In this document: positions 1-59,891 of the stretch, in pieces | How positions within the stretch are numbered: position 1 is the first letter of the stretch | Layout of the letters: each line of letters starts with the position of its first letter | Virus record (IMG/VR): IMGVR_UViG_3300006111_000001 | DNA length: 59,891 bases | Origin: a virus | Strand: one strand, 5' to 3' | Program-made: the position numbers and the translations under genes | The notes under the pieces: model-generated | What the model was told of the DNA's origin: nothing | The model's database searches: none | What the model saw: the letters and a program-made list of their open reading frames with translations, nothing else

Positions 1-120
1 TCAGATTGATATAGGTTGACGTGGAAACGGTCGGAGTCGCCGTCAACGTATCGCCGCTTTTCAAAAACAAATATGGATTTCCATAATTGTCCAATGGCAA
101 ACCCTGCCAAGTTGCAGAAT
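1..120. repeat. Terminal direct repeat, left copy (identical to 59772..59891)
   Basis: The first 120 nt of the window (tcagattgatataggttgacgtgg...gttgcagaat) recur exactly at the last 120 nt. The repeat lies inside the 3' end of a minus-strand ORF, so it is more likely circular-assembly overlap or terminal redundancy than an att site. Confidence 0.9.
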
Positions 121-450
121 TGAACATATTGACATTAAGCGCAGTCGAAACCGCACCGGCACCAGCCGGGATAGCAACCGTTGTTTGATAATAATTGACC
201 GCTGATCGGGTCACAAAAACCTGCACATTGTAAGCCGTGGACGTACAAGTATTTGCCGCTGTCAACGAAAAACACGCCGACCCATTGGCCCCAGCCGTGT
301 AAATCGTCACATTGTTAGCCGCATTGGATTGCACAAGGCCCAACGTAGGCGTTTGAACGGTTACAACGCTATTGGGCGTCGTTGCTGCATTGACCCCGCT
401 TGCAATGCCCACAAGTGATAATACAAGGGCCGAACTACAATAAAATTGAC
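1..450 (-). CDS. Fibre-module protein with signal-like N-terminus, T/N/G-rich (149 aa)
   Basis: Hand translation from ATG at 450..448 (MNARQFYCSSALVLSLVGIASGVNAATTPNS...STYINL) to TGA at 3..1. Not in the ORF track. Hydrophobic N-terminus followed by low-complexity T/A/N-rich sequence like the neighbouring fibre-module proteins. Confidence 0.45.
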
Positions 451-456
451 GCGCGT

Positions 457-1947
457 TCATTTTATGCCTCCAAAAGACCCCATAAGCACGGACACAGACG
501 CAGCTTGAATGTAAGCCGCCGTTGTTCCGCTAGATGATGTTCCGCAAGAAAAACCGGTGCCATTTGTGTAATTTAAATGATTGCCACCCGTATCCGTACA
601 TGATGGTAAGGTTGCAGCAGTTGGGCTTGCGGTTGAAGCGGTGACGTTTGCCACCACCGTATTTGCTGATTGTGTAGCGTGCATCGGTAAAGTGACCGTT
701 GCGGTATCCCCAGAAGTGATTACCGTGCCATTCACAGCTGGAATTGTTGTTGTAAAATTGGACGCTCCGGCGTTTGCCATGGTCAATGTATTAGCGCCCG
801 TCGATGACCCCAAAATCTTTATTGTTGAATTGTTATACGTTTGAACCGCCGTCCAAGTTTGCGCCAAATTCAATTCGGCAATGGTTCCGGTATTAGCTGG
901 TAAGGTTGCCGTGGTTGATCCGGCCACCGCTGTGGGAACAATCGTTGTGGCGCCACTTGTGGCACCTTGCATTATCAACGATCCGCCAACCGGCCCCGTT
1001 GATTGACCCAAAGTCAAAGCACCATTGGAAATCGTTGCATTGGCATTACCAGACACGGCATTTGTGGTTGAGGCGTAATAACTCAATTGCCCGGACGTAC
1101 CGGAATTGACCGTACCCGATCCGCCCGAAATAGTATTGCAGCCAAACCCCGTACTTGTGGTCCAAGTCAGCGCACTGGTCGCAGCCGAGCAAGATGGAAT
1201 GGCAAAAGACGCAATGTTAGCCGTTGACCCGGTGTTATTCCCCAAAATCGTGTTAGCCGTAATTTGCGGCAAATTTGCCAAAGTCAGACTATTTGACGGG
1301 AATGTAATCGTGGACGTTGCTTGCAGAGTGGTAAATTTGCCCGTGCTGGCCGTTGTGACGCCCACCGCCATGCTATTCAAACCGGTTGACGTTATGCTGC
1401 CAACGCTTGTTGGCGAAACAGTCCCCCCACCGGAATAAAAATTGATAACGCCCCCGGTTCCAAGCGCACCAATGTCAAATTCACCATCTGTAGTATAAGT
1501 ATAAGCCGCATGAGCAGCTGTAAACGGAGCTGCGGCCCCAGCACTATTATTTATGCCAAAATCCGCATAATGCGTTGAATCATTGCCATCGTCCGCCGTT
1601 ACAACAAAGTCAGATGAGGCACTTGATCCGCTATTGGTATTTTGAAGGCTCAATTGATAGAAATTATTGGCGTTTCCGGTAAATTGAAACGCCGTTGCGC
1701 CAGAACTTGTATATCCCGGCACACCCACATTGGTTCCCAGCGCAATTGATCCGCTTGTGGTGATCGGATTGGCCGTACAGGTTAAGCCGCCATTGGTCGA
1801 ACACGTCACAGACGTAACCGTACCCGATCCGCTGCCACCACTTGACGCCCCCGACGAAATCACAATTCCACTATTTCCCAATTGCTGAGCAATTGCGGGA
1901 ACGCAAACAATCAAGCCAAATAAAACAATAGCAAGCCGCTTCATCAT
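457..1947 (-). CDS. Putative tail fibre / receptor-binding protein, G/S/T-rich
   Basis: 496 aa; hydrophobic signal-like N-terminus (MMKRLAIVLFGLIVCVPAIAQQ); extreme Gly/Ser/Thr/Asn richness; sits in the distal tail module. Confidence 0.5.
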   Translation of the reverse strand: MMKRLAIVLFGLIVCVPAIAQQLGNSGIVISSGASSGGSGSGTVTSVTCSTNGGLTCTANPITTSGSIALGTNVGVPGYTSSGATAFQFTGNANNFYQLSLQNTNSGSSASSDFVVTADDGNDSTHYADFGINNSAGAAAPFTAAHAAYTYTTDGEFDIGALGTGGVINFYSGGGTVSPTSVGSITSTGLNSMAVGVTTASTGKFTTLQATSTITFPSNSLTLANLPQITANTILGNNTGSTANIASFAIPSCSAATSALTWTTSTGFGCNTISGGSGTVNSGTSGQLSYYASTTNAVSGNANATISNGALTLGQSTGPVGGSLIMQGATSGATTIVPTAVAGSTTATLPANTGTIAELNLAQTWTAVQTYNNSTIKILGSSTGANTLTMANAGASNFTTTIPAVNGTVITSGDTATVTLPMHATQSANTVVANVTASTASPTAATLPSCTDTGGNHLNYTNGTGFSCGTSSSGTTAAYIQAASVSVLMGSFGGIK

Positions 1948-2339
1948 TTGTAATAGCTCACGTTGATAGTGGCGCTTGCAGTCGTTTGAATAAACTGCAA
2001 CGAAGCCAGATTGCCCGTGTAAGACAAAGCAGAACCCGCCGCGACCAGCATGCCAACAGATGCAGTTGGTGCCACACCATCATCGCGCCACCGAACAGAT
2101 TGTGTTTCAACCACGATAACAGCCAATGTCGCCCCGGTCGGCACGGTCAAAAACGTTGCCCCAGACAATGAGGTGATTTGCTGATACCCCAATGGCGTTA
2201 CAAATGCCGTGGACACCGTGCAGCTTGGTTGACTGCCAGGGCATCCAACCGTTGAAATCTTACTTGGAACAACGCTTGCCGCAGTTTGGGCAAAAGCCGG
2301 TGATACCAAAAGCCAAAAAACGACAATTAACCATTTCAT
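1944..2339 (-). CDS. Small secreted/structural protein (signal-peptide-like N-terminus)
   Basis: 131 aa; MKWLIVVFWLLVSPAFAQ leader; start overlaps upstream stop (translational coupling). Confidence 0.45.
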   Translation of the reverse strand: MKWLIVVFWLLVSPAFAQTAASVVPSKISTVGCPGSQPSCTVSTAFVTPLGYQQITSLSGATFLTVPTGATLAVIVVETQSVRWRDDGVAPTASVGMLVAAGSALSYTGNLASLQFIQTTASATINVSYYK

Positions 2340-4747
2340 TTTTTGGCCTCCAATTCTTCAAGCCGGGCAGTGAGTTCACGCACCGCTTGCCACAACACCG
2401 GAATTAATTGATCCGGCCTCAAATGATGTGTGCCATCTTCGTCTTGCACATATCCGGCAAAATCTTTGCCCGTGGCGGCAAACGCATCGCGCACTTCGGT
2501 AGCCAAGAAACCCCAATGGGTCCGCTTGCCAGGACGATCCACAAATTTTTTAACTTTGACCTTTTTTGCGATCATGCGCGGGACAGGGTGCATTTTTTGC
2601 TGCAATTGTCCCGGCTCGCCTTTTTTGCCCGGCACAAATTCCATGACCGGATTGCCATCGGCATCAACCACCGGCATCAAGTCATAAACGCCAGTTTCCG
2701 TTTTAACGATCCGGTCAAACGCAACCGGCTTGCCGTCCACAATTTGAATATCGTGAACAACGCCCTCAGACACTTCGCTTTCGTGAACAAGTTGATCTTC
2801 TTCAACTTCAATTTCATCCCGTCCACCGGCAATCCACTTAAACGTCTTTGGTTCAAGGGATTTAATGATGGGCAACACATCCGAAACCGGCTCAATATCG
2901 GTTTTTAAACTTGGATCAGATGTTTGAATGGTGCCATTGACAGCCCACACCGCAGACCACCGGCCCGCCGCCGTGCCGCATGTGTAAGCATTGTCAGATA
3001 ACCCAGCCAAATGACCGCCAAACACAGCCGCATAACCACCGCCCCCGGTAAATGTGGCGCGTCCATTTAACGTCAAACCAGCCAGAACGCCCGTGCCGTC
3101 AATGTTAATATAAGCACTGGACGTTCCGCCGCTCAAAATGCCCACTTGACCAGACACGCATTGAATATAAGCCGTCCCCGGATTCATTGTGGAATCTGGA
3201 AACGCTTTACCCGCCCCATATGATCCGTTTAAATAAATGCGAGCGGAATCGGCCAAAACAATCGATGCACTGGTGCCAGGATTATATCGGTGCGCTTGGG
3301 TCAAGTCGATTGCCGCGCGATACCCGGACAGACCTTTAAACGAAATGCCCGCGTCCACCGGAAATTTTACAGTAGACCCGCCAATAACATTGGTTCCGCT
3401 GGAATCCATCAGCCAGCCAATCCACGTATTGCCGTAACCAACAGTCGTCGTGGTTCCGCTGTAGAAAGTGGATTGCGACGTGCTGGACCCGGCTCGCAGC
3501 ATGCTATGAAACCAACCGATACATGCCACGTCATAAGATGTGGTGCCAGAAAGATTGGTGTAATCAAATTCAAACGGGTTTAGATACGTGCCATCTTTGT
3601 AAGACGTGGCCCCGCCGTTCATGATTGAAACGGCAGGACACGTTGCAAACCCATAAGTCGCATCGCCGGACGTAATTGTGGGCTTGGCCAATGCCGAAAT
3701 GCCAACATTGACATTCAACGCGGCGCAATCGCCCTTATTGTCCTGATAGACATTTAATTGCATGCCAACGGCGCTTGTCCGTTGCGTCAACGGATTGCCA
3801 AAAACGGTATAATCCGTGCTGCTATTCCAGCCCGAATAGTTCCGCATAAACAAAGCAAAGGGAAAGGTTTGCGGCATGTAATAAATACCGGTTGAATACC
3901 CCCCCAGCGTGTTTAGGCCGGTGACATAATGTTCAATGGAAAAATTCTGGCGCGACCAATCCCCGTTAAAATATTTGGTATTATCGGCCAAAGCAAAATT
4001 AGTCAGGTCCGGTTGCATTGTGACCATTGAATAAAATTTGCCGCGCTTGGATTGCGAGCCATCCAACGCCAAAGACGCAACTTGCCCTTGACCATAGAAA
4101 TTTGCCGTTAATTTCGGCCAAGTCTGATATGTCGCACCACCCGTCGAGCTTCCGCCATCCGATGACGCGGTTATGGTTGTGGTATAAAGCCCAACGGGAA
4201 CATAAATGCTGCCATTTGTATTGGCGCCAATCGCCGTTGTGACCGCAACCGTATTGTCATACCCATAAGTCGAAATACCGCCATAATACGCAAGATTGCG
4301 CGGCAAATCCTGATCTTGAATGTTCCGAAATGTCGGAGACGCGGTGACACCCGTGGACGCATTCCCCGGCCCCGCCAAAAATGTTTGGCTGGACACCGAA
4401 ATAAACGACGCGCTTAAAGTGCCAAACGTGGTGACGGGCGATCCGGTAATACCAAATAAAGCCGTGGGCAAAAATAGGCCAACCGAATTGACCCCAGCCC
4501 CAGATACCGCGACCCAGCCCGCGCTTGTCGTGGTTCCCGTGGTGACACATGCATAATAAGCCCGATTGGTCACGTCATAGCAGAAATCGGGCGGTACACC
4601 CCCGGCAACACCTTGCTGCCCGGCAACATGCCCGTTTGGATTCCCGGCATAGACAAAGACATTAGGCGATTGAATATTTGAACTCATAAACCACCTATTG
4701 AACAAACCAATTGCCCGCGCCATCGCATTGCAGCGTTGCACTGGCAA
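2336..4747 (-). CDS. Tail fibre/tailspike with C-terminal intramolecular-chaperone (peptidase S74-like) domain
   Basis: 803 aa. C-terminal ~195 aa carry the hallmark pattern of the endosialidase/T5 L-shaped-fibre chaperone domain: ...TSDPSLKTDIEPV... and terminal ...HLRPDQLIPVLWQAVRELTARLEELE. N-terminal body is G/S/T-rich. Confidence 0.6.
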   Translation of the reverse strand: MPVQRCNAMARAIGLFNRWFMSSNIQSPNVFVYAGNPNGHVAGQQGVAGGVPPDFCYDVTNRAYYACVTTGTTTSAGWVAVSGAGVNSVGLFLPTALFGITGSPVTTFGTLSASFISVSSQTFLAGPGNASTGVTASPTFRNIQDQDLPRNLAYYGGISTYGYDNTVAVTTAIGANTNGSIYVPVGLYTTTITASSDGGSSTGGATYQTWPKLTANFYGQGQVASLALDGSQSKRGKFYSMVTMQPDLTNFALADNTKYFNGDWSRQNFSIEHYVTGLNTLGGYSTGIYYMPQTFPFALFMRNYSGWNSSTDYTVFGNPLTQRTSAVGMQLNVYQDNKGDCAALNVNVGISALAKPTITSGDATYGFATCPAVSIMNGGATSYKDGTYLNPFEFDYTNLSGTTSYDVACIGWFHSMLRAGSSTSQSTFYSGTTTTVGYGNTWIGWLMDSSGTNVIGGSTVKFPVDAGISFKGLSGYRAAIDLTQAHRYNPGTSASIVLADSARIYLNGSYGAGKAFPDSTMNPGTAYIQCVSGQVGILSGGTSSAYINIDGTGVLAGLTLNGRATFTGGGGYAAVFGGHLAGLSDNAYTCGTAAGRWSAVWAVNGTIQTSDPSLKTDIEPVSDVLPIIKSLEPKTFKWIAGGRDEIEVEEDQLVHESEVSEGVVHDIQIVDGKPVAFDRIVKTETGVYDLMPVVDADGNPVMEFVPGKKGEPGQLQQKMHPVPRMIAKKVKVKKFVDRPGKRTHWGFLATEVRDAFAATGKDFAGYVQDEDGTHHLRPDQLIPVLWQAVRELTARLEELEAKK

Positions 4748-5492
4748 AATTGGATCGAAGGTTAAAAGCGGACGTGGACCCTAAAATGGTGTCCCCGGAA
4801 TAAGGCGTCACAGCGATATTGTAGGTTTGAGCCGTGCCAATTTCGTCAGTAACGGTAATTTTGTTCCAGATATAAGTGGACGTGCATTGGTAAAGATTTT
4901 CGGTCTTGTTTGAAGCCGTGGCACTTTTCCAAGCAATCGTGCTTAGAGACGGAATTGCGGTATCCGTTGACCCAGATGTGATTTGGCGCCCCACATTGGC
5001 CGTTGACGTTGTGGTGGACACGGATAGTGAATTAATCTGGCTTTGAAGCTGTTGAGTGATATAGGTTAGGTAATCTAACCCGCCCTCAATCGCCTTAAAT
5101 GTCGGCCCCTGGTTGGAAATCGACACCGTTTGAACCAAAGGAACCACACGCGAAATCGTGATGTAATATCCCGCCGATAATGGCGATCCGGTTAAGGGAT
5201 AAGTGACCGTCCCGCCAATGCTTCCAACCCCTGTCAGGGTGTATTGGCTTGGCGTTAATGTGGTCAAAGTGTTGGGAGTGACATTGGTATTTAATACTGT
5301 GATGACCGCATCCCCAGCCGACACCATGGGGAAATTATAGGTGAACGAGGTTGTAACCCCATTTCCTTGCGCCGTGGTCGAACTTGACGTGGTTGAAACG
5401 GTCGAAAATACCGGGTCCGCAATCAGTCCCAGTACAACAAAGACCAGAATTTTAAACACGGCGGACAAGCGCATTTGCACCTTTTCCGCCAA
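4695..5492 (-). CDS. S/T-rich structural protein (fibre module)
   Basis: 265 aa; hydrophobic N-terminal segment then Ser/Thr-rich sequence; start may be the TTG at 5492 or the internal ATG (MRLSAVFK). Confidence 0.4.
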   Translation of the reverse strand: MAEKVQMRLSAVFKILVFVVLGLIADPVFSTVSTTSSSTTAQGNGVTTSFTYNFPMVSAGDAVITVLNTNVTPNTLTTLTPSQYTLTGVGSIGGTVTYPLTGSPLSAGYYITISRVVPLVQTVSISNQGPTFKAIEGGLDYLTYITQQLQSQINSLSVSTTTSTANVGRQITSGSTDTAIPSLSTIAWKSATASNKTENLYQCTSTYIWNKITVTDEIGTAQTYNIAVTPYSGDTILGSTSAFNLRSNFASATLQCDGAGNWFVQ

Positions 5493-5566
5493 GGGATGTT
5501 ATGGCCGACGCATCTTTGCGCTCTTGCCTAAGACTTCTTTAACCCGACGCAGCGGTTAAGGTCTAG

Positions 5567-8500
5567 CTATTCGCCATTCCTAGCCCGCATTTTATCTTCC
5601 ATTGCACCTTTGATAATGTCGTTTGGCCCCCCGACACTTTGAGCCGCAATCATATTTGCCGCAGCCGTCCGGCTGGATGAAATCGTTTTGGTGATGGTTT
5701 CCGCCCGGATATTCTTGGGGATTTGCTGCCAGCCCGGATTTTGAACCAAAGCGTTTAATCGCATTTTGGCTAACCGGCCCGCCGTCTGGGCATATTGGTC
5801 ATATTGCTCATCGGTCAAATCCTGCCCTCGGATTGACCGGCGCAATTTCCCAACCCCCAGACCCAAGGCGTTCATTTCCTTAACCACCGAATCATTGGCA
5901 TAACGATCCGCCGTGCCACTTTGCGGGATTGGTTCGCCAAACATATCTCGTTTGGGCAATAGGCCAATTGAGACAAACGGCACCTTGGCCTTGGCGGCAT
6001 CCAATAAGGTCCGCGCTTCGCGTTGATACGGATCGACCGCGTGAGCCACTTGACTCATGCCAACGCTAAACGGCATCCAATTGATGACCATCCCTCGAAT
6101 ATAGCTTTCGCCATATTCTTCCGGATGAAACACCGCATTCAGCATGTCAGACAATCCTTTCATAAAGGTTTCATCCAACACCGCTTTATTAAACCCTTCA
6201 AACGCCGCTTTGGCTAAAACCGTGCCATCTTCACCATCCCAGCCATGCGCGGCTTCGGTCATATTGGCCCCAAACCGCATAAGCATGGCAAACGGCCCCA
6301 GACGGTCATAGGCCACCGACACATCGCCAATGGTAATGTGATTGGGTTTATTGGCCATCAGCCACACACGGCGCTCATTGGGATCAGCAGGGCCATCCCC
6401 GGTCATCAACCCATTTAAGGTCATCATGACGGATGTACCGATTAAAGCCGTGCCGGTGGCGATTTTGCCAAATTGCATGTCTTGAGCAGACCCGCCGTTT
6501 TGCCCGGACAAATTGCCGCGCACGTCCCTATCCAATAAGCCAATGGGCGAGCGTTCAATAAATGCTTCGCGGGTTATTTGGGTGCCAATTTTCATAAACG
6601 GCACAATGATTTTTGCCGCTAGGTTTGAATTGGCCGCAGCTGTTAATTTCCCTGAAAACGAATTGTAATCCGCAGGCGCCATGAATAATTCTTTCATGGC
6701 ATCCGCACTTGCAGCAATCATCATTTCCGGTGTCGGCTTTTGAGTTAATTCCGCAACCCGTCCTTTGAACGCATCCCCGGTCAAACCATCATTCATGGCT
6801 TCCCGATAGGCCAAAGATTGAATGTTTTGCTCATATCGCAGGGATTTAAAAAACGAGTGAATGGCCGCAACCGATTTGGACGGCACATTGATAATTTCGC
6901 CAACCTTGCCCGGAATGGCCCGCGTGTTCATATCGGTAAAATGACCAGATACCTTTTCCCCAGGCAATGCAGGGGAAATGCCGGTTTTAAACGCTTGCGT
7001 TGCCGCCATTAAGCCATCGGATGATCCCTTCATCATGCCGTATAATTGCGCGCCCGCCTCACCTAAATAAACTCGATTTTTGACCTCATAGCCCAAAGCC
7101 TCGCGCGCCGCGCCGACCGCAGACGCCACCGGAATTTCGATCAAAGGACGCGCCAAGGCATTTAACGCATTGCCCACCGAATACCGGGCATGGGTTATCG
7201 GCCCCGAAATCAAAGCATTAACGTAATATTCCAATATGGCGTTTTTGATCGACCCACGGGCGGAATCATTAACAAACTTGGCCACTTGTCCCGGCGTTTG
7301 CAGGTTCATCCCAAATTGCGCTTCTTGCCTTAGTTGTTCCGGTGTCCGGCCAATGGTGCTTTGGAAGAATTGCGCCAACGCTTCGGCATCCGCCGACCCT
7401 TCCAGCTTACGGAATGCTCCCAACGCCCGGCCAGCTTCCGCCGTAATCCCCGCCACTTGCTCTTGAATCATCAAGTGACGTTGCCGCGCTTTGGCATAGG
7501 CCATCACATCGGCATCCGATCCATTGGCCGCTTTTGCCATCAAATCACGCACTTCCGTCGCAGATTGAATTAACAGCTTTCGAGCCGCAAGGATTTGTTC
7601 GGCGTTGAACGCTTCCCCGATCCGGCGCCAATTGAGTTTTGCCGCATTCATGCCCAAAGCATCGGCCAGGTCCAATTGTTCCCCGGCAGAAATCACGCCC
7701 CGCCGTGCGGCCATGAAATCTTCATTATCCGCCGCCGTTTGACGCAAAACTTCTTTTACATCTTCCGGTGTATTGAGATTATCTAACCGGATATTCCCGG
7801 CCTTATCTACAAGGTCTGATTCATCGGTTGCGAACCGCTCATTGGGTCCGGCTGGGTATTCTGTCTTGCTCCCATTAGACCTAGTGCTGCGTCCGCGTGA
7901 TCCGCTGCTTTCTTGAACATCGACCGCACCTCCTCCGGCAGGTCCTGATTGCCCGCCATCATCCGCGCTCTTGATCGGCCCTCTAGCAGATTCTTCCGCC
8001 CGGTATTCATTTTCCAAATCCTCCTCGGTGCGCGGATTGTCGTAATCCGGCACGTTATCACCTTCCCAAGCATCGCCTTTGGCTTCTAAATGAGACTTGG
8101 CCCATTCTTCCGCGTGGCGCAATTCGCGCTCAAAATCCGCTTCCTGAGAATGAATTTCCTTTAATTGTTCTTCGGTTGACATGCGGCTGGCAACTTCATT
8201 CCAGAACTCGCTATGCGACATGCCGTCCGCTTTAATGCCCAATTCCCCGGCAATTCGATCCACTTCGGAATTGTGGTTTAAAGCATCCTGATAGGCTTTA
8301 ACCTTGTCATAATCAAAATCGGAGAATTGATGGTCCCCGTTTACGTCACGGGTTAGCTTTTCCAAAAATTGATTAATCGTGGGACGTTCACCGCCCAATT
8401 CAGGGAAAAACCCGGCTTCTTCCGCCGCTTGCGCCACCCGGTCAATATCTTTGCCCGTTTTGCGCAGCACCCCGCCATTACGCTTGCCACCAAACAATGC

Positions 8501-11047
8501 CGCAATATCGCCCCGATCATTGCCAATTCCGCCATAAGATCGAACAAAATCGGTTAGCGTCGAAGGGCGCGCAGGAACCTTGGAATAAAGCTTTTGCTTT
8601 GAACTAGGGCCAAATTTTAGGTTTGACTCTTGTGGTGGTCCAATGCCTTCAACCTTAGCTTGACCTCCGCCCGCGCCGACCGTTCCAGATTTTTGTATAG
8701 CGCCATTTGTTCCGGTGTCAGGTCCGGACGCATTGACGCCACTGTCAGCACCTTCACTTCGTGCCGGGCTTTCGCCAGGTCCGTTTCCAATTCTTCCAGG
8801 CTGTAATTCATCCGAAATCTCCGAAGCATGTTCATCAGCTACCGCGTGACGCTCATCACGCACCCTATCGCCAACGACCTTTGCTTGGTTCCCCGGCGTG
8901 TGTTCCGCATCGCCTTCATGCAGCGTTGCAAAATCAGCCCCCAAAGCACGATCCGGCGCTATTGTAACCTTTTCCGGGTTGGTTGACAAAAGCCTATCGA
9001 ACACGTCCCGAATATCGTCATTGATAGGCGATTTCAGCCGGGTCACGGTTTCATAAATCTTGGTCAGCCATTGTTTAAATTGATCAAACACCCGCGCTAG
9101 GGTTTGGCTTGGCGCGCGGCCTTCCATCAAATAACGTTCAAACCCGCGCGCAAACTTTTCATGCGCCCGCGTCGGTATGGCCTCATCCTCGCTAACCCCA
9201 AGCCATTTACGCACCGTTGCAGCATCCGCCTTAATTTGATCCGGTGCAGCCTCATGAACGGCATCGGCCATCATTTCTTCTAGAAACTTATGGCCGGTTT
9301 CATGGATAAAAGTTGACGCATCGGCGCCCTTGAACAGTTTGATAATTGTCTTATTTTCCCGGAATTGAACAGAACCCCGCTTGGCTTGCTCATATTCCTT
9401 GGCCGTGATTTCCGGCGCTTGATCCTTTTTTTGCGCCATTTCCCGCACACGTTCGCGCGCGGCTTGGATGACGGCCCCATCCCGGTTAAACAATTCCAAC
9501 GGCGATCCCAGCTTGCCGCCCATGCGCGCCGCCCGTGTTTCATACCTTGCCGCGATTAATTGAGCAGCGGCTTCCGCTTCATCCCTTGGCCGTCCGGCAT
9601 CTTCCAATTGACGCGCGACCCTAGAGGCAATTTGCGCCTTTTGTTGTTCAATCGGCAATTCTGTTTTGGCCGGTGTCTCGTCAGGCTTTACACCCTCCGC
9701 CGCAGGTTCACCCGGTTTAGTCTCGACCGGCTTGGCCGTTTCAGTGACCGTTTCATTTTTCGGTTGCGCAGTTTCCGTTTCACCTTGCTCCCGGCCCTGA
9801 ACGCGCGCCTCATCAACGGCTTGCTCGACTTCCGGTGCGGCTTCTTGCGGCATACGCTCTTGCGCTTCCCGATATGCTTTTGTCACATCCGGCGCTAAAT
9901 CGCGCATTTTATAATCATTTTCTTGCAGCACGCGGCGGATGCGCGCCATGTCCGGCGAATCCAGCTTGGCCGTGCTTTCAATTTCGTCCAATTGATCCCG
10001 CAAATCAGATAACCGGCCCGCTTGACGTTTGGTCAAACGATCTTCGACACCATTAACCTTGGCTAAAATATCGTCAATTTCGCTATTGATTGATTTTACA
10101 TCTTCCCGGTTAGCGTGTGCTTCATCGCGCGTTTCCGACAGCTCATTGAGCCATTTGCGATAGGTATCGCGCCGCGCCACCAAAGCATCGTATTTTTCAA
10201 ACGTATCGGGATCAATTTGACGCGCAATAGAATGAATATCCGGCTGTGCTTCTTGCGTTGTGGCTTGAACCGGCGTTGCCTCCGGTGTCGCTTGAGCCTC
10301 CGCCCCAGCCGCCCCTTGTTCGGCAAGCTGATCTTCTAACGGTTTGACACTGGATTTTAAATCATCCGCCAATGCACCATCGGCCAATGGTTCAGGTTCT
10401 TTCAGTCCAAAATAAACCGCGTCATCCCCGCCAATGACTTTGTTCTTAATGGCATCATTCCAAAACTTTGCCGGTGCCGGATGAAACTTTGACCCAAATG
10501 GAAAGCCCATGGCTTCCATGTCCATAATGCCCGTTACGTCCCGTCCCAGCTTATTCAAGCCAAACACGCCACCCGTTGCATTATTGGCTTCTTCACCCGC
10601 CTGAACGATACCCGCTTGGACGCCGCTATACCCCGCCGCACCTACTCTTAAAGCTGCATTTGCCGCCATGACCGCAGGGCGCATGAACGTATCATTAAAC
10701 CCACCCATGAAACTGGGTTTTTTGGGATCGTTAAACCAACCCAGTTTTTTAAAGAAATCTTCGCTTTCCGGAGACAACGCCATTCCTTCCCAGCCGGTTT
10801 TTACGCCGCCCACAAAAGCATCAGTAATCCTGCCTTCCGGTGTCCCCTTGAACCATTGATTAAATTGGTCAGACGTATTGGCTAAAGGCTGAATAGGCGG
10901 CACTTTTGGCAGACGCGCATCAACACCCGGATAAAATGGCCCAGGTTGAGCAGGCGCATGCTGATCCAGCAATGAATCAACGTCCATTGACTGATTCGGC
11001 GCATGCGCATCCAATAAATCATCGACAGATGACGGCTGATCGGTCAT
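5567..11047 (-). CDS. Giant internal virion/ejection protein (T7 gp16-like position), polyvalent, with HExxH zincin-like motif
   Basis: 1826 aa; last gene of a gp11-gp16-like series. Contains a long acidic, probably coiled region (aa ~220-500) and the motif ...ASTFIHETGHKFLEEMM... (HExxH, codons ~9290..9304). Confidence 0.5.
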   Translation of the reverse strand: MTDQPSSVDDLLDAHAPNQSMDVDSLLDQHAPAQPGPFYPGVDARLPKVPPIQPLANTSDQFNQWFKGTPEGRITDAFVGGVKTGWEGMALSPESEDFFKKLGWFNDPKKPSFMGGFNDTFMRPAVMAANAALRVGAAGYSGVQAGIVQAGEEANNATGGVFGLNKLGRDVTGIMDMEAMGFPFGSKFHPAPAKFWNDAIKNKVIGGDDAVYFGLKEPEPLADGALADDLKSSVKPLEDQLAEQGAAGAEAQATPEATPVQATTQEAQPDIHSIARQIDPDTFEKYDALVARRDTYRKWLNELSETRDEAHANREDVKSINSEIDDILAKVNGVEDRLTKRQAGRLSDLRDQLDEIESTAKLDSPDMARIRRVLQENDYKMRDLAPDVTKAYREAQERMPQEAAPEVEQAVDEARVQGREQGETETAQPKNETVTETAKPVETKPGEPAAEGVKPDETPAKTELPIEQQKAQIASRVARQLEDAGRPRDEAEAAAQLIAARYETRAARMGGKLGSPLELFNRDGAVIQAARERVREMAQKKDQAPEITAKEYEQAKRGSVQFRENKTIIKLFKGADASTFIHETGHKFLEEMMADAVHEAAPDQIKADAATVRKWLGVSEDEAIPTRAHEKFARGFERYLMEGRAPSQTLARVFDQFKQWLTKIYETVTRLKSPINDDIRDVFDRLLSTNPEKVTIAPDRALGADFATLHEGDAEHTPGNQAKVVGDRVRDERHAVADEHASEISDELQPGRIGNGPGESPARSEGADSGVNASGPDTGTNGAIQKSGTVGAGGGQAKVEGIGPPQESNLKFGPSSKQKLYSKVPARPSTLTDFVRSYGGIGNDRGDIAALFGGKRNGGVLRKTGKDIDRVAQAAEEAGFFPELGGERPTINQFLEKLTRDVNGDHQFSDFDYDKVKAYQDALNHNSEVDRIAGELGIKADGMSHSEFWNEVASRMSTEEQLKEIHSQEADFERELRHAEEWAKSHLEAKGDAWEGDNVPDYDNPRTEEDLENEYRAEESARGPIKSADDGGQSGPAGGGAVDVQESSGSRGRSTRSNGSKTEYPAGPNERFATDESDLVDKAGNIRLDNLNTPEDVKEVLRQTAADNEDFMAARRGVISAGEQLDLADALGMNAAKLNWRRIGEAFNAEQILAARKLLIQSATEVRDLMAKAANGSDADVMAYAKARQRHLMIQEQVAGITAEAGRALGAFRKLEGSADAEALAQFFQSTIGRTPEQLRQEAQFGMNLQTPGQVAKFVNDSARGSIKNAILEYYVNALISGPITHARYSVGNALNALARPLIEIPVASAVGAAREALGYEVKNRVYLGEAGAQLYGMMKGSSDGLMAATQAFKTGISPALPGEKVSGHFTDMNTRAIPGKVGEIINVPSKSVAAIHSFFKSLRYEQNIQSLAYREAMNDGLTGDAFKGRVAELTQKPTPEMMIAASADAMKELFMAPADYNSFSGKLTAAANSNLAAKIIVPFMKIGTQITREAFIERSPIGLLDRDVRGNLSGQNGGSAQDMQFGKIATGTALIGTSVMMTLNGLMTGDGPADPNERRVWLMANKPNHITIGDVSVAYDRLGPFAMLMRFGANMTEAAHGWDGEDGTVLAKAAFEGFNKAVLDETFMKGLSDMLNAVFHPEEYGESYIRGMVINWMPFSVGMSQVAHAVDPYQREARTLLDAAKAKVPFVSIGLLPKRDMFGEPIPQSGTADRYANDSVVKEMNALGLGVGKLRRSIRGQDLTDEQYDQYAQTAGRLAKMRLNALVQNPGWQQIPKNIRAETITKTISSSRTAAANMIAAQSVGGPNDIIKGAMEDKMRARNGE

Positions 11048-13389
11048 TGCATTGGCACCGTGGGCTTATAGGCTTCGGTTGCCCATTTGTTATCTAGCAA
11101 AGCTTTTCGCGCTTGGTCGCGCGTGATTTTGCCTTGATTGAAAGCCGTTAGCACATTTTCCTTTGTGGACAAATCCACCGCAGCGGCTTTAACGGGCGCC
11201 GTCTGAGTTGGGACAACCGATTGCGGATTGCCCACCAATACGTCAGCTTGCCATTGATTAAACGGGCGCGCATACCCTTTAGTTAATTCGCCCAAAGATT
11301 CCGGGTTTCCAAAACTCAATAATTTGGCCGGTGGAATGCCTTTTGCCCGACCCTCTTTGTAAGCATCGACAAATGACCCCAAGAAATTTTGATAAAGTTG
11401 ATCCCCCTTGGGATCAACAAACCCCATGTGCTCATTCGAGCCTGTAATTTGACCCTTGGCGGCTTTTAAAAACTCTGTTTGCAATTGCTTTTCGGAATCA
11501 TTTTGCGCCATCAGGGTTTGAAGGTGCTTAAGCCCCTCAAAATTCAACCCGCCATCTTTGAAATGCTGCATTAATTGTGATGGATCGGTAATTTGTGGCC
11601 CATTAGGTGACGGCGCCAAAACTTGCGCGACCAAATCGGGAAAATCCTTGCCATACAACGCCGCGTCTTTGTTCACTCCATGCGCCGCTGCCGTCAAAAC
11701 ATGTGTTTGAATGCTCGTGGCAAATTGCGGAGAATGCGCCATTGACCGTTCCCACGCGGCTTTCACGTCAGGACTAATCGAGGTCAGTTGTTCAATAGAC
11801 GTGGGTTTTTGACCCGTCCGGTTTAATTCCCCGCTGACAGCCTGAACGACCAAATCATTGTCCGCCTTATAAGACATTTCCTGTTGGCGGATTTGGTCAC
11901 CCAATCTCTGCTCAACCCGCGACCGGGCCAAATCCCTGAATTGTTGATCCCCAGGCCGTTGCGCTTCCGCTTGATCTTCCGCTTGCTTGACAATCGCCGC
12001 ATAATTCTGCCGCAAATAATCCGTCGAGGTCAGCATGGGCCGGTTATCGTTCCCAGCCGCATTTGCAACTTTGGTCGGTTTTTGACCCGCGAAAGCTTGT
12101 TCGATTCCTTGCGTTACGGACGTATCGTCAAACGCCGCTCGATCCGCTTGACCCTTTTCAGCGGGAACAATTGCCTTGATTAAGGACGATACCGCCGTTT
12201 TGTCATCCATATTTGGCACCGCATTGGGCGCAAGCCCGGATGCCCTGGACACATTATTGACCCAATTATCCACTTCACTTTGTGGCTGATCCTTGCCCAC
12301 CCATTTGCGCCCGATTTCCGCAAGTGTCATTCCCCGGTAATTATTACGAAGATTGGATGCCGTCGCGTTCACCCCATCGGCAGGTGTCGCATAGTTTTCA
12401 AAATCCGGCACATTATTGGCAATGCCATAAGCAGATTTGATATTTCCAGGGTTATTAGACCCTTTATTCAGCCCATTGGTAAATGTCTGGGTCGCTGTTC
12501 CAATGACATTATCGGCAATGGACCGGGTTTGCGCGTCTTTAATCTTGGGCTGCAAAAACGCTTCAATCTGAACTTGAGCCGTGCCGGGAATGCGCGACCG
12601 ATTGTCTTGAAACAATTTTGCCGCCATATCGACATTGGAATTGGACAGCGTGCGCAGTCTTTCTTCCCATGCCTTACCCACGGCGGTATCTCGAACGGAT
12701 TGATAAACGGACGACGCCCGCTTGCCATTTTCGCTGTCGTCAAATGATAACAACCCATCATCTTGTTGGGTCATGCCCGTACCAGCATCCCATCCTTGGG
12801 TTTGCATTTGACGCGCCACGCCAAAATTCACGTCATGCAAAATATCTTCAAACCGCATGTCATTGGCGGCAATGGATGAATCCCCAGCCCTTGAGACAGC
12901 CGTTAAAACCGACGCATGGGCGGAATCCGCGTCCGCCTTTTTAACTTGGGTCGCGGAATAATTATTGGCATCCGAAAGCGCATAACCCTCATGCCTTAAT
13001 GCCAATGTGGTAAACGCTTTTTGAACCGCAGGATTGGGCAGCGTTTCTAACAATTGTTGACGTAAATCTTGAACGTCTTGACTATATTGAGGAAGGGCCG
13101 CAACCGCCGCCAAGCCCTCTTTTGACTTATACGCCGCGCTCAATTTGGACAATTGGTCCATATAAGTTGTTTCGGCATTTGTGGCCATTGTCTCGTTCAG
13201 CATGCCTTGTTGTTTCAGGGCAATATCACCAGCTTCTTGACCGGCATGCTGAACCGATTGACCCAATCCCGAAATAGCAGACGCAACCCCGGCGCCAAAC
13301 GCATCCGGAGACGCATTGACATTCAAAAACCCACCGGATGGTCCGTTAGGTTGAACGCTCGGTATGGCGTCGGGCGTTGCAATGGGCAT
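11044..13389 (-). CDS. Internal core protein (T7 gp15-like by position and size)
   Basis: 781 aa, helix-rich, between the gp14-like and gp16-like ORFs; start/stop overlaps (ATGA) with neighbours. Confidence 0.45.
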   Translation of the reverse strand: MPIATPDAIPSVQPNGPSGGFLNVNASPDAFGAGVASAISGLGQSVQHAGQEAGDIALKQQGMLNETMATNAETTYMDQLSKLSAAYKSKEGLAAVAALPQYSQDVQDLRQQLLETLPNPAVQKAFTTLALRHEGYALSDANNYSATQVKKADADSAHASVLTAVSRAGDSSIAANDMRFEDILHDVNFGVARQMQTQGWDAGTGMTQQDDGLLSFDDSENGKRASSVYQSVRDTAVGKAWEERLRTLSNSNVDMAAKLFQDNRSRIPGTAQVQIEAFLQPKIKDAQTRSIADNVIGTATQTFTNGLNKGSNNPGNIKSAYGIANNVPDFENYATPADGVNATASNLRNNYRGMTLAEIGRKWVGKDQPQSEVDNWVNNVSRASGLAPNAVPNMDDKTAVSSLIKAIVPAEKGQADRAAFDDTSVTQGIEQAFAGQKPTKVANAAGNDNRPMLTSTDYLRQNYAAIVKQAEDQAEAQRPGDQQFRDLARSRVEQRLGDQIRQQEMSYKADNDLVVQAVSGELNRTGQKPTSIEQLTSISPDVKAAWERSMAHSPQFATSIQTHVLTAAAHGVNKDAALYGKDFPDLVAQVLAPSPNGPQITDPSQLMQHFKDGGLNFEGLKHLQTLMAQNDSEKQLQTEFLKAAKGQITGSNEHMGFVDPKGDQLYQNFLGSFVDAYKEGRAKGIPPAKLLSFGNPESLGELTKGYARPFNQWQADVLVGNPQSVVPTQTAPVKAAAVDLSTKENVLTAFNQGKITRDQARKALLDNKWATEAYKPTVPMQ

Positions 13390-13925
13390 TAGATCACACC
13401 GGCCATTTTATACCCAGCCGCTTGACCGGATAGTGAAGATGCCCCGCTTAACAATGAACTAAACGCGCCAATCTGTCCCGCAGCCGCCGCATTCTCGCCT
13501 TTGAGCGTATCCAATTGAGAATCCGCCTGAAACCCAGCACCCTCAAGGTCATAGCCATAGGCTTGCTTGGCGGCATTGGATCGAACGGTTAAAGCGTTTA
13601 ATTGTCCGGTTTCCGCCGCCGATGACCGCACGTCCACAGATGACCCGGAATTAACATCGACTCCAGACGCAGCTTGAGCGGCCTTAATAGCCCCCAATTC
13701 TTGCCGATTTTTTTGCCCTTCATTGGCGGTTTGCTGTTCGCCCGCAACAGACGCCACCCGCGACTTTTCCCCGGCGATAATGGCGTTATTTTGCGCGACT
13801 TGAGCTTGATAATTTGCCGCCGCTCGCTGCGCTTCGCCTTGACGAATATTGCCAAGGATCGAAACGCCAGTCCCCACACCCGCCGTTGCCAATGCTGCAA
13901 TTGCTAATGTAGTTGGTTCACACAT
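13389..13925 (-). CDS. Internal virion protein (T7 gp14-like by position)
   Basis: 178 aa, Ala/Gln-rich with hydrophobic N-terminus; synteny only. Confidence 0.4.
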   Translation of the reverse strand: MCEPTTLAIAALATAGVGTGVSILGNIRQGEAQRAAANYQAQVAQNNAIIAGEKSRVASVAGEQQTANEGQKNRQELGAIKAAQAASGVDVNSGSSVDVRSSAAETGQLNALTVRSNAAKQAYGYDLEGAGFQADSQLDTLKGENAAAAGQIGAFSSLLSGASSLSGQAAGYKMAGVI

Positions 13926-14378
13926 TTACCGCCTCAATTCAAATCGCCGAAACAAGGCCCGCTTTGGTCCAAATTCAACGGGCGGACCAAGATCAAACCC
14001 CAGAATCAAAAGAAACCCACAGGCTTGCACGTAGGATGCCAGCACATAATTTTCCAATAAAGGAAACATTGCTTGCATCTTGGCCACTTCGCGCCGCCCT
14101 TCCCTTACAAAAGAAAATGGCACGCGCTCAATAGCCTCAGACGTTAAAAGCCATGGATAACCCACACCCGATAAGACCGATCCGCCAACCCCAAACATGC
14201 ACGCAATGTCGCCATCAACAAATGCCGTGCGTCGAATAATGCTACCACGAAACGCCTTAAACAGCGCCCGATTGGGCGACATGCCCACGGACGTTAATTC
14301 TAATTTATCACCCCGACGCAGCTTATCTGCCAACATCGAAACGTGATTTAATTGCGCGGGAACAATTTGATACCTCAC
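13926..14378 (-). CDS. Small virion protein (T7 gp13-like by position)
   Basis: 150 aa; directly downstream of the tail-tubular-B-like gene; synteny only. Confidence 0.35.
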   Translation of the reverse strand: MRYQIVPAQLNHVSMLADKLRRGDKLELTSVGMSPNRALFKAFRGSIIRRTAFVDGDIACMFGVGGSVLSGVGYPWLLTSEAIERVPFSFVREGRREVAKMQAMFPLLENYVLASYVQACGFLLILGFDLGPPVEFGPKRALFRRFELRR

Positions 14379-17300
14379 CCGGCACTATCCCCAACATCAA
14401 ACCATGGCACCATTGCCAAAACCGTCAAAGGTAAAGGTTGCGTTTGCTGGACCGCAATTTGCCCCTTAGTCCCACCCAGCCCATCATTGATATTGTTATA
14501 AATATCCCCGGTGAAAAGGGCATAGGGCTGCAAAGGATTATTTGTCCCGACCGGTGCTGCAAATTGCGTCATATTCAACCATGTAACCGTTGCATTCCCA
14601 GGCTGAACGGATTGATCCGGCTGATTGGTTCCCACTTCAAAAACAGACCCGGAATTTTCAACCCGAACCGTTGCATTATACGCGACTTTTCTGCGTCCCT
14701 GAACAGTCACTTGCGCTGGAAAATCCAAATACATGGTTTGCAATTGCGCCGTGAACCCAAGGCCCACCACAATATTTGATGCAGCGACCGATAATGTAAC
14801 CGTACCGCCAGACACCACTTGAGGCGCTTGAACCACGCCATCCGCCAAAATTGAAACGGTCATGCCTTCCAAATGGTTCAGCCCATAAACCGTTGTGATC
14901 GGAGTGGCGATTGACCACGTACCCGGCGATTGCGGAATGGGCAGATTATTGGGGTCATTTGGAAAAGTCTGCGTAATTGGCCGCACGACCTGAACAGATA
15001 AATGACTTGAATCAATATAGGATAAAACCGTCAGCAGACCCCCGCCGATCCGGATAACATCGCCCGCTTGGCCATAGCCCGCCGTATTCGACAGCACCGC
15101 CGCACTTGTGGAAAATGTGGTGACGTTGAGCGAAAAAATATTAACAACCGCGCCGCCGCCCTGATTGGTCGGATCGACTACAACAAATTTAGGGTTTGTG
15201 TATCCCGTCAAGGTCCCGATAACCCCCACGGCGGTAATAGCCCCAGCCGTCACTGTTACCGTGCCGATAGCCCCTGATCCGGTTGGATCGTCAATCCGAG
15301 CATAAGTCGTATCGGAATAATTCTGACCTCCATAAGCCAAAACAGGTTGTTGAAGTGTCGGTGTTCCCGTCGCGCTTAAAACGCTGGCATAGGTTTCCGG
15401 TTGATTTTGGGTATAAGACAGCCCGGCATCAACGCACCACGCATCATCTATGGTTTCCCATAGCCGGTCATTCATGCGTTCCAGATAATACGCATTAACC
15501 CCCGCCCCAGGAATATACCGTTGAACCACAAAATAAGCCGCGTCCACCGGAGGCTCAGAAATCGAACAGACCGATTTAAACAAGCCATTGGTGTCATGCC
15601 GTGACCACGCATAAACGTCTTGCTCTTTCAAATAAGTCAGATTGAGCAAAATGCCGTCATCGCGCACGGCCCATAAGAGCTTATTCGGCTCCTCGCACCA
15701 ATCCCACCGCACGATCGTATGGCCATCAAACAGATGGTTTGAAAGCACCGTCAAATCCGTGCCGGTATAGATATTCGTAAAAAAATTATAGCTCAGATCA
15801 CGGACAATAGAGCCTTTTTCCTGAACATAGAGAATGTCAAAATTGACCGGAATGGGCCGGATTGTCGGAGAGCATCCGGTATAGGCTTGCGGCGCGGCAA
15901 ATTGATTTGACGGCGTGATGGCCGTTCCCGATTGCCCCGATCCGGATAATTGCCACGCTCCGCGCCCGGTCAAAACCACCAAGCCCCCAGGCATGTTAAT
16001 CATCCATTGAATGCCATTGACTTGTTGCGACCATGGAGTCCCAACAATCGCATCATCGGCTTTGGTCGGAATAGACCGATCCATATTAGTGAACGCGCCA
16101 GGTTGAGACGCAAAATAAGTGTCCGGATTGTTATACGTGGACGCATAAAACCGGCGTTGCTGGAAATACGCACAAACTCCCGGATAAGTCCCAGTGGACG
16201 GGCCGACTTGAATTGTACCTTGTGCGCCCGATCCGGTTGAATCAATAAATGACAATGTGTCAGAGGTCGAATACCCATGACCCCCATTGTCAATCGTGAC
16301 CCATTGGATTTGACCATCAATAACAACCACTGTACCGGCAAAGCTAGACCCATTGGTCGATGAAATTGATACCGTCACCCCAGCCGTGGAATAACCAGAC
16401 CCCGGATTTGTCACATTAATAGACGTGACCGAGGACGTAGCAAACGGATTGGTATGGATGGGCGGCGATACGGTATAATCAGGCGTGATATTGGCATCCG
16501 TAAAACAGACACCCCGGCTGGTTCCGATATACCCGTAAATCTGGCCCCCCACGGGAGGGGACGCATAAGACACGGGCGCCCGATAAAAATTATAGGATTC
16601 CGCCGTGGTCACTGGATTGCAGTTAATCCGAATGGTCCCGGCTTGCGCGGAAATATTAACCGATGCCACCGTATAAGGTGGAGACGCTATGCTTTCCTGC
16701 CCCGTGACCGCATCAACCGCCGTGGCCACATATTGATAGTAGAAAGACGTTGTGGACGTGGTGACGCTGGATGCAGACGCAAATAAAGCCGTGGGCGCAG
16801 CAATCGCCACATCAAAGCTGGTTTGCGTCAATGTCCAATTGTTATAATTGATCCGGGTTAAATCATAGGGCGGATAGGACGGATGAGTAAGCGTCATCAC
16901 GTCCGCGCTTTGGGTCCATTTTAACAAAGGAAGATCAGACGCGGCGTAAGGCGTTGACACCTCGTAAATGCGCGCCAGCGTTCCCCCGCCGGTCCATAAC
17001 GGCCAATTGGTCGCATCGACATTTCCACCGGTTAAAGGATCAAGCAAAGTGACCCCAATTGGGGACCGCGTGCCAATCACAAATAACCGGCCATTAACTT
17101 CCGGAATACCCCCAATACCAGACGCATAAACCCAATCGCCCGGCGCCCAAAGGTTATTGACCGAAATTAACGCGGGCGAAACATTGTTAAACCCATAAAT
17201 GGGTATTGGTGTTTCGGTGACATAAGCCCCATCAATGGCAAATCTCAAATAATTATCGCCAAATTCAAGTGCTATGCCTTGAGTGACCGAGTATTGAAAC

Positions 17301-17524
17301 GGGATCAAAACAGGCGGCAATGCAGCATTATTGCCCAGCGACCCTTGTTTGCATTGACCCACAAAAGCCGTTCCCGCGCGCGATGCAGCGCCGCCGCGAT
17401 AGGACGCAAAGAAATTGCGCAGCGTCGAACAACCTTTGCGGTATTTATCAAGGTCTGTCCGGCCAAATAATGACGGCGATAATTCACCAGCATTTAGGGC
17501 ATTTTGTAAAATGGGCGCTGTCAT
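14375..17524 (-). CDS. Tail tubular protein B-like (nozzle)
   Basis: 1049 aa; follows the gp11-like ORF with 1-nt spacing. N-terminus (MTAPILQNALNAGELSPSLFGRTDLDKYRKG...) resembles podovirus tail tubular/nozzle N-termini; beta-rich. Confidence 0.5.
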   Translation of the reverse strand: MTAPILQNALNAGELSPSLFGRTDLDKYRKGCSTLRNFFASYRGGAASRAGTAFVGQCKQGSLGNNAALPPVLIPFQYSVTQGIALEFGDNYLRFAIDGAYVTETPIPIYGFNNVSPALISVNNLWAPGDWVYASGIGGIPEVNGRLFVIGTRSPIGVTLLDPLTGGNVDATNWPLWTGGGTLARIYEVSTPYAASDLPLLKWTQSADVMTLTHPSYPPYDLTRINYNNWTLTQTSFDVAIAAPTALFASASSVTTSTTSFYYQYVATAVDAVTGQESIASPPYTVASVNISAQAGTIRINCNPVTTAESYNFYRAPVSYASPPVGGQIYGYIGTSRGVCFTDANITPDYTVSPPIHTNPFATSSVTSINVTNPGSGYSTAGVTVSISSTNGSSFAGTVVVIDGQIQWVTIDNGGHGYSTSDTLSFIDSTGSGAQGTIQVGPSTGTYPGVCAYFQQRRFYASTYNNPDTYFASQPGAFTNMDRSIPTKADDAIVGTPWSQQVNGIQWMINMPGGLVVLTGRGAWQLSGSGQSGTAITPSNQFAAPQAYTGCSPTIRPIPVNFDILYVQEKGSIVRDLSYNFFTNIYTGTDLTVLSNHLFDGHTIVRWDWCEEPNKLLWAVRDDGILLNLTYLKEQDVYAWSRHDTNGLFKSVCSISEPPVDAAYFVVQRYIPGAGVNAYYLERMNDRLWETIDDAWCVDAGLSYTQNQPETYASVLSATGTPTLQQPVLAYGGQNYSDTTYARIDDPTGSGAIGTVTVTAGAITAVGVIGTLTGYTNPKFVVVDPTNQGGGAVVNIFSLNVTTFSTSAAVLSNTAGYGQAGDVIRIGGGLLTVLSYIDSSHLSVQVVRPITQTFPNDPNNLPIPQSPGTWSIATPITTVYGLNHLEGMTVSILADGVVQAPQVVSGGTVTLSVAASNIVVGLGFTAQLQTMYLDFPAQVTVQGRRKVAYNATVRVENSGSVFEVGTNQPDQSVQPGNATVTWLNMTQFAAPVGTNNPLQPYALFTGDIYNNINDGLGGTKGQIAVQQTQPLPLTVLAMVPWFDVGDSAG

Positions 17525-18292
17525 TTAATAACTCAGCCCATCAGCAAACACCACATTATCCCAATTCATTGGGAAGCCGCCCGCAGACCCAAAAGCCCAA
17601 GGCACAGATGACACCATACGAGCCTTGAACCAATCCGGTATGTGGTCTGTATCGTTAATGCCTTCATTGCCCGATCCAGATCGAGCATCCATAATCGCGT
17701 TCTTGGCAATGGCAATCTGATCTTTTAATTGCTGTTCATTCCGGGCCAGCGCATTAATAAAGTAAGACGCAAGATAAGCCGTTGCCGCCGTCAAAAACAA
17801 TGAATCCCACAAATCGGGCACTTGGGTTAAATCCCGCGTGTAAATCAATTGGGCTTGTTCCAAATTGGTCAGAATGACCTTAATCGGACTGCCATTGGTG
17901 TCGTAATCCGTACCCACCACAAAAGGCGTTGTGGTATCCACCGCTTGCGCGGGTTGCCATACCGTTTGACCCGTGGTCAAAGGCACCGTGCTGCCCGTGG
18001 TATTTGTTTGAGTTGGAATGATAAACCGGGCCTCCAAACAATCGGAGGGCCAAGCATATTCATATAAAAAAGGTTGCGGCGGCGGGTTTGAATCCGTGTA
18101 GGATTTCAATTGCGTTAAAGCAATTTGACCGCGCCAGCCGTTCCAAGGCGCCCCCCGCGCCAATGCTTGCATTTTGGGCGTATAAAACAGCTTGGCAATA
18201 TTGGCTTGCGGCGATCCATCATCAAACGATGAAATAGACGTGCGGTTGCCAATTTCAGCCAAGGCAAGATTGCACACATCAACCGCGTTCAT
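17525..18292 (-). CDS. Tail tubular protein A-like (T7 gp11-like)
   Basis: 255 aa. N-terminus MNAVDVCNLALAEIGNRTSISSF...GAPWNGW and C-terminal ...AATAYLASYFINAL follow the pattern of T7 gp11 (…[21 protein letters not shown]…SRGWTF…). Confidence 0.5.
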   Translation of the reverse strand: MNAVDVCNLALAEIGNRTSISSFDDGSPQANIAKLFYTPKMQALARGAPWNGWRGQIALTQLKSYTDSNPPPQPFLYEYAWPSDCLEARFIIPTQTNTTGSTVPLTTGQTVWQPAQAVDTTTPFVVGTDYDTNGSPIKVILTNLEQAQLIYTRDLTQVPDLWDSLFLTAATAYLASYFINALARNEQQLKDQIAIAKNAIMDARSGSGNEGINDTDHIPDWFKARMVSSVPWAFGSAGGFPMNWDNVVFADGLSY

Positions 18293-18325
18293 GCGACAAC
18301 CTCACCTTAACTTTGAACGTGGGGA

Positions 18326-18625
18326 CTATTCGTCCTCCTCGTCCCCTTCGTCATCTTCATCTTCGACAGTGCCATGAATTGCAGCCAATTCGATCCGGCA
18401 TCCGTTTTCAGTCTTGTGAACCGCCGTCACTTCGCACATCAAACGAAGATGCAGCAAATCACCCATATCAACGTCATCGGAAAGCCCCAGCTTTTCCAAT
18501 TCCGTTTCGGTCAAGCACAAACACAGACCCGGCGGCGTATCAGACGGCTCGTAAGCCATCGGCATCATATCTTCAACCTTTTCGCGCGGCGTGCGCTTAA
18601 GGTTCACCATGCCATAGGCGCTCAT
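18326..18625 (-). CDS. Hypothetical acidic protein
   Basis: 99 aa with poly-acidic C-terminus (EDEDDEGDEEDE). Confidence 0.4.
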   Translation of the reverse strand: MSAYGMVNLKRTPREKVEDMMPMAYEPSDTPPGLCLCLTETELEKLGLSDDVDMGDLLHLRLMCEVTAVHKTENGCRIELAAIHGTVEDEDDEGDEEDE

Positions 18626-19122
18626 TATTCGCGCCCTAATTCAGTGCCGCCCTTACCAATGTCGGTGCGGTCATAACGCTCCATGTGCTTCTTATCCATG
18701 GCCTTTTGTTCTTCTTCGTGGCGCGTATGCATGTCGCGGCGCTCTTTTTCATGCCGCGTGTGCATTTCCTTGCGTTCGGTCGCGTGCAATTCGGAAACAT
18801 GCACCATGTCGTCATTGCCACCCATGGTGCCTTCTTTGCCCACCATTTTCTTATCGCCAGCATGCGGCGTGGCTTCACGATCCGCCGTCTTTTCAGCAGC
18901 CGCAGCGGCCTTTTTCGGCGCCACGGCGCGATCCGTGTCACCCTCAGATTTCACGGTTTCAATATGCGGCGGTGTGCCATAACGCTTCTCGCCTTTGGAT
19001 TTTGCTTTGGGATATTCGCTCATCGTATCAGCCCTTCTTAACAGTGACCCGGCCATAACGACGCGCGGCCTTTGAATTATGCTGCAATCCAATGACCTTT
19101 TCGGCTTTGTTGGCCCGGTCAA
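18625..19122 (-). CDS. Hypothetical charged His/Lys/Glu-rich protein
   Basis: 165 aa track ORF (real start may be the internal MSEYPKAKSKGEK); repeated ERKEMHTRHEKERRDMHTRHEEE segments. Confidence 0.35.
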   Translation of the reverse strand: MTGPTKPKRSLDCSIIQRPRVVMAGSLLRRADTMSEYPKAKSKGEKRYGTPPHIETVKSEGDTDRAVAPKKAAAAAEKTADREATPHAGDKKMVGKEGTMGGNDDMVHVSELHATERKEMHTRHEKERRDMHTRHEEEQKAMDKKHMERYDRTDIGKGGTELGRE

Positions 19123-19231
19123 TGGAACTTACAGTTTCCACAGAATCATCGTCATCGGCAAAAACAGGTTCATCTTTGTAAGACGATCCGTCTTTTTCGA
19201 CTTTCTTGCCCTTTTTGATCCATTTGGCCAT
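19028..19231 (-). CDS. Small basic protein
   Basis: 67 aa, Lys-rich (MAKWIKKGKKVEKDG...). Confidence 0.35.
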   Translation of the reverse strand: MAKWIKKGKKVEKDGSSYKDEPVFADDDDSVETVSSIDRANKAEKVIGLQHNSKAARRYGRVTVKKG

Positions 19232-19521
19232 CAGCGCACCACTCCTTTCGGGGCATACCGTTTTGATACCTTATGGCTCATTCCCATTAAGGTTTCAGCC
19301 AATCGCGCTTCGCGGCCCAGCTTGCCCGGCGCATCGGCTTTTTCGGCGGCATATTCGCGCGTGGTTTTACCAGCCCGTTCCGCCTTTTTGCGAAACGTGC
19401 CTTTGTTGTTCCCAACCGCACCTTTGATCCAATTAGCCACCGTCAGACCCCTTAGACTTATACCGGCGATACGCCTTTGATTTGTGCTCAGGTAACTTTC
19501 CAGGCTTGTCAGCCGCCACAA
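19231..19521 (-). CDS. Small basic protein
   Basis: 96 aa, K/R-rich; partly overlaps the 61-aa ORF 19433..19618, so boundaries are uncertain. Confidence 0.35.
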   Translation of the reverse strand: MWRLTSLESYLSTNQRRIAGISLRGLTVANWIKGAVGNNKGTFRKKAERAGKTTREYAAEKADAPGKLGREARLAETLMGMSHKVSKRYAPKGVVR

Positions 19522-19842
19522 ACTCTTTAGCCACCTTTTGCGACACGCCCGCTAAACCGCCCTTTTTTGATGCAGCGGCATACATAAGAGCGCGTTGACT
19601 TTGCGAGACAGGCGGCATGGATCACCTATTTAAACGACGAAGCCAGCGTGTATTTGTGCCAATCAACATCTTGCCTTGCATCCACATGCGTGACCACCGG
19701 AGCGCCGCCCGCTTTGTTCGGCTGTTTCGGCGCACTCATGCGTAACTCGCAAAATACGTGTAATTCCACCACGTTGAAGCGGTATCCGCATCAATGCGCG
19801 TTTTGGTCAAAGCCGCAGCGCCAACATCACATGGATTAGCCA

Positions 19843-20457
19843 TTAGATTGCCTCACGTCCGATTTGAGCATAAGTTTTCGGCGTAGGCCGTTCATTGGCC
19901 GAGCTTTGCGGCGTGGTCGAAATAACCGGGCTTGCCTTGCGCGGACGCCCGCCACGATTACGTATCGCAGCAGCATCTTCCGTGTGCGGCATGGTCGGCA
20001 CTTCCGAGCGATCCACCGGCATGGCTACAACCACTTCATTGGCCGTCCGGCGCGCATGCTGCAAATTCTGCGCAATCAGCACGCCATTATCGGTCACAAG
20101 ACCTTCGAACGGGCGCCCGTGCAATTGAGCGGTTTGACGCGCCGCATCGGTCAGCATGCCGATAAATTCTTGCATCCGCTTTTCAGCGGCTTTGTTGAGC
20201 GGCACCATTTCCAGATTGGGCGTGCCGATATATTCAACAATGTCCCCTTCCATGCGAAGCGTATCATCTTCGAAATAGCACGGAGAGTTTAGCTTGTATT
20301 TCGGCACCTCACCGTTGAACACGGGACGCGAAATGGTATTGCCTTGCAATTCGGCAAGACGGGCGCGCAGCGCCTCATTCTCAGCCTTAATGCTGGCTAA
20401 ATCTGATCCGCCAAGAGCTTCGGTCGCGGTATTGCCGCCTTCATCATCGTAACGCAT
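19843..20457 (-). CDS. Hypothetical protein
   Basis: 204 aa ORF downstream of the capsid-region terminator-like hairpin. Confidence 0.45.
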   Translation of the reverse strand: MRYDDEGGNTATEALGGSDLASIKAENEALRARLAELQGNTISRPVFNGEVPKYKLNSPCYFEDDTLRMEGDIVEYIGTPNLEMVPLNKAAEKRMQEFIGMLTDAARQTAQLHGRPFEGLVTDNGVLIAQNLQHARRTANEVVVAMPVDRSEVPTMPHTEDAAAIRNRGGRPRKASPVISTTPQSSANERPTPKTYAQIGREAI

Positions 20458-20490
20458 TATAGCGCTCCAAAATTAGTTATAGGGTCAAAA

Positions 20491-20520
20491 CCCTCCCGGT
20501 TTTTAGGCCGGGAGGGCCAG
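20491..20520 (-). terminator. Putative intrinsic terminator after the capsid gene block
   Basis: Perfect 9-bp GC-rich inverted repeat CCCTCCCGG / CCGGGAGGG with an 8-nt loop, followed on the transcribed (minus) strand by UUUU; sits between the 169-aa ORF and the next gene. Confidence 0.4.
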
Positions 20521-20529
20521 AACTAAATG

Positions 20530-21039
20530 CTACGATACAGAATAGCCAGCAGCGTAGAGAGCTTGCGTGTCGTAGCTATCTTCGCGCTGAATAACGATGC
20601 CACCGATGACATTGCCAGACGAAATGGATTCCGTGTTGGCATTGCCAGCCACAACCATGTTAATCCGGTAATAGCGCGGCAAAGCGGCGCCAGCCGGACG
20701 ACGCGGCACGTCAATGGGCAGCACGAAATAACCGGCCTTGTAAGACGCGGTTGAAGCCGTGCCGCTTTCGGCATAGGTGGTCCAGGTGGTGGAATTGGTC
20801 GAACCTTGGAATTGGAAATTCAGGGTCAGCGACGTACAAGCGCAAGTGATGCCGGTGCTTAATTGCAAGGCAACCTTGGGAATGTACAGGCCATCGCCGA
20901 TGCCCAAATCTTCAAACACGCCCATGTCGATGACGGATGATGCCGTGGTTGCAGTCGTGACCAGCGAAACATATTCGCCACCCGTAAATGCAAACGCGGA
21001 ACCGGAGTGATAGAAAAGTGTATTAACGTCGAACAACAT
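20530..21039 (-). CDS. Hypothetical beta-rich protein immediately downstream of capsid gene
   Basis: 169 aa, T/S/G-rich; position suggests a capsid accessory/decoration role. Confidence 0.4.
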   Translation of the reverse strand: MLFDVNTLFYHSGSAFAFTGGEYVSLVTTATTASSVIDMGVFEDLGIGDGLYIPKVALQLSTGITCACTSLTLNFQFQGSTNSTTWTTYAESGTASTASYKAGYFVLPIDVPRRPAGAALPRYYRINMVVAGNANTESISSGNVIGGIVIQREDSYDTQALYAAGYSVS

Positions 21040-21051
21040 TGTTCCGGCTCC

Positions 21052-22092
21052 TCAGACTAGGGTGGCTTCGGTGTTTACGAGCGTGTCGCAAACACGAATG
21101 GGGATGCCACGGAACTCGACAACCGGCTCACCGGCATACTCCGTGGGTTTCAACAACACGTTCTTGTCGCGGATAGCCTGAATGTCCAGGTACTCGCGGA
21201 CGGTACGGTTGACATAGAATGCCGGGCTGATACCGGGCGCCGGTTCATCCGGAGCATCCGTTTCCGTAATGCCAGATGCGCGCTTGGTCAGCGTCGGTAA
21301 ACGCACAACCGCCTTGCTCATGTAATAGAACAGGTCAGGCGGCGTTGAACCTTGCAGACCGACCGTTGTGGTGTCAATATTGGCAATGCGGCAAATATAA
21401 CGCCAATCCTTGGTGACCAAACCCGCATTCCATTGGAAATACGAGGTATAGGCCGGGAAGGGATTGTTGGCGGCGTCATAACCCGGAACCACATCCCCAC
21501 GATCTTCAAACACCAGACCAGCCTTCGACCCTTGCGGGAAAATGCCAAAGCAAGTGTTGTCACCCCAGCCAACAAGCCAGATTGAAGCGTTTGACGACCC
21601 GGTGCCACCGGCGTCAATCACGTTCTGAGCATTGGCGGCAGTGGTGGCCGTCTTGGTATTAAAGCGCGGCGAGAAACCCGTGAACTGGGTCGGAGCCGTG
21701 GACACGTTGCCATAGAACAGCGTGGTTGCCATTTGCTGGCTCAAACCTTCCAAATGGGCGTTATCTTCCGACATGCGAACTTGTGCGACCTTGCCGCCCA
21801 ATTCCGCCACCATCTTGTCAACTTGGCTATAAGCAGCCAATTGGCCAATGGCATCGGTCACTTGCGCCGTGCGCGACTTGGTGTAAGGAACGCCACCATA
21901 AGCCGCGCGCCAGGTGCCTTGCGGCAGACCGGTGCGGATCGTGCTTTTGTGACCAGTCGGCAGGTTGGATTCAACCCACAGCATGTCCTTAAACACTTCG
22001 TTGCACTGAGACAACAATTCAGCAATTTCCGCCACCGACCCATCCGGGTCCATGCGACGGGTCACGTCCAGAAGGGAAAGGTAAGCCATCAA
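21052..22092 (-). CDS. Putative major capsid protein
   Basis: 346 aa (T7 gp10A is 345 aa), directly after a scaffold-like acidic protein and before a terminator-like hairpin; position and size only. Confidence 0.5.
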   Translation of the reverse strand: MMAYLSLLDVTRRMDPDGSVAEIAELLSQCNEVFKDMLWVESNLPTGHKSTIRTGLPQGTWRAAYGGVPYTKSRTAQVTDAIGQLAAYSQVDKMVAELGGKVAQVRMSEDNAHLEGLSQQMATTLFYGNVSTAPTQFTGFSPRFNTKTATTAANAQNVIDAGGTGSSNASIWLVGWGDNTCFGIFPQGSKAGLVFEDRGDVVPGYDAANNPFPAYTSYFQWNAGLVTKDWRYICRIANIDTTTVGLQGSTPPDLFYYMSKAVVRLPTLTKRASGITETDAPDEPAPGISPAFYVNRTVREYLDIQAIRDKNVLLKPTEYAGEPVVEFRGIPIRVCDTLVNTEATLV

Positions 22093-22946
22093 TTTGCTCC
22101 ACTAGAGGCGGAATAACGTCTATCCGCGCGAGATTTAAGAACTGGTGCTTTCGGAGTGTTGGCAGCGACGGGACGTGCAGTCTCGACGGTTTTGCCAGCG
22201 ACCCAATTGACAAAACGGATGACTTCGGGATGATCCCCGGCCCCCGTTACGCGAAGCGCATTGCGTAATGCCGCTTCCTTTTCCGGCCCAACGATGGAGC
22301 CGTAGCGTTCAATAACCGCCCCCGCCTTGCGGATCGTCGTTTCTTGACGATTGCCACCAATGTCAGGGTCTTTGCGGAATTCATCTTTCCAGCTATCGCG
22401 CACTTTGTTCCATGTCTCTAATTGGACATTTTGAACCCGCTCCGCGCTTGCCTTTTGCTCGCTAATGAAGAAATCGACCAACTGTTGACCAAGGGCTTGC
22501 GCCGCATCATGCGGCACATTGGCCTTTACTTCGAACTCACCAAGCAACTTATTAAAATCACCAACTAACTTTTCATCCAGCTTGATGCCTTCCGGCACCG
22601 CGAATGTTTCATAAGACGGCAGAACCACGGCATCGGTCGATTCGGGCGCCTTTGCCTCATCAGACTTTGCCTCAATTTCTTTGGCTTCCGGCTCTTTGGT
22701 CCGAGCCTCGCTTAACAGCGTTTCGCCGGTATCAGCGACCTTTGGGGTTTCAGCAGCCGCGATATCCGGCGTTTGTGCAACGTCTGGCGTTGTTGTGGGT
22801 GTCGCGTTATCGGGTGCTGAAAAAGTCGCCGGTGTCGCGCTCGCATCCGGCACAGACACCGGCGCAGTTACCGCGCCCGCCCCTTGGCTTGCAGGTGCGG
22901 GGATGGTTGCCGCAATGTCTTGAATTGGATCAGGCACGCTGGTCAT
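22089..22946 (-). CDS. Putative scaffolding protein
   Basis: 285 aa; Pro/Thr/Ala-rich acidic N-terminal half and helical C-terminal half; stop overlaps the capsid-candidate start. Confidence 0.45.
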   Translation of the reverse strand: MTSVPDPIQDIAATIPAPASQGAGAVTAPVSVPDASATPATFSAPDNATPTTTPDVAQTPDIAAAETPKVADTGETLLSEARTKEPEAKEIEAKSDEAKAPESTDAVVLPSYETFAVPEGIKLDEKLVGDFNKLLGEFEVKANVPHDAAQALGQQLVDFFISEQKASAERVQNVQLETWNKVRDSWKDEFRKDPDIGGNRQETTIRKAGAVIERYGSIVGPEKEAALRNALRVTGAGDHPEVIRFVNWVAGKTVETARPVAANTPKAPVLKSRADRRYSASSGAN

Positions 22947-23298
22947 TCTCCGAAATCATTAAGGCGGCATTGGCAGGATCGACAGCGCACAAGAAACGCA
23001 ACAGGTTTAGACCAACTTCACGTTGACCCTCGTAAAACCCGTTTTCGTGTTCCCCCGTCATACTTATGCGCTTTTCCCAAATGCCCGTATCTGAAAGGAT
23101 TTGCCACAGCCATTCACGGCCATAAAGCGACCCCAAAATAGTCGCAGCGACCTCCCGCCGTTTAACTTCCCTTACTTGCGACTCTTGCTCCGCCAGCTTT
23201 ATTGCTTTTGGATCAGAGGCATCAAAGGCCGGTTTTTTGGTACGTGGACGACGCGGCAAGTTCATAGCCTTAACCACTAACCCGACGCATAAGCGCAA
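22930..23298 (-). CDS. Hypothetical protein
   Basis: 122 aa; real start may be the internal ATG near 23264 because the recurrent TGCGTCGGGTT motif lies within the annotated N-terminus. Confidence 0.35.
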   Translation of the reverse strand: MRLCVGLVVKAMNLPRRPRTKKPAFDASDPKAIKLAEQESQVREVKRREVAATILGSLYGREWLWQILSDTGIWEKRISMTGEHENGFYEGQREVGLNLLRFLCAVDPANAALMISENDQRA

Positions 23299-23428
23299 AT
23301 GTTCAAATGGGTCACAGATGGGTGCTAAATGATGTAATGATGGGTGCTGATATGGGTAAAAAGCAGTCTTGAAAATTGCTGCGTCGGGTTATCATTAATT
23401 CATAAATCAACCATCATGAGGCCAAGGC

Positions 23429-23614
23429 ATGATGTCCACTAGCGCAGAGACAAACGCCCCCGTTGCGTACCCATTGGTGCGCGTCAATTTATATATGGCT
23501 GAACACGTCATTAGGCTGATCGACAATGAAGCAATCCGCCGTGGTGTCAGCCGGTCAGAAATGATCCGGCGCGGGCTTGATCCGATGTTGGAAAAATTAC
23601 GGGGTGCCAGGTGA
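23429..23614 (+). CDS. Ribbon-helix-helix (CopG/Arc-like) DNA-binding protein
   Basis: 61 aa; ...EHVIRLIDNEAIRRGVSRSEMIRRGLDPMLEK is a typical RHH pattern; the only plus-strand gene inside the minus-strand late operon. Confidence 0.55.
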   Translation: MMSTSAETNAPVAYPLVRVNLYMAEHVIRLIDNEAIRRGVSRSEMIRRGLDPMLEKLRGAR

Positions 23615-23742
23615 CAGACATTCAATTTGCAACACTTGTTGCTCTTATCGTGGCCATTGGTCCATTGTGGCTTTTGGGTATAATCCAATGGTCAATGTCT
23701 ATTTATGACGAATATCATCGCCGCAGGGGATATTGGAAATAA
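23611..23742 (+). CDS. Small hydrophobic peptide translationally coupled to the RHH gene
   Basis: 43 codons from GTG overlapping the RHH stop (GTGA): VTDIQFATLVALIVAIGPLWLLGIIQWSMSIYDEYHRRRGYWK; one predicted transmembrane helix. Not in the ORF track (<60 aa). Confidence 0.3.
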   Translation: MTDIQFATLVALIVAIGPLWLLGIIQWSMSIYDEYHRRRGYWK

Positions 23743-24147
23743 TACCAATTGTGACACGCGCAATCAGCGATGATAATTTAATTTGACCGCTTGAGCATAA
23801 AGCAGATTAAACGCGCGATCAGACAATTCAATGCGCACCGGCTGACCATTTGATCCAACGCCGGTAATCAAATATTGCTGGCCGTCATAACTTAAATTGG
23901 CTGTTTGAGCGGGCTTATAATCATCCATGGGGCGCTTCCAACCATGAATCGGGGAAACCTTCTCTGATTTCCATTGGCACAGGCCCGCTTGACGGTATCC
24001 GCCGCACATAACCGCTTGACGTGCATTTGTATGCCTCAAAGGCACAAGACGCCAACATTTGTTCGCGGCCCGTTGAATTTAGCTTTTTGCCGTTAATCCG
24101 GATAGATCGCACATAGTCAATTAATTCATTGGGCGTCTTAACCTGAA

Positions 24148-24474
24148 TCACTTTAGCGCCTTTCTCATATCCGCAATGACCTCCGGATGGTCATTGATAA
24201 ACTGCAATAGAAACGGGGATATTGCCCGAATAACCCGTTCCTCCTCTTTCATTGGCAATCCAACCATAGACGTGCGGAATATCGTGTGAAGTAATTCATG
24301 CAAGAATGTTTCAGCTCGCACTTGCTGTTCTAAATCTTGGTCAATCCTGATTGTGGATTTGTGATCCAGAAACACGCCTTGGGTGTCATCGTAAAAATCA
24401 TATAGCTCTACTTTGATTTTTCGATACCCAACGCGGATTTCTGTTGGAAGTTTCATGCCGCCCACCGTACCCAA
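24148..24474 (-). CDS. Small protein with HExxH motif (possible mini-zincin)
   Basis: 108 aa; ...ETFLHELLHTIF... motif. Confidence 0.4.
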   Translation of the reverse strand: MGTVGGMKLPTEIRVGYRKIKVELYDFYDDTQGVFLDHKSTIRIDQDLEQQVRAETFLHELLHTIFRTSMVGLPMKEEERVIRAISPFLLQFINDHPEVIADMRKALK

Positions 24475-25820
24475 TCAGATTGATTAACCGTCACTTGATC
24501 TTCGAGATAGACCGGCACTTGGAATGTCACCCCGCGCTTAGGATGGGTCCACCAAAGAGCTTGAATAGGCGACTGATACCGCGCGCGCAGGAATAGCCGC
24601 GCATATTCGTCATAACCTTTCAACGTTCCGTTTACGATCACGCCGGGCAGCGGCAAGTATTGATGCCAATGCCCCATAATGACGGTATCGAAATCCCGGC
24701 CAATTTGAGATTCGGAACCGTGCAGCTTCACGGTCCCGCGCAGGATCGGCCCTAATGCGCCAATGATTCCATCGCCGCCCTTAACCCCCAGCGCATCACC
24801 ATGGGTTAAAAGATACCGATGCCCCGCCACGCAATAATGGGCATCCGTTTCCCCAGGAATATAAAACCGTACCCGGTCATCGCCCGCAAACCGCTGTTCA
24901 AGCCACGTATAAAGCAGCCATTCATAAGACGTGTGAACCCGTTGCTTTGACCTTGGCTTTTTGCCCATACGCCCATGATTGCCCACGACGCAAGGCACAA
25001 ACACTTTGCCAAACCGCTCTGCCATGGTTTCAATGGCGCGAATCAATTGACCCATTAGCCAAACTAAAGTTGGCGCCGTCCGCATTTCATTGGTCTGGGT
25101 CAATTCATCGTGCAGGTCATCCCCGGAAATCATATCCCCGCCCAAATTGACTACAATACCGGGATATTCAGGGGATGATAAGTGATGGATGCACAAATCA
25201 ACAATGCGCTCGACCAGCGATTTTATGCGCCGTTCGGCAATTTCAAGATTGAATTCATTGACCCCCGCCACTTCAATCCGGTCAACCCGCTCGCCCACAT
25301 GCCAATCTGACCACATCGTACTAGGTACGCCAGGCGCCCCCGCCACACTGGTTGAATTAACAACCCAATCAGGAATAATGATCGGCAACCGGGACAGGTT
25401 GAATATTTCTTCCCTGATCCGTTCAGCGGATAGGCTTTCCCGGTGCGCCTCGGTCAATTGCTTTGTTAAAACATCAATCCGGTCTTTGAACTTGATCCGC
25501 TCGCGTTCGGCAAGTGGCGTTTGATCAAGCGCAATGCTAACCGGCTCTCCCGATATTTGTTCAAATGTGCCATCCGATTTTAACCGGAATCGCGGCTTTT
25601 CATTGGCAGCTTTCGGTATCTCTGACGCAACCAGACCTCGTTTAAACCCGGCATTACACCGCGTTTCGAATGTCCCGCGCGGGATTCCCTTGTCTCCCGT
25701 GGGCTGCATTTGCTTATCAAGAACCGACGCAAATTGCGACGCCATCAAATGCGTTTTATGCCGGGCATATAAATCCACAGCTTCTTGCAATGCCCATTGT
25801 GGAATTTTATGCCCGGCCAT
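24453..25820 (-). CDS. Calcineurin-like metallophosphoesterase
   Basis: 455 aa; ordered motifs GGDMISGDD, GNHG, THGD, GHWH typical of the metallophosphatase fold; N-terminal ~200 aa extension. Confidence 0.7.
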   Translation of the reverse strand: MAGHKIPQWALQEAVDLYARHKTHLMASQFASVLDKQMQPTGDKGIPRGTFETRCNAGFKRGLVASEIPKAANEKPRFRLKSDGTFEQISGEPVSIALDQTPLAERERIKFKDRIDVLTKQLTEAHRESLSAERIREEIFNLSRLPIIIPDWVVNSTSVAGAPGVPSTMWSDWHVGERVDRIEVAGVNEFNLEIAERRIKSLVERIVDLCIHHLSSPEYPGIVVNLGGDMISGDDLHDELTQTNEMRTAPTLVWLMGQLIRAIETMAERFGKVFVPCVVGNHGRMGKKPRSKQRVHTSYEWLLYTWLEQRFAGDDRVRFYIPGETDAHYCVAGHRYLLTHGDALGVKGGDGIIGALGPILRGTVKLHGSESQIGRDFDTVIMGHWHQYLPLPGVIVNGTLKGYDEYARLFLRARYQSPIQALWWTHPKRGVTFQVPVYLEDQVTVNQSDWVRWAA

Positions 25821-25827
25821 GGTTCAC

Positions 25828-27513
25828 CTATGCCGCAACTTGAACTTTAACCGTCTCAGGCGGCAAATACCTTGCTCGCTCCTCATCGGTTAAGGTTGCA
25901 GGGTTTTTGCACGTGACTTCCAACGTCCCCAAATGAACCACTTGGAATGTCAAATCAACATCGCACCAGATTTGATACCCAGCTTTGCGAACCTTGCGAC
26001 AGAAATTCAAATCTTCCGAAAAATACAAAAATTCTTTGCCGTCATGGCCCAAAGTGTAATTCTCGTTGATCCACTCCGCTAATGGCGTGCCATCCAAACT
26101 GTCCAAAACCTCTTGCGGCGGCACGTCCGTAAAATAATCTTTCAGCAAAGATTTGAACCCATCCAGCCGGGTTTCACCTTGCCAATGATAGGTTTCAAAA
26201 TATGACGGCCATTGCGTCTTGCGGTACACATCACATTTGACCAGCAACAACCCGCCAGGCAGCAACAAAGCTTCCTGTAACCCGCCTTCCATAACCGATT
26301 GCGGGTTTTTAAAGGTCCCCAATGTTTCATAGGGCGGCACGCGCTTATTATAAGTCGCGCCCACAATGTCTTTCTTGTGGTTCAACAACCGAATAAGCGT
26401 ATCCGGTGGAAACTTCATATCTGAATCCACCCACAGGATAAAATCGCATCCTGTATCCAAAGCTTTTTGAACCGTGGAGTTGCGGGAATGCGTAATCATC
26501 GAAGATTGAACATTGATAATGGCGGTATCAATCCCGGCCCGTGCCGAATAAGTCAGCAGCCCCGCCACATCAACCGCCGTTCCCGCTTCCCATGTCCGGC
26601 CAGATGGAATAGCAATACCCACCCGCAACGGACGCGGGATGGATTTTTTAATCTCAGCAATGTGCTTTTCAGCCGCCGCTTTGATTTGCAAATACTTGTC
26701 AGATGGCGCGTGATCCATCTTGGCCGACACTTGCTTGATCAATTCCGGATTGCGCAGGTGCTTAATCTTTTCATAGCAAAAGGCTTGGGCTTGCGGCAAA
26801 CGTTCAAGCATGGCCCGGAACGCAGCCGTTTCTTTGCCGCCAAACGCCACTTCACCCAGAATAAACGCGTCTCGGCACCGAACAGGATGCGTTGCCTCAA
26901 AATAGCCAAGCCAAAATTCAAACTCAACCAAACCGTGAGTAAGCCCCTTGCCTTCGGGCATTAACACATCAAGATCAACCTCGATCAATTGGCCAAACAC
27001 CGTGGCGATTTCATCCCACCACGTATCGCCAAACCAATTTGGAAACCCATTGGGCATGAAATACCCAAGTGTCTCATAGACCTTGCGAGGAATGACCGGC
27101 AGAGACGGAAACCCCTGATGCCCCGCATCCCGCAGGTGCATGACCCCAATCCCATTGACCAGTCCCTTGGCCGCATTAAAAATGCGATTGGGCCATTTGG
27201 CATCATCATCCAAAGTATAGTCATCGGCAAAAGCCATCAGATACTTACCTTGAGATTTTTCAGCCAAAGCATTGTAAACCGCTGCCAATGTCCCATGTCG
27301 CTCACCCAGCACGACGGACAATTGCCGACCGGGGATTTCAAGCGTGCCAAGCAATTCAACCGCTTCGGTATAAGTTGAATCGTCGTCGTCTAGTGCAATA
27401 AGCACTTCGACATTTGGCGGGATTTTGCGGTTAATCATCAAAGATGATACGGCGCGCAAAAGATTGCCGGGACGACCCCGCGACGGGATCAGGACAGAAA
27501 TTTCAATGGTCAT
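25828..27513 (-). CDS. Two-domain glycosyltransferase (GT-A fold, GT2-like N-domain plus second DxD domain)
   Basis: 561 aa; N-terminus ISVLIPSRGRP...ALDDDDS (GT2-like); second domain with WVDSDMKF (DxD) and C-terminal FSEDLNFCRKVRKAGYQIWCD. Confidence 0.65.
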   Translation of the reverse strand: MTIEISVLIPSRGRPGNLLRAVSSLMINRKIPPNVEVLIALDDDDSTYTEAVELLGTLEIPGRQLSVVLGERHGTLAAVYNALAEKSQGKYLMAFADDYTLDDDAKWPNRIFNAAKGLVNGIGVMHLRDAGHQGFPSLPVIPRKVYETLGYFMPNGFPNWFGDTWWDEIATVFGQLIEVDLDVLMPEGKGLTHGLVEFEFWLGYFEATHPVRCRDAFILGEVAFGGKETAAFRAMLERLPQAQAFCYEKIKHLRNPELIKQVSAKMDHAPSDKYLQIKAAAEKHIAEIKKSIPRPLRVGIAIPSGRTWEAGTAVDVAGLLTYSARAGIDTAIINVQSSMITHSRNSTVQKALDTGCDFILWVDSDMKFPPDTLIRLLNHKKDIVGATYNKRVPPYETLGTFKNPQSVMEGGLQEALLLPGGLLLVKCDVYRKTQWPSYFETYHWQGETRLDGFKSLLKDYFTDVPPQEVLDSLDGTPLAEWINENYTLGHDGKEFLYFSEDLNFCRKVRKAGYQIWCDVDLTFQVVHLGTLEVTCKNPATLTDEERARYLPPETVKVQVAA

Positions 27514-27526
27514 GCCAAAGCCCTTT

Positions 27527-27766
27527 TTAATTGCGATACGGAATAATCAAACCCGTCCCTTTGCGCATTAAGCGTTCTGTTTTTTCGCTCATTTCTTCAT
27601 AGATGCCCGCCATAGCAAGCCAGTGCATTGACTTGCGCGAATGAGCCATGCCGCGCGCCAATGTGTGCAATTGCGCCAAATGATCCTTCATGCGCAGGAA
27701 CAATTCGCGCTCGTTAATTTCAGAACCAATATGGTTCTGATATGCTTTCATCGTTGTTTCAGCCAT
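27527..27766 (-). CDS. Hypothetical protein
   Basis: 79 aa ORF. Confidence 0.35.
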   Translation of the reverse strand: MAETTMKAYQNHIGSEINERELFLRMKDHLAQLHTLARGMAHSRKSMHWLAMAGIYEEMSEKTERLMRKGTGLIIPYRN

Positions 27767-27904
27767 GATTCAATTCCCCTGTTAAATGTCGGCTTGCCAT
27801 CCTTATCCGTTTCAAAGCCCCTAAAGCCGGGCGCCCGGACACGCAGGACAGCTTGGTATGCTCGGACAGCCGACTTACCCGCCGGAAATGGCGCCCCACG
27901 AAAC

Positions 27905-28462
27905 TCAAGCAGACAACTCACGCAGCTTGGCCAGCCGCGCATTCAAATCACTCAGCTTGGCCGCAGCTTCGGCCTCGCGCGCCTCAATTTCAGCCTCGCG
28001 CTCATCCAATGCTTTATGCGCCGCCAATATCTGATCCCTGGCGGTTTCAATGTTTTCTTCGTGGTCCTCGACCGCCATTTGATGATCCGCCGCGACCTTG
28101 GCTGCTTGCGCATTGAAGGCTTCTTGCGCTGCATTCAAATCAGCCTCGCGCTGATTCAAATCATTCTCGCGCGCGTCTAGCGCCGTTTTGCGCTGATCCA
28201 AATGCGCCCGGATGCCTTCTTGAACATCCGACAATTGGTCAATTTCCACCTTGCGCTGATCCAAGGCTTTTTCCTTGGCCACCACGTCCGTTTGAGCCTC
28301 ATTGACTTCGGCCAGTAAAGCCGTGTTTTGCTCAATGGCATCTTTCAACGTGGCAATGACCTGCCCCGTGGTCGCGGAATCAGACAAAAGCACAATCAGA
28401 CCTTCAAGTGTGCCAAGCCCCTTTAAGGTGCTTTCCATTGGCATGTTTAATCCACCAAACAT
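27905..28462 (-). CDS. Coiled-coil protein
   Basis: 185 aa, strongly helical/charged (…AEIEAREAEAAAKLSDLNARLAKLRELSA). Confidence 0.4.
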   Translation of the reverse strand: MFGGLNMPMESTLKGLGTLEGLIVLLSDSATTGQVIATLKDAIEQNTALLAEVNEAQTDVVAKEKALDQRKVEIDQLSDVQEGIRAHLDQRKTALDARENDLNQREADLNAAQEAFNAQAAKVAADHQMAVEDHEENIETARDQILAAHKALDEREAEIEAREAEAAAKLSDLNARLAKLRELSA

Positions 28463-28473
28463 TGTCCCGATCC

Positions 28474-28773
28474 TTATGTGTTAGAAATCACAGATACGGA
28501 CGTTCCGCCGCCCGCTGGCACCGCAAAATATTCCGTTGAGTTTTGATACATCCGTGGAGACGTTGCCGCCGCAGCCACGTTGAAATCTACCGAGCAAGTG
28601 GCATCCGGATGCAGCCGCACCATGACCGTTTTGGGATTAAAGAACGCCGCGTAGGTCACGCCCGCCGTGATGGCCACCTTCTGCGTTGCCAAATACGGTT
28701 GATGACCAATCTGGCCAATCTGGTTTCCCACCATGCCCAATGACGAAAATTCAGTTACATAAAGATTGGCCAT
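28474..28773 (-). CDS. Hypothetical protein
   Basis: 99 aa ORF downstream of portal. Confidence 0.4.
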   Translation of the reverse strand: MANLYVTEFSSLGMVGNQIGQIGHQPYLATQKVAITAGVTYAAFFNPKTVMVRLHPDATCSVDFNVAAAATSPRMYQNSTEYFAVPAGGGTSVSVISNT

Positions 28774-28776
28774 GGC

Positions 28777-28938
28777 CTAACCCCCGCTCAATTTGGCAAA
28801 AATAACGCGCCAATGATTGGGCATCGGATCAGAACCAACCACCGCCCATCCGGCAGCACCATGCGCGTTTAATCGTTGAGCCAATTCTTCCGGTGTCATC
28901 CGTGGGAAATCGACCACGTTATACTCGTATGTGTTCAT
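28777..28938 (-). CDS. Small protein translationally coupled to portal
   Basis: 53 aa (MNTYEYNVVDFPRMTPEELAQRLNAHGAAGWAVVGSDPMPNHWRVIFAKLSGG); its ATG overlaps the portal TGA (ATGA). Not in ORF track. Confidence 0.3.
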   Translation of the reverse strand: MNTYEYNVVDFPRMTPEELAQRLNAHGAAGWAVVGSDPMPNHWRVIFAKLSGG

Positions 28939-30800
28939 TGACTGCCCCCGTTCCCAATGCCGTGCAGCATGGCTTGAACCGCGTTTTGCCCCCCGCCCAC
29001 GTCAATATCCGATAGTGTTTTGGCCCCTTGAACCGCCGCCAGGCTGGCTTGCCCTTGTTGCTGCGCTTGCATCTGCGCCGCGCGTTGCTGACGCAATGCC
29101 GCAACCTTCTCAGGCGAATTAAGGATATGTTTGGGAATAAATAAATCATCCGCGTATTCGCGCATCCAGGCATCCCGATCCCAAATATCAGCGATGGACG
29201 GATCACCCGCTTGCATGTTCCCAGCCGTACCAGCAAACCGCTCAAGCGCGGACGTGGACGAGGCTTTTTGCGCCAAGGCCAACATGCCCACAAACTCAAT
29301 TCCGATATTCACGCCCTGTAACGATTTGGGCAGCGGCGGCAGCAAACCCTTGCGTTGCATAATCGCAAACACCCGCTTAACCGCAGGTGCTAGGGCTTCA
29401 TTCTGTAACCGCTCAATCACCGGACCCAGCACTTGCAGCTTTTCTTGTTGCCGTTGTGCAACTTCATAAGCGGTCATGTTCTTGTTCGATGCCGTTTCCA
29501 GCATCATGAACAGGTCATTAAAGAACCCCTCTTTGATCCGCTGTTGAATTGCGGCCAAGTCTTGCATCATGTGATCAATGTTGGGCTGAACCGTATAAAT
29601 CGGTCGCATGCCCTTGCCATTGTCCAATTGATTCACATAAGTCACTTTGCCGGGCAGGATCGAGGAAGGCTCATTCTTCAAATCCATCGAAGCAAGCATT
29701 GGCGGACGCACCATTTTTTCAATGGCTTCCGCTTTGCGCATTGTCTCGACTTGCAACTGCATAATGTCCGGGAGCACGTCCATGCCCACCGAACGCCCAT
29801 AAGCATCATTGGACGTTGTGGCCCAGCGTGGAGCGTAATGCGGTTGGTCTAAGAAGCCCCGCATGGATAGGGGATAAGCCCCACCGGCACCCCAGACCCA
29901 ATAGACCTCGCGCCAGACAAAATCCCCATCCACGACGCCGACATTGCCGGAGCCATTAGGCGTCTTAATGGGAAAATTTGGCTCAATCGCATGCGCCACG
30001 GTCCGTTCGACTTCAAGCGAACCGCCCTTTTCCATCCACAGCTTTTGAATGTCAGACGGGCAATTCTCAATCCCAAACATTTCCACAATCGCGGAAACGG
30101 TCATAACAAATTGGCGATAAAGAGATTCAACCCGATTGGCCGATGACGAAGCCAAGAAATACTCACCGCAGCATGGCGTATAAGCACGGATCACATCTTC
30201 ATCATCCTCGTAAAGAATGACCGGACCCGTCCCAAAGGTCACCAAATCTTCAAACATTTGGGCGCCAGCGTCATAGAAGTTCGACCGGCCCATGACCTCG
30301 TAAACGCGGTTCTCGCATTCTTCAAACCAATCAACTGCGTCATCATCCATATCTGAACGATCAAGCAGCCCAGGCTTTAATTTGAACCACGGGCGAGATG
30401 GAGACATTAAACCGCTCATCATACCAGCCGCACACTTACGCATGGCCAGCGTGCCCGTAGGATCGACAATCGCGTCATTAATAGGCGAGCCGCGCACCAT
30501 GCTATTGGGTGTCGGCATTGCATTGTTAATAAAAATGCCCCGGCGCGGCAGGATATAGGTTTCAAGGATCGACCAATGCGACGCCCAGCTTTGCCGCCAG
30601 GATCGAAGCATGGCCAGCCGTGTCTCTAAATGCCCGCGCAGGATCAGCCAGTCATTGCCTTGCGTTACTTCGCGCACCGAAGCTTTGGCCGGTGTCATGG
30701 CTAATGCTTTTGGCCCGGCGCTTTCATACGCGACCTCGCGCGCCTTACGGCCCGGCTTGGAGCGTGTATCCGGACGGTCTGTAACCGCAGCGTCACTCAT
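28935..30800 (-). CDS. Portal protein
   Basis: 621 aa; position immediately after terminase; size and composition consistent with podovirus portal/connector proteins. Confidence 0.55.
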   Translation of the reverse strand: MSDAAVTDRPDTRSKPGRKAREVAYESAGPKALAMTPAKASVREVTQGNDWLILRGHLETRLAMLRSWRQSWASHWSILETYILPRRGIFINNAMPTPNSMVRGSPINDAIVDPTGTLAMRKCAAGMMSGLMSPSRPWFKLKPGLLDRSDMDDDAVDWFEECENRVYEVMGRSNFYDAGAQMFEDLVTFGTGPVILYEDDEDVIRAYTPCCGEYFLASSSANRVESLYRQFVMTVSAIVEMFGIENCPSDIQKLWMEKGGSLEVERTVAHAIEPNFPIKTPNGSGNVGVVDGDFVWREVYWVWGAGGAYPLSMRGFLDQPHYAPRWATTSNDAYGRSVGMDVLPDIMQLQVETMRKAEAIEKMVRPPMLASMDLKNEPSSILPGKVTYVNQLDNGKGMRPIYTVQPNIDHMMQDLAAIQQRIKEGFFNDLFMMLETASNKNMTAYEVAQRQQEKLQVLGPVIERLQNEALAPAVKRVFAIMQRKGLLPPLPKSLQGVNIGIEFVGMLALAQKASSTSALERFAGTAGNMQAGDPSIADIWDRDAWMREYADDLFIPKHILNSPEKVAALRQQRAAQMQAQQQGQASLAAVQGAKTLSDIDVGGGQNAVQAMLHGIGNGGSQ

Positions 30801-31157
30801 CCGAGCAGCGATGCCTTGGCCGTTGTCGCCGGTGTCGTTAAGCCACCAGCCCCGCCATCATTCTTGACAGTCCCGCTAAATCCCGCACCCGCCGCAGCAG
30901 CAGCTTTGCCCTTTTGTGAATTGCCAGCCTGATCGACATTTGCATTGGCCATAATTGGCGGCGCCGCAGCCGGTGGCACAGCAGGAATAACAGGAGCTTG
31001 AGGTGTCGGAGGTGACGAAAATAACGCGCCCAAAGGTCAATCCTCACGGTTAAGTGAGGCAAAATCTAAACCCGACGCATGGTCATTTGTGTTCTATGGG
31101 TGCGAATTGCACCCTATATGCCCCACGATTGGGGGCGGCAAAGCGGATATTTGGGTG

Positions 31158-31952
31158 CTATCGCTTGCCCCATGCAGAGGCGAGAGGATTGTAATCAACT
31201 TCATGTTTGTTTGGTCGCAACCCAGCGCGCACGCGGTAATCGTCAACCGGACGAAATGCGGCAATGTCAATCCCGCTCATAATCCCATACCGCATGCAGT
31301 CCATTAAATGGTCATTTTCTTTGACCACTTGCCCCTTATCGTCCCGGCGATAAATGCGATACTCGCTTAACGTATTTTGCAGCGTTTTAAATATTTTAAG
31401 CCGCCCCGTCGATAATCGCATCCAGGTCCGATATATGCCCGCTTCCCTCGCATTATTGGCCGTAATCAGCGTTAATCCTAATTGTTGATATTCCCATAAC
31501 AATTGCTCGCCATCCTTTTGTGCTCGACCGCGTGACGCCGGATCAATAACCCCCGGTATCCACTCTCCGCGCGCCTTAATGGCTTGAGCGTGAGTCGATG
31601 GTTCAGCCTGCCCGCGATAATGTTCAGAATAAGCGTAAACCACGTCCGATTCGGTATCATGCGCAAACCACAATCCCGCCGTTCTATTCCATCCCACGTC
31701 CATGGCGTAAAAATGTTTCCAATGAGCGGGTATTTCGAACGGATCACAGGTCACGTCATCTTCCGGCACCGGATAAATGGCGCCCGATCCAAGGGCCGGA
31801 ATGCCTTTGGTGCGCGCGTCCCGTTCATGCGGAGCATAAGACTTAATCATTTCCGCTTGCGCTTCCGCTGATATGTGCGGAACGTCTGCCCAGGAAACGA
31901 ATGTAATGTATTTCGCCATTTCCGTTAGCCGTTTTGCAAAGCAACGGCCCAA
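31158..31952 (-). CDS. terL: Terminase large subunit, C-terminal nuclease portion
   Basis: 264 aa; RNase-H-like terminase nuclease pattern (…HFYAMDVGWNRTAG…, …ENDHLMDCMRYG…). Probable true start is MAKYITF at ~31919, 5 nt after the HNH stop. Confidence 0.7.
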   Translation of the reverse strand: MGRCFAKRLTEMAKYITFVSWADVPHISAEAQAEMIKSYAPHERDARTKGIPALGSGAIYPVPEDDVTCDPFEIPAHWKHFYAMDVGWNRTAGLWFAHDTESDVVYAYSEHYRGQAEPSTHAQAIKARGEWIPGVIDPASRGRAQKDGEQLLWEYQQLGLTLITANNAREAGIYRTWMRLSTGRLKIFKTLQNTLSEYRIYRRDDKGQVVKENDHLMDCMRYGIMSGIDIAAFRPVDDYRVRAGLRPNKHEVDYNPLASAWGKR

Positions 31953-32449
31953 CGCTTGCCGCGAACAATGCGCCCAATTTGCGTTTGTTTTACCCCAAAC
32001 ATTTCACCTAATTGTCGTTGATAAAATTTGCCGCTTTTCCAAAGGCTTAATATCTTACGCACATCATCGACAGACAAGACGGCGTTATGATGCCGCTCAC
32101 CCATCAAACTTGTCCCATGCTTTCGCTTGTCCAAATGATTTGACGACCGAGTATCCCATCTTAGATTTGAATAATGGTTATTCGATGGATCGCCGTCGAT
32201 ATGGCAAATTTCCGCCCCGTCAAACGGCTTTAACCCTATAAAAGCATACGCAACCAATTGATGAGCTTTTTTGTGGATCGACTTACCATCCTTACGCAAA
32301 ATCACCATTGGATAGCCGTCAGATCGAATCCACATCTTCAATATTTTGCCAATGCGCGCGCCGGGAGCAGCCGTAACGCGACGAACAGCGCCCCATTCAC
32401 TAACTTCATAATCCTCAAAACCAGGCACAATCCGCCATTCAGCAATCAT
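31925..32449 (-). CDS. HNH homing endonuclease inserted within terL
   Basis: 174 aa; N-terminal NUMOD4-like (YEVSEWGAVRR) and HNH core (HQLVAYAFIG…ICHIDGDPSNNHYSNLRWDTRSSNH). Start overlaps the TerL-ATPase stop (ATGA). Confidence 0.8.
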   Translation of the reverse strand: MIAEWRIVPGFEDYEVSEWGAVRRVTAAPGARIGKILKMWIRSDGYPMVILRKDGKSIHKKAHQLVAYAFIGLKPFDGAEICHIDGDPSNNHYSNLRWDTRSSNHLDKRKHGTSLMGERHHNAVLSVDDVRKILSLWKSGKFYQRQLGEMFGVKQTQIGRIVRGKRWAVALQNG

Positions 32450-33219
32450 GACTTAACCTCCCCTTCCAAACGCGCACCACCCGGCATGAATGAAAGAACC
32501 ACAGCCGAAAGGCCGCGCAGCGGCGTGAACCCGCATATCACCAACCCGGACGGTTGACCGGGCACGGTCGAAAGCGTTCGAGTTAAGCCTTCCGAGTAAA
32601 TGTCCAATGGCGGTTCTTCATCAAATTGCATAATGTCGATTTTGGCCGCTTGGAACGATTCACGCCCCTGATCATAGGATTTAAACAGCATCCGCGACAC
32701 GCCGCCCGATAAATGCTTGACCGTCACGCTATCCACAGCATCCGGCACGCCCGGCCTTGGTGTCGCCTTGATGATATTGTCAGCCGGTATTAAACCCGTG
32801 CCATGGTCCCCGGTTGGCCCCAAATACGTCACTTGCAAGGATTCGCGGACGGCCTTGGTATCTTCGCCCGCCGCCCACATGGTCACAGGGCGATCAAACT
32901 TGCGCCCAACCCACCAATGGGGATACCAACCAGTTAAATGAAGGGCGCACTCATACGAACACCCAAACGTCTTTCCCGATCGGTTGCCGCCGACCAAAGC
33001 CCGCTCTTGATACGTGGCCCCAGCCGCAAAATGGGCCAAATGCTTAGGGTATAATTCGCGCCGCAATGGCCCGGTATCAGGATAAGCCCGGTAAAGCAGC
33101 GTCTTGCGGTAAATGTCATGCTCTAATTCGATAATGGCCTTAAGGCGCGCATAATCATCCACCGGCAGCGCTGCCAATTGTTCTGGCGTCAGCGCCGCAA
33201 CTTCATCGAACAAAGCCAC
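32446..33219 (-). CDS. terL: Terminase large subunit, N-terminal ATPase portion
   Basis: 257 aa; Walker A (GGNRSGKT), Walker B-like (IDIMQFDEEPP); ends where the HNH ORF begins. Confidence 0.75.
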   Translation of the reverse strand: MALFDEVAALTPEQLAALPVDDYARLKAIIELEHDIYRKTLLYRAYPDTGPLRRELYPKHLAHFAAGATYQERALVGGNRSGKTFGCSYECALHLTGWYPHWWVGRKFDRPVTMWAAGEDTKAVRESLQVTYLGPTGDHGTGLIPADNIIKATPRPGVPDAVDSVTVKHLSGGVSRMLFKSYDQGRESFQAAKIDIMQFDEEPPLDIYSEGLTRTLSTVPGQPSGLVICGFTPLRGLSAVVLSFMPGGARLEGEVKS

Positions 33220-33421
33220 ATTCGCCGCCTAACCGATGGTACAATGCTTTTACAGCCAGAAACGCCATAACCGGGCAATAGCCCGTTTCCCAATTCTGAA
33301 CCGTGCGCGCGGTCACGTCTAATACCAAAGCCAATTCAGCACGCGATAGGCCCAATAATTCCCGATATTCAGCCAATCGAGCGGCAAAATTGACCTGTTT
33401 GGAAATATTTTCAGTAACCAC
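33203..33421 (-). CDS. Small HTH (XRE-like) protein
   Basis: 72 aa; …LGLSRAELALVLDVTARTVQNWETG… helix-turn-helix pattern. Confidence 0.45.
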   Translation of the reverse strand: MVTENISKQVNFAARLAEYRELLGLSRAELALVLDVTARTVQNWETGYCPVMAFLAVKALYHRLGGECGFVR

Positions 33422-33456
33422 CGCGCAAACTCCTCATTTTTAAGAAATAATTTCCA

Positions 33457-33903
33457 TCAATGAACTTTTGACGGGGCAATCTCGCGCGCTTTCTTCATAA
33501 TCATCATAGCATCGGCAACGCGCTCGTTTGGCGCCATTTCCTTAACGGTATGCTCAATCGACCCTTTGTGCTCATGCTCGTGCTTTTGAACGAACAATTT
33601 GAGATACTCGCCCAGCTTTGCCCAAGCGGTCACACGCGCCCCGTGTGACGAACCTTCACCTGTACGCCGAGCCTCGGTCAAAAGCCCGTCCAGCACCAAA
33701 TCTGCCGTGATTTCAGCCGTTTTTATTTGCTTTGACACCAATTGAGCCACAGCCGCCTTCACCTGAGCATTCCCTAGCAAGCGCGGACCATTAACCTCTG
33801 CGCTTTTAGCCGAGTACCCAGCCCGGATAGCCGCTTGTGTCGCGTTTAAATCCTTAACGTATTCAAGAACAAAGCGTTGTTGCTTGGGGTTCAGGTCGCT
33901 CAT
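33457..33903 (-). CDS. terS: Terminase small subunit (Terminase_2/P27 family)
   Basis: 148 aa; N-terminal signature LNPKQQRFVLEYVKDLNATQAAIRAGYSAKSAEVNGPRLLGNAQVKAAV. Confidence 0.75.
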   Translation of the reverse strand: MSDLNPKQQRFVLEYVKDLNATQAAIRAGYSAKSAEVNGPRLLGNAQVKAAVAQLVSKQIKTAEITADLVLDGLLTEARRTGEGSSHGARVTAWAKLGEYLKLFVQKHEHEHKGSIEHTVKEMAPNERVADAMMIMKKAREIAPSKVH

Positions 33904-34027
33904 GCGTTTATCTTGCCAAACAATGACTTAGCCAAACACTCGACAAAGATTGCAATGCTGATCCTATTAAAAAAATCCAACATGACAGGCGGCATGAAAA
34001 CTTGGCCTTGGTGTTCAAAAGCGCGAT

Positions 34028-34261
34028 TCATGGCGTTTGGCCTTTCAACAATGATTTGGCCAGTCTCTCCACCATTTCCGCCGCAGCCACGCCGTGGAAA
34101 TACGCTTTGTTCCGACTATAGCCCGGCATAAACCGCGAATTGTAACGCCGGGATTCGTATTCAAATTGAGCGCGCAGGGCTTTTGAATACATTTCAACAA
34201 TGTGCGGAGGCAATAAAACGCCCGATTGGTCGGTTATGTCGCCAATTGCAATCATCGCCAC
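34028..34261 (-). CDS. Hypothetical protein
   Basis: 77 aa ORF. Confidence 0.3.
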   Translation of the reverse strand: MAMIAIGDITDQSGVLLPPHIVEMYSKALRAQFEYESRRYNSRFMPGYSRNKAYFHGVAAAEMVERLAKSLLKGQTP

Positions 34262-34488
34262 ATTCCAAAAAACTCGCGGGATACAAACGCATCCATACCG
34301 TTTGGCCCCAGAATGTCGCTGCCCGTAACGGGTTCAACAGGCTTTGACGCCAATCCCGCCATTTCCAATATCGCATCCACAAATTCTTCCGCCAGTATAT
34401 CAGACGGAGCAGCGGGTAATTCAACCACTCGTCCGTTATACGAGATGGTCACCGGCCCAATTTGCGGCATGTATTCCGGTTTGCTCAT
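34252..34488 (-). CDS. Hypothetical protein
   Basis: 78 aa ORF. Confidence 0.3.
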   Translation of the reverse strand: MSKPEYMPQIGPVTISYNGRVVELPAAPSDILAEEFVDAILEMAGLASKPVEPVTGSDILGPNGMDAFVSREFFGMWR

Positions 34489-34802
34489 TGGCCATCCATC
34501 AAATTAATGGCGGAAATAATCGTGCCAGTTAAAAAGCACAACCATCCAACGGCATAGAACATCAACGCTATCATGGTCCGCCTCGCGCTTTTAATTTCCA
34601 TCAATGACCGCAATTTCCAAGCCCAAACGCTCTCTTGAAAATTGATTTCAAAAAACAATCCAAGCATGCCCCCAAAAACAAATGGCACCCAAATCCGCCA
34701 GCCAGGCACATAACCGTTGACCACAGCCAGTATCGCGGGCGCAAAAAGCAAAAATTGCGCAAATCCAAATACTTTTAAAGCCGTTTGCCGTTTCATGGTC
34801 AT
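34485..34802 (-). CDS. Small membrane protein
   Basis: 105 aa with 3 hydrophobic helices. Confidence 0.4.
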   Translation of the reverse strand: MTMKRQTALKVFGFAQFLLFAPAILAVVNGYVPGWRIWVPFVFGGMLGLFFEINFQESVWAWKLRSLMEIKSARRTMIALMFYAVGWLCFLTGTIISAINLMDGQ

Positions 34803-34845
34803 GTATTTTCACCCGACGCAGCCAGCACCGACAAGCAAAAAACCA

Positions 34846-35406
34846 TTACCCAAACCTCCGCCCGACAAATTCCGCATGCCGCTTAAATGACCGCTCCCGC
34901 TTCTTATCCAAAGGAAAATAAGCAATGGCAGCGTGATCCGCGCAATATGGCTTATTCGATAACTTTGCGTCTTGGCAGTAACGCCAAACATTATCTTGCG
35001 GCCCCGGATTGCCATAGACCCAGCAGCACCCGCACGGTTCTTTAACACCCTCACCGGCCACAACATCACCCCACGCCGGATCAATCGGCAGTGATTTAGA
35101 TACCAAGCGCGGCTTCATTGGTTCAGTGACCAGCCTGGGCATCCGCAGCCCTTTAAACCCCATCACGCGCTTTGCATGTGCCTTGGCCTTTGGCTTTTGT
35201 TCGACCGGCTCCTGATCCGCCCCCTTGGCATTTGACAGCTTAAGCCCCAACCGCCGCAATTGCCCCATAACTGCATTGCGCGTGATATGCCATCCAGCCG
35301 CCTCCGAAGCAATTAAAGCAATCTGGCTGGACGATGCCCCAGGAGTTTTTTCCCAAGCCTCTCGAATGTATTTGCGCGAGTCCGAAATCTGAATGGCGTT
35401 TCTCAT
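34846..35406 (-). CDS. GcrA-like cell-cycle regulator homolog
   Basis: 186 aa; N-terminal …SSSQIALIASEAAGWHITRNAVMGQLRRLGLKL matches the GcrA N-terminal DNA-binding pattern; C-terminal …CGCCWVYGNPGPQDNVWRYCQDAKLSNKPYCADHAAIAY matches the GcrA C-terminal Cys/His pattern. Confidence 0.7.
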   Translation of the reverse strand: MRNAIQISDSRKYIREAWEKTPGASSSQIALIASEAAGWHITRNAVMGQLRRLGLKLSNAKGADQEPVEQKPKAKAHAKRVMGFKGLRMPRLVTEPMKPRLVSKSLPIDPAWGDVVAGEGVKEPCGCCWVYGNPGPQDNVWRYCQDAKLSNKPYCADHAAIAYFPLDKKRERSFKRHAEFVGRRFG

Positions 35407-35575
35407 TTTGTTTCCCCAAAAAATCCCGGTCGCGCCGGTTTTTCACCGCGATAATCCCGCAGAATGTCCAACCAATCCAAAACCGTAATCCATGCCGACG
35501 CGCCGATGATAAGCACCCCCATCAGCCAAAGCGGGCTTGTGACAAACACCCACCACCAAAATGATAGGGTTTCCA

Positions 35576-36130
35576 TCACGCCTCCGCCCTAAACATGGTC
35601 GCAACCTTGGCCCTGATGCGCTCGACCGATACCATGCGCTCGTCCCTACTCATTTCAACCGGCGCTGGATCACGCGGTGCCAAAAGCTTTTGAACCGCGC
35701 GCAATTCCGCTTGCTTGTCCTTCATTAGCTTCTCGCACCGGCTCCAAATGACCCCAACAACCGGAATAAACGTATCCGCCGACCGTATTTGCTCCCCGAT
35801 CACTTGACGCAAAATCCGCTCAGGAACAGGCGCCAAAATCTTGACGTACAATTCCCCGTCAAAATTGGTCAGTGCCTTTGATCGAACCAGCCAAGTCATC
35901 ATTTCGCCCGCAAAAGCCTTTCCGCAAGGTTGCAACGCATCAAACAAATCCCGGCTGTACCGGCTCAAGATCAAGTGTTGGTCCGCTGAAATGCCCACCG
36001 CTTGCCCCCGGCGCTCCACCATCCCCACCAACGGCGCTAGCGATGCTGGCAAGCGCGGCATCAAGGCTGGATTGCCGTTTTCCCTTTGATCCGCGCGCTC
36101 TAAAGCACCCTTCGATGAATGAGATTGCAT
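35576..36130 (-). CDS. Hypothetical protein
   Basis: 184 aa track ORF overlapping the upstream gene by ~190 nt; real start is probably an internal Met. Confidence 0.3.
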   Translation of the reverse strand: MQSHSSKGALERADQRENGNPALMPRLPASLAPLVGMVERRGQAVGISADQHLILSRYSRDLFDALQPCGKAFAGEMMTWLVRSKALTNFDGELYVKILAPVPERILRQVIGEQIRSADTFIPVVGVIWSRCEKLMKDKQAELRAVQKLLAPRDPAPVEMSRDERMVSVERIRAKVATMFRAEA

Positions 36131-36770
36131 CTATCGCCCCTTCCCGTTTTGCCGAACCCAAAACCTCAATCAAAGCCGCATCCCCATGAATGCCTCGCCA
36201 TCGGCCAAGCACTGACCGGGCTTGAGGCTCTTTGACGCCCTTGGAAATTAAAAATTTTAGACCATCAGTAAAAACCAAAGTGGCCAAATCGGGCGGCTTG
36301 CCGCCAGTTACGCTAGTAACTGAATCCTCTATATTGGATATAGGATTAGGATAGCTTTCGTGGGGGTTAGCCACTTGGTTATCTTTGGGTTTGCTTTGGG
36401 TTTCATCTAGCAAACCCACTGGGTTATTTTTGGGTTTAGCTTTAGGCCTGCCACCGCCCGCCCCATTGGTTCGCGCCCGCTCTTGCCGTAGGATAGCAGC
36501 GGCCCATTCTTTCTCTAATCTCTTTTGACGCCACTTGCCGTCAGTCAAATCAAAAAACCTGACCAACACAGGACGTAGCTTTGTAAATCGCGCCAATGGC
36601 ATCCGGCATATCCGCGCCATGGTTTCCGCGTCATCATCTAACGGCTCGCCATTGTTGCGCCATGTCGCATAAAGAATAAAATGATACGCTCCAAACAACT
36701 CAGCATCGCAATGCAGAGTATCGCCCAAAAGCGCATCCACAAACATTGGCATAACCGGCGCCTGGCTCAT
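35940..36770 (-). CDS. DUF1376 (YdaU-like) replication-associated protein
   Basis: 276 aa; N-terminus MPMFVDALLGDTLHCDAELFGAYHFILYATWRNNGEPLDDD… follows the DUF1376 pattern; Gly/Lys-rich linker and C-terminal domain. Confidence 0.55.
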   Translation of the reverse strand: MSQAPVMPMFVDALLGDTLHCDAELFGAYHFILYATWRNNGEPLDDDAETMARICRMPLARFTKLRPVLVRFFDLTDGKWRQKRLEKEWAAAILRQERARTNGAGGGRPKAKPKNNPVGLLDETQSKPKDNQVANPHESYPNPISNIEDSVTSVTGGKPPDLATLVFTDGLKFLISKGVKEPQARSVLGRWRGIHGDAALIEVLGSAKREGAIDAISFIEGCFRARGSKGKRQSSLDAALASIASAVGGDGGAPGASGGHFSGPTLDLEPVQPGFV

Positions 36771-36771
36771 A

Positions 36772-37032
36772 TCAACCCGCCTTCCGGTTACGCTTGCGCG
36801 TGCCGCGCAGGTGCATAATTGACGTGTGATCCCGATTTAATAATCGCCCCATTTGTGCGCACGACAACCCCAGCGGGGCCATCGCCATTACAGCAGCCCG
36901 ACGAGCCGCAACCAATTCACGAAACCGAGCCTCGCCTTTAATTTCATCAATGGTAAACCCATGGGATTTAGCCACTTCTGCAATGACATACCGGCCACGC
37001 TCAAAACTGTTAATGTGCTCAGGAATAATCAT
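36772..37032 (-). CDS. DnaA domain IV-like HTH protein
   Basis: 86 aa; …AARRAAVMAMAPLGLSCAQMGRLLNRDHTSIMHLRG… resembles the DnaA C-terminal DNA-binding signature (…RDHTTV…). Confidence 0.55.
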   Translation of the reverse strand: MIIPEHINSFERGRYVIAEVAKSHGFTIDEIKGEARFRELVAARRAAVMAMAPLGLSCAQMGRLLNRDHTSIMHLRGTRKRNRKAG

Positions 37033-37907
37033 GCGGCATCCCCAAATAAATTTGATTGCCGATCAACGGAATCCAAATACCGGCACGCCTGGCGCCAATA
37101 AGCCTCTTTCAGTTCCGTGCCAATAAACTTTCGGCCTAGCTTGAGAGACATATACCCCTCAGATCCAATCCCCATAAATGGGCTCAAAACCACATCCCCG
37201 GCATTGCTCCACATAATCAAGGCCCGCTCAATCACATCAAGCTGCAATGGACACAAATGGCGCTCATCATTATGTTCCCGCGCCATGTGGACGTTCAAAA
37301 CATTGGATTGGTTGACAGTCATCCATACCGGGCTGGCCCATTCCTGCCATTGTTCAACGGGGAAATCTTCCGGCGTATGAGTGATAGGATCAGCATTCTC
37401 GCCCGGTTTCACAAACGTCAAAAGGTAATCGGGCATCCCGCCGCGACTTTTGGCGCTGTCTTTTTTTAGCTGCTTATAAAGCAAGCCGACATGCTTTGTA
37501 CGGGTCATTTCCGTGACAGGGCATTTCCAGATCGTGCGCCGTGAATGCAAAATCCATCCTTCCGCCTCATGAGCACGAATAATTTGCCCGCTGAAATCCT
37601 TGATCCCAACCGCGCCATCTTTCCATTTAGTCATCGGGAGATCGGAGCAATGAACGGCAGTCAGCCGCCCAGGTTTGGTTACACGGAATTTTTCGCGCAC
37701 CAAAAATTGATAATGGGCTGCAAATTCTTCATCAGTAGAATTGCCCATATCGGCGGCACTGGTCGAATAAACAAACAGCGATCCGAAAGGCGGCGAATAG
37801 ACCGAAAAATCAATGCTTTCGCTCGGTAACTGGCTTATGACGCTAACGCAGTCTCCGTTGAACGCCGCAAACCGCTCGCCGTGGTATTCGTTGTCGCAGT
37901 CAACCAT
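37029..37907 (-). CDS. DNA methyltransferase, N4/N6 class (beta permutation; SPPF motif)
   Basis: 292 aa; catalytic motif IV as …DFSVYSPPFG… precedes an AdoMet motif I-like …DVVLSPFMGIGSEG…; SPPF/SPPY is commonest in N4-cytosine enzymes but does not fix specificity. Confidence 0.7.
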   Translation of the reverse strand: MVDCDNEYHGERFAAFNGDCVSVISQLPSESIDFSVYSPPFGSLFVYSTSAADMGNSTDEEFAAHYQFLVREKFRVTKPGRLTAVHCSDLPMTKWKDGAVGIKDFSGQIIRAHEAEGWILHSRRTIWKCPVTEMTRTKHVGLLYKQLKKDSAKSRGGMPDYLLTFVKPGENADPITHTPEDFPVEQWQEWASPVWMTVNQSNVLNVHMAREHNDERHLCPLQLDVIERALIMWSNAGDVVLSPFMGIGSEGYMSLKLGRKFIGTELKEAYWRQACRYLDSVDRQSNLFGDAA

Positions 37908-39313
37908 GATGGTAGTCTCCCTTTGTGTTTAGGTTCGTAAGCAATCTTTGTTTGTTGAGTAGTGGTAGCAGACCGAAGCATGGCGGCGCGCATGGCGGAT
38001 TTCATCTTGCTGTGATCCATCGCCTTGCGGTCAATCACGCGTCCGATCTCGGATTCACCCTCTGCAACGATCAAGTGAACATTGACAGGTTTAGTCTGTC
38101 CAAACCGCCAGCAACGGCGGACGGCCTGATACCATGTCTCATAGGAATAGCCGCGACCGACAAACGCCATATCAGCGCAATGCGACCAATCTAAGCCATA
38201 TCCAAGCATCGACGGCTTGCCGATCAGCACCTTGATATCGCCCGAAGCAAAAGCCTCTAGTCGGCTTTCCTTTTCATCAATGGATTGTGCCCCCCGAACC
38301 TCAACCGCAAAAGGCAAAGCCTTTTTAACGCTGTCGGCTTCATAATCGGTATCAACCCAAATGATCCACGGTTTATCTTGAGTGACGAAGCCGCCCAAAA
38401 CATCCGTTCTAGCGGCAGCGGTTTGACGTTTCACGTCATGCAGATTGGTCGCTGATAGGGCCAGATGGGCAAATAGATCATTGCCATCGGTTTTAATTTC
38501 GGTTTGGGCCGCCTGATGCCGGATAATTTCCATCGGCGGCAGATCAAACCGCGAGTCAGTTTCCATGTCCCCCAGATCAGCCGGACGTTCAGCCATCCGG
38601 CACCAAGATGCCATCCAATCCCAAAATGAAATCTCAGCATGACCCTTAAGCCGCCACTCTTGGGAAGCGGTTGAAGTGTCATTGATAAAGAACCGGGATA
38701 GCATTTCATTTGCGGCCATGATTTCAAGAAATTCAGCATAATTGCCAATTTCCATGTGATCATTCGGGGCCGGTGTCGCGGTCGCTGTCAGCTTAAACCG
38801 ATGACCCTTGAACGCATCAATCAACGCCCGCGTGGTTTTATTTGTAAATGATTTAAGAATTGACGCCTCATCAAGTGACACGGCACCAAAAGCATCAGGA
38901 TCAATCTTATCCAAGCGGTCATAATTGCAAATGTTAATTCCTGGTCCAACATCTGACATTTCGCGGATTACGCGGGCCTCATAACCATACTTATCCGCCC
39001 GGCGCTTGGTTTGTTGCGCGACAGCTAACGGCGTCAGCAATAAACCGCGCCCGTTAGTCGCCTTCATGGCGTGGTACAAATACTCAAGCTGGATCTCGGT
39101 TTTGCCCATGCCAGTGTCTAAAAACAACCCAGCCGCGCCGACGCGCAAATTATGGTCAACGCATTCGCGCTGAAACGGAAACAAATGATCCGCTAACAAC
39201 GCATCGCCCTTTAAGCCGCGCATAACCGCACGAGGCTGCTTGGACGCAAGAAAAGATTGATAATCACCGTTCATTTGGTGTCCCAGCATAAAATTTTGTG
39301 TCAACCGGCTCAC
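37835..39313 (-). CDS. SNF2-like superfamily-2 helicase/ATPase
   Basis: 492 aa; Walker A (LDTGMGKT), DEAH-like motif II (VSLDEAS), motif III (LTATATP), and C-terminal …QAVRRCWRFGQTKPVNVHLIVAEGESE typical of SNF2 motif VI. Confidence 0.7.
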   Translation of the reverse strand: MSRLTQNFMLGHQMNGDYQSFLASKQPRAVMRGLKGDALLADHLFPFQRECVDHNLRVGAAGLFLDTGMGKTEIQLEYLYHAMKATNGRGLLLTPLAVAQQTKRRADKYGYEARVIREMSDVGPGINICNYDRLDKIDPDAFGAVSLDEASILKSFTNKTTRALIDAFKGHRFKLTATATPAPNDHMEIGNYAEFLEIMAANEMLSRFFINDTSTASQEWRLKGHAEISFWDWMASWCRMAERPADLGDMETDSRFDLPPMEIIRHQAAQTEIKTDGNDLFAHLALSATNLHDVKRQTAAARTDVLGGFVTQDKPWIIWVDTDYEADSVKKALPFAVEVRGAQSIDEKESRLEAFASGDIKVLIGKPSMLGYGLDWSHCADMAFVGRGYSYETWYQAVRRCWRFGQTKPVNVHLIVAEGESEIGRVIDRKAMDHSKMKSAMRAAMLRSATTTQQTKIAYEPKHKGRLPSWLTATTNTTASGLRRSTETALAS

Positions 39314-39466
39314 CCTCGCCTATCCATTCCAGGCACTCGCTCCAATATTCATGGTGCGAAAGCCCATTGTTTCGACCCGTGCGCGCCCATTTGCCGGTGC
39401 CTATGGCCCAATCCACTTGAGACTTGGGAAAGTGGCGAAAATACCGGATTGCGGGCGCCGCACTCA

Positions 39467-40654
39467 TCATGCCGCCGCCCTCACATCCATATATGCACCT
39501 ATGAACTCTGCCGCTGCTTGCGGGACAATCGCGTTACCGAAGCCGCGCAACATACCCACTCGGTTGGGTAGCCCATCAACCAAGAGACAAATTCCGGGTT
39601 TAACTGGCCTGGCTTTTCCGTCGATCCCGACAATCCGTTCTGCATCGGCCCAATAATTGCCGCTTGAACGTTCAACGCTTGGCTGTTGCGTTCGAATTGT
39701 GACGGCCCCGCGTTGTTTTTGGCGTCGTTCGTTGTCGGCGTCGACCAATAAACCATAGACGGAAGCGTCATGCTCCCCGATCCGTATTTCTGGTTCGGTC
39801 CGCCCTTGTCGCCGTCTGTCGCTTTGGGCGTCGACCAAAGCGCCGGCACATGATCCTGCAAATTGACCTGGTGCCCCGATTGTATCCGGGCTGCCGCTTT
39901 GTCCGGGTCCGTATAGTCCCCGCCGCCCTTCTCGCGCACTTGCGGCGTCGCCCAAAGCGCCGTCGTCTGGCGCAACAACAAGCCCCCTTGTAAATTCGGT
40001 TGAAGCTGCGCGCCCGTCCCGTCGTTCGCCCGAGGCGTCGGCCAAAGTGCTTGGATCGTATTCTGTAGCGTCACTGTTGCTTTTGAGCCGTCCGGCCGGA
40101 CCCCTGTCGGCGTCGTACCGGGAGGATTGCTTTGCCCGCCGCTCGGAGTTGTGGGCGTGGGCCACAAAGAACAATCGGTCGCGGCGGTGCGGCGCGCCGA
40201 CGGCACAAGCCGGAATAATCGCCGCCCCAACGGCGTAATCAAGTCCTTCAAGATCATTGGCGACATTGTCGAGCCATGATTGACCAACCGCTGCCGCAAC
40301 CTGTTCGCCAAACAGGTTTGAAGGTCGACACTCGCCGACGAGCCGAAACAATTCCGGCCAGAGGTGACGCTTGTCGTCGACCCCTTGCCGCTTTCCCGCG
40401 ACACTGAAGGGCTGGCATGGTGGCGAGCCGGTCCAGACGGGACGGTCGACCGGCCATCCGGCAAGTCTAAGAGCCTCGGCCCATCCCCCGATTCCGGCGA
40501 AGAAATGGACTTGGTCGAATCCGACAAGGTCGGCGCCGGTGACGTCGCAAATAGATCGAATGTCGACGAATCCATCTGGAATCAATCCTTGTTTGATTAG
40601 CTCGCGCAACCAAGCAGCGGCAAACGGATCGTTTTCGTTGTAATAAGCCGTCAT
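39467..40654 (-). CDS. DNA (cytosine-5) methyltransferase; conserved motifs split between two reading frames
   Basis: 395-aa frame carries motif I (FFAGIGG), motif IV (GSPPCQPFSVAG), motif VI (FGEQV), motif VIII-like (RRDRLFFV) and C-terminal motif X-like (GNAIVPQAAAEFI). The overlapping frame 39499..40575 carries five LW(P/A/S)TP repeats and a motif IX-like LMGYPTEW. Confidence 0.65.
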   Translation of the reverse strand: MTAYYNENDPFAAAWLRELIKQGLIPDGFVDIRSICDVTGADLVGFDQVHFFAGIGGWAEALRLAGWPVDRPVWTGSPPCQPFSVAGKRQGVDDKRHLWPELFRLVGECRPSNLFGEQVAAAVGQSWLDNVANDLEGLDYAVGAAIIPACAVGAPHRRDRLFFVAHAHNSERRAKQSSRYDADRGPAGRLKSNSDATEYDPSTLADASGERRDGRAASTEFTRGLVVAPDDGALGDAASAREGRRGLYGPGQSGSPDTIGAPGQFAGSCAGALVDAQSDRRRQGRTEPEIRIGEHDASVYGLLVDADNERRQKQRGAVTIRTQQPSVERSSGNYWADAERIVGIDGKARPVKPGICLLVDGLPNRVGMLRGFGNAIVPQAAAEFIGAYMDVRAAA

Positions 40655-41082
40655 GCCGCCACCGCATCCAATTCAAATGCTTCGATGGTTACTTTGACCT
40701 TGGGCTTATCCGCCCAATGCCGCCGCACGGTCAGCCAAATGATTTGCTTGTCATCTTGGTACACAACGCCGTTAAGAGCATCGCAAACCGCCTTGGCGAC
40801 ATTATCCAGATCGACCCGATGAATCGGTGCAAACGTCCCTTTTAAAGCCGCATTGCGTTGACGTGCTGGCCAAGATTTAGGAGGCACGACAAACACATTG
40901 ATGGTCGCCGCTATGGCATTGCCAACCGGATCATCTTTGAACACGGCGCGCGCCGCCCATTGAACGGCTTGCTCATATTCAACCGTCTTGGCGGGAGTAT
41001 AAACATGACCCTGTTTGGTCATGCGCGGACGCTGTTTGCCGACCGGCTCCCCGCCAATTTCAAATGTCGCCAAGTGACGCAT
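40651..41082 (-). CDS. rusA: RusA-family Holliday junction resolvase
   Basis: 143 aa; …EIGGEPVGKQRPRMTKQGHVYTP… and overall RusA pattern. Confidence 0.8.
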   Translation of the reverse strand: MRHLATFEIGGEPVGKQRPRMTKQGHVYTPAKTVEYEQAVQWAARAVFKDDPVGNAIAATINVFVVPPKSWPARQRNAALKGTFAPIHRVDLDNVAKAVCDALNGVVYQDDKQIIWLTVRRHWADKPKVKVTIEAFELDAVAA

Positions 41083-41450
41083 CAGGCCGCAACACGCTTT
41101 AATGCGGCTTCACCCAACGGAGTGGTGGCAAGCATGCCCAAAGCGTTCAAATACAATTCCAGCTTTGCTTCTTCTTCATCGCGCTGCGCTTTGTCTTTTT
41201 TGCGAAGCGCAATGACCTTGCGGATGATTTTGGTTTCAAACCCGTGAGCAGCCGCCTCCGCGTACACATCCTTAATGTCCCCAGCCAGCTCTGCCTTCTC
41301 GGTTTCAAGGCGCTCAATCCGCTCCACTATTGACTGCAATTGTCCGTTTGAAATTGTCATTCTCAATCTCCAAAAAGGCCAGGGCCAAAGCCCCGGCAAG
41401 TTGAGGGAGGTACGCCCGTGTGGGCCTGTTGAGCAGGTAAAAACCCGCAA
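41082..41450 (-). CDS. gapR: GapR-like (DUF2312) nucleoid-associated protein
   Basis: 122 aa; …QLQSIVERIERLETEKAELAGDIKDVYAEAAAHGFETKIIRKVIALRKKDKAQRDEEEAKLELYLNALGM closely follows the Caulobacter GapR/DUF2312 sequence. Confidence 0.8.
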   Translation of the reverse strand: MRVFTCSTGPHGRTSLNLPGLWPWPFWRLRMTISNGQLQSIVERIERLETEKAELAGDIKDVYAEAAAHGFETKIIRKVIALRKKDKAQRDEEEAKLELYLNALGMLATTPLGEAALKRVAA

Positions 41451-41460
41451 TTCTTAAAAC

Positions 41461-42063
41461 TCAATCGCCAGTTAAATCGGAAAATACAGGTCCATCACTT
41501 TGTGACCCGTTCGAATGCACCAATGGCCGATCCGATTCAGCGCGGATGCCGTCAAAATCAGCCCGCGCTTGTAAAATGCGATCCGCCAATTGCGCATGTT
41601 CTTTCTGTAAATCATCCAATTCCCCTCGGATTCGTAGCATTGCCGTGTCGCCACAAGCTGGTTCAAACACAAACGCCACAAACCGATACCCAAATAAGCC
41701 GCTTAACCGCGAAATATGCTTTCCGCTTGGGTACTTGCCCTCAAGCCATTCCCGAACGGTGCGCTCATCACTATCAACCGCTCTCGCCACCTCTTTCACG
41801 GTATTGCGCGGATAGGCTTGGCGCAGCCAGAACGCCACGCGCGATCCCATTTCAGGAACGGCATCAACGCACGGCATTTTTTTGGTAACTTTCACTGTGT
41901 ATTTGCTCATCGTTCCCTCGCATTTTAATGATGCAAGGACGGGAGCCAGATTGATGATTGAACGGGAATTGGAGCGTGACGACCTTGGCCGGAATGACAC
42001 GCTCGACAATTGGGTAAAACTTGATATGGCGACAGGACTGGCCTTGATCGTCATTGGCTGCAA
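41461..42063 (-). CDS. Hypothetical early protein (possible regulator)
   Basis: 200-aa track ORF; likely starts at the internal MSKYTVKVTKKMPCVD…; contains a …DERTVREWLEG… HTH-like stretch. Confidence 0.35.
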   Translation of the reverse strand: MQPMTIKASPVAISSFTQLSSVSFRPRSSRSNSRSIINLAPVLASLKCEGTMSKYTVKVTKKMPCVDAVPEMGSRVAFWLRQAYPRNTVKEVARAVDSDERTVREWLEGKYPSGKHISRLSGLFGYRFVAFVFEPACGDTAMLRIRGELDDLQKEHAQLADRILQARADFDGIRAESDRPLVHSNGSQSDGPVFSDLTGD

Positions 42064-42125
42064 ACTTATTAACCGGTCGGATCATCCCCAACCGATTGGC
42101 GAACAAGTTGCGGCCAATGACTGAT

Positions 42126-42374
42126 CTAGCCAGCATTACGCACCTCATCATTTTGAGATTGCGGCAATGGCACCAAAAAAATGTCTGGCCTTAATTCGCA
42201 CCGGGAAATACCGGTTGCCCTTTCAATGGCCAACGCATTTTCGGCTGAAATCTTGGTTGAACGATTAACCCATGCCCAAATGGACGGCTGTTTGACCCCA
42301 ATGGCGCGGGCCAAGGCGTTTTGTCCACCGGCAATCTCTAATGCGCGTTGCAGCGCGGTTATAGGCGTGTTCAT
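42126..42374 (-). CDS. Cro-like HTH regulator
   Basis: Divergent from the CI-like gene. Track ORF begins at TTG 42410; the ATG at 42374 (MNTPITALQRALEIAGGQNALARAIGVKQPSIWAWVNRS…) is the more likely start. Confidence 0.55.
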   Translation of the reverse strand: MNTPITALQRALEIAGGQNALARAIGVKQPSIWAWVNRSTKISAENALAIERATGISRCELRPDIFLVPLPQSQNDEVRNAG

Positions 42375-42457
42375 AGGTTTGTCTATATAGGCAAACCAAA
42401 GCCGCGTCAATAGTGGATGCTATTGGAAAAATGAGTTTTTTTAATTAATGTGCGGAC
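42375..42457. promoter_or_regulatory. Divergent cI/cro-like switch region with operator-like palindromes
   Basis: Near-perfect palindrome GGTTTGtcTATATAggCAAACC (42375..42398) abutting the cro-like ATG; inverted repeat CAATAG-N6-CTATTG (42408..42425); candidate -35/-10 hexamers on both strands. Confidence 0.45.
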
Positions 42458-43120
42458 ATGGAAACTTTAGGTAAACGAGTGCGCGCCCGTCGCGCTGATT
42501 TAAAATTGTCTCAAGCGGAACTTGCCAGCCGCGTGGGCATATCTCAGCCGTCTTTATCAGCCATTGAAAATGACGAGACTCAAGGCACCACCAAAATATT
42601 AAAGCTGGCAGAAGTATTGGAATGTGACCCCAATTGGCTTTTGATGGGCAATAAACTAAAGTTTAGCGTCCCCAACAAACTTACAACTTATAAAAATAAT
42701 CCTGTTGCAAACGAATCAGTTTTTACTACCATCAATATGGGCAAAAGAGACTTACCTATTAGAGGTCTGGCTCAAGGGGGTGATGGGGTGCTAACATTTG
42801 ACCAAGACGCAATAGATTATACTTTTCGTCCATCTAATTTAGTCGGCATAGATGAAGCGTTTGCGCTTTATGTTACCGGCGACTCCATGGGCGAAGTCTT
42901 GATCCCAGGCACTTTGTTATTGGTTCACCCCAAACAAGAACCAAAAATTATGGATTTTGTCGTTATTGAAAAAATTGACCGATCCGTAATCGTTAAACGA
43001 TTGGTTCGCAGATCGGCCAATAGCGTCACCTTGCGCGAATACGACCCGCCCAATGATTTTGTGCTTTCTCGCAGCGAAATTCGAATGATGTTGCGGGTTT
43101 GCGGGACGGCCATGGAATGA
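42458..43120 (+). CDS. CI-like repressor (HTH_XRE plus S24 LexA-like peptidase domain)
   Basis: 220 aa; N-terminal …LKLSQAELASRVGISQPSLSAIENDET… HTH; C-terminal …FALYVTGDSMGEVLIPGTLLLVHP…VIVKRL… with Ser and Lys catalytic-dyad context. Confidence 0.8.
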   Translation: METLGKRVRARRADLKLSQAELASRVGISQPSLSAIENDETQGTTKILKLAEVLECDPNWLLMGNKLKFSVPNKLTTYKNNPVANESVFTTINMGKRDLPIRGLAQGGDGVLTFDQDAIDYTFRPSNLVGIDEAFALYVTGDSMGEVLIPGTLLLVHPKQEPKIMDFVVIEKIDRSVIVKRLVRRSANSVTLREYDPPNDFVLSRSEIRMMLRVCGTAME

Positions 43121-43443
43121 AACGGCTTGCCGCACTCTTTATACTAGGAGCATGCGCCAGCCCTCAGCTGGCCACACCCCAACAAAAAAACGAGGCAATC
43201 AAAACCTGGTTTGATTGCATGACTATAAAAGCCGTGCAATTCGACGACCACCAATCCGATGCCGGATCAATCGCTTTGGGCATTATGGGGCTTTGCCACA
43301 CGGATTTTATGGAAAGCGTGCGTTTACAATTAACCGGCACATCCCCAGCCCTTCAAACCAATCTTAAGGCCAAGCTTTTAAACGATGAACTGCCAATGGC
43401 AACCAGCGTCGTTTTAACGGTGCGATCCCCTCAAAAACGCTAA
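43117..43443 (+). CDS. Lipoprotein (possible superinfection-exclusion protein)
   Basis: MKRLAALFILGACASPQ lipobox-like signal (…LGAC); immediately downstream of the CI-like gene with ATGA overlap. The track ORF starts 18 nt upstream at 43099. Confidence 0.5.
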   Translation: MKRLAALFILGACASPQLATPQQKNEAIKTWFDCMTIKAVQFDDHQSDAGSIALGIMGLCHTDFMESVRLQLTGTSPALQTNLKAKLLNDELPMATSVVLTVRSPQKR

Positions 43444-43522
43444 TTTGACGCCGGGCAAATTTTTGCAAATTTTCTCCATGCCCAAAATTATCGGTATTTC
43501 TATATTGCAATAAATTTGCCTA

Positions 43523-43551
43523 TTGACCGTAAATATAGTTTGTCCTATAAA
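43523..43551 (+). promoter_or_regulatory. Candidate sigma70-type promoter of the rightward early operon
   Basis: TTGACC (43523..43528), 17-nt spacer, TATAAA (43546..43551); preceded by palindromic GCAAA..TTTGC sites and followed by paired GC-rich hairpins. Confidence 0.4.
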
Positions 43552-43650
43552 TATTTCCGTCACCGGATGCACCCCCGGTGAAGCAGCGGCCCCGGTACAA
43601 ACCCTCCTGCATCGAGCCGGGGCCGCTGACCACCACAAGGGAGATTTGAT

Positions 43651-43848
43651 ATGGCCCGCCTAACGTCAGAAATTGAGGTTAAATCTTGGGAAGTGTTCCA
43701 AACTAACTCCACCATTATGCTTACTGGTTACGACAACGCGGGCAGCGATGTTGTTACCGTCTACGCCACTGACAAAGAATTGGTTGCCTTGCGCGATGTG
43801 TTAATCGCTCGCTATCCGGTAATCACCGAAATTCGGGTTGCCGCATAA
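43651..43848 (+). CDS. Hypothetical protein
   Basis: 65 aa; strong RBS (AAGGGAG) upstream. Confidence 0.4.
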   Translation: MARLTSEIEVKSWEVFQTNSTIMLTGYDNAGSDVVTVYATDKELVALRDVLIARYPVITEIRVAA

Positions 43849-44174
43849 TGCGCTACGAAACCCTATTCACGCTTAAAAGCGATGACATTGAAATCGAATA
43901 CGAAATCAATGTTGATTACGAGCATAATGAAGCATACGGCGGCGGTTGGTCAGAACCCCGCGTGCCGGAGCATTGCGACATTATCAGAGTTACCGGCAGA
44001 GCATATCTGCAAGGCGGCAGAAACCCGATCATGGGCCAACCGTTTGATTTTATGCCCCTACTGTCAGCAAGCGCACTTCAAAGCCTAGCGGACGCTTGTT
44101 TAAACGATCACAACGGCATGATTGCGGACGCCATGGAAATGCGCGCTCTGGAACGCCGTGATGCAGCGGAGTAA
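43848..44174 (+). CDS. Hypothetical protein
   Basis: 108 aa; ATG overlaps upstream stop. Confidence 0.4.
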
Positions 44175-44179
44175 TTACT

Positions 44180-44740
44180 ATGCTATTCACAATCCCTTTC
44201 CGTTCATGGACTGGCAAAGCCGCATTTGAGGTCGAGATCGCCGACGATGTTGAACCGCGCTTTCAAATGCGCGCTGCCTTGTCGGTTGTGATCGGCAAAG
44301 CCAAAGAAAAGGGCGAACGTGCCAATCTCAGCCGTGCCGATCTCAGCGGTGCCGATCTCAGCGGTGCCTATCTCAGCGGTGCCGATCTCAGCGGTGCCTA
44401 TCTCAGCGGTGCCAATCTCAGCGGTGCCGATCTCAGCGGTGCCGATCTCAGCGGTGCCTATCTCAGCGGTGCCGATCTCAGCGGTGCCTATCTCAGCCGT
44501 GCTAAAGGTGCATTTTCGCTTGGAACGCCGGATGGTTGGTCGGCTGTTGCTTGGCTGCGCGACGGTTTCTTATCGATCCGCGTCGGTTGCCGAGATAAGC
44601 GGTTAGATGAAGCCCGCGCATATTGGGCCAATAAAAATGACCGGTGCGAAGTTATGGCGGCGCTGGATTACGCTGAAATAATTGCGCGCCTTCGTGGTTG
44701 GGCCATTGAAGCACCGGCTGAACAAGTGGCAGCGGAGTAA
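44180..44740 (+). CDS. Pentapeptide-repeat protein
   Basis: 186 aa; central run of ~12 consecutive pentapeptides A(D/N/Y)LSG ([25 protein letters not shown]…) flanked by unique N- and C-terminal segments. Confidence 0.75.
44327..44503 (+). repeat. Tandem 15-bp repeat (~11.8 copies) encoding the pentapeptide repeats
   Basis: Near-identical units ctcagcggtgccgat / ctcagcggtgcctat / ctcagcggtgccaat in head-to-tail array. Confidence 0.9.
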
Positions 44741-44746
44741 TTTACC

Positions 44747-44896
44747 ATGGAAATCGAACACCTTTGCGAAATATGCGACGAGCGGATTGGAAAACAAGAC
44801 ACCGAGTCAGGCTTTTGGCTTGGCGACCGCGCGCCGTTTATTTGCGACGTGTGCAATATTGATTTGGCCGAACGCCAAATGGCAGGTGAACAATGA
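44747..44896 (+). CDS. Small CxxC…CxxC zinc-ribbon-like protein
   Basis: 49 aa (MEIEHLCEICDERIGKQDTESGFWLGDRAPFICDVCNIDLAERQMAGEQ); stop overlaps next start (ATGA). Not in ORF track. Confidence 0.35.
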   Translation: MEIEHLCEICDERIGKQDTESGFWLGDRAPFICDVCNIDLAERQMAGEQ

Positions 44897-45174
44897 TTGC
44901 CACACCCGATCAGCCGCGCGTTATTGTGCGCCCACATACACGCCGCAAATCAATAAATTTTATAAACGCCGAACTCGAACGCCGCGCGCAACGGGATTTA
45001 ACCGTTCAATTGTTGCGCGAATATGTCGATGAAAAAAAGACGTTCGATATTCCCTTTAAAAGCCGTGTGGTTGTCAAAGACGTGACCAACGATTTTTTAC
45101 TGGCATTTTCGGTTTTAACTTTTTTTGTTGGTTTTATCGCATGCGCCGCAACCATCGTCTTGGTGACGCTATGA
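44893..45174 (+). CDS. Hypothetical membrane-anchored protein
   Basis: 93 aa with C-terminal hydrophobic helix. Confidence 0.4.
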   Translation: MIATPDQPRVIVRPHTRRKSINFINAELERRAQRDLTVQLLREYVDEKKTFDIPFKSRVVVKDVTNDFLLAFSVLTFFVGFIACAATIVLVTL

Positions 45175-45238
45175 AACTGATTTTTAATTGGTTCAAGCGT
45201 CCAACGCTTGCTGACTTACCCCTAGAAACCCGGCTGAT

Positions 45239-46375
45239 TTGCGCAGCCATTATGGGAGCAAAGAAATGAACGCGCCCACCAAACTTCACGCTTTGCCCAA
45301 AGCGGGATTCGCGCCAGGTATTTATTTTAACCTGCCCGAAAATGAATACCGTGCGGACCCCAGCCTATCCGCGTCAGGCATTAAAAGCTTGATCCGATCA
45401 CCTTTTGATTATTGGTGCGATTGTCTGGACCCCACGCGGGAAGATGACCAAACCGAAGCCAAAGACAAAGGCAAAGCATATCACAAAATGCTTTTGGAAG
45501 GCATTGCGGCTTTCGATGCGACCTACGTGGTAGCGCCAACCATTGAAAATTATCCGGACGCATTGCCGGATGGATCAGCGTTAAAAGCTTGGTTGAAAGA
45601 TCAGGGCGCAAAACAGACGGGCACTAATGCCGAACTGTATCAGCTCGCCCTTGAAATCAACCCTGCCCTAGAATTTTGGCCAGATATTCGCGCCAAATGG
45701 AAAGCCGATCACATGGATTGTGAAGCGGTATCCCGCGAGACTTGGACAGAGCTGCAACGCGCCCGCATGGTTTTATCCCGCATGGACAGCGCCAAACGTG
45801 CATTTACGGGCGGCATGTCGGAGGTTTCAATTTTTTGGGTGCATGAATCCGGCGTCCCGATGAAGGCCCGGATCGACTATTTAAAACCCAGCGCCATAGT
45901 GGACCTAAAGACCTTTGCCAACAAAATGGGCAAAGACTTGCGGTCAGCCGTGGTTAGCGAGATTTCAAACAACCGCTATGAAATCCAAGCCGCTGTCTAT
46001 CTGGACGGCATTAAAACCATCAAGGCTCTATTCAAAGCCGGGAAGCTGGCAATTGTTGGGGATCATGACCCCGAATGGCTTGAAAAGGTCATGGCGACCG
46101 ACCGGCATAGGTTCTTTTTTGCTTTTCTGCAAACTGGTCGCTGTCCCAATTTTATTATTCGTGAATTTGCCGAATTTGACACCTTTGCTGGATTGGGTGC
46201 CCAGGCTAACGAATATTTTTCAATCGGTCGCATGGCCTACAAGCACGGCATCGAGCAATGGGCGCGATATATGCGGACTTTTGGCCCCGATGAACCATGG
46301 GTGACTGACTACGAAATCCAACCTTTCCGCGATGACGAGTTTCCAGTGTGGGTGCTCCAAAGAGGTGTCCAATGA
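45239..46375 (+). CDS. PD-(D/E)XK-family nuclease (recombination exonuclease candidate)
   Basis: 378 aa; …MKARIDYLKPSAIVDLKTFANK… fits the D…(D/E)xK catalytic arrangement; sits upstream of the ATPase and SSB. Confidence 0.55.
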   Translation: MRSHYGSKEMNAPTKLHALPKAGFAPGIYFNLPENEYRADPSLSASGIKSLIRSPFDYWCDCLDPTREDDQTEAKDKGKAYHKMLLEGIAAFDATYVVAPTIENYPDALPDGSALKAWLKDQGAKQTGTNAELYQLALEINPALEFWPDIRAKWKADHMDCEAVSRETWTELQRARMVLSRMDSAKRAFTGGMSEVSIFWVHESGVPMKARIDYLKPSAIVDLKTFANKMGKDLRSAVVSEISNNRYEIQAAVYLDGIKTIKALFKAGKLAIVGDHDPEWLEKVMATDRHRFFFAFLQTGRCPNFIIREFAEFDTFAGLGAQANEYFSIGRMAYKHGIEQWARYMRTFGPDEPWVTDYEIQPFRDDEFPVWVLQRGVQ

Positions 46376-47316
46376 CCGTGATGAAATTTACCCAAGCGAT
46401 CCGCAAAGCCACCCGCCCGCTCATTGCCATTGGTGGACCATCAGGCAGCGGAAAAACTTATGGTGCTCTTTTAATGGCGCGAGGCATTGCCGGACCCAAA
46501 GGCAAGATTATTGTCTTGGACACCGAGAACGGTCGAAGCCAAATGTATGCCGATGATCCGACAATTGGCGGGTTTATCGTGGGAGATATGTATCCGCCGT
46601 TTACCAGTGCATCATTTATTGACGCCATCGACGCCGCTGAAAATGCCGGAGCTGACTGCATTGTGATCGACAGTATGACCATGGAGTGGTCCGGCACAGG
46701 CGGATGTATCGAGCAAGCCGAGGAAATGGCAAAGCCCGGCCCCCAAGCATGGATTAAACCAAAGCGCAACCACGCTCGAATGATGAATCGCATTCTCCGT
46801 TGTCAAGTGCCGGTCATTTTTACCCTTCGCGCAAAGCCAGAATTGCTAACGGTCAAAAACGCCCAAGGCAAAGACACGTTCATTAAGGGCGAAATGATTT
46901 GCGAACAGGAATCCCGTTTCATTTATGAAATGACCCTTGCTTGCCTTTGTGATTACCAGACCAACAAAGCATATTATTCCAAGCTGAAAAACCTACCAAA
47001 GCCCTTAACCGGCGTTTTAAAAGACGGCGATCTAATCACCGTTGATACAGGACGGATCATTAAAGAATGGGTATCCACTGGACAGGCAGTCGATACCGCC
47101 CTTGAACGGTCCAAGGCTTTAATGATTGAAGCCGCCCAGCAAGGTTTAATTGCCTTTGCGGATTGCTGGAAACATACCCCCAAAGAACACCAGCGGCTTT
47201 TGGCCGATGAAAAAGACCGGCTCAAAATTGTGGCGCAAACCGTTGACGCGCTACACGCTGAAAATGAACCAGAGCCAACCGAACCGAAAGATGACGGTTT
47301 AGGGGAGGCCGCATAA
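46348..47316 (+). CDS. RecA-like/AAA ATPase (AAA_24 / Sak4-like recombination ATPase candidate)
   Basis: 322 aa; Walker A (GGPSGSGKT), Walker B-like (DCIVIDSMT); real start may be the ATG near 46373. Confidence 0.6.
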   Translation: MGAPKRCPMTVMKFTQAIRKATRPLIAIGGPSGSGKTYGALLMARGIAGPKGKIIVLDTENGRSQMYADDPTIGGFIVGDMYPPFTSASFIDAIDAAENAGADCIVIDSMTMEWSGTGGCIEQAEEMAKPGPQAWIKPKRNHARMMNRILRCQVPVIFTLRAKPELLTVKNAQGKDTFIKGEMICEQESRFIYEMTLACLCDYQTNKAYYSKLKNLPKPLTGVLKDGDLITVDTGRIIKEWVSTGQAVDTALERSKALMIEAAQQGLIAFADCWKHTPKEHQRLLADEKDRLKIVAQTVDALHAENEPEPTEPKDDGLGEAA

Positions 47317-47777
47317 TGGCCGGATCAGTCAATAAATGCATCATCCTTGGTCATTTGGGCGCAGACCCCGAATGCCGCCACACGCAATCAGGTGACTTGA
47401 TTGTAAACTTGCGGGTTGCCACATCGGAATCATGGCGGGATAAAAATTCAGGTGAACGCCGCGAGAAAACCGAGTGGCATCGTGTTGTAATTTTTAACGA
47501 TGCCTTGGGCAAGGTCGCGCAGCAATACCTCAAGAAAGGCGCGAAAGTCTATCTTGAAGGCCAATTGCAGACCCGCAAATGGGTCGATCAAGGCGGCACT
47601 GAACGATATTCAACCGAGATCGTTTTGGCACGGTTTAAAGGCGAATTGACCATGCTGGATGGTGCTAGAGCATCAAATCGAGAACCAGGCGAGGATGATT
47701 ACAATCAGGACGAACGCCCAGCCTCATCATATCGTGCGCCACAAAACAGCGATATGGATGATGAAATCCCATTTTGA
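47316..47777 (+). CDS. ssb: Single-stranded DNA-binding protein
   Basis: 153 aa; OB-fold SSB pattern (…NKCIILGHLGADPECRHTQSGDLIVNLRVATSESWRDK…EWHRVVIF…) and acidic C-terminal tail …DMDDEIPF. Confidence 0.85.
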   Translation: MAGSVNKCIILGHLGADPECRHTQSGDLIVNLRVATSESWRDKNSGERREKTEWHRVVIFNDALGKVAQQYLKKGAKVYLEGQLQTRKWVDQGGTERYSTEIVLARFKGELTMLDGARASNREPGEDDYNQDERPASSYRAPQNSDMDDEIPF

Positions 47778-48145
47778 GGTCTGCCATGCTCCAACGCCGC
47801 AAACACACCCGCTCAGGTATTCGAGACAATGACGGGCCGATCCGTAACGCATCACACCGTCAATGGGTGCGCGGTCACGTCTGTGCTGCACCAGGATGCG
47901 TCAATACACCGATAGAATGTGCTCACGTTGACTATGACGTGCCATTGGCTGATCGGGGCGGTATGGGGCTTAAAAATGGCGACAACTGGACGTGGCCGCT
48001 ATGTGGTGGACCTAACGGGCATCACGCGGAAAGCCATCGGATCGGGGCAAAGACATTCGCGGCTAAGTATCGGTTAGACCCCCACACCATTGCCGCCGAT
48101 CTATGGCGCAGATCACCACATAAGATGAAACAGGAGAGACAGTGA
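47774..48145 (+). CDS. Cys/His-rich zinc-binding protein (possible HNH-like)
   Basis: 123 aa; …CAAPGCVNTPIECAHVDYD…WPLCGGPNGHHAESH… pattern. Confidence 0.35.
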   Translation: MRSAMLQRRKHTRSGIRDNDGPIRNASHRQWVRGHVCAAPGCVNTPIECAHVDYDVPLADRGGMGLKNGDNWTWPLCGGPNGHHAESHRIGAKTFAAKYRLDPHTIAADLWRRSPHKMKQERQ

Positions 48146-48510
48146 TAACCCTAGACACAACACAAATCCGCGCATTGCTGCATGGTATAAAGCCAAATGA
48201 TTGGTTTCCAGGTAATATATTTCTTGCTGCTGAAATTGCCTACGAGCACATACCCGCCCTCTGCGATGAAATAGATGCACTACGTAAGAAGGTGGCGGAG
48301 TTGGAAGCTGAGCGGAAATGGCGACCGATTGAAAATGCGCCAAAATATCAATCTGTAATTTTGGCAACAAAGAACAACAAAGTCGGAGAAGCAATTTTTG
48401 CAAGATCAAATGATGGTCAAATGGAATGGTGGTGGATCAATACTCACGACCCGGTTGAATTTATGCCCACCCACTGGATGCCCCTACCAACCCCACCAAT
48501 TGAGGACTGA
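48142..48510 (+). CDS. Hypothetical protein (DUF551-like C-terminus)
   Basis: 122 aa; C-terminal …EWWWINTHDPVEFMPTHWMPLPTPP… resembles DUF551 phage proteins. Confidence 0.4.
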   Translation: MITLDTTQIRALLHGIKPNDWFPGNIFLAAEIAYEHIPALCDEIDALRKKVAELEAERKWRPIENAPKYQSVILATKNNKVGEAIFARSNDGQMEWWWINTHDPVEFMPTHWMPLPTPPIED

Positions 48511-48513
48511 CCG

Positions 48514-48882
48514 ATGGATGACAAAAACCCAATGCGTCAAATATTGACTGACAACATAAGGCAATCTGCCCGCATTAGGGAGCTTGAGGCGGCTTTGCGT
48601 TTGATTATTGACGCCGCCAAAAGTGGTTCAGATACCAGTGTTCTTCAAAACTTTGCAGCCGACGCGCTGCACTCAAAAAAGGCCCGCCCAATGATCGCTG
48701 GACACCCGGAAGTCACCAAGAAAACCTATGCCCAAGAACGCGATAAGGTTGAGCGGGCCGTAAGGTTCGCCATTGGTGCAGTCCATAACGGCTTGGGGGC
48801 CGATCATCAGGTTCCCGCCGAAACGGTTGCAAAACTGACCGCGCAAATTGAGCGCGATTTCCTTGTCGAAATTATGGAATAG
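48514..48882 (+). CDS. Hypothetical protein
   Basis: 122 aa ORF. Confidence 0.4.
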   Translation: MDDKNPMRQILTDNIRQSARIRELEAALRLIIDAAKSGSDTSVLQNFAADALHSKKARPMIAGHPEVTKKTYAQERDKVERAVRFAIGAVHNGLGADHQVPAETVAKLTAQIERDFLVEIME

Positions 48883-49216
48883 AGGCCCCAACCATGAATG
48901 CCTTGGACACTCACACGATCACAATTAACGTGACGCCACTCGACCTAGCCGCGCTGCATCAATTGTTGGTCGTAAATCACGCTTTGGCCGGTAGCATGGG
49001 TCACGCGGCCCAAAAAGACCTTAAAGCGTTAATTGGCGTCCTTGATGGGCTGATTGTTCAAATCTCAATTGGAATTAATCGATAAGAAAGGCCACTCGCG
49101 TCGATGCCGCCCTTAACCCCGAAACCACCAACGCATAGGGCGGCGAACCGTCGGCGCTTCCAGCACCGAGCCGGGGCGGTGGCCCTATGCACCCCGGCGA
49201 TTAACAAAAGGAGACA

Positions 49217-49579
49217 ATGATGGACTTTCAAGATTTCAGTGTTTTCAACCGCCGCCGTTGCGAAGCGGCCAATGGTTTCAACCACGCCCTTTCGAGATGG
49301 ACCCTTTCGGACTGGTTTACTGCGGTTGTTGGTGAACTTGGCGAAGCTGCCAATGTCGCAAAAAAGCTGAATCGTGTGCGCGATGGAATTCCCGGCAACA
49401 GCGAAACGCCGGAACAATTGCAAGCAGCTTTGGCGGATGAAATTGCAGATACGTTTATTTATCTCGATTTGCTCGCTCAAAGCGCCGGGATCAATTTGGA
49501 AGTGGCTGTGATTGATAAATTCAATCGCACATCGGCCAAGATCGGCTACAACGACAAGCTATTTCGCAGAAGCTTATAG
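49217..49579 (+). CDS. MazG-like nucleotide pyrophosphohydrolase
   Basis: 120 aa; …VVGELGEAANVAKKL… and …ADEIADTFIYLDLLAQSAGINLEVAVIDKFNR… follow the MazG/NTP-PPase helix pattern. Confidence 0.7.
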   Translation: MMDFQDFSVFNRRRCEAANGFNHALSRWTLSDWFTAVVGELGEAANVAKKLNRVRDGIPGNSETPEQLQAALADEIADTFIYLDLLAQSAGINLEVAVIDKFNRTSAKIGYNDKLFRRSL

Positions 49580-49595
49580 GCATCCAGGCGATTGA

Positions 49596-49796
49596 ATGGA
49601 GGGAATGATGGAAAAAGCAGATGCAAAAACGGCAATTATTGTCGGATGTTTTTTAATTTGGTTTGGAATTTTCTTTTGCACAATGATGATATTTGGCGCT
49701 GAAAGTTTTGTGCCTAAAGCATTTTTTGTTTTATCGGTTATAGGCGGGGGTTGGCGACTGGTTCAATGGGGTTTGTCGCATGATGGGAGGGAATGA
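49596..49796 (+). CDS. Small membrane protein
   Basis: 66 aa, two hydrophobic helices. Confidence 0.35.
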   Translation: MEGMMEKADAKTAIIVGCFLIWFGIFFCTMMIFGAESFVPKAFFVLSVIGGGWRLVQWGLSHDGRE

Positions 49797-49981
49797 TGCC
49801 AATATCAACATGGATTTTTGTTTTGGCGATTTTTTATTGCACTGTCGAAACAGCTTACTTTGGATGGAATTTTACACCTGCATCTGAGGCCGAACTTATT
49901 GCAGACGGGATTTCAACAATTATTGCCTCAATTGGATTTTTGGCTCGCATCATCGAGCGCCAAACGCTGGCAATTAAATAA
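49793..49981 (+). CDS. Small membrane protein
   Basis: 62 aa, two hydrophobic helices; ATGA coupling to upstream ORF. Confidence 0.35.
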   Translation: MMPISTWIFVLAIFYCTVETAYFGWNFTPASEAELIADGISTIIASIGFLARIIERQTLAIK

Positions 49982-50023
49982 CCCATGACCCCCCGCTTCC
50001 TATCCCGTCAGGCCGGATAACCC

Positions 50024-50341
50024 ATGAACTTCCCGCGCCCAATCCCAGCCAACAGGCAAGATGAAATTGAAATTCATCGGCCTTGGGCACGGCTGCCAAA
50101 TTGGCCGCGATTGCTACCAGAACTTTTGGCGGCTGCCTATGTCGGCGGTGTCTCGATCGGTACTTTCCGAACGGAGGTCGAACAAGGCATTTGGCCCCCG
50201 CCAATCCGGCGCGGACGGCGCATATTTTGGGATTTGGGCGACCTTGATAGGGCAGTTGACCGGCTAAAGGGCATTGTATCTGATACTCTTCCTGATCAAC
50301 CTTCGGGCCTCGGGGACATAAATTGGGACAAATCCGCTTGA
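50024..50341 (+). CDS. Excisionase / AlpA-like HTH protein
   Basis: 105 aa; …LLAAAYVGGVSIGTFRTEVEQGIWPPPIRRGRRIFWDLGDLDRAVD… resembles Xis/AlpA DNA-binding domains; immediately upstream of integrase. Confidence 0.5.
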   Translation: MNFPRPIPANRQDEIEIHRPWARLPNWPRLLPELLAAAYVGGVSIGTFRTEVEQGIWPPPIRRGRRIFWDLGDLDRAVDRLKGIVSDTLPDQPSGLGDINWDKSA

Positions 50342-51375
50342 GCCTCAGCGTGCCACGGCTCCATATCGTCGGGGACCGCTTTTATTGGCGCCCCACGGCC
50401 CCTATCCGTGCTTTGGGGTTTTCTTACGAGGCTTTGGGCAAAGACCCCATGAAAGCCGCTGCAAGGGCCAGGGAGCTTAATGAACAGGTCGAGCGGGCCA
50501 AACTAGGGTTGGATGCCAGGACCAAGCGCGGCGACACGGTGGCAGCCCTGATCGACGCCTATCAGTCCTGCCCCCGGTATAAGAGCCGGGCGGAAACCAC
50601 CCGAAAGGGCTATGACCATTTCCTAAAACACATCCGCGCGCTTGCCGGGCATGTCATTGTGGCGACCATTGACCGGCCCGGCATGTTGCAGACCTATGAG
50701 AAGCTAATCGCCGCCAGGGGCCTTTATACCGCCAATGCGTATATGAAGGTCTGGCAGATATTGCTTAAGCACGCCTATGACCTCGGATGGCGCAAAGATA
50801 ACCCCGCCGCCGGGCTTGGGCTTCAAACGCCGCCGCCGCGAGAGCAAGTCTGGACGGTCGATCAAATCCTTGCATTTTGTGATGCCGCCGTGGAAATGGG
50901 CAGGCCGTCCATGCGTCTGGCGATGCTATTGGCCTATGACCTTGGGCAACGCCCTGGCGACTATATCAAGCTGACTTGGACCACTTACACCGGGTCCGGG
51001 TTTATGATTAAGCAGTCCAAGACCAAAACCCGCGTCAATGCGCCGTTCGAAAACCCGTTTCTTTGGGCTGAAATCGACGCCATGCCGCGCAAACACTCGC
51101 ATGTCTTGATTTGTGAGGGGACCAAAGCCCCCTATAAGGCTGATTATTTCCGGCACCTATGCACCAAGATCAGGCGCGCGGCCAAACTGCCGGAACAGCT
51201 TCAATTCCGCGATCTGCGCCGGACAGCCGCCACGGAAATTGGCAATGCCGGGGCAACAGATGATCAGTTACGGGCGCTCCAAGGCTGGAAAACCCGGAAT
51301 CAGGCGGCGACTTATGTGGTGGTATCGTCAGCCGGTGCCGAAGGCGCTCAAGCGAAACGGAGGGCGAACAGGTAA
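50323..51375 (+). CDS. int: Tyrosine integrase
   Basis: 350 aa; N-terminal SAM-like and C-terminal catalytic patterns (…GQRPGDYIKLTW…, …FRDLRRTAATEIGNAG…LQGWKTRNQAATYV…). Confidence 0.8.
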   Translation: MGQIRLSLSVPRLHIVGDRFYWRPTAPIRALGFSYEALGKDPMKAAARARELNEQVERAKLGLDARTKRGDTVAALIDAYQSCPRYKSRAETTRKGYDHFLKHIRALAGHVIVATIDRPGMLQTYEKLIAARGLYTANAYMKVWQILLKHAYDLGWRKDNPAAGLGLQTPPPREQVWTVDQILAFCDAAVEMGRPSMRLAMLLAYDLGQRPGDYIKLTWTTYTGSGFMIKQSKTKTRVNAPFENPFLWAEIDAMPRKHSHVLICEGTKAPYKADYFRHLCTKIRRAAKLPEQLQFRDLRRTAATEIGNAGATDDQLRALQGWKTRNQAATYVVVSSAGAEGAQAKRRANR

Positions 51376-51453
51376 AGGATCAGGTGTAATTTTCGTTACA
51401 CTTTGGGGGTTTTTCAGGGGCTAAGGATTTTCCCTAACCCCTTGAAAAATCTT

Positions 51454-51500
51454 GGTGAGCGCGATGGGATTCGAACCCATGACCCTTTGATTAAAAGTAT
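51454..51500 (-). other. tRNA 3'-end fragment (T-arm, acceptor 3' strand and CCA): probable attP core
   Basis: Minus-strand reading …ATGGG-TTCGAAT-CCCAT-CGCGCTC-A-CCA gives a canonical T stem-loop, a 7-nt acceptor 3' strand, discriminator and CCA; no matching 5' acceptor strand (GAGCGCG) upstream, so not a complete tRNA gene. Confidence 0.55.
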
Positions 51501-51614
51501 CATGCACCCCTAGCAAATCCGCCATTTTTTACACTTGTTCTGCGTCTGTTCATGTATGATATATCAATGACTTACGGGCTAAGTGTAACGGCAGTTTGAT
51601 GGAAAAGTGATAAA

Positions 51615-51983
51615 ATGGCAGGAGATGTTTCAGTCAATTTGGCGCCACAAACATCAAAACTGGAAAATTCAACCAAAACCAGTTTTGTTTATTTGGTCCG
51701 CAGCGGGCAACATTTAAAAATTGGCAGAACGAAAAATGTTCAAGCCAGATTTTTGGCTTTGCAAAATGCCACACCCGCCAAATTACGTTTAATCCGGTAT
51801 TTTGAAGTGCCCGCCGAAGAAGTGATCGGGATAGAATATGAAGCCATGGTAACTTTAAAATCCCAGGGCTATCACGTTCGAGGCGAGTGGTTTTCGGCGC
51901 CCACCGATTTAGCTTTAAGGGCTATCTATCAAGCAATTGAAGCCGCAAAGCCTAATGGCAAGCCAATTGTGACTCCGGCCTAG
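51615..51983 (+). CDS. T5orf172 (GIY-YIG-like) domain protein
   Basis: 122 aa; …SFVYLVRSGQHLKIGRTKNVQARFLALQNATPAKLRLI…GEWFSAP… follows the T5orf172 pattern. Confidence 0.6.
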   Translation: MAGDVSVNLAPQTSKLENSTKTSFVYLVRSGQHLKIGRTKNVQARFLALQNATPAKLRLIRYFEVPAEEVIGIEYEAMVTLKSQGYHVRGEWFSAPTDLALRAIYQAIEAAKPNGKPIVTPA

Positions 51984-52107
51984 CGCGAACAATATCGGTT
52001 TAGGCTGACACAGAATCGGACACATCATTTGTCAGGGGTGTTCTGGTTTTGCCCCATATATTATTCATTATTGGGTTTATTGAACATTATATGGGTCATC
52101 CCGGCTC

Positions 52108-52362
52108 CTATTTTGCTTCTCGCGCTAATTTGCGCGCTGGAATGGTTTTACAAAAATCAATTATTTGGATACAAGATTTACAAGTGACTTTGCCGCGCTC
52201 AGATTTGACAAAGAAATCATTACCTTCTTCGCCATCAAGCGAAAACCCACAAAGCGTATAATCTTCACCAGTCACAGAACCAGAATGAGCGATACCATTA
52301 TTTTCTATCCAAATCGCAATCATCGGTCGCTCCTTAATAATAAATGGACAAATCGCCTGCAC
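52108..52362 (-). CDS. Hypothetical small Cys-containing protein
   Basis: 84 aa; AT-richer accessory region. Confidence 0.3.
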   Translation of the reverse strand: MQAICPFIIKERPMIAIWIENNGIAHSGSVTGEDYTLCGFSLDGEEGNDFFVKSERGKVTCKSCIQIIDFCKTIPARKLAREAK

Positions 52363-52612
52363 ACGCTTGTCCCATGTCTTTCGTGGTGCAGTACGGATGG
52401 GTCATAGCAGCTCCTTATTTCATGTAACTGGTCACGCCGGATATTTTTTCCATATCGGCTTTAATAACTTCATTGACCACATGATAATGCCATCGCCAAA
52501 GCAATGAAATGACTTCATCTCTAGCGCGTCCGCGAGGCATAACCCACAAACCAAAATGGATTATATGTCGCGTCAAAGAATATCGAAAATTTTTCACGGC
52601 GACTCGCTCCTT

Positions 52613-52825
52613 TTATGCCGCTTTGATCATTGCCGTATAGCAAATGGCAGTTGTTTGTTTAGGCGGCGGGTAATCTTCGAACGGCGACAATGCGTCTATT
52701 TTGTTTTGATCCATGAGTTCTAACGCAGCTTGTAACCCAGCCGATATTTGTTTGTCAGTTGGTTCTTTGGGAACAATGACAAACCCTTGGGGGCATAGAT
52801 AAGTTAAAAGTTTAATCCACATCAT
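52613..52825 (-). CDS. Hypothetical small protein
   Basis: 70 aa. Confidence 0.3.
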   Translation of the reverse strand: MMWIKLLTYLCPQGFVIVPKEPTDKQISAGLQAALELMDQNKIDALSPFEDYPPPKQTTAICYTAMIKAA

Positions 52826-53010
52826 CGGCTCCTTAATAATTGGCGCGGGCTATCGCAGTCCACCATCCGGTAGCTGGATTATCTCTTACCGTACCCCCGC
52901 GCAGCACAGTCGTATTCTGTCGGAAATGTCCCCTATGGGCGTCATCAGCGGTCATCCGGCTCTGAATGACTTGAGATTGACCAAGACAGAAATCAGTCAA
53001 TTCGATGCTC

Positions 53011-53235
53011 CTATTGTGCAGTTTGTTTAAACCCAAAATATTCTGGATCGTCTGAAATTAAGTCAAATACTTTTCCATATTTCAAATCTAGCTTTTCATG
53101 GACAAGTGCCCAATGTGCTCCATCTGACAGGTCAAGCGTTTCGACCTCATCCATTATTTCTTTGATGCGCTTTTTAGACGGGTTCATGGTCGCTCCTTTA
53201 TTCCCAATTTTCATTATTAGCGCGGTCAACCGCAT
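53011..53235 (-). CDS. Hypothetical small protein
   Basis: 74 aa. Confidence 0.3.
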   Translation of the reverse strand: MRLTALIMKIGNKGATMNPSKKRIKEIMDEVETLDLSDGAHWALVHEKLDLKYGKVFDLISDDPEYFGFKQTAQ

Positions 53236-53395
53236 CTACGCCAATCGCCAATTTCTGCGCCTCGGTGAAAGTGTCCCATATTTCTCTTGTTTTGTAACCA
53301 ACGTGATTGCGCCAATTATGCACTCGACCGCCTTTCCCCCAAGATTGGGGAACTTCGAGGATTTCTTTGATAAGATATTCATCAAGCTCGTCCAT
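53198..53395 (-). CDS. Hypothetical small protein
   Basis: 65 aa. Confidence 0.3.
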   Translation of the reverse strand: MDELDEYLIKEILEVPQSWGKGGRVHNWRNHVGYKTREIWDTFTEAQKLAIGVDAVDRANNENWE

Positions 53396-53404
53396 TACCG
53401 GCTC

Positions 53405-54031
53405 CTAATTTGCTTTGCGCTTTTTGCAATCGCGCAATCGTGTGTAAATAATGCTTTCGCTGACTTTCAGCTTGGCCGCGATTTGCTTGATCGTCAGCCC
53501 TTCCTTGCGGAGGGCTTTAATCTGTTTCAGCTTTTCAGCGGTTAGTTTCTTGGGCGCACCTTGCCAGCCGCCCTCACGTTCTTTAAACGCCTGAATACCG
53601 GCTTTAGTCCGTTCAATGGTTAGCTGGCGTTCAAATTCCGCGACAATGGCGAATAGGCCAAGGATTAGCTTGCCGGTTGCTGTGCTGAAATCGAATTGCT
53701 CTGTCAGGGATTTAAAAGACGCGCCCGCATCGGAAATCTGGTCTAGCCGTGCGTATAGTTCACGCATATTGCGGGCCAGCCGATCTAGACGCCAGACCAC
53801 AAGGGTATCGCCCTCGCGCAAATCTTTCATGGCGTGTTCAAGTGCCGGTCTGGACTTAGACGCCGCCGATTTTTTTTCGATGTGGAGATTGTCGGGCAAC
53901 ACCCCGGCACGCTTAAGCGCGTCCACTTGAAGGTCAAGTTTCTGATCTTCTGTGAACACGCGGGCATACCCGATTAATCGGGTCGCGGGCAGGTCTGGCA
54001 ATTTTGTGCGTCGTTTCAAAACCATGACCAC
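53405..54031 (-). CDS. Serine recombinase (Hin/Gin invertase-resolvase family) with Phe in place of the catalytic Ser
   Basis: 208 aa; strong family match (…DTLVVWRLDRLARNMRELYARLDQISDAGASFKSLTEQFDFSTATGKLILGLFAIVAEFERQLTIERTKAG… plus C-terminal HTH), but the nucleophile motif reads GYARVFTEDQ (codon ttc) instead of GYARVSTxxQ. Confidence 0.75.
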   Translation of the reverse strand: MVMVLKRRTKLPDLPATRLIGYARVFTEDQKLDLQVDALKRAGVLPDNLHIEKKSAASKSRPALEHAMKDLREGDTLVVWRLDRLARNMRELYARLDQISDAGASFKSLTEQFDFSTATGKLILGLFAIVAEFERQLTIERTKAGIQAFKEREGGWQGAPKKLTAEKLKQIKALRKEGLTIKQIAAKLKVSESIIYTRLRDCKKRKAN

Positions 54032-54119
54032 ATTTTACATGAAACGGCCAGATAGTCAACAAATAGCGTATGATTTTTACACTGGAATTAGCGAATGGCT
54101 ATTGCAGTCTAATTTGATC

Positions 54120-54140
54120 CGTGTATAATGGGGACACCAA
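54120..54140 (+). promoter_or_regulatory. Candidate extended -10 promoter for the plus-strand accessory operon
   Basis: …tgTATAATggggaca… (TGnTATAAT) ~25 nt upstream of the 54156 ATG, followed by GGAG RBS. Confidence 0.35.
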
Positions 54141-54155
54141 CACGGAGACACGACA

Positions 54156-54374
54156 ATGACCATCGAAAAGAATATTTCAATTTTTGACGGAAACGACCAG
54201 GAACACGCCGAATTTATTCGCGGCTGCGTCAAAAGCCTTGGCGGTGAAATCCCCGCTCATTGGTCAGACGAAGCGGTAATCGAGTTTTTTAATACCCTGT
54301 CTAACGATGCCCCGCGCATTTATACGGACATGGAAAAAGCAGATATGAAATATCAAGCCCAAATGGCTGAATAA
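54156..54374 (+). CDS. Hypothetical protein
   Basis: 72 aa; first gene of the plus-strand accessory operon. Confidence 0.4.
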   Translation: MTIEKNISIFDGNDQEHAEFIRGCVKSLGGEIPAHWSDEAVIEFFNTLSNDAPRIYTDMEKADMKYQAQMAE

Positions 54375-54388
54375 GAAAGGCCCGACTA

Positions 54389-54652
54389 ATGCGTTATGTT
54401 CTTGAGGGTGAATGGAGCGGATACGTAAGCGCCCAACAAAAGGTGCATCATCGGGAAATTGTGCCCGCATCTTTGGTTAAGGATATGCGACTGCACACAA
54501 TCCAATTTACCGATGGAACTTATTTGAGGATTAAGTGTTGGGAAGCCAAGCCGCGTGAACGCATTGAAACCAAAGACCAGTATGGCCGGTTGATACGTGA
54601 CGCAATTCGGATTGGCAAACCTTTTGTCACCGTCAGCGAACTCAAGCAATAA
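54389..54652 (+). CDS. Hypothetical protein
   Basis: 87 aa; preceded by the conserved TAA-AAAGGCCC-N5-ATG junction. Confidence 0.4.
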   Translation: MRYVLEGEWSGYVSAQQKVHHREIVPASLVKDMRLHTIQFTDGTYLRIKCWEAKPRERIETKDQYGRLIRDAIRIGKPFVTVSELKQ

Positions 54653-54663
54653 AGGCCCGCTCC

Positions 54664-55182
54664 ATGCGCGACATTCACAAAGACATTGGCGAAAAGCTAA
54701 AAGCAACGCTTGATGCTGCAATAGGCGAGACTGCGCTTAAAGCCGTCAAAGAAAAGACAAAAGAAATTATCCAAGAAATTGAAGATGATCTTGAATACCG
54801 CGTCAAAGATGATCTGGCTTACAATTTGGTCGAATATGTGGCCGATATGGCAAACAAAACAATTGACGCTTTATTGCGCGGCAATGAAAACGAAATGCGC
54901 CGGTATCTTGGTTGCGAACGTGGCGCTTGGACAGGTCGAAGCGATGCCGATGTATGTGGTGCCAAGCGTCCAGACGATCAATGGCACCAAGTCATAAACG
55001 GCACCTTGTCCGAATATGGCGGCTTAGATTTACGGCGCAAAATCGCAGATGCTTACGCCGATCTTATCAAAAATGAGCGCATTCTTGATTTGGAAAATCA
55101 GGTGAAATGCCTTGTTGCCCAGGTTAATAAATTGGAAGCCCAAAAACGTGACATTTGGGAACGCCGTGGCGAATACGCTTAA
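54664..55182 (+). CDS. Hypothetical coiled-coil protein
   Basis: 172 aa; preceded by the conserved AAAGGCCC junction. Confidence 0.4.
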   Translation: MRDIHKDIGEKLKATLDAAIGETALKAVKEKTKEIIQEIEDDLEYRVKDDLAYNLVEYVADMANKTIDALLRGNENEMRRYLGCERGAWTGRSDADVCGAKRPDDQWHQVINGTLSEYGGLDLRRKIADAYADLIKNERILDLENQVKCLVAQVNKLEAQKRDIWERRGEYA

Positions 55183-55204
55183 CCCTAGAATAAAGGCCCC
55201 GACT

Positions 55205-55456
55205 ATGACCTTATCAGATTTAGTTGACCAAGCATCCGATCTTGCCGCAGACCTGCACAACAAGGCCGCATTGATTGAGCGCGGTAAAGCCAATCTTAAC
55301 CTAAGCGGCGATGCGGATCATTCCGTGATCCAAGCGTTTACATCACTGGCAACGGCGGCGGCTGCAATGGCAAACGCTTTGATAATGCAAAGCGCATTGA
55401 CCAAGCAAAAAGCCGACAATGACGCAATCCGCGCCACCCTCAAAGCTAAACAATAA
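55205..55456 (+). CDS. Hypothetical protein
   Basis: 84 aa from ATG at 55205 (in frame within track ORF 55112..55456); preceded by AAAGGCCCCGACT. Confidence 0.35.
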   Translation: MTLSDLVDQASDLAADLHNKAALIERGKANLNLSGDADHSVIQAFTSLATAAAAMANALIMQSALTKQKADNDAIRATLKAKQ

Positions 55457-55467
55457 AGGCCCAGACC

Positions 55468-55650
55468 ATGATCCGCAGACGCGCCAAAATCACCATTACG
55501 GTATCCGTTGATTTGGATGATGTGCCGGGTGCTTACTACCAGCCCGAAGATTGGGTGCAAATGATGACAGGTGAAATTTTGTCTCGCGCCAATCACTATA
55601 ACCCAAAACTTGAAGCCACTGACATTGAAGTCAGTCGCATCACTCAATAA
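55468..55650 (+). CDS. Hypothetical protein
   Basis: 60 aa; preceded by AAAGGCCCAGACC. Confidence 0.35.
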   Translation: MIRRRAKITITVSVDLDDVPGAYYQPEDWVQMMTGEILSRANHYNPKLEATDIEVSRITQ

Positions 55651-55661
55651 GGCCCCGCGCT

Positions 55662-56834
55662 TTGATTCGCTCATTCAACTACATCCCAGCGCGTGCAGCC
55701 GGTCAAATTTTGTTTGACGGATTCCCATATCAATCCGCGATTGAGTGGCCCAATTTCATTCATGGCCAATGTCAAAACATTCAAGCCAATGGTCAGCCCG
55801 ATCAATTTGGATGGCGATACAAAACCATTGACGGCACCCCTTACCTTTTGGCCGATGACCCATTTGTGGTCAAATTAAAAAACGCAATGGTTCAGCGCGT
55901 CAATTTTGGTCAAGACCGCTGGCACGTTGCCGTCAGCCCAGGGGTTTGTATTGAAGAAACCTATTATTCGGGCGAATGGTTTAACCGTTTTTGCGGTCAA
56001 ACCATGAGAATCCCCACCAATGCCGGATCGTTTGACGTGCATGTCATGGAAGATATTGCGCCAGAGTCGGTGTCATCCGTCCCCAGCGTATTATTGGCTC
56101 ATCAATGGGACACGAATTATGCGCATTGCCTAATGGAAACCGTGGGAAAATTGTTTTTAGCAGAACATTGGGACGATCATTTGCCGCAGCTAATCTGGAA
56201 CCCGACAACCCCATATCAGCGCGAGATTGCGGATTTGCTATCAATCAAATACGTTCCGCAAACCCAAAAAGCCGTTCAATACGATGAATTATATGTCATT
56301 TCCCAATTTGCCCATAACGGGATTTGCGCGGAACAGTTCAAACAAATCCGCGCGCTGTTTCAACAAAGGCTTTGCGACAAAATCCCTTATTTCTCAAATC
56401 CCCCAGTTACATCAGGCAACAAGCGCATTCTGATTTCCAGAAACGACGCCACCAGCCGCCGTATTGCTAATGAATCAAACATAATGACCGCCCTGGCTCC
56501 CATGGGCTTTGAGCGTGTCACGTTGAGCAATTTAAGCGTGCTCGACCAGGCCAAGCTATTTCATTCAGCATCAATCATTGTGGCGCCACACGGCGCCGGA
56601 TTAATGAATATGCTGTTTGCCAGCCCCAGCACCGCCTTGATTGAAATTGCCCCCGAATCCTACCAGCACCCTTTGTTCTGGTACGTCGCCAAGTGGTTGG
56701 GCCATTGGTACGGGCGAATCATCACCCCGGATCACGGTTCCGAAAAAGACATGATTGTTGACATTGCGGCGGTTAAAAACGCCATTGACGCCGCCATATC
56801 GTCTAAAAGTGTACGGTCATCACTTGTTGCATAG
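55662..56834 (+). CDS. Glycosyltransferase, GT61/DUF563-like
   Basis: 390 aa; C-terminal …RILISRNDATSRRIANESNIMTALAPMGFERVTL…LFHSASIIVAPHGAGLMNMLFASP… resembles the DUF563/GT61 core. Confidence 0.55.
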   Translation: MIRSFNYIPARAAGQILFDGFPYQSAIEWPNFIHGQCQNIQANGQPDQFGWRYKTIDGTPYLLADDPFVVKLKNAMVQRVNFGQDRWHVAVSPGVCIEETYYSGEWFNRFCGQTMRIPTNAGSFDVHVMEDIAPESVSSVPSVLLAHQWDTNYAHCLMETVGKLFLAEHWDDHLPQLIWNPTTPYQREIADLLSIKYVPQTQKAVQYDELYVISQFAHNGICAEQFKQIRALFQQRLCDKIPYFSNPPVTSGNKRILISRNDATSRRIANESNIMTALAPMGFERVTLSNLSVLDQAKLFHSASIIVAPHGAGLMNMLFASPSTALIEIAPESYQHPLFWYVAKWLGHWYGRIITPDHGSEKDMIVDIAAVKNAIDAAISSKSVRSSLVA

Positions 56835-56889
56835 CTAAAAAGGCATCAAGGTAAATAAAAACGCCTTTTAACCCCTTGGAGTAACGACA

Positions 56890-57378
56890 ATGAAAAACGC
56901 CCTATTAGCTTTATTGGCCCTAATGTTTATTGCACCCCCAGCCATGGCCGGAGGAACGCCGTGTCAAATGTTCGCCGGGTATTTTCGCTGTAACGGCGGC
57001 AATCAGGCTTTATGGGTGCCAAATTCCGGCCTGTATTGGAACCCCAGCGAAGGCGGTACAAGCTGGACCATCCAACAATCCACCAATGGCCACACAATCC
57101 TGATTTCTGGCCTTGGATGGAGCGATACCGGCAACGGCAATGCAGATTGGTATTTGGCCAGACTAGAGCCGGTTGACACCGAAACGGCGCCTAACGTTTA
57201 TACGTCAACGTCAACAATTCAGTGCATCGGCGGTCAAGGTCTGTCATCGCCCAATTATCTTGCGCCCAATTGCGTTTTGACCGGCAAATCCATTTCGCTA
57301 ACGCTGGAAAGCACAACGGCTGGCACTTTGGTTTACGGCACCAGAACCAGCCACGTTGAAAATTACGTCAATTTTTAG
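56890..57378 (+). CDS. Secreted protein (signal peptide)
   Basis: 162 aa; MKNALLALLALMFIAPPAMAGG leader; last gene of the plus-strand accessory operon. Confidence 0.45.
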   Translation: MKNALLALLALMFIAPPAMAGGTPCQMFAGYFRCNGGNQALWVPNSGLYWNPSEGGTSWTIQQSTNGHTILISGLGWSDTGNGNADWYLARLEPVDTETAPNVYTSTSTIQCIGGQGLSSPNYLAPNCVLTGKSISLTLESTTAGTLVYGTRTSHVENYVNF

Positions 57379-57640
57379 TCCGGCAATTGGCTTCGACATT
57401 ACGATTGTGAATAACCGCCCATTGCTTTTCCGAACGCGTCCATCTTGATTCAAAATCTGAATCAGGATGGACTTCGGAAAGCCACCCGCACGCAGTTGGA
57501 TTAGGCGCCGGATTTTCCGCGCAACTCGCTGTCAAGATCAGCGTCAGACATGCGCCGCACATCATCATGAATGATTTGAGCATTTCGATCCTCCGCAACA
57601 GCGGATTGCAAATCAACCGCTTGTTGTTCAATTCGGCCAT
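57368..57640 (-). CDS. Lipoprotein, o-spanin-like (overlapping the i-spanin-like gene)
   Basis: Lipobox-like …LILTASC…, Pro-rich; overlaps 57501..57734 in another frame as in Rz/Rz1 pairs; likely starts at an internal Met. Confidence 0.4.
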   Translation of the reverse strand: MAELNNKRLICNPLLRRIEMLKSFMMMCGACLTLILTASCAENPAPNPTACGWLSEVHPDSDFESRWTRSEKQWAVIHNRNVEANCRTKN

Positions 57641-57734
57641 GATCCCTTAATCCCTTGTCTCGAACCATATCAACAATCTTCGCCCCTATGGACGACACGA
57701 TGGTCGAGACAAGGGATAAAAGGGCTTCAATCAT
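57501..57734 (-). CDS. i-spanin-like protein (N-terminal TM plus charged helical segment)
   Basis: 77 aa; MIEALLSLVSTIVSSIGAKIV hydrophobic N-terminus then charged helix. Confidence 0.4.
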   Translation of the reverse strand: MIEALLSLVSTIVSSIGAKIVDMVRDKGLRDHGRIEQQAVDLQSAVAEDRNAQIIHDDVRRMSDADLDSELRGKSGA

Positions 57735-58084
57735 TGACCAGCCGTTTGTTGCGCGCCATGGGCTTGAGCAATGGCCGTTGACAGAGCAACCGCCAGTGAC
57801 GCCGCCCCAGCCTTTACACCCGCCGCAACCGCCGCTTTAGCCGTGCTGGACGCCGCATCGCCAATGGCTTGAGCCGCAGCATGCAAATCAGTCGGATTGC
57901 TGGCAACCGCTTGAATGGCCGAAGTGGCAAATTGTTCCGCAAACGGAATCAATGTGGCCACTTCGGCGTGTTCAATTTGAGAAACAGCATCGGTCACAAA
58001 CGGCTCGACAGCCTTGTGAAACCATTGTGAAAACCAAGACATATTAAACCCCGTTTGTTTGAAGGGATTGAGGATCAATTTCAC
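57731..58084 (-). CDS. Hypothetical Ala-rich protein in lysis cassette
   Basis: 117 aa. Confidence 0.35.
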   Translation of the reverse strand: MKLILNPFKQTGFNMSWFSQWFHKAVEPFVTDAVSQIEHAEVATLIPFAEQFATSAIQAVASNPTDLHAAAQAIGDAASSTAKAAVAAGVKAGAASLAVALSTAIAQAHGAQQTAGQ

Positions 58085-58355
58085 GGATTAACTTGCGCCG
58101 GATGGCATCCACCAACGGCACCAAAGACGCCCCCACAATCAGCGCCACTTCATCGCCAGGCACAACCAATTGACCGGCGCTCAGGCAATGAATGACCCAT
58201 TGCAACACAAGCCCAGCGCCAGCCGTGGACATGGCAACAGCGGACGTGGAAGTATTTTGACTGGTGTTCATAACATTACCCTGATAAAGCCGACGCAGCC
58301 GCTTGAGCAAGCTGATTATCGGTATATGGATCAGACCCGTTTTCGTGATGGACAA
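58044..58355 (-). CDS. Hypothetical membrane protein
   Basis: 103-aa track ORF with hydrophobic helices; overlaps neighbours, start uncertain. Confidence 0.3.
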   Translation of the reverse strand: MSITKTGLIHIPIISLLKRLRRLYQGNVMNTSQNTSTSAVAMSTAGAGLVLQWVIHCLSAGQLVVPGDEVALIVGASLVPLVDAIRRKLIREIDPQSLQTNGV

Positions 58356-58710
58356 TGGCGCGCGTCAACGGGATCAAAACCAATTGAGACGACAAATTCA
58401 CATATTCATCCGGTCCGCATCCGGTCAAATTGCACACATCGCTTTTATATGCCTCAGTGTCATTTTCCGATGGGGGCGCCCATCGATCAATTGCGCCAGA
58501 AATCGTATTAATGCCGTGCAGCACTTGATAATTTTTCAACGTAATCATCAGCGCCCGCAAACCATCTTCCGGCGTATCAAATTCGCAAAATTGATCGTCG
58601 GAACCCGGCACCACTTGCCCTTTCCAAATGGTTTTGGAAAGTTTGATATTGCCAGGATTGTTTAATCGAATGCCGCGCGCGGTCATTTTTTGATCCATCG
58701 TTTTTCGCAA
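58276..58710 (-). CDS. Lysis-cassette protein, candidate endolysin/cell-wall hydrolase
   Basis: 144 aa; conserved-looking N-terminal …RGIRLNNPGNIK… motif; flanked by holin-like and spanin-like genes. Enzymatic class not recognised with confidence. Confidence 0.35.
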   Translation of the reverse strand: MRKTMDQKMTARGIRLNNPGNIKLSKTIWKGQVVPGSDDQFCEFDTPEDGLRALMITLKNYQVLHGINTISGAIDRWAPPSENDTEAYKSDVCNLTGCGPDEYVNLSSQLVLIPLTRAIVHHENGSDPYTDNQLAQAAASALSG

Positions 58711-58901
58711 ATACGATAAACCCCGTGAACCGCAATAATCGCGCCACCAATGGCGCCAATTCCGTGCGCAACCCCCAACGTGCTTTCGACAAAATCATGC
58801 CATGTCGGCAACGTCATTAGAATGAATCCTAACGCGGCCTCAAGCGCACCGTGCAGCTCAGTCTTATGGTCCATTTCCCCATTACTCCAATACCGTGACA
58901 T
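58683..58901 (-). CDS. Holin-like small membrane protein
   Basis: 72 aa with two hydrophobic helices (…ALGFILMTLPTW… and …GIGAIGGAIIAVHGV…) and basic C-terminus. Confidence 0.4.
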   Translation of the reverse strand: MSRYWSNGEMDHKTELHGALEAALGFILMTLPTWHDFVESTLGVAHGIGAIGGAIIAVHGVYRICEKRWIKK

Positions 58902-58907
58902 GATTTT

Positions 58908-59759
58908 TTACCAAAAGATTGCCGCGTAACCCGCTGTTGCGTTACCACCTGATTGCGCGCTTGTACCAGCAGCGGCACCACCGCCACCACCACCATATCC
59001 AGAAGCATTACCGCCCGCTGCACCAGCGGCAGTAGCGTTGGCTCCATCGCCACCTTTGCCTAAGTACCCACCACCACCACCACCACCAGCCGTGCCGGAA
59101 GCTGCGCCCGATCCCCCCAAAGATGAACTTGAAAATAATGAGGCTGCACCATAGCCGCCTTGATAGACTGTACCTGAGTTGCGTTGACCAGCACCACCAC
59201 CACCTGGATAACCGCCGTCAGTAGAAGTGGTTGATCCAGAATAAATACCGCCCGGACCGCCACCACCAGACATGCCCCCTGGATAAACAAGCGCTTTATT
59301 AAGGCCACCACCGGCTGAGTAAGTAACACCACCAACAACTAACGTGGTAGCTGTGCCATTACCGCCAATTGCACCACTTGCAGCAGCGCCAGCAGCGCCA
59401 ATTGTTATGGTTGCACTAGACCCAATGTAGACGGGGAAAAATTCAACGCCACCAGCACCACCGCCGCCGCCGCCCTCTGTTCCACTTGCAGGGGTGCCAT
59501 TGCCAGCAGCACCCCCGCCAACAAGTAAAACGTAATAAACGCCATACCCTTTGCCTTGCGTGACCGGATTAAATGTCCCGCTTGCCGTGTAGGCAACTTG
59601 ATAATTAAGACCGCTTAGGCCAATAAATGCTTTGCCAGCAGCGGGACCCGCCCCAGGCGCAACATTCAACGGCGTTGCAACCGCAAAGCCTAACTGACCA
59701 ATTGCGAATAAAAGCGCAATTAATCCAAAGCGAAGATTCTTAAGCATTTTAGAAATCAC
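58908..59759 (-). CDS. Glycine-rich fibre-module protein with signal-peptide-like N-terminus
   Basis: 283 aa; MISKMLKNLRFGLIALLFAIGQLGFAVA leader; long poly-Gly/Ala/Ser tracts; precedes the lysis cassette. Confidence 0.5.
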   Translation of the reverse strand: MISKMLKNLRFGLIALLFAIGQLGFAVATPLNVAPGAGPAAGKAFIGLSGLNYQVAYTASGTFNPVTQGKGYGVYYVLLVGGGAAGNGTPASGTEGGGGGGAGGVEFFPVYIGSSATITIGAAGAAASGAIGGNGTATTLVVGGVTYSAGGGLNKALVYPGGMSGGGGPGGIYSGSTTSTDGGYPGGGGAGQRNSGTVYQGGYGAASLFSSSSLGGSGAASGTAGGGGGGGYLGKGGDGANATAAGAAGGNASGYGGGGGGAAAGTSAQSGGNATAGYAAIFW

Positions 59760-59771
59760 CGCAAACAGAGG

Positions 59772-59891
59772 TCAGATTGATATAGGTTGACGTGGAAACG
59801 GTCGGAGTCGCCGTCAACGTATCGCCGCTTTTCAAAAACAAATATGGATTTCCATAATTGTCCAATGGCAAACCCTGCCAAGTTGCAGAAT
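59772..59891. repeat. Terminal direct repeat, right copy (identical to 1..120)
   Basis: Exact 120-nt match to window start; implies a unit genome of ~59771 bp. Confidence 0.9.

Follow-up and report, generated by a model that had tools for sequence, protein, structure and literature searches.

The locus at 55,662–57,378 raises the question of what a phage does with a glycosyltransferase gene and with the gene for a secreted protein that follows it. The window, which is the whole stretch of 59,891 nucleotides analysed here (IMG/VR record IMGVR_UViG_3300006111_000001), is a complete temperate phage of ~59.8 kb; it appears to be podovirus-like and to integrate into a host tRNA-Lys gene. According to the preliminary description, the enzyme is GT61/DUF563-like, ends a promoter-driven plus-strand operon and may serve either lysogenic conversion or modification of the fibre proteins. 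The features of the locus and its surroundings are collected in Table 1.

Table 1. Coordinates of the features discussed in the text.
Feature	Position	Strand	Properties	Evidence
Second glycosyltransferase	25828–27513	-	tandem GT-A protein	PF00535 + Anp1-like domain
Tyrosine integrase	50323–51375	+		phrog_1, E 3.5e-29
Candidate attP core	51453–51497	-	tRNA-Lys(UUU) gene 3' half	cmscan T-arm match + sequence reading
Small serine recombinase	53405–54031	-	resolvase/DNA-invertase type, divergent from operon	PF00239, E 6e-38; phrog_125, E 3e-57
Candidate operon promoter	54102–54129	+		read from sequence
Operon gene 1	54156–54374	+	72 aa, orphan	ORF list; gene calls on related contigs
Operon gene 2	54389–54652	+	87 aa, orphan	ORF list
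Operon gene 3	54664–55182	+	172 aa, orphan, helical or coiled-coil-like	ORF list
Operon gene 4	55205–55456	+	83 aa, orphan	gene call on L001/L018
Operon gene 5	55468–55650	+	60 aa, orphan	ORF list
GT61 (DUF563) glycosyltransferase	55662–56834	+	390 aa, TTG start	ORF list; Pfam PF04577
Secreted protein	56890–57378	+	162 aa, ATG start	ORF list; sequence reading
Rz1-like o-spanin	57368–57640	-	convergent end of lysis cassette, lipobox LTASC	phrog_1275; ORF coordinates

The assignment of the enzyme to GT61 was borne out by both profile and structure. The protein matches PF04577 with 88.3 bits (gathering cut-off 27; E 7.1e-25), the full profile (1–137) being matched at residues 153–327, and its only sequence matches in the PDB are EOGT and POMGNT2, eukaryotic enzymes with which it shares 12–15% identity. 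The AF2 model (pLDDT 71.7, pTM 0.74) exceeds a pLDDT of 90 in the C-terminal half and is low at residues 21–65 and 101–113; a Foldseek search with this model returned POMGNT2 at all ranks from 1 to 16 (E ~1e-11, probability 1.00, TM ~0.5). The catalytic C-terminal half (residues ~250–360) holds R260, R266, H310-G-A-G-L-M-N316 and E328, of which R260, R266, H310, G311, G313, N316 and E328 do not vary across 10 homologues. The R..R..HGAGxxN..E motif has been kept intact, and it aligns to HGAGLTH of EOGT and to HGAQL of POMGNT2. The phage enzyme has in common with the family (formerly DUF563) the profile, the Rossmann-like C-terminal half, the HGAGxxN/H motif and the conserved Glu, and it is similar in size to the bacterial members (~390–430 aa), which are annotated as capsule or O-antigen glycosyltransferases, whereas it has none of the FN3, EGF-recognition and membrane-anchor portions found in the animal enzymes. 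As judged from profile, alignment and model, the ORF is a true GT61/DUF563 glycosyltransferase, predicted to carry out inverting transfer from an NDP-sugar. It holds no transmembrane segment or signal peptide (maximum 19-residue hydropathy 1.26) and, by this lack of a hydrophobic segment, is a soluble, cytoplasmic enzyme. The solved members of GT61 are POMGNT2 (6xfi, 7e9j, 8kb7) and EOGT (9wjk).

The nearest cellular relatives are 28–30% identical to the phage enzyme, and at this distance from polysaccharide-cluster homologues acceptor specificity is not conserved, which counts against conversion. The homologues P0002, P0004 and P0005 adjoin genes for Wzx, Wzy, Wza, other glycosyltransferases, NDP-sugar epimerases and FkbM methyltransferases; the nearest cellular homologues thus lie in polysaccharide clusters, not in protein-glycosylation loci. 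A GT61/DUF563 gene is also included in a capsule cluster of Vibrio (PMC11641403). While the bacterial genes form part of glycan gene clusters, the gene studied here is phage-borne and solitary. GT61 genes were found in 42 IMG/VR viral loci; the other viral enzymes (IMG/VR, phrog_29695 and gp210 of Synechococcus phage Bellamy) share 27–49% identity with this one over partial stretches, and tblastn against phage records retrieved Bellamy alone, with 24.6% identity. Those loci hold FkbM methyltransferases, an Asn synthase and an epimerase/dehydratase, or belong to giant-virus contigs, whereas the gene in this phage lacks accompanying sugar-activation or methyltransferase genes.

This solitary position, together with the decay of the gene in one related lineage, would fit a recently acquired and functionally irrelevant hitch-hiker heading for loss. 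Such a passenger is scarcely credible here, as the ORF is full length, every family-invariant residue is kept, and the gene is 99–100% identical in contigs from several samples. In the 99 codons that can be compared with a diverged element (L020), its dN/dS is 0.15, and past purifying selection on the gene is shown at the codon level. The TTG start is preceded at 8 nt by an AAGG ribosome-binding site, in the same layout as in the preceding gene, and is also used by independent gene calls on related contigs; it is further supported by the alignment of P0002 from residue 1 of the phage protein.

The glycosyltransferase gene belongs to a tightly packed set of seven plus-strand genes (54,156–57,378). 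The plus-strand operon layout proposed earlier was recovered in the ORF list and the gene calls; the enzyme does not end the operon, as had been stated, but is encoded by its sixth gene. The gaps measure 11–22 nt through the GT61 gene and 55 nt ahead of the last gene, and the GC content is 0.482, versus 0.511 for the genome. The operon is located past attP and ahead of the lysis cassette, with which it converges, and lies on the strand opposite to the late (lysis) transcription unit. The stop of the o-spanin gene overlaps the 3' end of the secreted-protein gene by 11 nt, and no intrinsic terminator was detected between these two genes in a terminator scan. A terminator or regulatory hairpin between the GT61 and the secreted-protein gene (AAAAGGC...GCCTTTT) was discarded, because it folds no better than shuffled sequences (z -0.53). 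The claim that the operon is promoter-driven stood in part: a perfect -10 box (TATAAT, 54124–54129) lies 16 nt from a weak -35 box (TTGCAG, 54102–54107), but the candidate promoter scores under the consensus-scan threshold because its -35 box matches at only 3/6 positions. A GGAG ribosome-binding site follows at 54144–54147. From this promoter, at ~54.1 kb, the operon would be transcribed independently of the late genes. Sharing of CI operators with the immunity region was ruled out, as no operator-like motif common to that region and the operon promoter was found. The genes upstream of GT61 have no relatives in PDB, phage, Pfam or PHROG searches, and a known defence system was ruled out as the identity of the operon by the lack of PADLOC matches for any of its proteins.

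Besides the integrase, a CI-like (CI/LexA-like) repressor is encoded by the phage. The candidate attP core lies 78 nt past the integrase stop and extends from the anticodon loop CUUUUAA through the T-arm and acceptor to CCA; no complete tRNA was found at this site. The match at 51453–51522 was considered to be a tmRNA, an identity dropped in favour of the tRNA-Lys 3' half once the sequence was read. The adjoining serine recombinase suggested a Gin/Cin-like invertible switch over the operon, which was rejected for want of convincing inverted repeats between 50 and 59.9 kb. In the search for an integrated copy, a scan of GTDB representatives with the GT61 protein retrieved only distant cellular glycosyltransferases, and a metagenome scan with the integrase only a free-phage contig; a megablast of the 53–59.9 kb region against 50,697 phage records revealed no close relatives. 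As these scans yielded no integrated copy, lysogeny and a host can only be inferred.

The last gene of the operon does encode, as anticipated, a signal-peptide protein. Its N-terminus, MKNALLALLALMFIAPPAMA followed by GG, reads as a canonical n-h-c Sec signal peptide with an A-x-A site and no lipobox (residues 1–20, 56890–56949), with cleavage expected between AMA and GG. The mature protein, of 142 aa, is predicted to fold into a single 8-stranded up-and-down β-barrel, and 31% of its residues are Ser, Thr and Asn. It consists of one free-standing copy of a β-barrel domain of ~115 aa, unannotated and frequent among secreted proteins from the environment. This domain has been found in more than 100 environmental proteins, usually in tandem pairs joined to secreted proteases and β-propellers, and has no Pfam model. 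Matches of the secreted protein were absent from Pfam, NCBIfam and PHROG, a profile search against the PDB yielded no match with an E value under 0.59, and no significant match was found among the BFVD viral structures. The 8-stranded barrel architecture is shared with calycin-type soluble proteins (lipocalins, avidins, YceI and the PliC/MliC lysozyme inhibitors), but there is no sequence relationship to these named families; an outer-membrane barrel of the Lom/Ail/OmpX type was considered as well. By its motifs, G-W-W-W-N-P-x-E-S/G-G-R-G ... W-Y ... G-G-Q-T-L-x-G-x-Y ... R-F/Y, the barrel belongs to an unannotated family of its own, recognisable by GWWWNPxESGRG and GGQTLxGxY. The dN/dS of the gene is 0.088, and on this codon evidence it is under strong purifying selection. 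The gene would be independently maintained cargo, with a Sec-exported, disulfide-containing, calycin-like β-barrel as its product, and the domain family probably comprises periplasmic modules that bind the envelope or a ligand.

The proximity of the two genes suggests a coupling, which was implied in the preliminary description. TibC-TibA, Aah-AIDA-I and HMW1C-HMW1 are pairs of a cytoplasmic glycosyltransferase and an exported substrate, and GT61 could similarly glycosylate the Ser/Thr/Asn-rich barrel in the cytoplasm before Sec export. The two genes adjoin in one operon, and TibC appears among the weaker fold matches of the GT61 model (E 1.5e-3), although with a TM of 0.31 that reflects a generic GT-B fold. 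This pairing is nevertheless very improbable. In a diverged element (L020–L022) the secreted-protein gene is intact, whereas GT61 is a decayed remnant, 5'-truncated, frameshifted and with HGAG changed to LDAG. The barrel domain is absent from all of ~50 other GT61 loci, the related viral genes included, and a GT61 domain is absent from all 48 + 114 barrel-domain proteins, so that the conserved co-occurrence of enzyme and substrate genes typical of TibC-TibA and HMW1C-HMW1 is lacking. Because L020–L022 keep the secreted-protein gene beside a dead GT61, and the ~50 GT61 loci lack the barrel, the two genes are, on this comparative evidence, not a functional pair, and the implied coupling was abandoned.

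Proteins or protein-linked glycans are the targets of EOGT and POMGNT2, the only GT61 enzymes retrieved with both structural and biochemical characterisation. This counts against conversion and in favour of virion glycosylation, in which GT61 would O-glycosylate the phage's own fibre or capsid proteins, rich in Gly, Ser and Thr, while they are still in the cytoplasm and not yet assembled. A Gly-rich protein (58908–59759) and fibre genes are indeed encoded just past the lysis cassette. However, the GT61 gene belongs to the att-proximal accessory arm and is encoded on the other strand from every structural and late gene, and its nearest cellular homologues are those of polysaccharide clusters, which makes this function quite unlikely. 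The phage also carries the second glycosyltransferase, a tandem GT-A protein unrelated to GT61 (BLASTP E 1.2), in agreement with the earlier claim of two distinct enzymes. This protein is embedded in a late/middle minus-strand block, next to packaging and head genes, and is a better-placed candidate for fibre glycosylation than GT61.

It is also conceivable, though still unlikely, that the operon belongs to the early or middle phase of the lytic cycle, in which GT61 modifies a host envelope precursor, another host target or the phage DNA, with a role in host takeover or anti-defence during infection and not in the lysogen. The operon reads in the direction of the PL-like early arm (43–52 kb), and its five small orphan proteins are typical of early host-takeover genes. 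However, read-through from this arm is unlikely because minus-strand genes (52108–54031) intervene, the operon bears no PADLOC or anti-defence signature, and the evident DNA-modification system of the phage consists of DNA methyltransferases; no GT61 enzyme is known to act on DNA.

Most likely, the locus serves to re-decorate the surface of the host cell, an ordinary type of phage cargo, here with an unusual enzyme family. We give about an even chance to the reading that the soluble GT61 enzyme is functional, accessory ('moron'-type) cargo, predicted to modify a host surface polysaccharide, with the barrel independent of it. With an NDP-sugar as donor, GT61 would add a sugar to a repeat unit linked to undecaprenyl diphosphate, or to some other precursor that faces the cytoplasm, the acceptor pathway being that of the O-antigen, capsule or EPS of the host. 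This cytoplasmic modification of repeat units is favoured because the nearest cellular relatives, presumed to act likewise, are encoded in Wzx/Wzy clusters. The altered glycan on the lysogen or infected cell may change receptor availability for the same or other phages, with lysogenic conversion or superinfection exclusion as the outcome. The suggestion of lysogenic conversion is supported indirectly by the temperate gene content, the att-proximal arm and the Wzx/Wzy/Wza clusters of the homologues, but not by an integrated copy. It also counts against conversion that a single cytoplasmic glycosyltransferase must compete within the assembly line of the host itself.

Seroconversion by known phages relies on GtrABC, O-acetyltransferases or Wzy/Iap and not on a lone soluble glycosyltransferase, a further point against conversion here. 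The Gtr cassettes of Shigella phages SfI, SfV and SfX and of Salmonella phage P22, as well as Oac of Sf6, occupy an att/int-proximal, non-essential arm, as does the GT61 operon. However, GtrABC consists of the flippase GtrA, the bactoprenol-glucose synthase GtrB and the GT-C enzyme GtrC, and no GtrA/GtrB/GtrC- or acyltransferase-3-type membrane enzymes were found by Pfam in the operon; because of this, and since GT61 lacks a transmembrane segment, the operon was not filed as Gtr-type. While the GtrABC type acts in the periplasm, a soluble GT61 would act before the repeat unit is flipped. In the converting phages of Shigella, the glycan-modifying cargo is att-proximal and the attP core corresponds to the 3' end of a tRNA gene, as it does in the candidate attP of this phage (PMC3636060). 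gtrABC directly adjoins attP, whereas the GT61 operon starts 2.7 kb from it; this distance, the sub-consensus promoter and the five co-transcribed orphans with no known role count against conversion.

If GT61 were instead a protein-directed O-glycosyltransferase, acting on fibres or on a host envelope protein, with the barrel as a binding domain recruited by the phage for superinfection exclusion, a decidedly improbable combination, it would be the first prokaryotic or viral GT61 that glycosylates proteins, and the barrel would represent a new, widespread family of periplasmic glycan- or envelope-binding domains. Irrespective of its function, the secreted protein flags an unannotated β-barrel family that may deserve a family description. 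Since the searched literature and structures contained no GT61 of bacterial or viral origin whose activity has been demonstrated, the small, solitary phage enzyme would be a convenient starting point for determining donor and acceptor specificity. If GT61 does remodel the surface polysaccharide of the host, it would represent a kind of phage-driven surface conversion that differs in mechanism from those through GtrABC, O-acetyltransferase or Wzy, with a lone soluble GT-B enzyme at work on the cytoplasmic face; the phage–host system is environmental and apparently freshwater, and its receptor dynamics are poorly known.

The glycosyltransferase in the sixth position of the plus-strand accessory operon almost certainly belongs to family 61 (GT61). 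The preliminary description had made this assignment and had named a domain search as the way of overturning it; that search returned Pfam PF04577 (Glyco_transf_61, formerly DUF563) over its full profile length, with 88.3 bits (E 7e-25) against a gathering cut-off of 27 bits, and the assignment stands. Sequence, fold and motif all agree on this membership. Among all PDB sequences, the only matches were EOGT (9wjk) and POMGNT2, both GT61 enzymes (E ~1e-3), in alignments that cover the C-terminal half bearing the HGAGLxx motif. The AlphaFold model, built from ten homologues (pLDDT 71.7, pTM 0.74, residues 260-330 above 90), retrieved POMGNT2 chains at Foldseek ranks 1-16 (E ~1e-11, TM ~0.5), with the generic GT-B enzymes TibC and WaaC far below, and residues R260, R266, H310, G311, G313, N316 and E328 are invariant across the homologues. 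NCBIfam gave no match for this protein, and the sole match in PHROGs was phrog_29695, a family of unknown function. The enzyme is predicted to be soluble and cytoplasmic because it holds no hydrophobic segment (its maximum 19-residue Kyte-Doolittle value, 1.26, lies within the Rossmann core). The TTG start is credible, since an AAGG Shine-Dalgarno lies 8 nt upstream in a layout identical to that of the preceding gene, gene calling on related metagenome contigs independently arrived at the same start, and the alignment with P0002, the nearest homologue, starts at residue 1. Both this ORF and the one that follows it are real.

Features of the phage genome discussed in the text
Feature	Coordinates	Strand	Remarks
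Portal, BPP-1/T7-type			among the identified genes
Major head protein			among the identified genes
Second glycosyltransferase	25828-27513	-	tandem GT-A: PF00535 (GT2 domain) and Anp1-like second domain; phrog_14945, phrog_1574
CI/LexA-like repressor	42458-43120		
Tyrosine integrase	50323-51375	+	
Small serine recombinase	53405-54031	-	DNA-invertase/resolvase type; PF00239, phrog_125
Operon genes 1-5		+	products of 72, 87, 172, 83 and 60 aa
GT61 glycosyltransferase	55662-56834	+	390 aa, TTG start
Secreted protein	56890-57378	+	162 aa, ATG start
Rz/Rz1-type spanins	cassette end at 57368	-	lysis cassette; phrog_1275
Endolysin	58276-58710	-	lysis cassette; phrog_873
Holin candidates		-	lysis cassette

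Among 5.8 billion proteins, the enzyme forms a cluster of its own (99-100% identity, from several metagenomes and one NCBI record), outside which relatives reach at most 30% identity. The three closest whose gene context is informative are of cellular origin, each within a polysaccharide locus: P0002 is surrounded by NDP-sugar epimerase/dehydratases, FkbM methyltransferases and radical-SAM enzymes, while P0004 and P0005 are encoded directly 3' of a Wzx flippase gene, with Wza, Wzy and GT2/GT4 genes nearby. GTDB-representative genomes contain distant copies only (24-38% identity), and a GT61/DUF563 gene is included in a Vibrio capsule cluster (PMC11641403). In IMG/VR, 42 GT61 loci were found in other viral contigs (27-49% identity over partial stretches), next to FkbM methyltransferases, asparagine synthase and epimerases, with other copies in giant-virus contigs. 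The literature searched yielded no paper connecting GT61 with bacteriophages, and the presence of this enzyme in a temperate phage appears rare, though not unique among viruses.

The genome does carry, as had been proposed, two distinct glycosyltransferases: the second belongs to different families, and BLASTP between the two proteins gives an E value of 1.2. Its gene is flanked by an exonuclease gene on one side and by the packaging/portal genes on the other. Glycosylation of the virion by GT61 is quite unlikely; for a role in virion or DNA-related glycosylation, this second enzyme of the late block is the better-placed candidate.

The window ends in an exact 120-bp direct repeat (1-120 = 59772-59891), related contigs are 59.6-60.2 kb long, and one of them, L001, is continuous across the junction of the window's end with its start. 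According to these data, the window represents a complete phage genome of ~59,771 bp, assembled in circular, circularly permuted or terminally redundant form. The sample identifiers from JGI (Ga00078xx, 33000061xx) are similar to those of Wisconsin bog-lake metagenomes, so a freshwater origin of the phage is presumed. A minus-strand transcription unit runs from ~42.4 kb downward through replication, packaging, head, tail and fibre genes and wraps over the window ends to finish with the lysis cassette. Directly upstream of this cassette, the late unit encodes a 283-aa extremely Gly-rich protein (58908-59759, minus strand) with a weak match to PF21722 (Gly_rich_2). Two DNA methyltransferase genes (37029-37907 and 39467-40654, minus strand) lie on either side of a helicase gene (37835-39313); methylation of the phage DNA by the phage's own enzymes is therefore probable.

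On the minus strand at 51453-51497, 78 nt past the integrase stop codon, lies the sequence CTTTTAATCAAAGGGTCATGGGTTCGAATCCCATCGCGCTCACCA, initially detected as a weak tmRNA T-arm match. It corresponds to tRNA-Lys(UUU) from the anticodon loop (CUUUUAA) through the 3' anticodon stem, variable loop, T-arm, acceptor strand and discriminator to CCA; the 5' half of the tRNA is missing at this site. Judged by its sequence, this 3' half matches the textbook form of an attP core in phages that integrate at tRNA genes, which would imply integration in a host tRNA-Lys gene, and it resembles the 46-nt tRNA-thrW attP core of Shigella converting phages (PMC3636060). Directly past it, a 122-aa ORF (51615-51983, plus strand) has T5orf172/MUG113 (GIY-YIG-like) Pfam matches on the related contig L018.

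The accessory arm between attP and the end of the lysis unit (GC 0.46-0.48 versus 0.511 for the genome) contains a few small minus-strand ORFs, the small serine recombinase and the divergent operon. The recombinase is present although the phage already encodes a tyrosine integrase, and no flanking inverted repeats were found within 50-59.9 kb. The seven genes of the operon (54156-57378) are separated by gaps of 14, 11, 22, 11, 11 and 55 nt, and the 3' end of the last, for the secreted protein, shares 11 nt with the convergent o-spanin gene. Its first gene is preceded by a GGAG ribosome-binding site and a candidate promoter with a perfect -10 box (TATAAT, 54124-54129), 16 nt past a weak -35 (TTGCAG); this -35 matches only three of six positions, and the consensus promoter scan did not call the promoter. 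No intrinsic terminator was detected past the last gene, and no operator-like motif is common to the operon and the immunity region. For products 1-5, Pfam, PHROGs, PADLOC, PDB and phage records yielded no relatives. A lytic-cycle function of GT61 or its operon is considered unlikely. The operon is not a Gtr-type module: it encodes neither GtrA/B/C nor any membrane enzyme, and its position is not directly beside attP.

A diverged element, represented by contigs L020-L022 (~16% DNA divergence), bears on whether GT61 and the secreted protein form a pair. Its copy of the secreted-protein gene is intact (90% amino-acid identity, dN/dS 0.088, dS 0.81) and lies in L020 in another context, after a DUF3987 primase-like gene. 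From GT61, only the last 380 nt are left; in them LDAG replaces HGAG and an A-run carries a +1 frameshift, and they are joined to a 99-nt fragment of the window's gene for an 1826-aa protein (8636-8734). The order at L020 4101-5231, as in L021 and L022, is this fragment, the dead GT61 remnant, the intact gene and ~100 nt of the 3' end of the spanin gene. On sequence grounds, this mosaic is evidence of a probable recombinational capture of this cargo. Over the 99 codons comparable with L020, GT61 shows a dN/dS of 0.15, indicating that it was under selection in that lineage until it was recently lost; together with the invariant motif residues, this makes a decaying passenger the least probable of the explanations weighed. 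The coupling of the two proteins implied by the preliminary description did not hold: the secreted-protein gene survives beside a dead GT61, its domain HMM found nothing in ~50 other GT61 loci, viral and cellular, and none of its family members contains a GT61 domain. A single system was therefore rejected, a glycosyltransferase-substrate pair is very improbable, and the adjacency is best read as two independent cargo genes that happen to lie side by side.

The predicted export of the second protein was borne out by its sequence: the N-terminus (MKNALLALLALMFIAPPAMA|GG) has the features of a textbook Sec signal, including an A-x-A cleavage site, and lacks a lipobox. A word-indexed search found no relatives, making it an apparent orphan; exhaustive HMMER searching found 48, and a profile of the domain 114 further members, all annotated as hypothetical, none with a Pfam model, the named ones being Betaproteobacteria and Binatia MAGs. 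The common unit is a ~115-residue domain (G-W-W-W-N-P-x-E-S/G-G-R-G, W-Y, G-G-Q-T-L-x-G-x-Y-x-x-P and a terminal R-F/Y), mostly present as a tandem pair in proteins with a signal peptide or lipobox from environmental bacteria, and frequently fused to S8 subtilases, M64 peptidases, beta-propellers or cytochrome c domains. Its profile matched no PDB sequence, and the domain has no solved structure. Short predicted strands, two Cys pairs (one shared with P0017, the closest single-domain relative) and the fusion of the family to soluble enzymes favour a predicted soluble periplasmic barrel over an outer-membrane protein.

GT61 is a conserved, intact and soluble enzyme whose gene belongs to an att-proximal accessory operon, and the phage that carries it has a complete lysogeny module. 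Expressed from the operon's own promoter, it would use an NDP-sugar as donor to glycosylate a lipid-linked repeat unit or another cytoplasm-facing glycan precursor, as presumed for its relatives in Wzx/Wzy clusters, and the changed surface polysaccharide may alter the availability of phage receptors. This reading as a whole has, at best, an even chance of being correct; the proposed mode of working is likened to that of phage serotype-conversion cargo. Beyond the enzyme, the analysis is most useful for assigning attP and for recognising a family of secreted beta-barrel domains that lacks annotation.
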